Shown: positions 1-64,000, numbered from the stretch's first letter. The stretch is DNA of 64,000 nucleotides from Lytechinus pictus (GCF_037042905.1 NC_087251.1:25670001-25734000); one strand, 5' to 3'. The notes: a model not told the origin generated them from the sequence alone. A program made the numbers and translations.

Positions 1-111
<111 letters not shown>

Positions 112-302
112 TCATTAAACATCAAATGAGAATTCCAATTCTCACATTGGTATCATTAAGCTAATAGTTTAATTTGTCATATCAGTCACACCATACACAC
201 TTGTTATTTGTTTTCTGTTAATATATTTCGTGTGAATTATATATTCTGATGAAGTTTTGTTTGACTGCATTTATAATTTGTTGATATTTTGTTCTTTTTC
301 AG

Positions 303-1038
303 ATACCCAAATTATGTCTTTGTTAGCGATAATGCAATATCTAAATCCGCTGGCCTTTCTTCAAGATACTCGGAGGATTCCTTACGGGGTGTCATTGTTG
401 ATATTTATTTCTTGTCACGTTCTGATTTTCTTGTCTGCACCTTTTCATCACAGGTAAGTAAATTTTATACCTTGGACAAACAAAGTTTGAAGTGATTATG
501 TAGGAATCAATGTTTGTTTGGTAGGCATGTGTGGGCAGTATGTTGGTCATTCTGTTGCAAATCTTGCAGCTCCAACTGCTTCCTCAGTTTTTGCCCGATG
601 CTAATGAGACAGGACACACTCATGTTCAAAAGCTCGTTTATGATTCATTCGTAATAATGCATGGTTTTTTCCCTCCCTTTGTTTTTCTCCTGCTCAAAAC
701 AGGTATGTAGAGTTGCATATGAGATGATGCAGTACATACATGAGGATGCTGCTGCCTACTTCCGTTCGCTTGATGATATCTATTACTATGGTGGGCAGAA
801 TGCCCATTTGCAATCTGTACTGTATGAGCACAAGCCACGTAGTGGGACCGATGAGATAGAAATGCTGCCCGGAGACACTATAGGTGTGGCTGGCAACCAT
901 TGGGATGGCTATTCAAAAGGTACAAACCACAGGTTAGCGGGCAGACGAGGCGGCCTGTATCCGTCGTATAAAGTTGAAGATAAAACAGACATTGCCAAGA
1001 TGCCTACCTACCCAGAGGCAGAGAACTTCCACTTATAA
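303..1038 (+). CDS. FUT8: Alpha-(1,6)-fucosyltransferase, last two coding exons (5' part outside window)
   Basis: Exons 303-453 (ag|ATACCC...CAG|gtaagt) and 703-1038 (cag|GTATGT...TAA). They encode [93 protein letters not shown], the FUT8 catalytic C-terminus plus SH3 domain. Confidence 0.97.
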
Positions 1039-1587
1039 CCCAAAGTCACTTGTCTGTCTGTCAGCAAGTCTGTGTTTGTTTTTTATTAATGTAATTCAGA
1101 TATAATGGATTTTATATAGGCTGTAGTAACCATTTGATTCTCGTCTAAAAGGAAGCAAGGACTATCTGAGTCATACCAGTTTGACATTGGATTCTGAATA
1201 GTTCTCCATTTGTAGATATCACGACTCTTCACGAGTGAGGCAATAGAAGTGTGGTGGTTTATTCAACCCTTGTCTAAGGAAGGCTTATGTATACTTGCCA
1301 GAAAGCATGTAGGGGACTGACAGCAAACTAATCATTTCTATTTGGAACACAGTGATGAAGAATAATACTAGACCACAAAGCAATAGTGCTGCTCTAGCTT
1401 CAGAATTTGAACTTTGTCCAAGGAAGACAACAGAACCTTCTTTGATAGGATATTTTAAACCAAGTAGCTGTGGAAGATCGAAACATCAAGACTACTGAAT
1501 TGGAATAAACACAGAAAAGTTTGATGATCATGAAGAACAATAATAATAATATGTCTCACATGAAGTAAATAAAATGTGATACTTGAT

Positions 1588-2062
1588 CAGGGGCAGATCC
1601 AGCTTTCGCCAATGGGGGGGATAGAAAAATATTTTCATCCACTTGTTCCCTGATCAGCATATAAAGCCATTTTTTGGGGGGGAGGTGTAGTCCTAACACT
1701 TATAAGTACATTTTAACTTTGTTTATGTAAACAAGTTATGTGTCAACTAACTAAAGCCTTAATGAATAATGTGAGCACAAAATGCGAGCTCAAATTTTTG
1801 GATATTTCATTTATTTAAACCTGAAAGTGAGCATTCTGACCATTGTTTTGTTAATTGTGAACAGAATGCGTATTTGAATAAACAATGTGAGGACAAAGCA
1901 TAAGCTGCAAATTTTTTACTCTCAGACATGAAAGTTTTACATTCCAATCACTTTTTGTAACCATGAGCAAGATGGGTAACTAAATGAAAAAATAGTGATG
2001 TGATCGATGTGCTGAAATTTGTTTATTATCCCACCTGACTGACCCCCCTGGATCCATCTATG
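1588..2062. mobile_element. Non-autonomous hAT-like MITE downstream of the FUT8 stop
   Basis: Left end CAGGGGCAGATCCAG, degenerate right end CTGGATCCATCTATG, flanked by direct repeat CTTGAT. Confidence 0.55.
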
Positions 2063-2824
2063 CTTGATGATTTAATCTTAAAGTAATAAATAGTTCACAA
2101 TATTTCAAGGGATTAAGTCGAAGCCAGTTTAGAGGCCAAATTTTTCTGGCCTTGTCCTAGGTATAAATCATGTGTGCAAAGTTGATTCGAGAAAGCTACG
2201 TATCATGTCACTTGCCATTTTAACAACAATTTTAGCTGCATTTCTGAATTCTCTAATATTGTTGGGAAATTTATGGAATTAGATGTTATTTTTCTAACTA
2301 CTATTATAAAATGTGTTTCTTTTTATGGGTAAGGTAGAGCAGATTTAATATGTCCAACTCGAGTTGAATATTGTTACACTTAGTGGCCCTTTGGTTTGAT
2401 TATGGAAAGCCAAATGTGGCACAAATATTTTGCAGTTGATCTTCAACATTTCAAACAGCTGAAATTTGCAAATTGTAATTACTTTAATGTTCTTCTATAA
2501 TGACACATGGAATAGGAAAAGAGAAAACAAATTAAATATAAAGAGTAAAGAAAAGTTGTTTCATATTTGGCCTTCCATAATTCTAGCCAAGATTAGCAGA
2601 CCCTTGCTTGGCAAAACTTGATTTCAGAATGTGGGTCTCTGTGAGAGAAAAGAAAGTGCAGCTATTATAACCATGCCATATAGTGTTATTTCTAGTAATT
2701 GTTCCCTGGTGAATTGTTCCCTACAGCAATCTTTGGAGTATAAAGATTGAGATTTATTGAGGTTGTATATTTGCATTTTAAGTCATAAACATAAGATTGC
2801 TCTGTCATCGATACATTGTCGACT

Positions 2825-3440
2825 TGATCTCAGAATGTCATTTTACTTTGATTCACATCTTGTTCATACAATTTGTCTATTAAGATGGAACGTCACTCAT
2901 TTCAAACTTAAAATCATCTCATGATATCATCTCGCTTGTAAAGGAAACCTCATATTCACATTTTATGAGAAATGAATATCTCAGTGTATATCACATTCAC
3001 ACAATTTGTCTATTAAGATGGAATGTCATTTACTCATTTCAAACTTAAAACATCTCAGAATGTCATCTCGCTGTTGAAGGAATACCTCGGATTCACATTT
3101 CACTGGGAAATTAATATATCAGTTTATTTCTCATTCACACACTTTCGGGATTATATATATATATATATATAATATATAATGTTATTTACTCATTTTAAAC
3201 TCAAAACATCTCAGAATATCATCTCTCATTTACAGGAACACCTCAGATTCCCCTTTTTCTTAGAAATGAATATCTCAGTGTGTATCTTATTCATACAATT
3301 TTTCCAATTAATAATACTCAATGTTGTTTACTCAATATAAACTTAAAACATCTCAGAATGACATCTCACATTGAAAGGAACACATCAGATTCTCATCTCA
3401 CTTTGATTGAACAGATTTATAATGACATCTCAGCTTAAAA
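2825..3440. repeat. Degenerate minisatellite, about 4 units of 135-155 bp
   Basis: The motif aact(t/c)aaaa(t)catctca...aaggaa.acctca.attc recurs at ~2906, 3042, 3198 and 3339. Confidence 0.75.
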
Positions 3441-4468
3441 TGAATGCATCATTTATTCCTTGTAATAATTTTATTCCATGTTGTAAGGTAGTAGATCTTC
3501 CACAACTTGGTTGAATTATGATAAACATATAATTTCATCACTTTGATGGAATATTAAGTGTCATTACTTTGTCAGGTTTGTGGTTTTAGAATGTAAAGTA
3601 TATCAATATTGGGAAGAAATTTTCAGTATTATTTATGTTGGGAATCATGTGTAAATGTAAGAGATAGTGCCTAATTTTCTATTGATTATAACTGTAAAAT
3701 AAGTTTGTAAATTAAATTTCATTTTGAAAATGATATGTGAATACTAAATTTTGTACTACATTATCAAAGTTTATTGCAGAAAGTCTTTAACAGAATATTA
3801 TATATAGGCGTTTTATGTACTATTTCATGTGGTGGTCATAAGTTTTGGGGTTGCATCTTGTCATGTACATGTATTTGATTAATTATCTGTATTGTAAATA
3901 ATTTGGGATTGCAAAGTGAAATATGCTTTTTTGTTTACTTGGATGAAAAAAATGAGAGAATAAACTATTCAAAATGGTGTACATGTAATTCCAGTGTATC
4001 ATTGTGATCAAATTGATTAAATTTGATCTGATATAAATTGTGTATATCTTAGAGTACATTCTAAATGGGAGTATATGGTGAGTAAGCACTATATACAATC
4101 AAAATATTATTGTTATGATCAATATTATATGATGTTTTTGCTTGAAGCATGTTTTTACCTCACACTTTTGCTCTTAAACTAAGCAAAGTCTAAAATTCTA
4201 TTTGGTGCATATATATTCATGTGCATCAAACATCAAGTGGATCTCTTATTGCATTGACATAATAGTGTTAGGCCTACTGTAATATTGAACTACATGTAAA
4301 TGAACTAATGTGAATCATGTCATTCTGAAATAATTTTCTATATTCCACTAAAGGTTGATGTTCATGATTGCCCTATTAAATTATAAAACTATGTACTCAT
4401 AGAAAACCAGGCTTTCACATACTAGTATATTCTTTAATGAATATTAGCCTATGTATTTTTAAACTTAA

Positions 4469-5074
4469 AGGACAAGTCCACCCCAACAAAAAGTTGATTT
4501 GAAAAAAAAGGAGAAAAATCCAACAAGCAAAACATTGAAAATTTCATCAAAATCGGATGTGAAATAAGAAAGTTACGACATTTTAAAGTTTCGCTTAATT
4601 TCACAAAACAGTTATATGCACATCCTGGTCGGTCTGCAAATTGGCAGACTGATGACGTCACCCACTCACTGTTTCTTTTGTATTTTATTAAATGAAATAT
4701 GAAATATTCTAATTTTCTCCTCCTTGTCAAGTGAAACAAAGTTTTATTTCTCCCTGAACATGTGGAATTTCCATTATTATAACAGTTTATGCTTAAGTTA
4801 AGTAAGTCCTTATTGTCAAATCTGTAAAAATTGAAATATTGTGTTATTCAAACAATAAAAAACAAAAGAAATAGTGAGTGATGGACATCATCGACTCTCT
4901 CATTTGCATATCGCTGAGTTGTGCATTTAACTGTTTTGTGAAAAATAAGCGAAAACTTTGAAATGTCATAACTTTCTTATTTTACATCCGATTTCGATGA
5001 AATTTGCAGCGTTATGTTTGTTTGATTTTTCTCTATCGATTCAAATCAACAATTTTCTGGGGTGGACTTGACCT
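4469..5074. mobile_element. Kolobok-like MITE with long imperfect TIRs
   Basis: TTAA|AGGACAAGTCCACCCC ... GGGGTGGACTTGACCT|TTAA, with ~200-bp imperfect inverted arms. TTAA TSD with RR..YY termini fits Kolobok. Confidence 0.8.
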
Positions 5075-5334
5075 TTAAAAGGAACAGATTTAAATGTCTA
5101 CCTCCATGAGTTAGGAGGTGACTTTCTGATATGTGTCCTGTAAGAAATTCAAAATCTATTAAAAGAATTCTATATATATATATATATGATGCTGCATAAT
5201 CTCTTGAAAATCAAATTGTTTGATTGGATTAACAGTTTGTGTATGTCATGGTATGATTGATGACAGTGGAATCTGCTAAAGGGGTCGTGGTTGTCAGATG
5301 TGACACTCCTGACATTCCACAATTAATGACCCAG

Positions 5335-5482
5335 TTAAGCACTTTGGCATTTCAAGGAATGAATTCCCTGGTTTGGTAGATGTAGTAAGTCATTTCCATT
5401 GCCAAGGAACATTACTTCCACGGTGGGATTTGAACCTCATTATTCATAGTTTGAATACATTTCCACTAGACCACAGCATCTC
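5335..5482 (-). mobile_element. Degenerate tRNA-derived SINE fragment
   Basis: Similar to the copy at 35036-35312 (ttcaaggaat.aattcc, ttgccaaggaa, gggatttgaacc B-box complement). Confidence 0.5.
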
Positions 5483-5544
5483 TGCATGCACATTGTATTG
5501 GAAGTGTTTACCAATAGATGCATACCTGAGAGATTAAGTTGGAA

Positions 5545-5810
5545 GCATCATAGAGTAGCGGATCTAACTCTGACACTCTGAAATCAGAGGGTGTTGTGTT
5601 TAAAACACACCCAGCGTCCTTTGGCAAGGCATCACTCCACACTTTGTCGCTCTCCACCCAGGATAGAATGTGAATGCCAATGTAGTATGCCTAAAAACTC
5701 ATACTAGAAAAAATGCACACATTGTATGCAGTCAAGCTAGAATCTGATGACCAGGGTAATATATATGAAAACCATTTAAAGACGTTCCAATGTACCAAGA
5801 ATATTATTGC
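5545..5810 (+). mobile_element. Degenerate tRNA-derived SINE
   Basis: tRNA-like head followed by the core cctttggcaaggca...ctctccacccagg and tail gaccagggtaat...tattatt, shared with 40355-40690. Confidence 0.55.
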
Positions 5811-8494
5811 CGCATTGTAAATTAAGAATGCAGAAAAATAAGTGTGAAATCATGTTTTCCATGGTTTTAATAAGTGAGCTTTAAAGGATTTGGCTCATAG
5901 TTATATGATATGTACAAATTTTAATCAATGGTAAAAAGTCTCTGAATAAGCCAATCATGATTTCTTTTAAATTGTACAACATGAAAACATTTATCAACTC
6001 TGTATAATCTATTTTGTGTAATGAAATTAATATATAAAGGTATTTGTATATCTACCACAAGAAATAAAGCTCTATTTTCTTCAATTTATTCCAAGATTTA
6101 GCTTCTTAATCATGGGTGATACTGAAATCCAGAAATGATCATGGTGGAAGAATTTTTATGATTAACCAATATAATGATCATTGACTATAATTAATAGACA
6201 CTAAGAGATAATTTGAACTTCTTTTCAAGTTCAGCCATTTTGACAAGGTTTTCAATTCCTATGCATATTACCTTGTCTGCTACAGTCCAAAATGTATTTA
6301 TTCTGAATAGATATATAACACTTATTATGATATTTGTTTTGCTGGTTTGTATTAAAGTACCAGTTCAAGACATTGCATAAAGTTAGAAAATTTTAGCTTT
6401 AAGTCACCAAAAGAAAGTGATTTTTCTCTCCTTGAAATGTTTGCTGGTATTAATATCAAACCCTAACAAGGCATTTTTCTTTATAAAGAACATCCAAGAA
6501 TATTCATATACTTGTTAATCTAAGACTTATGTTTGCCGTGTATGTGTTTATGCATGTACAATTTTGATAAAGAAAATTTGTGGTATATTTTCTTTTTGCA
6601 AAGAACAAGTACTTTTTGTATTATTTTAGGTCAGGATTCGGTTTTGGGTGTAGTTCGTTACAAAATGGAGAAGATGGAGTAAAAGTCATTAAAATCTGTA
6701 TACATGTTATCATGTTCTGATTTGACAAGTATTTCTATATAGTATAAATAGAGGATAATCATGTACCTCTTTAATTCTGCCATATTTTTATGTACTTTTT
6801 AAACACTTGTATAAAATGAAATCGGAAACTGAGGTGTACTTTCAGCATTCACAAAGTGTTTTGATATGGAAATGTAATAAGTTAAATTACATTAATTTGA
6901 GTTGAATTACAGTTTCTGATTCTGAAGTTCCCTTACACTGTTGTTTTGAATGGGTGGTGCTACCTAACACAAGTAAATAATGAAGTTGTGAAAGATATTT
7001 CAAATTTAGAAGTACTTCTTTGTCATATTTTCTGTTCATGTCCTTGTTGTTTTTGACAAGAATAATTATCGCAAACATGATTTCATGAACATAAAGCAAT
7101 AACAGCAGATTTAACTTCAAACGGCTTCCTTCTTCATGTCCAGCTTGTGATTACAGGTGCATGGCATGGCAATATAACTGCTCTCTTGCTAAAGGAGCTT
7201 TGAATCTTTGATCATGGTCAAAATTTATGCTTTATTTCAAGGGGGTATATATTTTTTTAAACTTTCTGCTATCAAATTTTCAAAAAAGCCACTTGTGATA
7301 TTTGAACTTGGTCTTATGCCAAGGCTTGAAGCTTAGCAATAGCATTAGATAAAATTAATTTTCTTTTACACTGAATGTTGAATTTAGATCAATGCATAAG
7401 TACGATTGTGCATTTCGTATTTAGCATGTGTGATCATTCATGACTGCCCAAGTAGGGCACATCTTGTGTAGAGTAATCTGAATGATATGTACCATTCTTT
7501 TGAGATCAATATTTTGCATTGCCATATCCTTATAATTTCACAGAAATTAAAGGAAAATTGTATTCTGAAGTAGAATACTGTATATGTAATTTATATATGC
7601 AAAGATTTCTTAAATGCAAATGTAACATTTTATGTCCAAGTTTATGTTCAACTTCAGTTAGTGCAGGCCTTAAATTTAGATATTTTGGGATCATTGTTAG
7701 AGATAACTTGTTAAAGGGGCATGCTTGACGGTAAGACATTTGTTATTTTTCAACTTTTGTATCAACTACATCTCTATTAAACATAAATTTGTCTGGGGCA
7801 GGCTTGACTGTAAGGTTGTAGGGTATTTGTTAATATTAACTAGAGTATCAATGTATTTGTTGCACATTTTAATGTGCAATACCTTTTATTTGTTGAATTA
7901 AAAAAGATGCATTGTGCCATATCATGTTTGTTGTTATATGTACAATTATGTTATTCTTTAAGGTACATGTATTACCACATCTGTACAAGTTTAATTATCA
8001 GTATTTATTAGCTGGATATTTTTATGCAGTGCCGGTCAGTTTCATGTTATGAAAGTATATTTCTCTTTTACCCCCTTTGTTTGCTATATTTTCTTTGCTA
8101 TATATTTTTTCTCCTTTTATATTTATCCATAGTTAGTCTTTTTTTTTAAGAACCCTTCAGCTATTGTTTCTTTGTTTTTATGTTTTTGTCAACTCCCATT
8201 GGTAGCTTATGATACAATTTAATCACTTAACTTTCAGTGATTTATTTTGGGTTTAATAATCTGAGGAAACCCTTTATTGTGTTTAATTTTCAGTAATCTC
8301 AATTATGAAAGTACTTGAAATTGAAGAAAGTTGGTGAAAAAAAATTTCAGCGTGATAATATGATAAGCAATGCCAAGTAGTTCATTTGGGATGATAACTT
8401 TGATTCCTGTAGTTGGACAATATATGTATTAATATTAATATTTTTATCATTACATATATGATGCCAGTGGTATAGCAAGGGATAAGGAAATATA

Positions 8495-9314
8495 CAGTGC
8501 GTCCCAGAAAAAACGAAACCGAGATTAAGCGTCGATTTATCATAACTTAATCATAAATACAATAGACAAATGACCTACCATTGTAAAGCTTAGAATCTCC
8601 TCTTTCATCTGAAATTACTTAGATTATTTCTCATTCACGCATGAGTGAGCAAAAACAATTTGAAGAGGGGATACCAAAAAGTCATTTGGCGGGCTGTATC
8701 TGGGTTTCAAAAAGAAAACCACATTTGTAAAAAGTTCAATATCTGTTCTTTAATTTGATACCTCATTAAAAGAAAATGGTCAAGAAATAACAAAGTTATG
8801 GTTATTTGAAATAAGGCTTGAATTTCAATAATTTCATAAAATGAAGAGGTTTTACAGGCTAGCGTTCAAACTCACTCGACACTCCGTTTTGTTGACGATC
8901 AGCCATGCATTAAGTCTTTTGTTCACCATGCGATAGCTTCTGTGGGAAACCGGTGAAAACACGTTTATTTAATGAAATTATGGAAATACAAGCATTGTTT
9001 CGAGGGAACATAACTTTTTTACTTCTTGACCATTCTCTGTGATTAAGGTATCAAATAAAAGAGCAGATATTGAACTTTTTAGGCATGTGATTTTCTTTTT
9101 GAAATTCAGATACCCCCCGCCAAATGAGTTTTTGGTATCCTTTCTTCAAATTGTTTTTGCTCACTCATGCGTGAATGAGGAATAATCTAAGTAATTTCAG
9201 ATGAAAGAAGAGATTCTAAGCTTTACATTGGTAGGTCATTTGTCTATTGTATTTGTAAATAAGTTATGATAAATCGTCGCTTAATCTCGGTTTCGTTTTT
9301 TCTGGGACGCACTG
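8495..9314. mobile_element. Tc1/mariner-type MITE, near-palindromic, 820 bp
   Basis: TA|CAGTGCGTCCCAGAAAAAACGAAACCGAGATTAAGCG ... CGCTTAATCTCGGTTTCGTTTTTTCTGGGACGCACTG|TA. The arms stay complementary for roughly 300 bp. Confidence 0.92.
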
Positions 9315-9734
9315 TATAGAGGGAGGGGTGACATTGGATCATGTATCCCCACCCCAACTCTTAGATTTAAAAAAAGATTGTCACCTGAACTGCCTGGTTG
9401 TTCATTTTTTAAAATAAACTTTCATTATTCTTGTCGTTTACCACTTCGAATGAAGAAACCCTTGAAATCATGCTACGCCGATGTGTTTGAAGGTTTATTG
9501 CAAGAAATTATGATGCGGTAAAAATCACTGTAGATAGCACACAAAGATGTGTGTATTCAATCGGTGATAAAAACGAATAAAATGAGATGAATCAAAACAT
9601 TATCTATTTGGTATTATTGTTCTTGTGTGAGAGGTAGTTATGGCGATGGCTTGAAATAATTTGCAGGATGGCGTGTGAATTTGGAGATGCTGAAATGTGG
9701 GAAAATTTATTTTAATGATAAGAAAAGAAATGGA

Positions 9735-10198
9735 CGAATTGGCGAGTTAACGTAGCTCGCCATGCCGACATATCACTTATCATATGTCAACAATAGCGAG
9801 ATAACGTATCTTGCCATGGTGACATACAACTTTTTGTATGTCGACGTGGCGAGATAACGTATCTCACTCACCATGTTGACAATGTCATACATCTTTTTTA
9901 CCTGCCTTCTCTTTTATTTTTAATTATCTTTATGTTCCATAATTGTATTTAATCATGTAAATCCATTCTAGATATTGTGGTTTTGTTATTTATTTCAATG
10001 TAAACATTTACAAATCTGTATTTATATTTATTTATCAACTTGGACTTACCGAGATAACCATATTGACATACAACCTTTAAAAGGTTGAATATATGTCGAC
10101 TAATAACATATCCAGTCATGCTGAAATAATAAAGTTATTATAAGTCGACAAGGCGAGATAAATTATGTCAACAAGTCGATGGCACTATAGATTCCGTT
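9735..10198. repeat. Array of short palindromes, probably the interior and end of a non-autonomous DNA element
   Basis: t(g/a)gcgag(a/t)taacgta(t/g)ct(c/t)gcca at ~9740, 9793 and 9847 (~53-bp period), alternating with gacata...tatgtc hairpins. Decayed motifs continue to ~10180. Confidence 0.55.
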
Positions 10199-12134
10199 AG
10201 GCAATGTTAGGGATGGAGGAGCGAAGCGGAAAGTTGAGGGTTAAAGGGAAAAGTGAAATGGCACTATCTTAAAACAGAAAATTAACGAAAATAGCATACA
10301 TCCCGTTCTCTAAAGGATAGAAAGCATTAATATTCAAAGTTCATGAAACTCATAGCATGTGGTATCAGGGGCAGTGGAGCGTATTTTCGTTTTGGGGTGG
10401 GAGAAAAGCCGAAAATGGACAAATACGTCAAAAGGAGAACTGGATGCAAGCAAGGTTTTTCTACATCAGATTACGTTTCTGCCTGAAGTAGCTGTTTGTT
10501 TCGTAGCTATGTAAGTTGAGTATAAAGCCATTTCATTTATTTTAAGGGATTTCTTATTGAATATAAAATGTTGAAATTGTAAATCGAAATACTTGCTTTT
10601 TTTTTTGGGGGGGGGTCTATTTTGGCGCACATTTTTGTAGTGCGTTAAAACGGTTTAGATTTCTTCCCCTTGAAATAATGTTACTTTATTGAGTGAAAGT
10701 GATTGTTGAAAATTTTCTTACAAAAGACACTTTTTATCGCTTGAGAACGTGCCCGATGTTAACACGGAAAAAATGGAGAGGGGCCATTTTTGCCTATCGG
10801 AAGGCACTGTAATGTAACAAGACAAATGCCCATTTTGGGTGTAAATAGTTCGTTAAAGAATTCATGAAGAATTCACAAAGTTTTGTTTTCTCTGTACCTT
10901 ATAAGTTTCTCTTCAGGGGCGACAATGAATTAAAAAAAAGGAAATATTTTACAATATGAAATACATAACAAAGATAATCGACTTCAAGGACGAATATGAG
11001 CAGATTTTAAAAAAATGTTTCCTCACATAGGGCACATTTCATTTTGAAAAAAAGTCCCCATGGGAATTCTGGGGGGGGGGCCAAGTGCCTCCTGCCCACC
11101 TCCACCCAACCCCCCCCCCCCCCCCGTTTCGAAAAGGAAAGTGCGCTAATTGCAATTATCTTAAATCAACAGACCTGACAATTCTTTTTATCAAACTAGA
11201 CAAGAAATGGGACATTAAAGTAACCAAGGGCATATTAATGGGAGCACTAGATCAGAGGTGAAAAGGGGCACATTGCACAAGACAGATTTCAATAAATGGG
11301 CAATTAATACTTATTTTGAAAGGGATTATTCAATTAAAAATGCACTTGCAGAACGCTAAATAAGGAAAACTGGCTCTGATCAGGCAAGGGCGGTTTCAGA
11401 AGAGCAACTTATCCGATACGAGAATGTGCACTTAAAATAAGAGATGGCCCGGCCGGGCACACTGAATAAGATGAAAGGGGCACTGAACACGTTTATAAGA
11501 GGGCAATTTCCCTTGAATGGGTAAAAGGGGGAGCATATTAGTGATTCAAAAAATGAGTTTTACAGTGACCACAACCCCCCTCCCCCTCCCAAGATCACCG
11601 CCCGTGTATTTCGTTCCAAGTATATTGCGGTGCTGCTAAAGGCTTGCACTTTGATGGACTCATACAATATGCGCCCACACCCGGCCAAGATCGTCTCGAA
11701 TCAATGGAATCGCATTGTATTGGCATGCGGATGTGTCGCTGTAATAATGTCACATTTTCGTGGAAAATCCTCAAACTTCTTTGACTTGTCAATTTATCAT
11801 GATCTGGCATCCAAACTACCTTTATTTTTTGAGTAATGACATTTTAAAATATTATTTTGCTTGTTATACGCATCTTTTTTTGGGGAAGAAAATCTTTGAT
11901 ATTGGGTACCCTTTTCTGCCTTAATTACCCCTCAGGGGGCCGGAGGGAATCGATCCCCAATGAGCATTACTAGTATACATTTGCTGATTGCTGCTCTTTT
12001 CATTGCAATCTCCGAGCTGCAGTGGCGGAGACTCGGGCATGTGCAAACTTTTCGCCAATCACGAGCACCGCGTTGCGTGGCGCCTCGATCCCACCATGTA
12101 GTGATTGGTTGAAATAAAGCATTATCATGGGCAG

Positions 12135-12403
12135 GGGCCCCGTCTTATAATTACGATTGATCCGATCAGTCTCGAGTATATAGAAATCCATCAAGGTCAT
12201 AATTGACTCCTCAGGAAATTTGCTCAATGTCATTTTAAAACAGAGAGAAACAGTGAATGTATGAACATACGTCATTTCTAGAATATATTTTGAACAAACC
12301 ATTGCAAACTGTACAAAAATGTATTTTAGATGTTGATGTTGCTGCATGATGGCCATAATATAGTTGCGATTGATCGGATCTAACTCTTTGTATAAGACGG
12401 GTC
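12135..12403. mobile_element. PIF/Harbinger-like MITE
   Basis: GGGGCCCCGTCTTATA..TTACGATTGATCCGATCA ... TTGCGATTGATCGGATC..TATAAGACGGGTCC inverted ends. Confidence 0.65.
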
Positions 12404-12463
12404 CATGGCCTGCATAACGCATGCACAAAACCATCAAAACACGGATAATGCAATACCAGGCAG

Positions 12464-12529
12464 TCAATCAATCAATCAATCAATCAATCAACCAACCAAC
12501 CAACCAATCAATCAATCAATCAGTCAATC
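12464..12529. repeat. (CAAT)n/(CAAC)n compound microsatellite
   Basis: Directly visible. Confidence 0.95.
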
Positions 12530-12558
12530 ATGGGTTGCTTATATAGTATACTGCCTCA

Positions 12559-12743
12559 CAGGGGCCGCGGAACCGGGGGGGCTGGGGGGGGGGGCTTCAG
12601 CCCCCCCTCCCCACTTTTTTTCCAAAACCGTGTACAAAAACGTAAAAATTACCATATTATGATTGTGATTTTTAGCATGCTCAGCCCCCCCCCCCCCACT
12701 TTTGGCTCAGCCCCCCACTTTGAAAACCGTTCCGCGGCCCCTG
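12559..12743. mobile_element. Small hAT-like MITE with 15-bp perfect TIRs and 5-bp TSD
   Basis: CCTCA|CAGGGGCCGCGGAAC ... GTTCCGCGGCCCCTG|CCTCA. Confidence 0.85.
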
Positions 12744-14925
12744 CCTCAGACAACTTACAAAATATTAGTACAAGTAACGCACTGCGCCAAGAACCCGGCC
12801 AAGAACCATACCTGGGGCATGCGCAAACTTTTCGCCAATCACGAGCACCGCCTAGAGTGGCGCCTCCCCTATTCTGATCCATCTGCAATCTCATTGGCTG
12901 AATGAAGACATGCATAAACCAGCATAGGGACACATTGCACCTGCCAATCAAAACATTTCAATTTTCTGCGTAAGCATGACAAGTCGATCGTGGATATATA
13001 TTACCCAGTAAAATTTACCGCAGATACAGTGGCATGCGCAAGGTCAGTTCCGAATTGCGAATAAAATATTTCTATTTTTTAATATTTGTTTTCTTTAGCA
13101 GATGAATGATGCGATGCTCTGAATCCAATTGCTGCCTCGCTATGGAAGACGCAAGCTGATTTCATACCTATCAATGTTGATCTATGCTTTTTTAAATAAT
13201 ACATTTTGCTTTATTCAGTTATACAATTATGTTTGAAAAATGGAATTGCATTACTTTGTCTCGTATAGTTTTTCAACGAAGTCATGGTCGTGCATGGGAT
13301 TCAGGGATTCTTTAAGGATTATCAGCGGATCGCAGCACTCTTATCTTCAAGACCATTCTGCTGCTTTCAGACGTTCCTATTCCTAAAAATAGAGAAAATA
13401 TTCAGTTTAAGGGACGCACTGGCACCATTAGATATCCAGGGGGTGGAAGTTCCCCCCTCCAAAAAAAAAATAATAATAATAATAAAATAAAAATAAATAA
13501 ATAGAAAAGAAGAAAAAAAAAAGCTTGGTCCACTGATAAATCATCTGAAAGGTGTAAAAAAACTTGTCTCAATTGAATGAGGGGAACAAAAACTTTACTC
13601 AAAGAAGAAAGGGAAAAAATTCATTTGCGTATCAACCCAAATAGGCAGCCCCCCCCCCCCCGGGTATCTGTCCCTAAATAAAATAACTAGGTCGATCGGT
13701 GTGCAGAACTGCATGTAATTGAATCTATAAGTTTTAAATTCAAACCTTATTGCTGATGATTTGCTGCCTCAGCTAATCTTCCCGCTAATTTATGAAGTGT
13801 GAATTTTTAGTGGCTTGAAAATATACGGTAGACATTCAGTTTTGAAATTTGCGAGTCAAGGGCGAATAGCCACTAAAGCTTCAGTCTCTGTACATTGGTT
13901 GTTCCATTGAACTACGTTGGCTATCTTCATCAATAGTAAAATGTCAGAAATTGTTTCAAAAATTCCAAGAAACGTGTATTCATTTCTGTCAAGACGGAAT
14001 AGGGGGGAATAGGGCTGCACATATATATGCGCAGCGTATGCGAAGCTTAGTGTATATTGAAAATACGGGGCGTTTTGATGTTCCTTCAATAGTTCCACGT
14101 ATTGGTCTTTATAATATCTCGTTAAAGCCGGGCGTTAAAGCTGAATATTTCTTCTTTTTATTTATGTAATCAGCTAGGCATATGAAATGTGCGATTTTCT
14201 ATTTTGTTTCAAAGCCTCTCAATTTTTACGAATCGTCATATTTAGATTGCTTATACTTTTATAGGGCCTCAACTCTCAAGCTTTGCGTATAATTTATTAG
14301 GCCTACAATTGATTTTCCTCTGAGGATTCCATATCAAACCAAATCACCGATCTGTCTTCCTTTGCATATTTTATTAATTGCCAAAATAAAATGAACTTTT
14401 ATAAGAACTGGTTTGGAGTCCCCCCCCCCCCCCCCCCCCCTCCGTTTGGACATGTATAGCTAGCTAGGTTAAGGTTGCTAGTAGGGGTTAGTCGCATTCA
14501 CTGAACCTGCTGTGCGGTCGTTCCAGATTCGATTAGGCATTAGATATTGAGATTTTAGTGTAGTGTAGGTGAGTAGGTTTTTTTCTTTGTTTTATTTTAT
14601 TTTTAATGATTATATACCCGGTACCCGGTATACGGTATAAATTTACAATTAGATCTATAAATAATTAATCGGAACCCGATAATTTTACTCTAGCCCGATG
14701 TGATCATATTCACGTGTGGTTTGAACCCAACATTACACAACTGTCATTCAACGTAGGCCTACCTCGTTCGTAGGATGAGTGGTACGAGTTCAGTTTATTA
14801 ATTCAATATTTCAATTCAACATTTATTTCCAAAGATAAATACAAAATTACAATTTCAAAAATTTAACAATGCAATGGAGGTAACAACTATGTAAGCAGTG
14901 TTTTTGACATGTGCACTGTCTATAC

Positions 14926-15372
14926 TAGACAGCTGGCAGCCGTCTGTTTCGAGGAGTTTTTTTTACTTTTTTTTTTTTTTAATTTCTCCTCGTACACAGA
15001 CGGCTCGCTAGCGTGCAGCCACCATTAGGGGACTTGCAATGCAAAATCCCCCCGTCGGGGCTCTTCAATTTTTGTCTTTAATGAATAAAAATTTTGAAAA
15101 TTAACGCGACCAAAATGCAAATTAATATTCCCTCTTGGCATTAATTGCCAAAAAATGGAGAAAAATCAAGTTAAAAGGAAAAAAAACAGTGACTTACCTC
15201 GGCTGTCGCGCAAATTCACTTCCCCGTTTTATCCGATCTTAAGTACATAAACATATGGCCATTGAGTCCCCTGTACAGATCGCGCTAGAACTTCGGTCTC
15301 TGTATTTGGTGAGTGAAGCCAACGGAGTTCAGCTGAACAACCAACATAACAGAGACCGAAGCTTTTGGTCTA
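14926..15372. mobile_element. Academ(H)-like non-autonomous DNA transposon
   Basis: Termini TAGAC...GTCTA with flanking direct repeat TGTCTATAC (14917-14925 and 15373-15381). Each end folds into its own hairpin. Confidence 0.6.
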
Positions 15373-15419
15373 TGTCTATACTAGACAAAGTCAAAGCTAT
15401 TTAATTAAGATCTAGGGCC

Positions 15420-15760
15420 TAAATGATAAAAAAAAATATCCATATTATTGTCAGGCATACATGGCATACAAACTCTAAATCTAACAAGGAACAAAAAAAA
15501 AACGAATCAAGGCAACTGTATATCAAATGAAACAGGAAATAAATCATCAAACCAATCAACCCAGGCACAACTGTACTAGTCATGCTAGTGTAACTAAGCA
15601 AATCTCTCAATTTAGGGACCGGATGTAAGTTTTGTCTTAAATCAATTTAAAGATGGTGAATTTCTGATGTCTTTAAATTGTTCCACTTTTTTTGACATAT
15701 AAAACGAATATTATGTTGATAAGAAAGCGTTCTGTGTCTTGGGAAATGAATTGATGAAGT
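15420..15760 (-). mobile_element. Decayed 3' end of a CR1/L2-group LINE
   Basis: Minus strand reads PRHRTLSYQHNIRFICQKKWNNL..DIRNSPSLN*FKTK, resembling the conserved WNxL...SL..FK ORF2 tail. Confidence 0.4.
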
Positions 15761-16230
15761 TAGCAACCACTGATGGGCCATCACCTGAGCTGAATAATGA
15801 TTTTCTAACAACACATAAAGACATAGGCCCTAGTCCAACAATTCTTTGATATATCACTTTTATCTCAATATATACAAAATTTGATTAATTAATGATCTGC
15901 TTTTCATTATTTTCTTGGGAACTTTTTGTATGCACCACCAGTGAATGAAGCTACTTTAAGGCAAGACAGGCAGACCAAGCATGAAGATGAGTGCTCAAAT
16001 AAAAAAAAACATATTTTTGTCAACTGAGGCAAAATATTGGTGGCAATTGAAAAAGGTAGCCCCAAAACTCTCACTATATTAGCAAATATCATAATGCCCA
16101 GCATGCAGCGATCCTCAAATTCTTTATCGCTACTGCTAGATAATTTCTGCAATTCTGCGGGTTGTAAAATTGATAAAATTCAGTTCAAGTAAGACCTGGC
16201 AAAAAAGAATTTCAACAATATATATATATT

Positions 16231-17500
16231 ACATAGGTTATGTAGATTCGAAACAGTGATAGGTCAATACGCCATCACTTGACCATAGCTGCAAGGATCG
16301 CATTTGTTATATTCTGGGTTTTGATGTCACCTCAGTAAATATAATTGCGTTGTATGGTCAATTGCGGCGTTATATTCACTAAGGTGACGTCACTCGCTGC
16401 TCAGTGCTTACAAGTTGCGTAATCAGGTAGTTTGATGTACGCGCTAGTTTTAACGCGTCGATTGCATGAAGAACGCGCTTGATGTATTTTCAAAATATTT
16501 TCTATTATGACGTAGATGGATCAGAGCTGTAGCAAGAATTTCGGGTTGATCAGAGAGCGAGAATGATGATAAATGCAATCTCTGATAGTCTGATGGCGAA
16601 TCCACATAGACTATATAATATAACAGATATTGCCTGGTCTATCGTTTTAATAAATAACATTTCAACTCCCCTCCGAAGCTATATTTTTCCCTCAGCGCTG
16701 CGTGCTTCAGGCAAAATATAATCCCTTGGGAAAAATATAACTCCGTCGGGGAGAGGAAATGTTATATTCAAACTCTAGGTAGGCAATATCTGTATAATAA
16801 CAAAATGGTGCTGATGATAATGCTTTGATTGCCAATAAAGTTTTTATTATTCACTCGAATTTTCGATGGTCCTCCATCTTCTTCAGAAGTTTATTTATAT
16901 TGAAATTCACTTTTTCCATGTCTTACTTGAACTGAATTTTAATAATAGAATTGGCATCTAAAAGTTTTTATGACTGACTGTGATATTGCCCAAATACATA
17001 CAATTTATTTAACTTAATTTCTGATTATAAGCATTAAAAATGTTTTCACCCTACAGGGTTCACTTCTGAGGACTAGGATATTGTATATTACATACATGTA
17101 GGTTATGTAGATTCAAATCAGTGATAGGTCAATATGCCATGTTAGAGCCAGATGATGAATGCATTATCTGATGGCATGAAGAATGCGCTTGCTGTATTTT
17201 TCCAAATTTTTTCTATTATGGCATAGATGGATCAGAGCTGCAGCAAGCATTTTGAGTTTAATAATCATAGAACCAGATAATGTATGCAGTATCTGATGAC
17301 AAATCTTCATAGAATACATCATACAACAGATATTGCCTGGTCTATCTTTTTAATAATAATTTACTATCCCCGTTTAAGCTATATTTTTCCCTTAGCGCTG
17401 CACGCTTCGGGCAGAATATAATTCTTTGGGAAAAATATAACTCCGTCGGGGAAATGAAATGTAATTATTTAAAAACTCTAGGTAGGCAATATCTGTATAT
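16231..17500. repeat. Two related copies (16231-16798, ~17094-17500) of an element ending in a ~170-bp palindrome
   Basis: Both begin taggttatgtagattc.aa.cagtgataggtcaata.gccat and end ACAGATATTGCCT...AGGCAATATCTGT. Confidence 0.75.
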
Positions 17501-17690
17501 TATTATGACATTCTACTTGGATAAGTGGAACATGCAGCAAGTGAATCAAACTTGAAGGACTGCATTAAAGTTAGAACAGTGATCAATTTGCACTGCATAG
17601 TCACCTTATCATTAGTTTAAAAAACAAGTAGACTGATCTTTTTTTCTTATGATTTCCTTTTCATACAGAATGGATATTGAAAGAGAATAG

Positions 17691-18005
17691 ATGATGGCCA
17701 GACACAGCAAGCTACAGCTCCAAGTCCTACAGCTGTACAAAACCTTCCTCCGGGTGGCGGAAAACAAACCAGGCGTGAAGGCTCAGATACAGTACGAATT
17801 CAGGAAGGGTGCCAAGATGCCCCGCACTGACCTAATGCGGATAGAATATGTGGTACGGCGAGCAGAGAGACAGCTTAAGATGCTTCAGACTGGGAGTGTA
17901 GATCGAGCCGGAACATTTACAAATGAGAACGAAGATACAAGCAGTGGCATTGTGGGCGACTCAAGAAGTAACAGTGGTAGATCAAGATCAGATTCAGATA
18001 GGTGA
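17691..18005 (+). CDS. SDHAF1: Succinate dehydrogenase assembly factor 1 (LYR-motif protein)
   Basis: MARHSKLQLQVLQLYKTFLR..KPG....IQYEFR....PRTDLMRIEY..RR..RQL closely follows SDHAF1/LYRM8. A splice acceptor tttcatacag at ~17668 implies an upstream non-coding exon. Confidence 0.93.
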   Translation: MMARHSKLQLQVLQLYKTFLRVAENKPGVKAQIQYEFRKGAKMPRTDLMRIEYVVRRAERQLKMLQTGSVDRAGTFTNENEDTSSGIVGDSRSNSGRSRSDSDR

Positions 18006-21000
18006 CCTATGATGTCGCTGATGAGTTTCTCTATAAGGACTCAGAAGAGCAGAAGTTAACAAATGATAAAGGAAATACAAGCTTCAAAGTTTGTAGTGAC
18101 TTGTTAGCATAAATTAGCTTTCACAGACAATGTGGTTTTTATTTGGGCTTTGAGGAGCAGAACTTACCAAATGAGAAAGAAAGTACAGTTGGAAGTAGTG
18201 ATCTAAAAAAGCATGATTAGATTCAGAGAGGTGACTGATGTAGTCAATGTGCTTTTTAGTTATGACTCCAAGGAGCAGGAGTTTGCGAATGAGAAAGGGG
18301 GTCACAATTTGGAGTGATTTTTAAAATGCATATTAGATTCAAATAAGAGACCAATGGTGCGGTCCAACTACTCCATTGTGAGGCAAAAGGATTGGACTGT
18401 GTGGGATCATTTCACATTGGAATGTTATCCATTGTTCACAGGAGAGTGTTACCTGATGAGAAAGGATCACACACAACTGTAGTACTGTACTCTCTTTGTG
18501 CCTAATTTTCTCTTCTTTGCAAAGTGGAATACACATAAACTGGTTGAATGGGAACATGAAATGAGTTTGTACTGATTGGTTGATTTGAGCTGGACTATAC
18601 TTTTTAAAAAATGATGCGGAATTTCTTTTAATGATGAATATGTAATCTTTTATTTTTTTCATTTCAAAGATTAAATGTTTTTTCACCTACATTTCCAGAA
18701 TGTATTTTTGTTTTTATCTTTTTGGTGACGGTGATATTGTCTAGTTATTATTAAAATCTTAACATGCCACATTAATCTGTATTAAAAAAAGATAAATTTC
18801 TTTTTGATCTCCAAGATACCATCAAGCCTTGATTGATGTGAATGATTAGAAATTAGTTCACAGACACGATACAAGTATTGTTGTTTTCCAAAGCCTGTAC
18901 TGCCAGCATTAACCACTAATTTCAGCCCAACTCCTCCATATTTTTGTGATTGCATTGCGGCCACTGTGATTTTCAGATTTTTTTCCCTGAAGTCTTGTGC
19001 ACATTTAGATACCACATTTGTCCATATCAGAAGTTCCTAGGGGGTGTTATATGCAGATTAGTATGCACATGCCATTAAAAGTGCTAATTGTTGCTTATAT
19101 TTGTGTAGTAATGTGTATAGTATAGTCATTTACGGTTCATAGACAATGGCTTGTATAATTTCTTTATGCATTTTGCTCAGGAATTGGTGTTGCACTTGGC
19201 TTATGCCTAGTTCTATTTTGTTCTGAGATAAACTGGGCAAAAATAAAAAAACAATGGTTTGTACGTAAAAAAACTACTCACACACACACCCTCCCTTCTA
19301 ATTTATTATTTCAATCACTAATCCATGTAATTCCTCCTATATTGAGTAATATTTCTACACTCTGTCCCTCTACTCCCTTCTCTCTGCTTGTCTCTGTTTG
19401 CATTCACTATTTCAACCCTTTCCTCCGTATGAATCTTCCCAAACTTTCTTTCTCAAACCACTAAAATTGTCCCATTTTCTCGCTTCCATCCATATGATGA
19501 TCTTTCCTCTCATCCCCCTTCATGAATTTTCCAGTCATTCATGTTTCTAAGTCATGAATTTCAAATTTATTCTTTAATTGATTTAAATAATAATGAAACA
19601 AATTGATCCCCCACTCCTCACACCCATGTTATCTCAAATGCCCTCTTGCATATTTCACCTCCTTTCCTGTTCATTGTGGATGTTGCATTGTAAACTTCAG
19701 TATTCCTTCACCTCATTAAATAAATATATTTTCTCACCAGATTGATGCTGAGGCCCGTAACACAAAGCTTAGCAATCATCGTCTTTTTATGATTGATTGC
19801 ATCGACTACATTCGTGAATTCAAGCATACAATTAGTCGCCAACCTTTGTGTTGCGGAACCCTGGTCTTCATGTAAAAAATAACTCTAGCTCAGTCACATT
19901 CAAGTTATCATATGAGTGTCGTTCTTCCTTGTCAAACAATCTCTCATAATCCCATATCCTTTCTCTATGACAACCCTTCTGTATTATTTTCACTTCCTCG
20001 ACCCCCTCCATTTCTCTCTTCTACCCCTCCCCCTTGTGCTTCAGGGACTTTCACACTTGGTCATGCAAATATTTTTTCCTATTATCCTTCCAATATACTT
20101 TGTGTAGATTCTGATTTATCAGATGAAAAGATAGATGTGATTGTCACATCAAGGAATTCCATTCAGCAACAGATCGTTCATATTCCTTGACAAATTGCCC
20201 CCCCCCCACCCTTTGCAAAATGAAAAGTGAACTAAAATTACTTGTACATGAGCCGAATGCATTTAGCTATCCACAAATGTTCAAATGTTGCTGGTTTCAC
20301 TTCTTTTTGCATAACCATAGATAGATAGGATCCCATATTCTGAAGTCTGGTTAAACCACTAACTGCTAAAATTACGGGAATCAAAAAATGTAAAACTATT
20401 TTTCAGTGTATACTGAATTATGTTTACTGTGCTCCTTCCTCCTGCTATAATAGTGAAAACTATTTTAGTTATTGCCCCTAGATGGTTGTGAATGATTTCA
20501 TTTCAAATAAATTGATAAACTGCACCTGTACAATTCAAAATTTGTGCCACAATTGGCTATCAATAGTTAAACCACAACTTTAGACAAAGTTTAGATCAAA
20601 TCTGAGTTCAGAATTTAGAATACAGGCCATTTTGTTTTATTTAAATTTGGAGAGGTTCAAAATTATTAATAAATGTACCTTCATAAGCTTTGGACGATAT
20701 GAATAATTTGTTACAAGTTTAAATCCCATGGCCCATCTTCATGTACTGTTCAAGAAATGGACCAAGGGTTCGGATAAGACATCTTATCTATTATGCATAT
20801 GAGGTGAAATTAGAGACAGCCATGTCATTGTTATGCAGATAATTACCAATACGTACAATCAGTGTACACCAAACTTCGGTTTAACTTTCACTTTTCAAAT
20901 TTCAGAAAAATGCAAAGAACTGCAATTTTCGAAAGGAATGAATACAATAATTGTTGTATTTTGGCATTTTCTATGTGGACACTTGGGTAGCTAGGGTATT

Positions 21001-21986
21001 ATCACCGCACAGATTCAGTTAAGTAGCAGGTGCTATTTGTCACATAATTCTTTAGTTATGATTGGCTGAGAAGCTCTGATCTCTCAGTGCTCTGCAAGTA
21101 TGGTGAATGCCAGAACCTATTTTTTTCAGAACCTATCAAAAATGTTGTTTGTTTGAAACTTTTTTACTGTGGCTGAGTTTATTCTACATGAAAATAAATG
21201 ACCAAACAAAGCAGTGAAATCATTAGAGGCTGTATTTTAATACAAAATAGTCACACACTGTCACTTATCAAATTCCCAATTCATATGGAACACGATTGCA
21301 TAACAAATACAAGAAATATCAGTAAACTGAAGATCAATGCTTGAAATGAAACAGGTGAATATGACAGACACCGGGGGAGGGGGGGGGGGGGGGCATGCTC
21401 ATACATATATTTAAAAAAATGGTCCCTCAAAAGTAACATTCTTTGATCTCAGAGTACCCTAAAATGATTAACATTCATGATAGGGTTGAAAAGTATGCAA
21501 TTTCCCCACTGATATTTTTTTGCAAATTTTGATACCACATCGCCATTGTCAACAGTCTGGTGACATGCGTGTATACTGCTTGATACGATGAAATAGATTA
21601 TTCTGATATGTTACTGGTATTCCTGTTTCCATGGGAGTTCCCAGATATGCTATCTACATGAAAAGTTTTCTTGAGGACATATCTCCCAAAGAGCTCTCTA
21701 TAAATAAAAAGTCTGCAAACGATGCCTTACTCAAACATTCTCAACTTCAAAGACAACTATGCAAAAGACAACTCAAAAACTGGGATGGTATGATCAAACT
21801 ATGGAGCTTTAATTTGAAGTCAATGAATCAAGCATTCTTCTCTGTTCAGAATTCATCAGCTGACTCTTTGTACATGAATCAGCATATGATAAGAATTGCT
21901 GGTGGTCTCCATAAAAAAAATAATTTAGATGCTCTGTAACTAGATTTCCTCCTTTAGAATGTCTTCACACAGAGCAGAAATGGCTA

Positions 21987-24900
21987 TCATCTCTTAGCTT
22001 CCTTGATTGTTTCCTTTGTTTTTTCTGATATGTTTCTGAATTCCTCTGGAGAAAGACCGGTGAGCTCACAGCTGATGTCCCACAGCTTCGCTGCAGCCTC
22101 ATCGTCCTTGCCACTGGCATCGCATTCAGACTTCTTACAGTCTCTGTGAATAAAAATATAAAGAACAAGATAAGATAAGACTGCTTTAACAACTGAAGGC
22201 TATTCAAACCACATAACTAGTTACTAGATCATAGTTAGCCAGTACACATCCTGATATAATAATTCCCTTAAGGTTGAGAAAATAAATATGTTCAAGACCT
22301 CTTTGAGGAAAATACTCTGCATTTTGTTTGCAGATATAAGCTTGAATAACAACACAGGGTAAAATTGGTCAATACTAGGTGATTTTCTTTTCCTTTTGTA
22401 TATATTCACAGGCTATTTCCAGTATACAAGCAATTCCGATTAGATTTCACGTGTGGCAAGCCAGATAAAGAGTCAGTTCAGTCAGTAAATTCTTAAACAT
22501 AAAATTACAAAGAAAAAATACCAGCTCTTTGGGTAAACCTGAAAAACTCGCCTGAAATATTGTCCGGACACTTTTTCCAGCTCCGGATCCACTGCACAAT
22601 AGATGGATGTTTGTGCCCCTTGTTCCGGAGACTTCACAAAGAGCCAGAATATTGGGCCTAGGATAGCCATAGAGAACCCAGACTGGTGCATGCCTGTATG
22701 TTTACCAATGTTGGTCTTTACTACACCCGGGTGGAGGACGTTTGCTGTTACACCAGTGCCTAGAAGTTAAAGAAAAAAGATAAGTTTGGATCATATGTTA
22801 CAGGGTAATGAGTTACACGTTAAGAAATGACTGGGTAAAGTAAACACAGAGCTGCCAAGTTGTATTTTGCATTTTCAGTATTCTTATCCCCCAAAATCAG
22901 TATTTTGACAAAAAAAATCAGTATTTTTACCGTGTGAGATAAATATGCAGACCTGCCAACCTCTGGGAATGAAAAACTGTATTCTGTGATTTTAAAAAAT
23001 GTATTTTTCCCAAAAAAAGTGTATTTCATAATAAAATGCTTGGCGCACTCGCTCATCACGGCGCTCAAGCTGCATGCAAGCTAAAATGCGCACTGCTCTT
23101 GCAGATGAAAAAAAACATTAAAACATGTGTATATCTTCACCCTGGTTTTAACAAAATGATTGAAAAAAAAAAAGTTACCTGAAATTACATTGAACTAATA
23201 ACCATATTTGTGTACGTTTTATGAAATAGAGACATAAAGAGATTATTTTTCTCAATAAATTACGATTTAGTATTAAAAAAAACGTATTTTTCAAAGAAAA
23301 AACGTAGTGCCGTATTTTGGTTGCAAAAACGTACTAAATACGGCTAGAACGTACTGGTTGGCTGGTCTGTAATCACTTAAAAAGGAGTAAATGACTAACT
23401 ACACATTACTATTTTTTGCTATTTGCCTACTATATAGTTTAGAATTGCATGAGCACAGATTTTAAATCCATCCATAAACAATTATTTTATGAAAGTTAAA
23501 CCTTGCTCTGTTATTGTGATTTCATGACATTTTTTATACCCTGTTCCATTAATGTAATCACTATCCTACACACAAATTGAGAAATGTGACAAACATCCTC
23601 TTTTTGGAGGGAAGGACCCGAAATGTGACATGCACCTTCATCTGCAAAAGCAGCATTTTTCACACATGTTGGTGAAGAAAATATACAGCAATGAAGTTCA
23701 ATGACACCCCCCAACAAAATAATAATAGTAATTAAATAAATAACTGAATGAATAAGTAAATACATAAATAAATGAATAAATAAATGAATAAAAATTAAAT
23801 AAGTGATTAATTAAAAAAAATACAAACACAAACAGCCGTAAACTATTTAACTTAAATATGGCAGAATTTATTTCATCAAAGAGAGAGTATGTGAGTTACC
23901 TTCTAGTCGTTTGTTTAACTCCCTTGTAAAGAGAACATTGGCAAGCTTGCTGTTTGAGTAGGCTTCTGCCGAGTTGTAACGCTGCTCACTGTTGATGTCC
24001 TCAAAGTTTATCTTGCCCACTTTATGAGCCACCGAAGACACATTGATGATTCTGCTTGGTGCTGATGACTTTAATTTATCCAGTAGCAGATTTGTCAGAT
24101 AAAAATGACCTAAATATATAAATACAAAAGAAAATGGCAATGAGAATAAAAATGGCTCCAGAAACAAAACCTTTATTTTCACATGTATCCCATTTGTTTA
24201 CTACCAAAAGATATATTTTTTCTTGGTGCAATTTGTAAGCAAACATATGGCCATGTGTGTTGAACTCACCCCATCTGTGTTACGTCCCCCAAATCTAATG
24301 ATAGCGCAACAATTGGTATAAAAAGATCATAACTTTGAAAATATTCACCCTATCCATACAAAAGTATACTTTTTCTTTGCCCATACCATTAATTAGTTAT
24401 CAGATTTGTACTGCTCATGAAATTCCCTTTCAAGTGATATATAACTTAAGGGGATTCAATAATTTCATCAATATAATTTTGATATGCAAATTTATGTTAA
24501 TTTCAAATATAAAAACCCAACATTTTTAAACAGTTTTTACCTCAAATTTCTAATAAATCATAATTGATTAATAATAAGGGTCCAGCCCCTTGAAAACCAA
24601 AGTTGCACATGTTTAATACTATCAATCCCATAGAGTTGCATGTAATGTGTACCGCTTCCACCACCCCTCAACAACCCTTGTTTTAGTCATTGTATTGAGC
24701 AAATTACTCAAATTGATATACATATAAGCTTATATTTTCACCCCTAATACAGATTATAGTTATAATCAGCTTTCAAATGACACTAATTTCATAATATTAC
24801 ATCTCCATTCCGCTGAAAAATCATGTCATAAATTTCATGTACTAGGTGGGAAATTAATATACCCCCTTCTGTCTCCTCTAATTTTAGATTATAATTTCAC

Positions 24901-27844
24901 TTTGTATTTGTCTTTCACTAAAAATTAATGTAAGTAAATAAATGAAATGAAATGCAAAAACTACTTACCTAGATGATTGACTCCAAACTGCATCTCATAG
25001 CCTTCCTCTGTTTTCCATTTAGGGCATCTCATAACACCAGCATTGTTGATCAGAATATTAACACCTTTCTCATCTGAAATTTATGAATAAACAAAACTAT
25101 CAATATAAGACATTGAGAAATAGAGCTGCAGATTCAGGTAGGCACAGATCTAGGGGGGTAGCAAAAGGGGCACATGCCTGTTAGGAATTTTTTCAATGGG
25201 AAAGCACTTCCAATAACCACCTGTGACATTTTATGCCCCCCCCCCCATTGGAAAATCCTGGATCCATTCATGAACACAAATGATAACGTTTGTATATCAA
25301 TGATGTTAAAAAGATTGTTTGGTATGATTAATTAATGTTTTGCTCAAGACAAGATAATCTCTCATCAATATTGATGACCAGCCATACAAGTTTTAAGCAA
25401 CATTTTTGTCAGGTTTACGTTTAATGGGGAGTTTGATACCATCCATTTTTTTGACAAACATTATGTGATGCACTATCACAAGACACTGTCTCATGTAGTT
25501 AATTCATCATCTCAACACTACATGGTCGAAAGTACCCAAGGCTTAGGGGGAGAGAATGATGGATAGTATTTATTCACTTGTAATGCTTCTGCATGGACTT
25601 TCAAAATGGATCCTAAAATTCATTGATCCCCCTATCCCCAGCTGGGACCTTTTCCATCTATCTCTGCCTGTTCAGCAATGATCCACTTGTTCAATTTCAA
25701 CATATTCAAACAGGGTCCCATCTCAAAGCATTGCAATTGATGCAATGAATATCAATTGAGGAAAGCAATTGATATCATACATTTTCATCTAAAATAGTAG
25801 ACAGACTATTCACTCCCATTTTCAAACCAAAATTAATTCAGCGTGCAAAGAGTTAAAGAGGCAGGCAATAGAACAAGTTGGTGTTTCTGGTTGTGCATAG
25901 TTGAGATTGATTGGATCAATTTCGAACCAATGTAGGATGGGGCATGGAGGATAACAAAATGGGCACTGCTTACCTGATGAAATTTGATCAGCAAACTGTC
26001 TTATAGAGGATAGGGAAGCAAGGTCCAACTGCAAGACCTTCACATCTGTATTGCCGCTAGAAGCAACAATCTCTTCTCTGGCCTTTTCTGCTTTCTTGAT
26101 ATCTCGGCAAGCGAGGATAATTTTGCCACCTGGAAAAACAGCACAAAAGACAATATAGTTGACACTGTGTGACACACTATCACCAAAATAATCTTTAACA
26201 AGGTCACAATGCTTACCAAAATTAAGAATACATTACAATGTATATTTGAAATAAAAATATATGTATATGTATGGGTATAAATACAGTTTTAGGCAAGTAG
26301 GTCTTTTAACTCTGTAAGACTTAAAGATTTTTTGTATCTCATATTGGTATACTTGAAAATAGTTTAAATCTAAGGGTCATACTTAAAAAATACTCCGAAA
26401 GTTTAAAAGAATATAAACTTGCATGGACACCTTCCATCACTAAAATATTTGTCCAAGAAAAAAAATAGACCAGATTACGCAAAACTTATTAAAGTCAAAA
26501 TTTCTCATAGTTCAAACAGATTTTTTGGTCCCAAAAGGTTTGATCAGGGTAAAATAAGTGGCATAATATTTCTTACCTCTCTTCGCTAACTCCAACGCAG
26601 TCTCTTTTCCAATACCAGAATTTGCTCCAGTGATGATCACAGTTTTGCCATCAACTCTGGCTTTGCATGGACATTTATCACCACCATTATAGTCTCTGGT
26701 TTGGGAAAAGTAAAAATAAAATCACTTAGATCTAAGCTTAATTTAAAAATAAGCTTGATTTTTTAATAATCATCTCATTCACAAAATAGATCTAAATGTG
26801 AAGGCTAGATAATAGGAACGGAAACTGAGATGTATCTGAAATTTGTTCCTTTCCCTCTCTAACATTAAACACAAAACAAAAGAAGAGAACCAGAACCAGA
26901 TATAAAAATCAGGGGTGTCGGAGCGAAGTTGAAAGTGGGGGCACAGGAAAAAAAGGGCTTATTTTCTTTTGAAAAGGGCACTATTTTAATTTAAACATGG
27001 CCGTAGGCATAATTTTTTTTGGGAGGCAGCACGCGTAAACTTTTTTGAAAAAACTCAAAATCGAGGGAGCGAAGCGACTGAGCTTATCAGTGAGGCCCTT
27101 TTACATTTTTTTAAAAGTGAAATTGATGGAATTTGTGCATACAAAAGGGCACAGAATATGCTCATGAGGGGGCATGTTTCTTGCATGAAAAAGGACACTT
27201 TTTCAGTGCTTCAAAAAGTGGGAGGACTGTGCCCCCCTCCCCCAGGATCGCTTCCGCTGCTAAAAATAAATGATTGATATTATTAGTATTACATTTCAAC
27301 AAAGCTCAGTCACTAAAGTTAGTCTGATGTAGTCAGATGTGTAATCTAAATCTGGTCTTTTTTTTTTTGATCAGCAATGACCCAATGTGACACCGTCAGG
27401 TGGCTTTTCATGAATTGGGGACAACTCTGTTGTTGGCAGATAAGACATGACTGTCTTGTCTTTGATTTCCAGAAATGCTGCCATCGGTGGGGGCATTTCT
27501 GGAAATTAAAGACAAGATAGACAGACCACCCCCACCGCAACAGCAGCCTTTGCCCAGCACATCGACTCGCATCTCGAATTGGCACGGGCAACGCGACTGC
27601 TGCTGTACCGTCCTCACAGACACAGAGCTCAGAGCCGCTGCCCGGCCCCGGACCGGAGGCGAAGCAGCTAGCAGATGCTGCAGAATGCAACAGGAGGCAA
27701 AATCTACATCACTCACGTCACACGATGACACATACCATTTTCCATTAATACTCACTTTAGAAGCAACGAACCTCCAACGAGTGCCCCAAATGATGATAAA
27801 GGTAAAACAAATCTTGGGTGAAAAATTCTACTGAACACGTCCAT
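21987..27844 (-). CDS. RDH13: Retinol dehydrogenase 13-like short-chain dehydrogenase/reductase, 7 coding exons
   Basis: Exons 27844-27756, 26695-26577, 26129-25974, 25073-24969, 24109-23900, 22759-22552 and 22143-21987, with consistent phases. Motifs [26 protein letters not shown] and LHPGVV. N-terminal [19 protein letters not shown] and [13 protein letters not shown] resemble RDH13 in particular. Confidence 0.9.
22948..23369. mobile_element. hAT-like MITE in an RDH13 intron
   Basis: TIRs CAGACCTGCCAACC / GGTTGGCTGGTCTG. No clear TSD. Confidence 0.65.
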
Positions 27845-28171
27845 GTTCAAAATATTTGGATTTTTCCTCTGCGGTAGTTTATTTTGATTACGCAATCAGC
27901 CCGATATTCCTTAGCTTATGTTTCAGGCACCTCTATCGAATATATTTTAAAATTAGCTTTTGCCATAAAACTGAAATCTAAAATATCGAGCCTTAATATT
28001 AACGCTCATCAACTATATACACTACCGGTAGTAGTTTGTTTCTATGTTTACTAATAAATGGATCAGTAATATTAACTTGGATTATGTTAACAAACAATCT
28101 GAATTTTAAAAATTCCTTCCCATTACATGTTCTCCCCAAATTTCCCGTTTCTTAATTCCGATTTCTTTATT

Positions 28172-28985
28172 GAAGAGTTTGGTTGCAAATGGGGTTAGAT
28201 CCACTTGGAACATTCCGAGAAAAATCGTGTTCTTATTCTCCCATATTGCAATATTCTTATGAGAAACTAAATTGACATGATGTACTATCCTATCAGGTGA
28301 ACATAAAATTGGATATAAAAAAAATCTACCTGTATTCAATTTTTATCAATATATTCAAAAAAATTATCATCATATGGGATAACCCCTTTTGCAAGCAAAC
28401 TGAAATGAATCCAATATCCCTAGCTCTTTTGGATTAAAGAGTGATTTTTCTTTGCCACTTTGAATGAGAATTTAGAATTTTCTTTGGTATCATCAGAGCG
28501 ACTAAAAATCTATAGGTTTTAATACAAAAACAATAAGATTTATGAAAAATTGATCTAAACCCATTTTGACAAATGAGTCGTTCATAGAAGAGTTTGGTTG
28601 CAAAAAGGATACTCCAAGTAAATCGTTTTTTATCCTCCCATATTGCAATATTCTTATGCAAAACTAAATTTTCATGATTATATATACCCTACCATGTAAA
28701 CAAAATTAGGTATAGGCCTAAAATAAATCTACCTGTCTTCATATTTTTTTTTTTGCCGGATTTTCAAAAAAAAAAATTTGTGGAATTAACCCCTTTTGCA
28801 ACCAAACTGAAATATCTAACCCCTTTTGAAAAAAAAGTGATTTTTCTTTGCTTTTTGGTACACTTTTTAATGGGAATTCAACTTTAATTTGGTATCATCC
28901 TATGTAGAGCTACTAAAAGTCTATACATTTAGACCAAACAAAATTGATGAAAATGGATCTAACCCCTTTTGCAACTGAGCTCTTC
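28172..28985. mobile_element. Two head-to-tail copies (~410 bp) of a TIR element between RDH13 and UBR7
   Basis: Copies 28172-28583 and 28587-28985. Termini GAAGAGTTTGGTTGCAAA.GGGGTTAGATCCA / TGGATCTAACCCCTTTTGCAACTGAGCTCTTC. Confidence 0.7.
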
Positions 28986-29344
28986 ATATATAGGCCTATA
29001 TAGGCCGAAATGGCCCCGGGCAATAGGCTAAATTCAGGCTAGAATCACTGAAATATTCATCTTTGTTCACTCAAAAAAAAATATATATTCATAAATACAA
29101 TAATCGGATTATGAATAGCCATTTCAATTTATAAATTGCCCTCTTATCATTTCTTCATTATCTAGACCTAGGTAGCTAGCTATTTACACTAATGCAAGTG
29201 TTAAGTGCAGATAAGTGAGCAGTGCCCTCATTAATTCAGCATATAATGTTGCCCAATGTACTTGTTTGTTTTTTTACCACGTCGTATTGACTACCATATG
29301 ACCGTAAATAAATTGAATTTAATTTTTCATCCAGGTAGTAGATA

Positions 29345-29690
29345 GGCCTAAAGCAAAAAGAAAAAAAAGGTATAACTGGAAAGTAAATGATAATAAAGAG
29401 AAAAAATGCCATGAAGATTAGCAAAGAAAAGAAAAATATATATTAGAGAAGCCTAAAACAGAAAGAAAAAAAAAACAGAAAAGAAAACAAAGGAAAGGAA
29501 CAAAACTTGAGAAAAGACTAAAAGAAATTCGAAAAGTAAAGAAAAGAAAGAACTATAGGAAAAGTAAATTAAGTTAAAGAAAAGAAGAAAAAAAACTAAA
29601 AGTGAAATGAAATTAAAGAAGTGAAAACCTATGAAAAAAAAAAGAAAGAAGGAAAATAAGAAAGGAATATTAAGAAAAGAAGAAACAAAA
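29345..29690. repeat. Purine (A/G)-rich low-complexity tract
   Basis: Runs of aaagaaaag with very few pyrimidines. Confidence 0.8.
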
Positions 29691-30496
29691 AGTTGGCCGG
29701 AAGGATAGCTTTATTTAGACTGAATGAATAGGTATACGAGCCCAATTAAGCTGATTTTTTTATGGGACATTTTGTATAGGCCTACTCCTATCGGTTTTCT
29801 TTGCCCGGTTTCTTTGTTCTTTCTCTTACAAAAGAAATTCCAATATGGATAAATAAAGACGAACTTGAACTTTACATTATACCGTGATCTCATTCACCTC
29901 CCTAAAGTTCGAACTTCTAGTTGTTGTTTCTAATTCATTTAAAACAAATTCCCCCAAATAACATGGAATGGAACACCTCCAATTGAAAGAATGCACGGCT
30001 CCAATATTTGCAGGGCTTCCCTCAAATATTTTGTTTCACCCCCCCCCCCTGGTCGATCCTCTTTTTTCTTGCTTCATGAGTAGTTATGTTTGTTGATTCC
30101 CTGATTCTCCTGGGTCACCAGATCATATTGCATGCATGTTTATAAAAAAATTTGTTGTCAATTTGTAATTTGATTTTATTTCTTTTTCTTCTACATAACA
30201 ATTTAATATAACATAAATATAACACATGTTGACAATAAATCAGACGTATTATCATTGAACATAAAATCAGTTGCAGAAGATGGATTGCCATTAAAGCAAT
30301 GCAAACTTGAATACTATATAGCTAGCTGCTTGAAAATATATAATGAGCAGAATTACGGATAACTAAGAATTATCAGTTAAATAAAAAGAAAGAAAATCAA
30401 ACAAACAAACGCCCGACAGAGAGTAATAATTAAAAAGAATAAATTTAGAAAAGGAAAAAAGCAGTTCAATAACTTGGAAAAGAGAAATCTATTAAA

Positions 30497-30520
30497 GGCG
30501 CGGGATCCCGGCGCGGGATC
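30497..30520 (+). promoter_or_regulatory. Tandem GGCGCGGGATC motifs (E2F-like) upstream of UBR7
   Basis: Two exact copies at 30497-30507 and 30510-30520 in a CpG-rich patch ~180 bp before the ATG. Confidence 0.35.
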
Positions 30521-30690
30521 TTTGGAAAACTAAGAGGAGATATATATATCGGTACGGTGTACGTGTGCATATGCATACGGTACCGGTACGGTAGATATAG
30601 AGTTGAAATTGTTGGATAAGCGCGAAGTGCATGTTTATATTCTTGTTGGACCTGATGCGTGAAAGCTAGTTTTCTTTGCGGCTTTTCATT

Positions 30691-33600
30691 ATGGAGAACG
30701 AAGATCAAGATGTAGTTTCTATGGTTGATGTATTGCAGCAAGATAATGAACTTGAAGAAGAAGCTGCAGCAGTTCTTGGCGATAGTGATGATAAATGTTG
30801 CACATACCCGATGGTGAGTTGAAGCTTAAGAAAATCACACGGGAGGCCATTACCTTTGGCGGCGCAGTCAATTCTTCTGCACACATATTCATTGGGATTA
30901 CCACGATTGTGTGATATAGATATTGGAATTACACAGAAGCAACCTTGTTCATTGAATGAGTGCACAGAAGCGTTATTCCTAGGTATAGCACATTAGTTGT
31001 GCGAGGTTAGTAACTAACCTCGCACATCTAATGTGCTGTACGGTATACCTAGGACTAACCTCGCACAGCTAATGTCATGAATGTGCTAAACTATACGTAG
31101 GAATAACGCTTCTGTGCACTCATTCAAATAGTATGAAGAAGGCCGTAGGGGACCCTGGGACTGTGTCTACGACTACGTGCCTAAAATTATAACTAAAAAG
31201 TTAGATAGATCTAAACTAAACTAGATTAAACATAAATTTATTTTTATACCACACGGCCACACACAAAAATGTCAGATGTATAGATCTCTAGATCTAGACC
31301 GAGTAGGTATGTGACAAAAAAATGACAATCATCATTCCCATCAAATATCAATAAATTTGGTATCATTTGAAATGAAGCTCTTAAAAATACCTTTCAAAAT
31401 CAAATGATAGTAAGAACTCTAATTTTCATCAAGAAATTATAATGTAATTCCAGTTTAAGTCGCGCATATTCGTCCAAATATGTGGCCATTGTCTTAATGT
31501 AAAGTCAATAGAATACAGAACCGATTTTTGTGACCATTCTGTGACCATTTTGAACCCAAGTCTTCAACAGGCTCTATAAACTTCTTTGTTTTTGAGCCCT
31601 TTGAAGTAATTTAGGTATCAATGGAAAGGTTAAAGAAAGCTCAATTGATGTGTAATCATGTCACTTTGTAATTTTTCTTCTTAATATGTGTAATAATAAT
31701 AATAATAATAGGCATTTATATAGCGCCATCTATCTAGAAATATTCTATTCCGAGGCGCACAAGAAAAGAAAGAATGAGAAAGTTTGGATGAGTGTCAAAG
31801 TGCCAATAACTAATACAGTTAGAAAAGATAAGACTTCAGTTTGGATTTGAAGGTCTCCAGTGATTGTATAATTCTTAAATTTAATGGCAAATTATTTCAA
31901 AGAGAAGGTGCTGAGGCAGAGAAAGCTCGTGCACCATATGCTACACGTGTCTTGGGAGTCTTAAGAAGTTGCTGGTGTACAATAATTTCTTCTAATTAAT
32001 TATGCAAATTACGCAAAATAACAATTGCCTCTTTTTTTGCCAAATGAAGGTGATCATGATAGATAATTTATATAATTTAGTTGGCATCAAAACAGCATCA
32101 TGTAGATAATTTTCTTAATGCATTTGTTTAAGGTATTGTTTTTGTAATTTCTAATGTATTTCTCTGTTTATCTGATATAAATTACAAGCTCTTTTTTCAA
32201 CTTTAGTATTGTATACATGTATGTACGGGGACTTTTTTACATATGAAAATTATCATTCCTTTTGTAATTTGTATGACCAAATAAAAATACAAGTGTGCTA
32301 TTTTCTGTTGAATAAGTTATGATTGTAATAAATAACAAAGGTGCATATATTAGCATACTTGTTTTGTTTCGTCATATACTATAATAGAAATTATAGATAT
32401 CAATCATAATAATCCATGTATAACTTACTTACTTTGGTTTACATCCACTTAATTATAAATTTTGATGAAATTTAACTTTCCCCATTCGTTTAACACATGC
32501 AATTATTTGCAAGACATCTTTCATAATATTTATAAGGTCATAAAGTGTTTGCTATGTTTTGTTTCTTTGTATACTGTTAAAGAAATATATATCAATCATG
32601 ATAATCCATTTAAAACTTAACTTACTCTGGTTTACATCAAGTTAATTAATTTTGATGAAATTTCACTTTCCCCATTCGTTTTACACATTGACAAATGTCC
32701 CGTATGTCACATGTCCTGTACGTCACAGCACGGATGTTTATATTTTGAGCTATTTCATAATAACAATGAGTTCTATCATTTCATTCATGGCTAATGAAAC
32801 TTGAAAAGGAACAAGATGAAAACATGATAATGAGAGATTTCCAGCTTATTCCAATTCATAGAGTTTTAATGACAAACTTTTTTTTAAAAAAATCAGCTTT
32901 TTTCTGGTCCCGTACGTCACAGCGCATATTAATTAAAGTATTACATCGTTAATAGAATTGTAGATCACTAATTTTTTTTACTGAATAAAGAGGGCACAAC
33001 TGGCCTTCCAAAATCCATAAAAGATTCTCTGTTTTGTGTTTTTATGTTATACAACTTTAAAGTCTCTAAATGTCCCGTACGTCACAAGTCAAATAGCTTG
33101 GACCTGCCCAAATATAACATGGTTTTAGCCTATTTTTTAAATTTTTTTTCAAGTTCAAAATATTAAAAGTGGATTTGTTGAACTTTATGTTTTCTAATAT
33201 ACAGCCAATCAGGCAAGCCGACTGTGTAGTAGAATTCCGCTTATTTGTGTGCGTTTGATTTTACATGCAAATAAGTGTACTATCAGCAATTTCATGTACT
33301 TCTGCATCAAATTTACATGACAAAAATTAATTGTTATTTACTTATTTTTTAATTAATTAATTATGCAAATAAGCATAAGAAATTTGCCCTAAATTAAAAA
33401 AAAAAATGTTTTTGCCTTTAACTCTTATTTATTAAGCTAGTAGAATGCTAATTTTTGGTGAGAGTATCAATCTTTACCTTTATAACAAATATCCGCAAAA
33501 AATATAATTTCTTTTTTGTTTTTTAAATTTGTATTTCTTTGTGTTTTCGAACCTTTGTTTTTTATTGTTTTTTCCGATGAACTTTGTCAGGGACTCTTTT

Positions 33601-36600
33601 GCGATCATAAATAGCATGAAATAAATCCATTTGAACCAATAAAATTAAAAATAATCATACATTCATGATTTTTGGTTGAAAAACACAATTTGCATTGACC
33701 TTGTACATGGAATCACGTTTTTGAGCAATTTTGGGTCCGACATGCACATACAAAATGTTGCGTAATTTCAAAATCGCGCACCCAGGCATCGCAAATTTGG
33801 TGTGGTAAAAAAATTCGCGTGACGGCGTAGCGACAAAATTTGTCCAGGGGGGGGCTCAAATTGACCCCCCCCCCCAGTTTGATAAGGGTTAATATTGCAT
33901 TAGGGGCCTACAATAGGCCTTAAATGCACACTCGGACCTAACTGAGAAACAAAACAAGCATGGTATACAATACATGGTCAGAAGAGTGTGAAATACTGTA
34001 TACATTTTTTTCTCATATCCAATGTTTTTATTCATAATTATGTTTGGGGAAAGTTGGAACATGTTCCAACTAGCCCCTTCAATTTTGTTCCAACTAACCC
34101 CAGACTAACCCCAGAGGCCCATTTGACATAATTATAAGCTTACAGCACAAAAAAGGGAATTTCACTTCACCATGGCATATTAATAACCTTATTTTGTAGC
34201 TTGGTACAAGTGCCATTATACCCCCAAACAGGCCAACTTGATCTATAAACTTTCCTGAGATAATAAAAAATTTCTGAAAGAGAAAAAATTGCTCAGAAGA
34301 TGAAAAAACAAAAATTCCTTTCTAACTTCACTAGGCTTGTTGCACATGTGTTGTCTGTAATATGGTGGATGGCTGTTGATAATAGCAATAAATTGAGGGC
34401 AGTATTGCATAAATTTACTTAAAGGCATTAAAGAAAATTACAATGTTTCAACTTACCCCGCGTTCCAACTAACCCCGATCTCCCCTACTGTATTAAAATT
34501 TACCACTTTCCCTCTTTATCTTCTTAATGAAAGCCTATGAACTTGACATGCCGGATGGGGCAAATGAGGCCCCCCGGATTAAAACAACACCATATACATG
34601 TATGGTTACATCTGTTAAAACAGTAAAATGCAGTCTAGACATCTCCACACTGGCTTATGTACACTGAAAGTGTCCATTTCCAGTATAACATGTATAAACA
34701 ATATTACAGTGACAGTCAAAACACAATCCAACAATCATTTTTTCCCATAATATTTGATAGGATTAAGCCTCTAGAGATAGGATTAATAAATAAAGTAAAT
34801 GGGGCCTTTGGGAAAAATAATGAAATAATAATCCTGTGATTGTCACTAGTAAATCTTTAGTGATTGCATCAAACCAACTGAACTATTTTTACTTTGAATA
34901 TAGCAACACAAAATAGTTTTTAATCAATGGGCCTCACTTGTCCCATTTTGATGGGGGAAATAAGGCCCCCTGACAACAACGTTTAAAGTTCATTAATATG
35001 CAAATGAGATTGATTAGTTCTCTCATTTCTTTTTGATAATAATAATACGCAGTTCTTGTATAGCGCATATCACAGTAATGAATAATGTCTCTATGCGCTT
35101 CCAAAGGACTTGGATATTATTACCCCAGCTGTACATGTAGCTTGGCAGCCGTAATTACTAAGATTACAGCGCACATGCGCTTCAAGGAATAAATTCCTGC
35201 CAGGTACCCATTCACCTCACCTGGGTTGAGTGCAGCACAATGTGGATAAATTTCTTGCCGAAGGAAATTACGCCATGGCTGAGATTTAACCCACGACCCT
35301 CTGATTCAAAGTAATGTAGGATAATGTAGGTCTAATATATACCTACCATTAGACATCTAATCATGTTTCTACTGCTATGCATTGAATTAAAAAAGATATT
35401 ATTAGAATTATGAAAAAAGGGGACCTTATTTATCCCACTCTACCCTATCTATTTCTTTACTGTTTGCAGGGTTATGTGAGCAGACAGGCTCTCTATGCTT
35501 GTTTGACATGCAGAGGCAATCAAGATTTCCTGGCTGGTATCTGTTTAGCTTGCAGCTATGAATGCCATGAAGGTCATGAATTTGTGGAGTTATACACAAA
35601 GAGGTAAAGATCAAAGCTCAATTTCAATTACTCTAACAATTTACAACAGTTATGATGATGAAACTTCTGTGTGATGATCATGAACAAATAAAAGATAAAG
35701 AAATAAACAGTGTACGGTAAATGGATTATGGTATCCCCATGATTAATCTTGATAATTAAAAAAAAAACATTTGAGTTGAGCAAGTGTCTTTAGTTGTGTA
35801 TTTTTTCATGTGAGGTGCCTAAGAAATGATTTGTCTTTTGACCATGAAGTGTTTAGAACAACACACTACCAATCAATCGATGAGGATCCACATTGTCATC
35901 GTAAAAAAAATATGTCAGCATCTGTTCACCCAATGTGGGAAGCTGGTTAAATTTCCTTTCATTTCTCATACAGGAACTTCCGTTGTGATTGTGGGAATTC
36001 AAAGTTTCCCAACTTGACGTGCAAGCTTTTCAAAGTAAGTCGAATCCCCTTTGTTTGTACTTTATAGTATACATGACTGATTTAGCCATTTGTCTGCGAC
36101 TCATGTTTTGAATAATCTTTGAATTGAATTGAATTTTTTTTTTTTCCTATGGTATTTTATGACTCTGACTCAAGCTGATAGCTGATGCTTTTTTTTCTGT
36201 GTATTGATGCTAGATTTATTCCTGTATCATTATTTGTCTTTTGGATTGGATGATGAATTTATACCTCCAGTAGAGGAGAGTCAACATCTTTGAATATCTA
36301 TATATATAGCCTACATATCTACCCCTCCAATTTTTGTAGAAGAGTATGGGATACCCTGTTGTAATGGGCATTATGTACATCCTCTTACTAGCTGTACTGT
36401 TAGGGGATACCATGATATATTTCATAGTCGCCCACCTGAACACATGATAACTACCATGTACTTGCGATCTTTCATTCATTTGGTGTCACTCTATTTCATT
36501 TTAGATTAAACAGCTAGTGAATGCAGAAAACCAATACAATCATAATTTCATTGGTGCCTACTGCACGTGCAAGAGACCCTACCCTGATCCTGATGATTCA

Positions 36601-39600
36601 GTAAGTACATGTATTGCATAGATTATAGAAGCAAGCTGGGGACCAATCAAATTCTCTTAATTATTATTTTATCTACCCTGAATTTGTTTATCTTCTTACT
36701 TCAGTTAGGTAACTTTAATTTGATTTTAATTGTCAGTGAATACTTGGATTGAGAAAAATTAAAGTGTGTATAGATATACATGTATTAAATCATAATAAAG
36801 GGCCGGTTTCATAAATGTGACTGGTAAATCTTCCGTCAATGGAAACTTACTTATGGGATTCACCTTCAGTGAATCCAAAGAACCCCTCAAGTTGCAAAAA
36901 TAGTCATTGTAAAAGAGGATTTCATCGCCCCCTGTCTTTTATACTAAGAAAATGGTTTTTGTTGTCTTTATGTATTCCAATCTAGATTGAGGATGAGATG
37001 ATCCAGTGTGTGGTTTGTGAAGATTGGCTTCATGGGAGGGTAAGTATGCCTGCTGCCCCCATTCATCCTAACTTCCAAAGCAAGGGGGTGGGTCATTGAC
37101 ATTAGTCTTCTGACAAATCAGGGGACAGTTTCAAGACAGCTGTCAGCACTGACAAGTTGTCTTTATGATAGTTACCATAGTAACAGGCCAGTGTTTCTCA
37201 GCCAACCAAAACCAAGGATTTCAATGAAATTGGCAGCATTGACAGTTTAGTCAGTGCTGACAACTTTCATGAAATGGCCCTCAGATCTGACATAATATTG
37301 ATTGTTTTGTTGGGCAAAGAAGCACAAGTGTCTTGTACTGTGAAGACCATTTGAATAATGACAACTCGTCAGTTCTGGCAACTTGTATTGGGTGGTGTTA
37401 ATGTTTATGGTACTCCAACACAATGTTATGATATCTTACTGGAAATCACCAATTGACTCCGAATATCAAAAACTTTGCAGTGATATAAGGATGGGCTTCA
37501 CAAAATTAATCAGACTCCTGGACGTATAATAAAGAGGTAGGATTAAAATCGATCTCAATATGTGACATTAGTCACATATTGCTTAATTTCAAGTGGAGAT
37601 TACTTTGAATAAATTTAAATAGTTTTGAATCAAGAGGTCTTGTCTTGAAACAATTCTACAAACATGGTAGGTAGACCCTTTAAAGAGCCTATGGAAAATA
37701 CAAAATTTAGCATTTGTGTTAAGGAAGTTATTTTATCTGTACGTCATTTAATTTAAAAAAATTGGTTTCCAAAAATATTGAGATCAAGGACTTCTTTGCA
37801 GCGATGATATTCCTTGGTTTAGATGCATGCACATGCTGTTCAGATAATATAAATGCAATCTATACACTATTGTTTTCTTTACCAAACAGCATCTTGGCTG
37901 TGCCAGTGTACCAGACAGTGATGGCTACCAAGAAATGGTGTGTGAGGCATGCATGGACAGATGTAACTTTCTCTGGAACTATAATCTCCACAGTGTAGGT
38001 ATGTACATTTCATCTGCATGTGCTATTTTCCAACAATGTATACCCTACATTACATAAATAGCAAGTGAAAGATTACTTCCCTGATTTAAATCACACTTAA
38101 CATGAATTTAGATGGTTGTAAAGTCCCATGTTATAAAGATTTGCAATTGATTGAAGTCGGTCTTTCATATGGAAAGCCAGTGACACCATAAAAGTGATCT
38201 TTGTCATCTAGAATAGGTATATGTTTGAGTATATAGTGTACGTCTTAATAGTCAAGAGTTTACCCCCCCTCTCCCTCCCTCTCTCTTTCTTTCTCTTTAC
38301 ATATGCTTGTTCCTTTAATTAAGGAATAACTTCCTGTCAGTGGCAATAATGGCATTGCTGGTTTTACATAGTTTTAAATAGATAGATTTCAATAAATAGC
38401 AACACTTTACAAGACACTACCTAGGGTCACAAATGTTCTCAGGGAAAACATACCCTTAGCTTGCACCTTAACAATTCAGAAAATTCTTTTAAGATTTTGT
38501 TTTTCTATGATGTAGTTTTGTTAGCCTGCCCATCTAATCAAGCGAGTCTGCATATTTACACCATGATTTACAACAATTTTATTTTGATATTTTCATTGGA
38601 ACAGAAACAAAAGTTGTCAAAGATGAAACCTCTTCTAACATAGATGTGACCACTATGGAAGAGAAGGAACCTAGTTTGATTGAAGCGACAGGTGGTCCAT
38701 CTGTTAATAACTATTCAGTGGAAACCAAGGAGGTAGCCTCAACATCTTGTGATAATGTGACCATGAACAATGAAGCACAGAGGGAAGGAACCGATCCCCA
38801 GATATCAATAGATGCAGAGACATCGGGTGTAGCTTCTTCTAACAAGGTGTCATCAGTAGTGGAAAGGAAAGGAGATTTGTCAAGCATTCCTGGATCAGAT
38901 GGTGTATCGTCTTCGACAGACTCCATGAAGACTCCTGAACAGGTTTCTGGTGAAGGAGATGCTACAAGGACTGATACCTGCCAGGAAAGCAGTATAGCAA
39001 GCAGTGGTCATGACAGTGACACTGCTAAAGTGGAGCCATCAGCTTCAATACCTACAACTCTGCCATCAGCTGCAAAGGATGAAGTCTCGACATCCGAGAC
39101 TGCTTCATCATCTTCAAATTCTACAACGTTGCTGACTCCTAGTGAAAGAGAAGTTCATACAGAAGAAAATGTAAAGGTTTCCAAACAAGATACTGCAGAG
39201 GAAGACAAGAACTTGAAAACTGATGATTGCAGACTTAAGCAACTTAGCAACAGAACAATTGAAAGAAATAAAGGTGCTGTTTTCTGGCCAATGGGGTGGA
39301 GAACCAAGCTTTGTACCTGTCCAGAATGCAAGGTGAGAGGAAATAATTATTTCCCAGTTGCTTTTATTGGTGCATGACTTGCTCTATTTTGATTATTTTA
39401 TTTCCTGAACATTGTATGTGAAAAAATAAGAAGCTTTCTGTGCTCGTGGACTTGTGAAGGAGGTATATATGGTCAATGGTTTTTTGTGCAGGTGTTCCGT
39501 TTTCTATAAATATAGTGATGATTAATTTGACAGTTTGGGTAGGCATGTGGATAGCGCGGGTGGTCGCTTGCTCGCCCCGTCCGTTGCTGATATCTTGGAG

Positions 39601-41809
39601 CAAACTAGTGTTTCAGTTTCTGTATGATGCTTAAAGGACCATGCACACACATTTGGTCTTGGAGTGAACACATGCAAGACACATTATTTTATGTGTTGGG
39701 TACTACATTGCCATGGTAATGGAATGTAATGACAAAAATCAGGGAAAACTTAGAGAGCAAGTGCCAGACCCTTTCTGCCATTATTAACATCTTCTTCATA
39801 TAATGCTGTTATGATAGCCATCTTCAGTGATATTTCAGGTCAAATGAATTAACATATTATCTTGAATTATTATCTTGATTGCATTGATGTGACATTTATC
39901 TTCTATTGATGTTATGAATGTGACATAATAATCTCATAGCACGCTCCCTTGGAGGATGAACAAATACACATTAACATAGTTGTCAGAGATGCGCTTGCTG
40001 CAGAACACTAATGCGTGCAAGGCAGTGGCTTCAGGCAGTGGTGGCGCGATGATGTAAATGCATAAGGTCTATTGAGAAAAAAGTCATTATTCAGCCTGCT
40101 GGCTGCTATTCCCAGTGTTACAATAAACTATACTGAATATTGAATTAACCATGTTGCAGGCAATGTATGACAGACTGAACGTGAGTTTCTTGCAAGACCC
40201 AACTGATTCTGTAGCAGCGTATGAAGAGAGAGGGAAAGGCAAACGTAAGAGGTCCCAATACGATCAAGGGATGGAAGCACTCTCTAACATGGACCGTGTT
40301 CAGCAAGGCGAGATGATGCATGGTAAGATCCTGCACATAATAGTAATTCTGTGTGGAAGTGTCCTGTTACAGTTCTGACTCATGCCTTGTAATCAGAGGG
40401 TCATGTGTTTGAACTTCCAAGAGGCATTAATGCCCTTTTGGCAAGGCGGCAATTTGCACTTGGCCACTCTTCACCCAGATTTTTGTATAGATACAAGGTA
40501 GGATGCAAATGTCAGAGTAATTTTCTTACCAATTAGACTGTCTTAATTGTCTTCTTGTAGCTGGAATATTCCCCAGGGATTGTCCCTTTCCTGTACATGT
40601 CAAAATCCACTGACCATGGGAATAATGTATATACTTTGCCGTTACAATGTAATAAGTGCTCTATAAAAGCAAAATATTATTATTGAAATTGTTATTATTA
40701 TTGAACTTTGTAAATTTTCTGTTCAATTTTTTGTTTGTGTATACTTGTTATAAAATATAAGTATTAAGGAGTTCTTTTCAAAGGGAATTGAAACTAAGGA
40801 TGGATAGGTTATGTACCATTTGTTCTGTGTTCTAGGTTGAGCTTCATTGAAGGGTATTCCCAAATGATTTTAAGTCCATTAGGTATAATAGCATTTAGAA
40901 TTGTGTATTACAATTAGTCTAGGTATCCGCTTATTTATTGTACCAGATATTATCTAAAGTTCTCAAGATGTTATTTTCAAGATATGGTAAGAGGGTATGT
41001 AGTTTTATGATTTGTATTTTATTTCTTTCGTCTGTGTTCTATGGACTTCAGGCTACCGTGATATGAAGTCGGCTCTTAGTGATTTTCTGCGTAGCTTTGC
41101 TGAACAAGGAAAGGTAAGGAAGTTTAATTTTCTCCATATAATTTGCATGATGTATATAGTCTTCAAATTATTTGAATAGTGGGGTGTTTATTGAACTCTC
41201 CATTTTACTTCTACCTACAAGCTTTAAATATGCCAAATGTATTTTTAGTGGGAGACCTGTTTTAATCCCAGATAGATATCATAATTACACAGCATACATA
41301 AATTTGCATATTAGGTCAAAATTCATTTTAAAGTAAGAACGTATCTTCTGCATTAAGATAGTAAAATTCAAAATGGGTATAATACTAGTGATCGTATGGC
41401 TTTGACTTATTCTGTAGGACATCTGCATGTTTGTGATCCTGTAAGGTCAAAGGTCATGTGGAGTCAAATGTTATTTTCTATGTTCAAATTATAGTATTCA
41501 ATATGATTATCGAACAGTGTGTCCCACAAAAAACGAAACCAAGAGTAACATAAGATTTATCAGATGAAACGTGAGACTCCTAAAGCTTTAAACTGGTAGG
41601 CAATATTTCTATTGTATTTGTGATTATGTTATGATAAATCATTGATAATTCTTGGTTTTGTCTTTTTCTGGGATGCTCTGTATTGATCATACTATGGCTT
41701 TTATTTTCAGGTGGTGACAGCCAGTGATATCCAGGAGTTCTATGAAAGTCTGAACAGGAAACGGCAGAGAGTAGGATCAGCAACGAGCATGCAGTACATG
41801 TGTCGCTGA
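30691..41809 (+). CDS. UBR7: UBR-box/PHD protein UBR7 (putative E3 ubiquitin ligase), 10 coding exons
   Basis: Exons 30691-30813, 35470-35603, 35974-36034, 36505-36600, 36986-37039, 37890-37998, 38605-39332, 40160-40322, 41052-41113 and 41711-41809, all GT-AG with consistent phases. Motifs ELEEEAAAVLGDSDDKCCTY, GYVSRQALYACLTC, CLACSYECHEGH, ELYTKRNFRCDCGN, YNHNF.G.YCTCKRPYPDP, MIQCVVCEDWLH, WRTKLCTCPEC, ending MQYMCR*. Confidence 0.96.
30952..31127. mobile_element. Nested-palindrome MITE in UBR7 intron 1
   Basis: Outer arms TTGAATGAGTGCACAGAAGCGTTATTCCTA / TAGGAATAACGCTTCTGTGCACTCATTCAA. Inner hairpin AGCACATTAG.TGTGCGAGGTTAG / CTAACCTCGCACA.CTAATGTGCT. Confidence 0.75.
31690..31978 (-). mobile_element. 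5'-truncated L2/CR1-group LINE 3' end
   Basis: Minus strand reads LLKTPKTRVAYGARAFSASAPSL*NNLPLNLRIIQSLETFKSKLKSYLF*, then a 3' UTR and (TAT)n tail. Confidence 0.85.
33350..33888 (-). mobile_element. Partial inverted copy of the piggyBac-like MITE at 62118-62898
   Basis: Ends GGG|TTAA. Internal gacatgcacatacaaaatgttgcgtaa is nearly the reverse complement of sequence at ~62288-62315. Confidence 0.7.
34045..34490. mobile_element. Right part of a Tc1/pogo-like element with repeated ttccaactaacccc motifs
   Basis: Ends ...gttccaactaaccccgatctcccctactg|ta. A related left end, taggggaaggcggggtaagttg, starts at ~63843. Confidence 0.5.
35036..35312 (-). mobile_element. tRNA-derived SINE
   Basis: (AAT)n tail with tatagcgc, core ccaggtacccattcacctcacctgggttgagtgcagcac, and B-box-like complement gatttaacccacgacc. 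Confidence 0.75.
37121..37280. mobile_element. Harbinger-like palindromic MITE
   Basis: ggggacagtttca..gtcagcactgac ... gtcagtgctgac..tgaaatggccc. Confidence 0.5.
40355..40690 (+). mobile_element. Degenerate SINE
   Basis: aatcagagggtc.tgtgtttgaac, ccttttggcaaggc, ctcttcacccag, tail aagtgctctataaa..tattattatt. Confidence 0.55.
41515..41680. mobile_element. Internally deleted, older relative of the 8495-9314 MITE
   Basis: CAGTGTGTCCCACAAAAAACGAAACC ... GGTTTTGTCTTTTTCTGGGATGCTCTG|TA. Confidence 0.75.
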
Positions 41810-44329
41810 ATGAATTGATCATGGCTAGAAGACTGACCCATGGGATGAATCGTAGTAAGAGGAAATTCTGAGGTGATATGTCAGGAATCTGGCATGTAGC
41901 AGGTTTTGATATTCCATGTTGAAATTAATACATAGCCAGAATGTGCTTTCATGATAAAGGTTCTACATAGACATTGCTTTATGGTTGGTATCTTTAATAT
42001 TGTACAAGGAATTTCAGCTGTTAACTCAAAAAGCCACATTTTTCATGTTACTCCAAACTTGAAACAGAGGAGGCAGCTGCTCGGCCAGTGCACACAGTTT
42101 TATTAGTAATAACTTGATAATGCCATTTGTCTACACTCTAGATACCCACTTATCCTACGAAAAAAAAAAATGAACTATGCTCCTTTTTAAAAATATTCTG
42201 AAAGGGTATTACAAAATTTTTTTAGTTTAATTTTTCTCAAAAAAATCTCGGTGATAGTTCTGTGCACAGAAAGCTAATTGCAAGAAATTACAGTAATGAT
42301 TTTGATAGAAAGGCTTCAAATTTATTATTAATAGTTACACCATCAGCATCACTGACACAGATTAGCACACATGGTCATGTGTATTACGACACAAGTTGAA
42401 GTATACAGAAAAGAATTGTTAATCTGACAGAATGCCATGCTAATTTTGCTCATTTCACAGTAATTATTACTTCCTTATGGAATCATTTGACATGTTCAGG
42501 TAACTCTGCCTAAGTTTAAGTGTGACTTATAGACCACACGTTATACTTTGAATATTGTACCGTTTTTCATTTTCATGACTCAACTCTTGTACCTACCTGA
42601 CTTTGTGTTACATTTTAGAGAGAAAAATCACTGAACAGGGATTCATAACTCGTCAGTGTCAAAAGTTACACATTAATTAACTTCTTAAAATTTTAAAATG
42701 TACAGCGCCCTCTTGTGTTCAAGCAGTTATGCCTGTATTGCCTCTATGGTTTCCTAGTAGATAAAACTTCATCAGATTTGCTTTAGAGAGTTTTGTTTTC
42801 TTCACAGTTATGGACAGAATGTATAATGTCATAACAATTTAGAAGGTATATAACCTTAGATTAAAGAAAAATTATGGAAGCTATGAATTTCTTGGGTTTT
42901 TTATTAATCCAATAATAACGTGTATGCCTTTCATTCTGATCCGTTCCACATGATTTCTAACTTCAGGATGGACTTTTCTTTGGCTTACTTCCCCCCCCCC
43001 CTCCAAATGAAAATATATATCAGTGAATAAAAAGAAAAAATGCAGAGGAAGACATTGTGATGTTTAGATAAATTTTGTTTTGGGTGTAACAATTTGTGCC
43101 CATTAGGTTGATAACTTATATCAATAGTTCAATGGTTTTTCTGCATAGACCAGTATCCAGGCTTTACAGCAACTTAATATCCCAGAAATTACACCCCAGT
43201 CCCCCCTCCCAGAAAACACACACTGACACACACCCTCATACTCCCACACACACAGTGTTTTCTACCAAAGAGTACAATGACTATCCCCCTTATTTTGCCT
43301 TTTCTTTCATCTCTCATCTGTGCACCTGGTTGAATTTGAGCACTAATAACAAAGCTTGTGGTTGGCTAATGACTTAGAACACTTTGTTTCTCATTGCTTT
43401 ATACACCATTATAGCATTTTTTCCTTTTTTATTAACAATATGGTCCCAGCTATAAAGTAAGTCAAGGTTCTCCTTTCCGGATGAAAACCAGGGAGTGTTA
43501 TTAAGCGAACACCCTGGTGTTGAGTTCTCTATAATAGGATTTTTACAGTGTTATCCCACAATTTGCTCATATAACATAACATTAGTTCAGGTGAGAAGAT
43601 ACCAAATCATTGTTAACCATTCTCAGCAACTCTTTGTCGACTATATTTCTGATGCTTTTATGTTTTCCAGAATTTTTTTTTTTCTGTAATATTAGTTCTA
43701 TATGACTACGCCATGAGATTTTCATTGATTATTACTCTCATTTCAATTGGTTTCCATTTATATTGATATCAATATTCACATCCTGGATTTTTCTTATTCC
43801 CTGTCTTGTACCCAGCACAATATATTCGGATTTGTTTACATTTAAATGTAAATTATTAAGAACAAGCCATTGCCTTACATATTCCAGATCTTCAGGTTGC
43901 ATTTAACTTCAATCTGATAATATATTGATCATGTTTTTATTTTCTACTAAATACAGCTTCAAGAGCATCATAAGTATTTCTCATTAATAGAATACAAATT
44001 ACATAAGAAAACATACTGTTGACACAAAATAATTTTCTTTGTCATATTCTTAACTTCACACCAATACATGGACTCAGGAAGAAACATCAAGTTCTTAATG
44101 GAAATTTATATTTTTCTCATAAGATAATGCAGATTGCATTACTGTACTCTACAAATAAAGAAGCATGAAATGTTTACATCAAAACTAGTTTATCTTACAT
44201 ACTGTTAGAATACTTTCCTTCAACTTCTTCTTTTTTTATTTGCTATGACTCTGAAATGAACCATACATGTGTAGCACTAACAGTTTGAACTATATATCAC
44301 ATTATGAAGCAGCGTGGTATAATGCTGAT

Positions 44330-45480
44330 CCATTCTCATAGACAGCTGTGCCTATGCAAGGATCACAAGCTTGGAACTGAGAGTTAAGGTAGAACTCTAG
44401 AGTTTGCCCTTCCTCGCTTTTTCTGCACTTCACAAAGTGAACTGCCTGTGTTCTCGGAATTGCTACAGTGCAAGAGATCAAATTCTGCAGACTTCATGAA
44501 GAGGACATTCACCTTTAGAATTCTGTTTGCATACACGGCAAACTTTTCGGCTGTTGATGACTTTTCTGGCACAGACATCTCTATAGACAGCAGCCTTCAC
44601 AGTACCTCCAACAGCGTCAATGACACCCTTTCCATGATGGCTTTCAAAGAAGCTCCAGGTTACTTCAAGGGACTCTGCATACCTTGTGAGAAGGGAAAAG
44701 CAAAATCTGGACTTAAATTGGGCAGCCCATCAGTCACTCAAGAAAATGGACATGCTTCAGGTCAAGAAAAATCTGTTTGGCCAATTCAATCAACTTCCGG
44801 TTGCACTGAAAGGCACCAAACTTGTTGTGCTTAGTATTATCTGACACCATGACGCAGGTCTCGGCATAGGTTGGTTCTTGGACTCTGTACCAGTAGCATA
44901 CTGTGTAGATGGAGAAAGCGTCATGTCCGAAGTATGCTGATTGAATTTCATGTTGCTGTCTGTTTTCGTAGTTTTCACTGTAGTCGACTTGGATAAGAAC
45001 TTCATCTGCCTCCAGGTGCTGACGTTTGTAAGACATTTCAGCATGCTGTCTCGGTCAATTATAGTGATGACGCTTGAAATCAAGGAGCTGTTTTGTTAAC
45101 TCTCTACAGGCTAGCTTCTTTACCCTTGCTTTCTACTTGCACCTTCTCTGGATAGTGTATGCCTTCCTGCTTCTTCCACTGGTAGTAGGTCAAATGATCC
45201 ACCTCCTTCAGTGAGTCAAAGCAACTGGATAGGGCTTGGAGACCAGGACAAGCATCACATGTGCCATCAACTCAGTCTGTGTTTTCAGGGTTGCATTGGA
45301 TGAGACTCATCAGCAAAGATTTTGATGAAGTGGGTGAGGCAAAATTCCTTTGCATTTATTGACTGGATGAGGAGATCCATATTTTTGCACTTTGGACACA
45401 GGCATAGAAATAGTTGTTGAATGATTAGCATGACATATGTTCTTAAAAAAATATTTGATGAATGGTCATAGATCTCTGAA
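44330..45480 (-). pseudogene. Decayed Sola(2)-type transposase
   Basis: Across frameshifts and stops: CLCPKCKN, CDACPG, YYQWKK, VDYSENY..Q.EIQSAYF, VSDNTKH, FLSD*WAAQFKSRF, WSFFESHHGKGVIDAVGGTVK. Confidence 0.7.
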
Positions 45481-47025
45481 AGCTTAAGTTGATGTATTAA
45501 ACAAAATTCTTTACTTTTAAAATGAATAGAAATACGTACCAGTCTTATTTCTTTGCCTGGCGTAATCACTTGCCTTTTTTTTCAAGTCGCTCCAGGACTG
45601 CCTCAGGTTGGAGGCAGTACGACCAGGACAGCCAAGAGCCGCTAGCTGCTCTGACAGCTCCTCCCATGCCTTTCTTCTTGTTTCTGCAACCTTTATTTGA
45701 TATGCAAACACACCAAAAAAAAAAAGTTTTTCCTGCAGTAAACTAAATTTACACTCTTAAGTAAAAAAAAAATATGTAGGGTTCCTTAGGGTTGATACTT
45801 TGTTTTTACGCTGCTGTTGTTTTCATACACGGTCTTTGTTCTGCAGTCTCTCTTTATTCATTTCCCTGTATATCTTCTGTCTAGTTGTGTGATCTTTCTT
45901 AGGATGATTTGGCGCCATTGCATTGGATGAGACTCATCAGCAAAGATTTTGATGAAGTGGGGGAGGCAAAATTCCTTTGCATTTATTGACTGGATGAGGA
46001 GATCCATATTTTTGCACTTTGGACACAGGCATAGAAATAGTTGTTGAATGATTAGCATGACATATGTTCTTAAAAAATTATTTGATGAATGGTCATAGAT
46101 CTCTGAAAGCTTAAGTTGATGTATTAAACAAAATTCTTTACTTTTAAAATGAATAGAAATACGTACCAGTCTTATTTCTTTGCCTGGCGTAATCACTTGC
46201 CTTTTTTTTCAAGTCGCTCCAGGACTGCCTCAGGTTGGAGGCAGTACGACCAGGACAGCCAAGAGCCGCTAGCTGCTCTGACAGCTCCTCCCATGCCTTT
46301 CTTCTTGTTTCTGCAACCTTTATTTGATATGCAAACACACCAAAAAAAAAAGTTTTTCCTGCAGTAAACTAAATTTACACTCTTAAGTAAAAAAAAAATA
46401 TGTAGGGTTCCTTAGGGTTGATACTTTGTTTTTACGCTGCTGTTGTTTTCATACACGGTCTTTGTTCTGCAGTCTCTCTTTATTCATTTCCCTGTATATC
46501 TTCTGTCTAGTTGTGTGATCTTTCTTAGGATGATTTGGCGCCATTGCATTGGATGAGACTCATCAGCAAAGATTTTGATGAAGTGGGGAGGCACAATTCC
46601 TTTGCATTTATTGACTGGATGAGGAGATCCATATTTTTGCACTTTGGACACAGGCATAGAAATAGTTGTTGAATGATTAGCATGACATATATTCTAAAAA
46701 AATTATTTGATGAATGGTCATAGATCTCTTAAAGCCTAAGTTGATGTATTAAACAAAATTCTTTACTTTTAAAATGAATAAAAATACGTACCAGTCTTAT
46801 TTCTTTGCCTGGCGTAATCACTTGCCTTTTTTTTCAAGTCACTCCAGGACTGCCTCAGGTTGGAGGCAGTACGACCAGGACAGCCAAGAGCCGCTAGCTG
46901 CTCTGACAGCTCCTCCCATGCCTTTCTTCTTGTTTCTGCAACCTTTATTTGATATGCAAACACACCAAAAAAAAAAAAAGTTTTTCCTGCAGTAAACTAA
47001 ATTTACACTCTTAAGTAAATATGTA
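45291..47025. repeat. Near-identical tandem repeat, ~626-bp unit, ~2.8 copies
   Basis: Units start at 45291, 45918 and 46544. The ORF track shows identical 64-aa peptides at 45517, 46144 and 46769. Confidence 0.97.
45540..45690 (-). pseudogene. Myb/SANT-like (trihelix) exon of Harbinger-type DNA-binding protein, repeated in each tandem unit
   Basis: aag|VAETRRKAWEELSEQLAALGCPGRTASNLRQSWSDLKKKASDYARQRNKTG|gtacgt. The W..(I/L)...L.....RT......W.DLK...R.KTG pattern is typical of Harbinger Myb/MSANTD/NAIF1 proteins. Confidence 0.7.
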
Positions 47026-47491
47026 TTTTACAACAAGTGGAACACGTCAGACTGGCAGTCTCACCTGCATTATGCAATTCAATATACTGTAGCAGCAGTG
47101 CTGACTTCAAGGGGCTGATCCAGCTTTTGCCATTAGGGAATGGGGGGTGGGGTATTTTCCTCGACCAGCCTCACCTGGGTTGAGTGAAGCACAATGTAGG
47201 TAAATTTCTTGCAGAAGGAAAACATGCCATGGCTGGGAATCAAACCCACATCTCTCAGATTGGAAGACAAGTGTTATAACCACTTGACCAAGATGTCACC
47301 TACAAGGTGAGATTTAATAACATTTATTTGCTACTACATTCAAGGATGCCAAATATATTATTTTAGGTCTAATAAAAGAAAATCTGCTAAGGGAAAGCTT
47401 CTTCTCTTTTTCATAAATATTCATAAAACTTTGATAAAATTTGCATCAGGACTACCAAAAAAAAACCGCAATAAAACCTGTCTATAAATAC

Positions 47492-47660
47492 AAACAAGAG
47501 TGCCGCTCAGGCGAGCACATTATGCGCCCGCCTGCAACGTGGAACATGGAGTTATTGGTCAAGCAAGAAACTAGTTATCGCGTTTACAAGGAAAAGTTAA
47601 CGGACGGACACCAAGCATGATACCATAATACGTCCCGTCTAGGACGGGCGTATAATAAAA
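47492..47660 (+). mobile_element. Short Helentron-associated (HINE/DINE-like) element
   Basis: Starts aaacaagag, contains ggacggaca, ends with hairpin atacgtcccgtc-tag-gacgggcgtat followed by an A-run. Confidence 0.55.
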
Positions 47661-48659
47661 ATGGTTGCAAATAGAATTTGTGCAATTTTGAAATTTAGCT
47701 TCCATACTGTATATCTTGCCCTTTCACATGGTGATAACGGCTGACCAAACAACCGTGTATGATTGACCCGCACAAAATCGCACATACACTGGAGTTGCTC
47801 CAGTGTATATCTTGACTTTTTCAGCTGTAAGAAATTGAATGAGAAATAATCTTATTAGATGATCACAAAATTCCACTAAGAGATAAAGCCATACAAATAT
47901 TTGCATTTAGTTTTCTTTCAATTTAAATTATCAAATGTTAAGTATTCTGTTTGGGGTGATTTTAACCATGGCTTTAATAAAGATTATTTTGATGGTCGGA
48001 TCTAATTGTTGGACTTATGACCATGATTCAAACAGATGAAAACAATCTCAATATAAACTAGAACAAATATTTGGATTGCCCATGAAATTACATTTCAGAT
48101 GATATATTACCTTAAAGGGATTTGTTCATTTCATCAAGGTCATGTTTATATGCTCATCAGTTTGTTTACTGTATTGTTATAAATGTTTAATTTAGCTATA
48201 AAATGAGATCAAAATAAAAGGTGCCCTTTGAAAACCAAAGTAATGCATGTTTAATACTAATACAATATTCTCATAGTGTCCATTCGGCCAAAAAATTACA
48301 TCATGTAACTTTGTTCCTCTGCGAGAATTTTTAGTGTTTTTTTTATAAAGGATTTGTAAGGTGTACTTAAATAATTAATCATTTAATAAACCATTTCTTT
48401 TGGAAACTGAGAAACAGATGGATGGAGAAAGAAAATAAGGATGAAATAGAATCAATTGTACATGTTTATGTTTTGAAACATGACATAATCTTTTTGAATT
48501 TACCCCTCCCTGCAACAAAGCATATGAAAGTGTGCCCAGTTTATTTTACCACCCTTTTACATCATTTATGTTAGTATTCTTAATTCAGGTTAATGATGCA
48601 AACTAAGTGGAGAAGGTACAAAATAACTTGGAATTGAAATTCAAAAGAGTGTTTGAACT

Positions 48660-48902
48660 GTTGGTCTCCAGTTTGAGCAGAGGCATGTTCTTTTTCTTTT
48701 TACGCAAGGCTTCGGCTCTAGAATTTCTCTTTCTTCCAGCATCCTTCTTTTTTTTCCTTGTAGGGTTCCTTAGGGTTGATACTTTGTTTTTACGCTGCTG
48801 TTGTTTTCATACACGGTCTTTGTTCTGCAGTCTCTCTCTATTCATTTCCCTGTATTCCTTCTGTCTAGTTTTGTGATCTTTCTTAGGATGATTTGGCGCC
48901 AT
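48660..48902 (-). pseudogene. Lys/Arg-rich N-terminal coding remnant, probably the start of a transposase; source of part of the tandem unit
   Basis: tttcag|gtcaatcATG GCG CCA AAT CAT CCT AAG AAA.. = MAPNHPKKDHKTRQKEYREMNRERLQNKDRV*KQQQRKK. 48759-48902 recurs inside the 626-bp unit. Confidence 0.45.
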
Positions 48903-49449
48903 GATTGACCTGAAATTGAAATTGAATGAGATATTCTGAATATCTAAATGATTTGCATTATACTTTTGTTTTAAACATTTCTGTTGTCTCTATCTTTTTA
49001 TGTCTCCATCCTTATTCTTCTTCTGGTGTCTCATGCTCAGACCGCCTCTTCCCTCTTCTTTTTTATTACTAGACAATTTATAGTGTGTTGCTATGATTAT
49101 TACCATAACCTTAAATACCCTTGTTAAAATCATGCTTTAAAGACCTGGCATCCGTCAACATTAACATGTCAACCTTTTCATTGATAAGTGATGATAAGTG
49201 ACAATTGTACATTCTATACCTAGGGCCTACTTTGTAATGTACATGCAAGCCTACTTGTGCAACTCTGTGTACAGAGTTCAATTAAGACTTTATCAAAGAG
49301 AATTTTTGCAATATATAATCATATCAGTAAAGATACAACTCCTTTAGGGTACTTTCTTACGTACCTCATGAAGTATGACTTTAAAGAAGTGAAATTAGAT
49401 GTTAAATCTTACTTGAAATTCACATTTTTCCAATGATTACAGCTTCCAT

Positions 49450-50990
49450 ACATCATGGACTAAACGTATCTTCTGGGCAGGACAAGTGCTCTTTTGTACT
49501 TGAAGCCTAAAGTTACTGCATACCAGTCATAATCTCATTCTTCATTTGCATAATAATGTGGTACTTTGATGTTAAAATCCAGGGGTTTCCACACACTAAA
49601 TCCTTTTCAAAAACATACTGTAGTAACTTGAGATATTGGTGAATATCCTGAAAGCGATATTAGCTTGAAACTCTGAATTTTGTTTTTTAACTCCAATGCT
49701 CACTTTAACTGATCAGGCTCAGGAGGAGATCGTGATCTACCATGTCAAAAGCTTATCTAAAATCTAGTAATATAGCAATCACAATATTTCCGTCTTCTAT
49801 GTTTTTAAGCCAGTCATTGGTTACATGTTAAAGTGCTGTGGTTGTAGAGTGAAGTGGTCTGAAGCCTGATTGAAGCTTGTTAATTATTTCATTATTATTT
49901 AGATATTCATAAACTTGATTGAATACTATTTTGTCTACAATCTTTGTTGAAATTGGATGGATTGATATTGGCCCATAGTTAGATGTTTCTTTCGTTCCAC
50001 TTGTATGCAATGCCCAACTGGAGCAACTTTCCAGTTTTCTGGAACAATTCCATAAGTTATTGACAAATTTAGCATATGTATGTGTTAGTGGTTCTTTTAT
50101 GTAGGACATTACTAGTTTGATCAATCTAATCGATAGAGGGTCATTTCCCATTGCCTTGTCATTAGCTAAAATTACCTGTCTGTTTTGAAATAGTATTTGA
50201 TGCGACCAGAGTAAATTCAAAGCAACAATTCAAAACAGGTTTGTTTACATAAAAGTATGGATGGGTGTCAAAATCCACTCTAATCTTGTTGGCTAAATCT
50301 GGCCCTATGTTAATAAACTATTTTTAGTTCATGAGCGATTAGTTGAGCATCATTAATTTCTCCTGAGTCTGTCATTAAGGATATAATCGTTTTACAATTC
50401 TTTTTCATTACATTGAATCTCATTTCCATTTTCCTCATTCTCGTCAAGATTTACTGATTCCTTGGAGCTAATATAGTGTATTCGCGGTCTGCAGGCAGTC
50501 CATCCAATCTCGTGGAAACACCCTGCCCTTTGGAGTCCTCTTCCTGCAATGCCAGTCTTGCAGACAGTGAAAAGGCGGTGTGTCATCTTTGATCGTCGCC
50601 CGGATGTGCTGGGCAAGAATTTGTGCAAAGAATTTTTATTGCATGAGTGTTGAGATGTAAGTCATCTACGGCGAGTTGAGTGTTGATATCTATGCAGTCG
50701 TCAATTATGCTCCACGCTCGCCGATTGGCCAGAAGTTTTGGTCAGCATTTACACGATGAGGCTTCCAAGAGATTGTCTCCAAGGCCTGTTTACGATGGAT
50801 CAGTTGATATTGTAACTTTCCTGAGCTCTCCAAAGGATTTTTGCATATTGCTGCAGAGAGATGTCAATTTGGCAACAATTTTGTTAGGCTCGTCATCAAG
50901 GTGGACAATGATCTCTGATCTTAGACATTGTCTTTAACCACTAGATCATTGGCTGTATCAAATGCATCATCTAGTTCCTCCACCACTTTG
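49450..50990 (-). mobile_element. Decayed, internally deleted CR1/L2-group LINE (ORF1 SGNH-esterase remnant plus RT start)
   Basis: RT: SNYGPISIHP..KIVDKIVFNQVYEYL..Q SGFRPLHSTTTAL*HVTNDWL..LLDFR*AFDMVDH (~49735-50220). ORF1-like: EIIVH...KVTIS...WSIID..LAVDDLHLN (~50620-50920). Confidence 0.8.
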
Positions 50991-51009
50991 GATCTTGACT
51001 TGCTTTTAT

Positions 51010-51220
51010 TCTCCTTTCACATAGTCATAGTCGAGCAATCCTATTTCTAATTTCCTGTCAGGCTTTTCTGCATTTCTGCTCCCTTTTTTTTTCTTCCTCA
51101 TATGAATTGAAGAAGTTTGACACCTGCAGAATGCCCTTGTAGAAAGACTATCTCCGAAGGTTGTAAGGTGATTCCTTAAGGTGTCATCGTCGATTTCCAG
51201 CAGAACAATGCAGTCAATCT
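51010..51220 (-). pseudogene. Decayed exon resembling the SAM-like N-terminus of repeat-borne G2E3/HECT-like genes
   Basis: cag|IDCIVLLEIDDDTLRNHLTTFGDSLSTRAFC...KKKGSRNAEKPDRKLEIGL. Family recognised from memory only. Confidence 0.35.
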
Positions 51221-51339
51221 GAGAAGGAAAAAAGACCCATTTATAAGAAAGGATATTAGAAATCATTAGTTAATAAACCTCAAACTATTACTCATAGCAT
51301 TATAATTGGATGGAATCACAAACCCTTCAGTTATGGTTT

Positions 51340-51590
51340 TCATTGAAATAAGATGTCCCTTCCCAGTTTCCGTATATGACAGATGTCCAAGAAGGCACAG
51401 ACTTCATGCGCTGGGTTTAGTGGATAAGGAAATGTTAGGCAAAAGTTAAGCATCTTTGTGGTAGCACCTAGACTATCCAACATTGTTATGTGACATGACG
51501 GGCCATCACATGTGAGCGATGATACCATTATCCAAGCATCTGCGAGTTTACTAAGGCATTGCTGTGTCAGGTTTGCATGGTAATAAGAAT
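51340..51590 (-). pseudogene. P-element/THAP9-type transposase fragment
   Basis: ANLTQQCLSKL....VSSLTCDGPSCH..ML.SLGA...FPYP.....FLDICH.RKL.R, including catalytic-D motifs TCDG and D..H..K..R. Confidence 0.85.
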
Positions 51591-52169
51591 AATAATTTGA
51601 TATTTTTCGTACATCTGCCACATAAATATACTACTGCGTATACAGAACAACAATATTTTAATTGATTGCGATTGAAAGGATTTTATCAATGCGCAAGCGA
51701 ACGACTTTAATCCCATATCCCATATTTTCTTGCAGCGCTATAGCGCATATGCAGCATGACGATCGGGACAGGCTGACTTCCTTTGAAATTAAGATTTTTA
51801 ATCCTACAGCCGAAATATCGTCAAGACTTCCATATGTCCCCTCCACTAGATTTGAAAAAAAAATATGGATGTGGCCAATATTGATGCCAGAAACACAAAT
51901 CCGATAATAAAAAAGTGAGAGAAATTTTATTTCAAAGATTTAGAGCCATATTTGTATATGTACAGACACAAATGTACATGTACATGATATGGCTATCAAA
52001 AAAAACAATTGTGTGTAGTTCTGTGATCATTATTGCCCATATGTATCTTGGTGGAGGGTTAGGCTTAGGGTTAGTGTGTAGATAATTTAATTGAGTTCAC
52101 TAACCATTTACTTGTTTGAGTTATACAATTCTGCTGCGTCACTAAGTAATCTCTCAAATAAATCCTTGT

Positions 52170-52670
52170 CCCTATGATGCTGTCACCACATGTACTCCAC
52201 AAGGTCAGTCCAGATGCCAATTTCCTCTGAGTTATGTTTCACTCAACTGTCTTCACTTGCCACCATAAACCTTCAATAATGGTATGTTCACTTGTTCAGG
52301 ATCAATGAAGAGTAATGAGTGATTAATAGCAAAGTGATTAAATCTTTGTAATCCTAGCTGATCATATGCTTTCAGCAGTCGATGATGATAGTAGAACCAG
52401 CTTTGATATGCTCTAGAATTAGTGGTTCTAGGGTTGCTCTCTCTCTTATTGTCTTTCAACGGAACAAAAAAAATTGTCTTGTCTCGGCAGATGCCTCCAA
52501 ACACCCTCTGCCCTTCAATGGCATGCCCCCAATGATACTTTCGTTTCCCAAACTTTGATTCATCAATCTCTACTGTCAGACCAGGTCCTCCAATAGGATG
52601 GTTGCAGTTCAATTTGTTTGTGATGACCCACTCATAGACTTCCCGACAGTAATTATAGTAATCACTGGCT
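52170..52670 (-). pseudogene. Merlin/IS1595(ISXO2)-type transposase fragment
   Basis: DYYNYCREV...IGGPGLTVEIDESKFGKRKYH.GH..EGQ.VFGGICR...FFVP, then after a frameshift KAY..L...FNH..INHS..FIDP. Confidence 0.9.
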
Positions 52671-52674
52671 GTTT

Positions 52675-53103
52675 CTGTCAAAGTAGTGACTACTCGTCTC
52701 GAAGAAATTGGCTCAGTATTAGCAGAAGAAGTTGAACTAGAAGTAGAGAGCACAGCAGGAGGTGAAGCAGCAGAAGGTGAAGCAGAAATAGACATAGCAG
52801 CAGTTAATAAGCAGAAGTGGAAGTGGAACTGGCAAGAATGGCTGATGATCTCTCACTCTCTGAATTAGTCTCTGCTGAAGAGGAAGAATCTCCAGAAGGA
52901 ATGCTGGTTTTGTGTATTGCTGCAGCGAATGGAACTATATGGATGAAACAATATACAAGAAGACTTTGACGGATGCTTGAATTAGATTGTTTGAACTAGG
53001 TTCCATGCCAGATGGAAATCTGATGTCTCTTAATCGATCTCCTGCACTTCTGTGTGTTACTTTGAAACCTAGCTTCAAATCTTCGTCGTTTCTCTCGATG
53101 AAT
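52675..53103 (-). pseudogene. Decayed exon with a UBX-like motif and Ser/Ala-rich tract
   Basis: ttcag|..FIERNDEDLKLGFKV..DIRFPSG..FQASVKVFLY followed by Ser-rich low complexity. RFPxG recalls UBX domains. Confidence 0.3.
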
Positions 53104-53744
53104 CTGAAAAAAGAGAAGATAAAACAATAATCATTACACTACTATACATATACACTATTAGTAAAAATACGATATCAAACTAAGTTTTGATCAGCAAGGT
53201 CACTTTATCAACTAGACGCCTGCAGTTAGAACACCTTACAGATTTGGTGATGAGACCAAGTGTTTGTGCAAAATTAATTGCAGAATCCTCGTCCTTGACG
53301 CTTTGCGATAATGGAAAGAGTTTATCCCTTTGACTTGACTGTGTCCTTTTTTACATACTTTCATTTTCTGAAGGAGTTGGTGATTAAAATTGACAATTGA
53401 AAGATCATCTTTATCTCACACTCTTTGCAATATGGTAGGATTAAATGAGTCAATATGATAGTGGATTATGTGATAATCAAATTTAGGAAAGTCTGAAGTT
53501 GCACACAGCAAGCTACAACAGATAAATTTTGTTTTCCAAAACCTCTCACGTAACACATAAAATCTCTGTAGTGTTTTTGAAGGTCGCGCAATATCAATCA
53601 TGTCACCACTAAAGTAATTATCTTTCATACCCACTATTAAGTCTCGGTCTTTAGTCATTATACTAAAACATGTACATGGGGGCGATTTTGGTCCCAAAAT
53701 GTGAAAAAAGCCCCCTTGACAAACAGACAAAAAAAAATTTTTTA

Positions 53745-54430
53745 CCATGGCATGGCTCGGGTCGTTTCATCACTTGCATGGTGTCAGGGATCTTCACATG
53801 CAGGAAGTAATGAAAGTAATTTTTGCAAGGTTAGGGCATTATGAGGAACATTCCTTTTGCTTACAAATCAGCTCTATCATCATGACACTTGACTTACCTG
53901 CCATTTCTCAATTTAAAATCATCTGCAGCTTCATCTTCACCACTTTCCTCCACGCCAGTACAAACATGAATACCTTGTCACACGCCATCACTTTTGTGTA
54001 AGTGGTCAAGAAACTTCTTGGCAAATTTGCTACACCCTCTTCCATGCTGACCCATTTAGCTACATACTCTACTCTTTCGATGGCTTTTATCACATGATGA
54101 TATGACTTTGCTCTCAGTGTTCGAAAAATGGATTTGGTGGGCTTAAAACTCTCTGTAGCACTGAAATCAATATCAGGGGATTTGAGCCTTTGCGCAGCTT
54201 GGGGCAGGGATGACCAGAAGTCTGTGGGTATGACGCAAAGTGCGTCATTGGTGATAAGCCAGTCAGTCCGCAAATCACACTGTGAGTGCGGTATTGTGAT
54301 TGGTTATTTATTTCCACTGATGAAACAAGGAAATCTTAGCAGTTTTTGTGTTGAACAGTTTCTTCAGAAAATGTGCAGGTTTTGTTTCTGACGAGTTCCA
54401 CAAATAACTTTAGTTATTCATGGCTAGATA
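53745..54430 (-). pseudogene. Decayed hAT-type transposase C-terminal fragment
   Basis: QRLKSPDIDFSA....K.TKSIFRTLR and later CPNLAKI followed by an eroded C/ERS-like segment, as in hAT dimerisation regions. Confidence 0.45.
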
Positions 54431-56103
54431 CATTGAGTCACGAAAGAAAAAGCACCTCTGCACGCAGTCTATTAGGAGAAATTTGACTTAGAAGAGGTAT
54501 AGCACATATTTTTAATAATCTTGTCTATGTAAATTTATATTTGACTTATTGATATGGAAAGTTGACTTAAGGGGCGTTGCAAGAAACTTGCGATCAATTG
54601 CAAGTCTATTTTCGTTCCCAAAATCAAGCATATGCCTTGCAACACCCCCTAAGGCAGAGTTACCTGTACTTTTTATACTAACATGTAAAAACACTTGGGT
54701 GGGCATGTTGGTTCTGTTTTCATTTCAATTAACGATTGTTGCCACAACTGCAATTTGTTTGAAATAGTTTCTCAATACTTTATTGAATTAGGGATCCCAT
54801 GAGGTAAACATTTATATTACCTATTCTACGATGCCAAGGCAGCATGTGATGTCCAAATATATTAGATGCTAAAGAAGGTCATGCTTTCTTTTTCTTCATT
54901 GTTTTTTCAATTGTGTTCTTTAATCATAAATTTCTGTAATTTTCTGGGGGGTTTTCACGTTGTTTCTGGTTGTTTTTGTATTTTATTTGCTCAATTTTAT
55001 ATCACTGGCCGATTTCCAAGGGTGAAAAGTTATGTCTGAACAAAAGTAGTGGGAGAGTTTGCATTTTGGATGCATTACTACTTCATCGTCTGGAATGAAA
55101 GTGACTGCATATTATACAGAGATGCCAGTATAGTTTACATTATTTGTTAATTGGCGACGATAGCATGTAATAAAGTATCACCAGTCGTTCCTAAAGTCGC
55201 TTGTAACTTTGATATGAACGATCGATAAGAAACACCCACCTGAAACTTTTAGTCAGTGTATGCTAACGTATGTATGGCAAGCCTCTTTGAATGTTTGATC
55301 CCATTTCTTGCTGTTAACATCAAGTAATAGAATTATATGGTGAAATTGCTTGTTATGCATAAGATGGCATGTGATGGCTGAAATGTTCAGGAAGGACAGC
55401 CCCTTGAGCAAAGTTAGAACTCATAAAGGCAAAATTTTGAGCTTGTTTGACTATGTATAATTCGTATTTCATCATTGTTTATCTCGATTACTTGAAAGGT
55501 ATTACAATAAAGATAAAGCAAGTTACTTCTTGTTCTTGTACAATGTGTCTTTCATTCTTATCAGTTACTATTATATGAGATCTCATTTCAAATTTTAATT
55601 TTAATTTAAAATTAAAAGACTACATCGAAATATAACTTAAAAGAGACGAGATATGCTTTCAAAATCTCATGAAAAATATCTTCCACTTTGGTGATTATTC
55701 GGCTTGGAGTAGGCTTGACTGTAATTAAAGGTTCTAGAGTGTTACATGTTTGAATTTATCTGTTTATTAAAAAAATAAAAACAGAGAATCACCTCTATTT
55801 TAAAGCTAGCTTCTTTCAACTCACAAATTTGTGGGCAATTTTCAAACATTGTGATTGCTACCCTCGTCTGCCGTCTTTGAATTCATATATGATCGTTCTT
55901 GATTGATCAAAACCTCTTGTATCAGAATCGTCCCTGAGCCCAGTAACACCAAGGGTAGTGATTAATCACTAAGTGAAATGGCCTATCAAGATCATCGTTG
56001 CATGCATATTCTGCAGAGTAGACTAACTAGGAACCAATCAGAAGTGTTCTTTCAAATTAGCAATTAATCGCTAATCTTTGTGTTATGGGGCCCAGATTGG
56101 TTT

Positions 56104-56690
56104 AAAAGAGAATGAAATCCAAAGAACAAGTTAGCTTTTGTAAAAGCAGAAAAATCAAAGAATAAGATCAACGAAAGTTTGAGTAAAATTGAACAAACAA
56201 TAAGAAAGTTACGAGCATTTGAATGTCGAGACCACTAATCCTATGGAGATCCTCCCTTTGGCAATGCGACCAAGATCTGTGATATCACAGATGTACAACT
56301 CTCCCCTTTGGACACTGAAAATATACCCAAACAAAAATCTTTTTTACTCATTCTTATGATAGGACAAACAATTCATCCATGATACATTGTTGTGAAACGT
56401 ATTACATGTCCTCGATAAAAAGAACATTGCTGATCTTGTTATACACTAGATAAAAGAGACAATTTAAGTGAAATATGTACTCAAGTAATAGGGAAGTTGA
56501 ATTTCTGGGACATCACTGATCTTGGTTGCATTGCCAATGGGAGGATCTACATAGCATTAGTGATCTCAATATTCAAATGCTCATAACTTTTTAAATATTC
56601 ATTCAATCTTCCTAAAACTTTCATCGATCTCTGTTTCTTTGATTTTTCTCTTTTATATGAATTCATCTGGTTTCAAGGCTTTCATTCTCC
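56104..56690. mobile_element. Kolobok-like MITE (degenerate)
   Basis: ttaa-aagagaatgaaa ... tttcattctcct, with internal inverted block ttggcaatgcgaccaagatc / gatcttggttgcattgccaa. Confidence 0.55.
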
Positions 56691-56963
56691 TCGCATTTAC
56701 TACGGAGAAACTCTCTACAACTCATCGATTCCTTTGAAAATGCAATTAAAATCACAATAGGGAGCTGAAAGGCTTTTGTCAAAAGTTGGTGCAGCAGATC
56801 ATCCGAAGATTTGCACCGGACAAACATTTGCAAATATGTCGATGTCCAGAGTCAAGAGATCCACCAACTTTCAACAAAAGCCTCTCAGCTGCTCTCCATT
56901 GTGATTTGACTTGCATTTTCAAAGGAATTGGTGCGTTGTAGAGTGTCTCCATTGTAAATGCGA
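56691..56963. mobile_element. Palindromic MITE with ~100-bp imperfect arms
   Basis: TCGCATTTAC..ATTCCTTTGAAAATGCAA..AAATCACAAT / ATTGTGATTT..TTGCATTTTCAAAGGAAT..GTAAATGCGA. Confidence 0.7.
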
Positions 56964-58486
56964 AAAGTCCGGAATATCAGTTGTTTCATATCTATAAGAA
57001 TAAAAATGCATACAGGCAAGTTGTGTCAATGATGCTTTATTCAGTATCATAAATGCTATACATTTTGCTTTGTTTTCAGATCACAAGCGGTGATACCCCA
57101 TTACAGCCAAGGCTGAAAAGAAAGACAAGTTATTTGAAATTCCTACATTGTTACAAAAGGTTTAATAATCTAGCCTTCTATCTAGACATAGAATTTTGAG
57201 ACCTGAAAATAACCTTCATGGGTTTGATAGATCAGACCTGTGGTAAATATATTAAAATTTTATAATCAATTTTAATTTTTAACACAGGTTCTTAACACCC
57301 AAAAGCTTACTATACATATTATAGTTGAACCCAGGAAAGAAACATCCATTGAATTTAAATCACTCGCTAAACAGACTAATATGGATACATTCAGATGGTA
57401 TGCATAAACATTGTTCTTAAAAAAAATTAAAGTTGCCAATTTGATCAGTGGTATTTCACTATAAAAATGGTGAAAAGGATGAAGAAGCAAATAAAAACAA
57501 ACTCCTCGGTGTACCAGTACTCTGCACAATGGCTCTGATAAACAAAATAACATCCCTTCTTTGCTATTATGTAAAACATGTAGAACAGGTGTCTCATACA
57601 TTTGTACATCCTACATATGTTATGTAATAGGCATTGAGCATGCTCTTTTGTCTTCCATTGTTTTTAAACCTGTCTACCAAGGGACCTTGCCAAAACAAAG
57701 AGAGTCTTCTCTTGTATTTCTACAAGCAGATTTTCATTATAAATCATCACAGTCGACTTAGACAGAACGATGGGGACTGCAAGAAAGCTGCAATGAAAAT
57801 ACACATAGTATCCTCGTATTGGGATTTCTGCTGAGAGACAAGAGACTTCAGACAAGTTGCCTATAGTTGGTGATACACATACATCAAAAGTGGACTGAGG
57901 CTGACGTTGGAGGCGGCTTGACTGATGTGCAACACTCCCCTTTTCCAAAGAGGTAATTTTACATTGCACTTTACACCAATAGAGTTGTACAGTTCCTAAT
58001 AGTAATACTAGCAGGTTACTGGTTCCATTCCTTGATACAAGTGGTTATAAAATAATTCAAGAAAACAGTTCTTATTCAAGGATGATGGATATGATTTTGT
58101 TAACCTGTATTGTTATTATGTATCTGAGAGTTAAGGGCAGAAATATATCTTTTATTTGGCAAAATTGAGGGCAAGCACTAAATATTGAATATGAAAATCA
58201 AACAATGAAATGCAACTACATGTATTAACTACATTTGACATATGTCGAATTGGTTTGTAAAACTTTGTCAGTATTGCCCTATGCTTTCAGAATCAGATTG
58301 TCAAGATCAACCTTTGTTTGAAAAGTATGATCTTGGAGAATAAGATCATGCCTTCATTGTTGATATGTAAAGTAGATTAGGTCAATATGCAAGAGACACC
58401 CGTTAAAAATATTTCACAATGAGAAGTTATGTCTTTTCCTGTAATAGAGCAGTTTATAAAAATATTCAAATTGTATGCATACTAAT

Positions 58487-59597
58487 AAAACAAAGATTTT
58501 CTTGACCATCTAAGAGCTGGCCATGGGCTCACCCAAAACAAGTATTATACATGGTAGTTTATTACTTAGGGGTAAATAGAACACACACCTTTTGTGAAAC
58601 TTATAATTCTCTTCACATGGCAAACCATTACATTGTTACTGCAATTATTACAGCTTTTTCAACAAAATTACAGCATTATGGCTTTTCTTCATCCACCACA
58701 GAGCTTAATTTCAGGTTACTAGACCAAGGTCAGAGGTCATTAGGGTCGATAAACTGGTATCAACTTAAAATGATAGCCAAAGTTACACATTGTGAATTTT
58801 GAAAGTAGAAGTCCTTTATTTATAAAACTCATTTAATGGTTTTCAAGTATAAGCAAATAGACAAATGTAATTTCAGGTCACAAGGTAAAAGGTCATTTCA
58901 GGTCAACATACGGTTTTCGGGTTACACTATACAGATTTTCATTTCCATAGGTTGGCATGTGTGCCTTGTACACTAAAACAGGAAATAATTTCAACATATA
59001 AAAAAAACATGAGCTCTTGAAAAACATCAAATGTACATAAATGATAATGGAAATGTTTTGAAGAAATTATAAACATTAGAACTTACAAAAAAAAAAACAT
59101 TGGAAGGGGGATAAAAAAAATTGTCAACTCGGCGTAGGAAATGTCTCAGATGTATTTCAAATTGATTTTTACCTGAAAAGAATTTTGAAATTCCGTCAAC
59201 AAATAAAGAAGAGGCATTTTCTGTGATTTATGAATTTCCCATAAATTAGCATTTTCAAAATTCTGGGTAGAAGTTTGGTGGACCTCACGAAGCTCTACCA
59301 GATGGAAGAAAAAAAATCAAAATCGGTCAACAAATGAAGGAGAAAAAGCATTTTATATGAATTTTTAGAATACGCATAAATTTATTTTGCATATATTAGC
59401 ATAAAAAATTTTCTCGTCAAAATTTCAAAATTCTGTGTAGAAATTTGGTGAAGAGGTTTTGAATCCCACACCTAGTGCTATCGAAAAGCTAACAGAATTG
59501 AAATCGGACTTGAAATGACGAAGAAGAAGCATTTTGATATCGTGGACGGACGCCATGCCACAAGCTCATCTGGCCCTTTGGGCCGGATGAGCTAAAA
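58487..59597 (+). mobile_element. Helentron-associated non-autonomous element (left boundary approximate)
   Basis: Repeated aggtca motifs, ggacggacg, terminal hairpin agctcatctggccc-ttt-gggccggatgagct plus aaaaa. Confidence 0.55.
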
Positions 59598-60073
59598 ACC
59601 AAGAACAGGACCAAGGCCATATAATCGTCCTCCAGCAACACTGGTGTGTACATTTTTTTCAACAAAAAAATTTGAAAAACTTGTTGGCAATGGCAATTGA
59701 TCAAGGTGGATTGTCAAAAGGAATTTTACTTCATTTTACCTGAAGGGTACATGAAAGTAGAAATGTTTTGGAATCAAACATTTTCAAATGATTGAGAATT
59801 GAAATAAACTAAGCCTTATTGTTATATCAGCAAAGGAATGTCTCAAATGGAATTTACTTGATTTTACCAAAAAAGGTATAGCAAAGTAGAAGCGATTTTT
59901 TTTCACACAAATTTGAAAACTTCTTGGAAATGGATATGCATGAAGCTGAACTGTCAAATTATCAAGAGGAATGTCTTCTAAAATTGCCCTGGTGCCCAAA
60001 TTTCAAAATGACTCGAACTGATAAAACTCAACTTAACATGTAAATTTCAGAAAGCAAGCACTCCTCTGGAAGA

Positions 60074-60335
60074 AATAACAAATGATGTGAAATGTATAAA
60101 TTTCGCAGAAGGAAACAAAATGGGGGAATGGCAATATGGCACACAAATTAAATTGAACTGTTAATAACAAATGATGTGAAATGTATTTCGCAGAAGGAAA
60201 CAAAATGGGGGAATGGCAATATGGCACACAAATTAAATTGAACTGTTAATAACAAATGATGTGAAATGTATTTCGCAGAAGGAAACAAAATGGGGGGCAT
60301 GACATTATGGAACATGAATTAAATTGGAATGTTAA
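60074..60335. repeat. 85-89 bp tandem repeat, 3 copies
   Basis: aataacaaatgatgtgaaatgtat..ttcgcagaaggaaacaaaatggggg starts at 60074, 60163 and 60248. Confidence 0.93.
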
Positions 60336-61019
60336 TTTCTACATTGACTATAGCATACAGTACTTGCCAACCAATCATTGTACAGAGGAGCATTCTAAAG
60401 AAGGAAATGAGAAATAGGCATTTTTCCAAAATAGTTTTGCTATCTCTGGACTCTGAACTTGCAGAAAGTACAAACTTGTAGCAGCTCATAGCCCAATTTC
60501 ATCACATCAAAACAAAGTGGCCTTCGTTGAGTGGCCTTTTTGCAGCTTCAGCATCCTTTATAAACAATACTGGCTTTAGCTTTATGACACTGATTCAAAC
60601 AAACACTTACCCTATTTTAATACTTCTAGAAAGTAGATGGCACTATAAATTCCTATTATATTCATTAATATAAGTAGAAATATTAGAAATGAATTATACA
60701 AAGCTCTTGCGTTTAAACAAATCTTCATCTTGTGACTTAGAGAGGTTGGCAGGCATGGTATGTATATCCACAACATTCACAAAATGTTGGAACAGCTAAA
60801 TGCTTGTGAACACAAAAAATAAAATTATCTATAACTTTTACATAAACATTTCTCATGATAGTCTTCCCATTCCCTGATGTATATAAAACTCAGATAAACG
60901 CATGGTGTGTACTTACATTATAATTTTCTTGATCTTATCTCTACACATTTGTTTAAAAAAAATCATACACTTGCTCAAAGCAGATATACAAATATTTTCT
61001 ATATAGCTGTGCTTTACCT

Positions 61020-63226
61020 CTATTCCTCTTTAGATCCATTAGTAGGAGCTATTAATGAGTGACCATTTATTGCACCATTTCCTTTTTTCAAGCTACCTTC
61101 AACTGGAAGTATTTCTTCTGTACCATTGGCATGGCCATTGGATGCCTCTTGTCTCCTACTGTCTATGCCTCCATTCATCTTAATGTTCCCATTGGGTGTG
61201 GTCTTTGTGATGGCATCAGAGTTCTTGACTCGTCCTTTGTTTGAAGTTGGGATGTGCGAATTGGTCTCTGTCCGCGCACTGTCAGCCTTACTGTTTATAA
61301 TGGAATCACCATGTCCATCACCATTTACCTTTGCATCTCCATTTACTGGTTCCGTCTCTGGGTTGGCTCCATTTTCCACCTTCTGGGTATCACCAAGTGC
61401 AATATCCTTGTCTCCAGGAACCCCATTCACACCTGCAAGTTCATCCTTCATCCCTGTCTGCACATCACTATTCTTACTTTCATCCTCCTCTCTGTCCTCC
61501 CATCGATCTACCACATCTCCATCATCTTCCTGTGCTGCTGGAAAGGAGCTTGCATCCTCAGGCAAAGCCTCGATTTTCTCTCTCCAGAAGGCGCAGTGTT
61601 CCAGAGCATTCTCAAGGGTGCGCTTCTCAATCAGGAGGAGCTCTATGGCAGTACGCTCTCGAGCACTGAGCTTCTCGTCCTTCAACTTCTCCTCGTCTTC
61701 CTGAAATGATCAATATACAGTATGCACAAAAATTGTGAATCATTTCCCTTATCCTAATTGAATTATTTTTCATCTTTTCTTTTCCATCACCCTTTCATTG
61801 TCTCTCTTTACAATTTGGAAAAGTCTGTGGAAACTTTCTTTAATACAAGACATTTACTAATATGAGCATAAATTGTAAAGTTTGTATTACCTAACTGTAC
61901 TTTAATTGAGCGTAAGTAAGTTCATATCTGTGTTATTTTATGAGAATTTGAACTGCGTGTGTACAAGTGTGTGTGACTGGGCATCTATCAGAGTATATAT
62001 CAACCAGTTATAGAGACTTACAGCTGAGGATTGACCTATTACACACCATTTGAAGGATATAAATTGGGAGATTTAACCTTTTACGCTGCAAGCCACAACA
62101 CCCAGTGAACAACTTAACCCTAAAATGGCCGGGGGGGGGGGGGTTGAATCAACCCCCCCCTCAACATTTTCTGCGATCATTCCGCCGCGCGAAATTTTTT
62201 GACTGCGCCACTCGCAGAATTTATACTTTTAAGTCTCGCGCATCTTTTGAGACCAAATTTACGATGCCAGGGTACGCTGTTCCGAAGTTACGCAACATTT
62301 TGTAAGTGCATGTCAGACCAAAAATTGTTCCAAAACGTGATTTTGTGTACAAAGTCAATGCAAATTGAGTTTTCTCATCTTATTCATAAAGATATGATTA
62401 TTTTTACTTTAAACAGCTGAAAGCAATTTATTTTAGCATAATTATGCTTCAAAAAGGTTGTGCAATAAATCTGGTGAAAAAAACAAAGAAAAACAAAAGG
62501 TTGAAAAACAAGGAAATACATAAGAAATTCATAAAACAATAAAATACATAAGAAATTTATTTCTAAACCAAAGTTTTTTTCAATTGCCATTGTTAAGACT
62601 GCTACAAAGAATATTTTTACCAAAAATTAGCATTCTAGGAGCTTTATTTAGTGAATTAAAGCATAAAGTATGATTTCTGCATAAATTAGCATAATTAATT
62701 CATATAAAATAAAATCTCATTATTTTGGAAAATTTTACCATACAGCCTTGTAGATTACATCGCACACTACCAGCATGCAAATTTTTGCGACGCTCGCGCG
62801 ATCGGCGGCCGAGATCTCAGGGGGGGGGTTGAATCAACCCCCCCCCCCCCCCCCCCCCCCGGCCACAGAACAGCCAAAAAAGCCCGGCCTAGTTAGGGTT
62901 AAGAGGAATAAGTCTTATCACCTATATGGTTTGATTAAAATTTCAAAATTCCAATCATCAATTGGAAGTAATCATTTAGTATAATATAGCGACAAATAAA
63001 TAAACTTGAAACTAGCTAAAATTTGAAGGTTATTTTTGCACGTCCTTTGCATGTCCATATCCTACCTGAATGGATGTCTTGTACTGACGCTGGAGTAGTG
63101 TAATCCTTGTGGCTAGGTAAACACATGTACGTAATTCATTCAGCTTACTGACAATCTTATTCCTATCTACAAGGTTGTATAGAGCATTAGTCCTGTTCTC
63201 TCCCAGTAGACGGTCTCTCAATTCCA
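61020..63226 (-). CDS. SETD3: Actin-histidine N-methyltransferase SETD3, last two coding exons (rest beyond window end)
   Basis: Exons 63226-63066 and 61700-61020 encode ELRDRLLGE..VSKLNE...YLATRITLLQRQYKTSIQ/EDEEKLKDEKLSARERTAIELLLIEKRTLENAL. This matches the SETD3 Rubisco-LSMT substrate-binding domain and is followed by a disordered NG-rich tail. Confidence 0.85.
62118..62898. mobile_element. piggyBac-like MITE in the last SETD3 intron
   Basis: TTAA|CCCTAA..GGCCGGG ... CCCGGCC..TTAGGG|TTAA, with the subterminal palindrome ggggggttgaatcaacccccc at both ends. Confidence 0.88.
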
Positions 63227-64000
63227 CTGTGTAAAAGATACAAGCAATGGAGTTACATGGACAATATTTCTGGCTTCTTTCATCAAAATTTAAGCAAACC
63301 TGAGCGGTTTAATGCCAAGGGTGATCTATCAGATCCATTGGAGCAACAAACACCCCAAACAATGTTCTTAATTGGTATACTTCACCAGAATTCTAGCTGG
63401 TTTGGATAAATTCAACAAGGCATGCAAAAAAGTAGTAACGTCGTCGAAGTCAGTTTAAAAATGTAAATTAATGGAAATATGAATTCTGCTTCTTTTATGT
63501 GAAACAGCAATATGCATGTCAATAGAAAAAAAGGTTCTCCAGTATGAGCATAAGTCCAGAAGACAAAATCAAATATATATTGGTTATTGATATGCATGCA
63601 TATAATGTGTAAATAAGTGAGCTGATGTCATATAACCATTTTTTTTTATTCTGCATGTCATTACATGAACTCCAATATTTAATTTTTCTTAGATGTACAT
63701 AGAGTATCTCTCACTTGTAACAAAAACAGTAAGGATAATTTATCACATCAAATTATTTTTAAAAAAAGGTGGGCTTGTTTCTTGAATATCACTCATTAAA
63801 TATACATGTATAACTCAATGAAAATTGGAACAAAGAGATGAGTAGGGGAAGGCGGGGTAAGTTGTGACACTTTTTGCATTTTGCATGATAGAATTGATAT
63901 GACTAATGATATTGTAGAAATAAGTACCTCGCCTTTAAATATGATTCTTGGGAAATCTTTTTCACCTATATACAACTTTCTACCCCCACACAGAAAGTCG

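Follow-up and report, generated by a model that had tools for sequence, protein, structure and literature searches.

Within a 64,000-nucleotide stretch of the Lytechinus pictus genome (GCF_037042905.1 NC_087251.1:25670001-25734000; hereafter the window), the interval downstream of UBR7 is occupied by a nest of very old transposable element (TE) remnants, every classifiable one on the minus strand, and this nest is carried in a plus-strand, apparently unspliced RNA extending to approximately 57.0 kb. The reading that seems best, held with slightly better than even confidence, is that UBR7 carries an ancient nest of TEs in a long 3' extension, with a co-orientation that would reflect chance together with a filter against sense-oriented TEs rather than a dedicated silencing device. 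The 19-kb interval is bounded by two convergent genes, UBR7 on the plus strand and a SETD3-like gene on the minus strand. UBR7 displays a zf-UBR domain (35386-35604, Pfam) and a terminal exon at 41711..43050 (+), placed from RNA joints, spliced translation and a hexamer scan; spliced translation sets its TGA stop codon at 41807-41809, and the first plus-strand poly(A) hexamers past the stop lie at 42860 and 43026. The SETD3/4/6-like neighbour has its last coding exon at 61023..61709 (-), recognized by a Rubisco-LSMT substrate-binding domain, with Pfam Rubis-subs-bind matches (63033-63308, E=0.003; 61023-61709, E=0.03) that both fall below the cut-off.

Two surveys covered the whole window: a Pfam scan of 388 stop-to-stop ORFs (at least 50 aa) in six frames (128+130+130), and a tblastn search with seven intact proteins, relatives of the fragments taken from searches of the same genome. 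Six minus-strand fragments from five protein families were verified within 43.4-52.9 kb, namely an APE-type LINE (two pieces), a multi-copy 'Sola-like' ORF, a Myb/SANT fragment, a P-element/THAP9 fragment and a Merlin/IS1595 fragment. Transposon-type Pfam matches are confined to the minus strand of 45.5-51.6 kb, and tblastn gave 21 minus-strand HSPs out of 21, spanning 43386-52708; with neither the 388 ORFs nor the seven proteins was a TE-type match obtained on the opposite strand or in the remainder of the window. Retroviral or Gypsy domains were found in 0 of the 388 ORFs.

The core of the pile is formed by the Sola-like ORF and a second element lodged within it. The C-terminal two thirds of the ORF, frameshifted, lie at 44296..45410 (-; tblastn E=1e-106 to L016) and correspond to aa 254-628 of a 656-aa relative, while an N-terminal piece (aa 13-79) lies at 48717..48926 (-; tblastn E=2e-4 and 2e-5). 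Searched against the genome, the Sola-like query returned 25 matches, 24 of them elsewhere and on many contigs; many of these relatives occupy open frames of 830-960 aa, and the one of 656 aa is 65% identical. Thus, the predicted Sola-type piece is borne out as a multi-copy transposon-like ORF on the minus strand, whereas the name 'Sola' has no Pfam or NCBIfam family behind it, the Atlas offering 'hypothetical protein' clusters and weaker DUF7869/DDE leads. Between the two pieces, at 45392..48360 (-), lies a low-copy Myb-bearing element defined by blastn, with its strand taken from the Myb frame; a second, collinear copy occurs at G000:C24:396150-399355 with 87-92% identity (blastn). Its Myb/SANT-like DNA-binding fragment appears three times on the minus strand (45520-45756, 46147-46368 and 46772-46996; Pfam Myb_DNA-bind_5, E=5e-7 to 7e-7), as part of a tandem triplication at 45291..47019 of a 626-bp unit (spacing 625-628, 86-100% identity) that includes the point where the Myb-bearing element meets Sola-like sequence. 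The triplicated copies are 97.7-98.7% identical over 477-1104 nt, with 144-nt pieces equal to 48759-48902. The copy on C24 also contains the Myb fragment and no transposase, and DDE_Tnp_4 was found neither at the locus nor in that copy; what had been called a Harbinger Myb therefore holds as a minus-strand Myb fragment, while the name Harbinger is unverified. Since the Sola-like aa 13-79 and aa 254-628 flank the Myb-bearing element of approximately 3 kb in collinear order, the ORF is, by sequence comparison, split by that element, and the pile is therefore a nested transposon island.

The LINE remnants suggest a further, outer level of nesting. A reverse-transcriptase C-terminal fragment at 43386..43893 (-; tblastn, E=5e-15 to 7e-21), beyond the bounds of the region originally delimited, was recovered with the intact LINE relatives L023 and L024, which carry Exo_endo_phos+RVT_1. 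An N-terminal fragment lies at 49729..50229 (-; tblastn E=9e-34) and includes a Pfam RVT_1 match at 49831-50229 (E=0.006, below the Pfam cut-off); searched against the same genome, the corresponding RT query met 4510 candidates, of which 150 were scored. These two pieces are collinear, flank the Sola-like element and may derive from one LINE, which was probably split by the insertion of the Sola-like element, the outer nesting being only probable because the approximately 97 aa between the pieces were searched for and not found. Farther along, a P-element/THAP9-type transposase fragment at 51343..51630 (-; Pfam TNP-like_RNaseH_N, E=1e-5) corresponds to the final part of the N-terminal RNase H domain and shares 55% identity with an intact P-type ORF of 817 aa, in which five TNP/THAP9 domains were recognized. 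A Merlin/IS1595-type transposase fragment follows at 52256..52852 (-; tblastn E=1e-16) in a 199-aa open frame; it has 15 relatives in the genome, and one of these is a 379-aa ORF with DDE_Tnp_IS1595 (E=2e-24) and NF033547. There are at least 49 P-like and at least 68 Merlin-like matches in the 812 Mb genome, for which approximately 0.02 pairs within 2 kb would be expected by chance, and the two fragments here are less than 1 kb apart. Because such low-copy families adjoin each other, this location gathers or retains TE remnants non-randomly.

Nested transposon islands, or 'TE graveyards', occur in intergenic DNA, and ordinary islands are expected neither to be uniform in orientation nor to lie under one-strand RNA at exon-like levels. 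The present pile resembles them in that elements inserted one after another, a segment was duplicated locally in tandem, and frameshifts and deletions have eroded the copies, but differs in its uniform orientation and its exon-level one-strand RNA. How unusual the orientation is depends on the number of independent insertions. The original prediction had counted eight insertions over approximately 10 kb and derived a same-strand chance of 1/128. The co-oriented five families and six fragments stand, while its hAT, SAM-like, UBX-like and LINE-ORF1 pieces lack support. For the ORFs at 53419-53766 and 50395-50661, neither a second genomic copy nor a family was found, so the SAM-like, UBX-like and LINE-ORF1 assignments are unsupported. 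The former hAT piece at 53911..54303 is an unclassified low-copy repeat with seven decayed, stop-interrupted genomic relatives, yet without a Pfam or NCBIfam family or a longer homologue in the searches made. The only match of its ORF among 1.84 billion representatives, a bacterial repeat protein, was rejected as spurious. With the triplicated Myb copies counted as one event and the two LINE pieces possibly as one element, 5 to 6 independent events are obtained, and the two-sided same-strand chance becomes 1/16 to 1/32. In addition, the choice of the locus was post hoc.

The predicted plus-strand transcript antisense to all of the fragments was seen in all three stranded, rRNA-depleted RNA-seq runs, in which the UBR7 exons served as an internal strand control. 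The RNA contains the plus-strand GT..AG joints 39330>40158, 40321>41051 and 41111>41709 of UBR7, whose exons are covered by 'first mate on minus' reads only, and in 3/3 runs this class alone continues over 41.7-57.0 kb. Of the opposite class, most bins contain nothing and none exceeds 0.71, leaving aside three high-copy repeat stretches and the bin next to the first (46405-47071, 0.29-0.46). The feature is thus placed at 41810..57030 (+), from stranded RNA-seq and RNA contigs. Its depth is 0.4-4.3 over 42.4-44.4 kb, 2.2-14 over 44.4-46.4 kb (5.9-14 in the two of three bins within 44404-45737), which is about the UBR7-exon level, and 0.02-5.8 over 47.7-54.4 kb; it is approximately 0 past 57077, coverage ceasing at the bin boundary directly after an AATAAA at 56999. 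The UBR7 intron bin reaches only approximately 0.45, so that the downstream signal is not explained by DNA or plain nascent background. The only splice joint seen inside the downstream RNA is a minor skip of 48 nt (4 reads in one run). In RNA contigs from a second, independent study (X1), which are spliced over the UBR7 introns, the interval is covered at a depth of 5-42, compared with 22.6 for the UBR7 exon contig.

Same-strand coverage, judged from short reads and broken contigs, is continuous from the stop codon to approximately 57.0 kb, and from this we infer that the RNA is continuous with the UBR7 mRNA, either as a long 3' UTR or as stable read-through. A simple decaying read-through does not account for the depth, which climbs again at 44.4-46.4 kb after the dip at 42.4-44.4 kb; the rise at 44.4 kb may mark a second start, or a loss of reads to the 95% likeness required in mapping, the species being very polymorphic. 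It appears unlikely, on balance, that the RNA of 44.4-57.0 kb is a separate lncRNA that starts independently near 44.3-44.4 kb, perhaps at a TE-derived promoter, in which case the antisense remnants would be a coincidence or a product of the same filter against sense TEs. Such a start would agree with the dip to 0.4-4.3, which follows the hexamers at 42860 and 43026, and with the 5.9-14 reached over 44.4-45.7 kb, including single-site depths at 44415 of 13 (X9) and 32 (X11). However, no site with many molecule starts was reported within the RNA mapping despite the rise in depth, the X1 contigs stay without a break at a depth of 8-17 between the UBR7 exon and 44.4 kb, and neighbouring sites differ strongly between runs (13/1/32 at 44415; 23/35/6 at 44855), which fits a polymorphism-driven loss of reads rather than a fixed start.

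The same strand-specific data bear on whether some minus-strand frames, namely the Merlin frame of 199 aa and the two frames of 116 and 131 aa at 53.4-54.3 kb, are domesticated or still-expressed TE-derived genes. The 199-aa frame is far longer than expected by chance at the local composition, and the strands hardly differ in their number of stop triplets (693 versus 690 in 43-55 kb). Nevertheless, the minus-RNA read class amounts to 0 to 0.71 over 47.7-54.4 kb in 3/3 runs, the frames cover just 77 to 138 residues of proteins of 379-858 aa, the 116-aa frame is unique in the genome, the relatives of the 131-aa frame are all decayed, and neither of these two frames has a family. Domesticated or still-expressed genes are thus highly improbable here.

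The divergence of the remnants indicates that they are very old. Across 48.9-54.4 kb the nearest genomic DNA relatives are 66-80% identical, with 69% for the Sola-like piece, and protein identity ranges from 36 to 65%; closer copies exist only for the Myb-bearing element (87-94%) and for non-coding high-copy repeats. At 66-80% DNA identity, the remnants are too diverged to guide silencing of present genomic copies. This weighs on the possible, if somewhat doubtful, alternative that the plus-strand RNA is a putative piRNA precursor, either a small unistrand source or one of the genic 3'-UTR type, whose antisense remnants would be cut into antisense piRNAs; the locus would have acted as a trap that recorded invasions of low-copy DNA transposon families and a LINE. 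One-strand transcription antisense to 6/6 classifiable remnants, the clustering of rare families, and the lack of close sister copies, as expected if invasions stopped early or long ago, are all consistent with such a role. In Drosophila, antisense TE insertions in host 3' UTRs are reported to suffice for silencing piRNAs (PMC13226689), and 3'-UTR piRNAs are reported to come from full-length mRNAs (PMC8514520). On the other hand, the poor match to any present copy argues against a current silencing role, the orientation statistic of 1/16 to 1/32 is weak and post hoc, and RNA from the plus strand is to be expected fairly often beyond a plus-strand gene even where piRNAs play no part.

The likeness to a unistrand cluster proposed in the original prediction is accordingly partial: one-strand RNA and antisense remnants are present, whereas size, LTR/Gypsy content and fragment divergence do not agree. 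As in flamenco and flam-like loci, transcription is from one strand, the recognizable remnants are antisense to the transcript and older elements are interrupted by later ones. The flam-like clusters of Drosophila are described as Gypsy-rich and 227-1085 kb long (PMC10643416), in contrast to approximately 11 kb of remnants in approximately 15 kb of RNA here, where no LTR or Gypsy sequence accompanies the LINE, the three DNA-transposon types and the Myb fragment. Moreover, the RNA here appears continuous from a protein-coding gene, with no discrete start site reported, and its remnants are 66-80% identical to their relatives rather than near-copies of active elements. Genic 3'-UTR piRNA sources offer a closer parallel in that antisense TE sequence lies in the apparent 3' extension of an expressed host gene. 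The reported cases are backed by small RNAs and involve young insertions that match an active element (PMC13226689, PMC8514520), whereas the present extension would be unusually long (approximately 15 kb) and its insertions are ancient.

Antisense TE bias within transcription units has been described (PMC3517506, PMC1794541, PMC3088655) and ascribed to termination by sense-oriented TEs (PMC3517506), and the remnants here, which lie in a transcribed stretch antisense to the host transcript, conform to it. On the favoured reading, a LINE was probably interrupted by the Sola-like DNA transposon, and this in turn by the Myb-bearing element, with later triplication of the junction; the P-element and Merlin pieces come next in the pile, and the whole is carried in the apparently unspliced plus-strand RNA. 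The 5-6 events would have become co-oriented by chance, aided by the loss of sense-oriented transposons from transcribed units, because the termination, splice and promoter signals of such elements would disturb the unit. The published bias is a modest statistical excess for retroelements in mammalian introns (PMC3517506, PMC1794541, PMC3088655) and by itself does not predict 6/6 at one locus, which here lies in an apparent 3' extension and not in an intron; moreover, only one of the five families is a retroelement, the others being DNA transposons or DNA-binding fragments. The transcript also evidently passes 32 plus-strand AATAAA/ATTAAA hexamers between 41.8 and 58.5 kb, and the non-random clustering of TEs is a feature that a piRNA trap would explain as well. 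Near the far end of the RNA, self-comparison and genome copies define at 56102..56691 a MITE-like element, present in high copy number and bearing inverted repeats of 136-167 nt, which has dozens of scored copies at 85-86% identity (14115 first-look candidates for the 15-kb query) and over which RNA reads map to both strands.

The window has a G+C content of ~35% and represents animal DNA, positions 25,670,001-25,734,000 of contig C7 in an 812-Mb source assembly. A Pfam scan of all 388 stop-to-stop ORFs of at least 50 aa in the six frames of the 64-kb window located the 3' exons of FUT8 (277-1035, plus strand), a gene for an LYR protein (17691-18002, plus strand), a short-chain dehydrogenase (23871-26721, minus strand), UBR7 (plus strand, with zf-UBR at 35386-35604) and a SETD3/4/6-like gene (61023-61709 and 63033-63308, minus strand), the last recognized by a Rubisco-LSMT substrate-binding domain whose two matches both lie under the Pfam cut-off. 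This order, FUT8, LYR-motif, short-chain dehydrogenase, UBR7 and SETD3-like, is reminiscent of genes located on one human chromosome, and it may represent an old conserved linkage. RNA-seq joints place the last UBR7 introns at 39330>40158, 40321>41051 and 41111>41709 (all GT..AG, plus strand), and the spliced frame ends with TGA at 41807-41809. UBR7 and the SETD3-like gene therefore form a convergent pair, and the transposon remnants at ~43.4-52.9 kb occupy the 19-kb interval separating these two stops.

Transposon-type Pfam matches in the 388 ORFs are confined to 45.5-51.6 kb and to the minus strand, and include three matches to Myb_DNA-bind_5, one to TNP-like_RNaseH_N (E=1e-5) and a weak match to RVT_1 under the cut-off (E=0.006). 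As Pfam alone was insufficient, fragments of the pile were used as queries against the own genome to recover better-preserved relatives. For the reverse transcriptase (RT) piece, 150 matches were scored among 4510 candidates, lying in open frames as long as 1093 aa; one relative carries both Exo_endo_phos and RVT_1, and the element is an APE-type LINE. For the P piece, an intact ORF of 817 aa with 55% identity lies at C12:261277-263727 (contig C12) and bears five TNP/THAP9 Pfam domains (Tnp_P_element, TNP-like RNaseH_N, GBD, RNaseH_C and THAP9_C); it would represent a P-type element that was active recently or, alternatively, a THAP9-like gene that has been domesticated. A second copy of this ORF, 83-93% identical and broken by stops, lies at C4:23082190-23084225. 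Fifteen relatives of the 199-aa frame (52256-52852) were recovered from the own genome; two contain DDE_Tnp_IS1595 and one also matches NF033547, which supports a Merlin/IS1595-type origin. The Sola-like piece has 24 matches elsewhere in the genome, many of them within ORFs of 830-960 aa scattered over numerous contigs, and one relative with a 656-aa open frame reaches 65% identity; the 830-960-aa frames are stop-free, and several pairs have identical scores. It represents a genuine multi-copy element. Its relatives match no Pfam or NCBIfam family, and an Atlas search of the protein returned only 'hypothetical protein' clusters with weak leads to DUF7869 and DDE_Tnp_ISAZ013. The family is probably a DNA transposon with recent activity, of a superfamily absent from the Pfam and NCBIfam libraries. 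When seven intact relatives were compared with the 64-kb window by tblastn, all 21 HSPs fell on the minus strand within 43386-52708, adding a C-terminal LINE RT piece at 43386-43893, just beyond the interval originally delimited (44330..54430).

The original prediction of co-oriented coding fragments is therefore partly confirmed: the single strand, the LINE RT and the P/THAP9 and Merlin pieces stand, and the hAT, SAM-like, UBX-like and LINE ORF1 pieces found no support. Of the supposed CR1/L2 element, the RT is supported as part of an APE-type LINE; the element named Sola exists in many copies, under a putative superfamily name; and the Harbinger assignment is unsupported: the Myb domain is present, whereas the DDE_Tnp_4 transposase is absent both from the element here and from its relative on contig C24. 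The supposed hAT piece at 53911-54303 is a low-copy repeat with seven decayed relatives, its frame stop-interrupted in six of the seven; it matched no Pfam or NCBIfam family, and no longer homologue was present among 114 word-sharing candidates. Its sole match in 1.84 billion representatives, a bacterial Ice_binding/PKD/CHU_C repeat protein, runs through a 25-residue repeat and was rejected as spurious. The frames at 53419-53766 and 50395-50661 have neither a second genome copy nor a family.

The remnants are nested in one another. The three Myb matches stem from one 626-bp unit triplicated in tandem (86-100% identity) and are therefore counted as a single event; they belong to a ~3-kb low-copy element at 45392-48360, whose collinear second copy maps to C24:396150-399355 (87-92% identity). 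Read along the minus strand, the Sola-like ORF is split around this Myb-bearing element, with residues 13-79 at 48926>48717 and residues 254-628 at 45410>44296, and the Myb-bearing element is therefore nested in the Sola-like one. The triplicated unit includes the element junction, and 144 nt of it recur at 48759-48902. The N-terminal (50169>49729) and C-terminal (43893>43386) parts of the LINE RT are in turn collinear and flank the Sola-like element, so that the two pieces probably derive from one split element; this is only probable because the ~97 residues between them were not found in a search to E=20, which also recovered no Sola-like pieces beyond the tblastn fragments. RNA reads joining 47357 back to 46644, a backward step of 714 nt, were observed in two of the RNA-seq runs (two reads in X9 and three in X10) near the triplication region, 45291-47019; this joint may reflect a different number of array copies in those animals, or a back-spliced transcript.

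With the LINE counted once or twice, five or six independent events remain in place of the eight that had been assumed. Every one of them is on the minus strand; the two-sided probability of a shared strand is then 1/16 to 1/32 rather than 1/128, at a locus picked post hoc out of a very large scan. The two strands have the same density of stop-codon triplets at 43-55 kb (693 versus 690), so that composition does not create the minus-strand frames. An asymmetry of long ORFs in the same interval (four plus versus ten minus, at least 90 aa) was discarded as non-significant and inflated by the tandem copies. The clustering of remnants is more striking than their orientation: at least 49 P-like and at least 68 Merlin-like matches occur in 812 Mb, from which ~0.02 chance pairs within 2 kb are expected, and here one of each lies less than 1 kb apart. 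The site gathers or retains remnants non-randomly.

A MITE-like element at 56102-56691, with inverted terminal repeats of 136-167 nt, is very abundant, with dozens of scored copies at 85-86% identity and high RNA-seq coverage on both strands. A DNA query of 42.4-57.4 kb, which holds this element, returned 14115 first-look candidates, of which 39 were scored; the MITE swamped the result, which therefore yields no repeat map. A ~50-nt motif at 51811-51872 recurs with 88-96% identity at no fewer than 25 genome places, whereas the relatives of its surroundings reach only 66-80%, and it may mark one end of a small MITE. In a UBR7 intron, a repeat piece of 93 nt (35215-35306) is 84% identical, in the same orientation, to 47169-47261, part of a high-copy repeat within the pile. 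Scans of the window for tRNAs and Rfam families gave no matches, and it therefore holds no SINE head of tRNA origin and no known RNA.

Three stranded, rRNA-depleted, paired RNA-seq runs with the same species label (X9-X11) and the RNA contigs of a second study (X1) were mapped on 38401-58400. UBR7 exons carry only pairs with the first mate on the minus strand (depth 5-14), which calibrates this class as plus-strand RNA, and in all three runs this class alone extends 3' of the gene. Its depth is 5.7-10.8 in the bin of the terminal UBR7 exon, 0.4-4.3 at 42.4-44.4 kb, 2.2-14 at 44.4-46.4 kb (5.9-14 within 44404-45737), 1.4-4.2 at 46.4-47.1 kb, 0.02-5.8 at 47.7-54.4 kb, 1.4-2.9 at 55.1-55.7 kb and essentially 0 after 57077. 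Depth of the opposite class is 0 in the majority of bins and at most 0.71 outside three high-copy repeat stretches (47072-47738, 54409-55075 and 55743-57076), where both classes occur, and the bin 46405-47071 beside the first of them, where it is 0.29-0.46. Domesticated minus-strand genes were rejected on the absence of minus-strand RNA from these runs, and expressed TE-derived genes on that strand, the strand of every classifiable remnant, are very improbable. One UBR7 intron bin reaches only ~0.45, so that DNA and the usual nascent RNA at intron level are both excluded as the source of the downstream signal. The X1 contigs, labelled 'RNA?', include one spliced over UBR7 introns and have an intron bin depth of 0.61, which identifies them as RNA; they span the interval at a depth of 5-42, versus 22.6 for the UBR7 exon contig, as exemplified by a 2775-nt contig at 48868-51643 (depth 23.7). 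The only splice joint inside the interval is a 48-nt skip (four reads, one run). A candidate joint at 42512/42515>54472, with ~33 foreign letters between two sides that are repeat copies, was attributed to reads from another copy and not to splicing. A separate lncRNA beginning near 44.4 kb, where depth rises from 0.4-4.3 to 2.2-14, is quite unlikely. The end of coverage coincides with AATAAA at 56999, in a bin confounded by the MITE. Per run, 929-1240 of 1162-1411 mapped reads have a likeness of 95-99%, and the 95% filter is probably responsible both for too low a depth in non-coding DNA and for the jumps between the three runs (13/1/32 reads at 44415; 23/35/6 at 44855). At 38700-47800, many sites show a non-reference letter in every read of at least one run, and the species is very polymorphic.

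An antisense plus-strand transcript had been predicted, and it was found in these two independent studies. Our slightly favoured reading is an ancient nested pile within a long unspliced plus-strand 3' extension of UBR7, its co-orientation produced by chance and by a filter against sense-oriented copies inside the transcription unit, the two acting jointly among five or six events. Antisense bias of transposons within transcription units is described, with termination by sense-oriented copies as its explanation, in PMC3517506, PMC1794541 and PMC3088655, and the remnants here likewise lie antisense within a transcribed stretch. That the plus-strand RNA is a piRNA precursor is a tentative and rather unlikely alternative. 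All classifiable remnants are antisense to it, rare families are clustered, and the remnants have no close sister copies in the genome; in flies, moreover, TE insertions lying antisense in a host 3' UTR are sufficient to yield piRNAs (PMC13226689), and 3'-UTR piRNA precursors are reportedly full-length mRNAs (PMC8514520). However, plus-strand RNA 3' of a plus-strand gene is not rare, so that the transcript only about doubles the odds, and the remnants are ancient: the closest DNA relatives in the genome share 66-80% identity over 48.9-54.4 kb, apart from the ~50-nt motif at 51.8 kb, the nearest DNA relative of the Sola-like piece is 69% identical, and protein identities are 36-65%. Small RNAs cut from such remnants would match no present copy well. 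The locus also lacks the size and Gypsy content by which flam-like clusters are defined (PMC10643416). The interpretation in the original prediction is thus partly supported. In a more specific and unlikely version, the UBR7 3' extension would be a small genic one-strand piRNA precursor of a non-model animal, acting as an invasion trap for low-copy lineages (P-type, Merlin-type, Sola-like and LINE) and keeping their only surviving antisense remnant; the pile would then be a fossil record of early-silenced invasions on a housekeeping-gene transcript and not a dedicated flamenco-like locus.

Should small RNAs be produced here, the locus would add a compact one-strand piRNA source, attached to a gene, from beyond the insects and vertebrate models; it would bear DNA-transposon remnants and not retroviruses, and would fit the recent idea (PMC13226689) that any exported host transcript with antisense TE sequence can seed piRNA immunity. 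If none are made, it would be a clean example of an orientation pattern with a matching transcript arising without silencing function, and would usefully warn against predicting piRNA clusters solely from the strand bias of TEs. In both cases, the apparent read-on RNA of ~15 kb from UBR7, stable and present in two studies, would correct the gene model. On the same contig, ~44-45 kb past the window end and beyond the SETD3-like gene, a further Merlin/IS1595-type remnant lies on the minus strand (C7:25778412-25779234), 43-62% identical to an intact relative.
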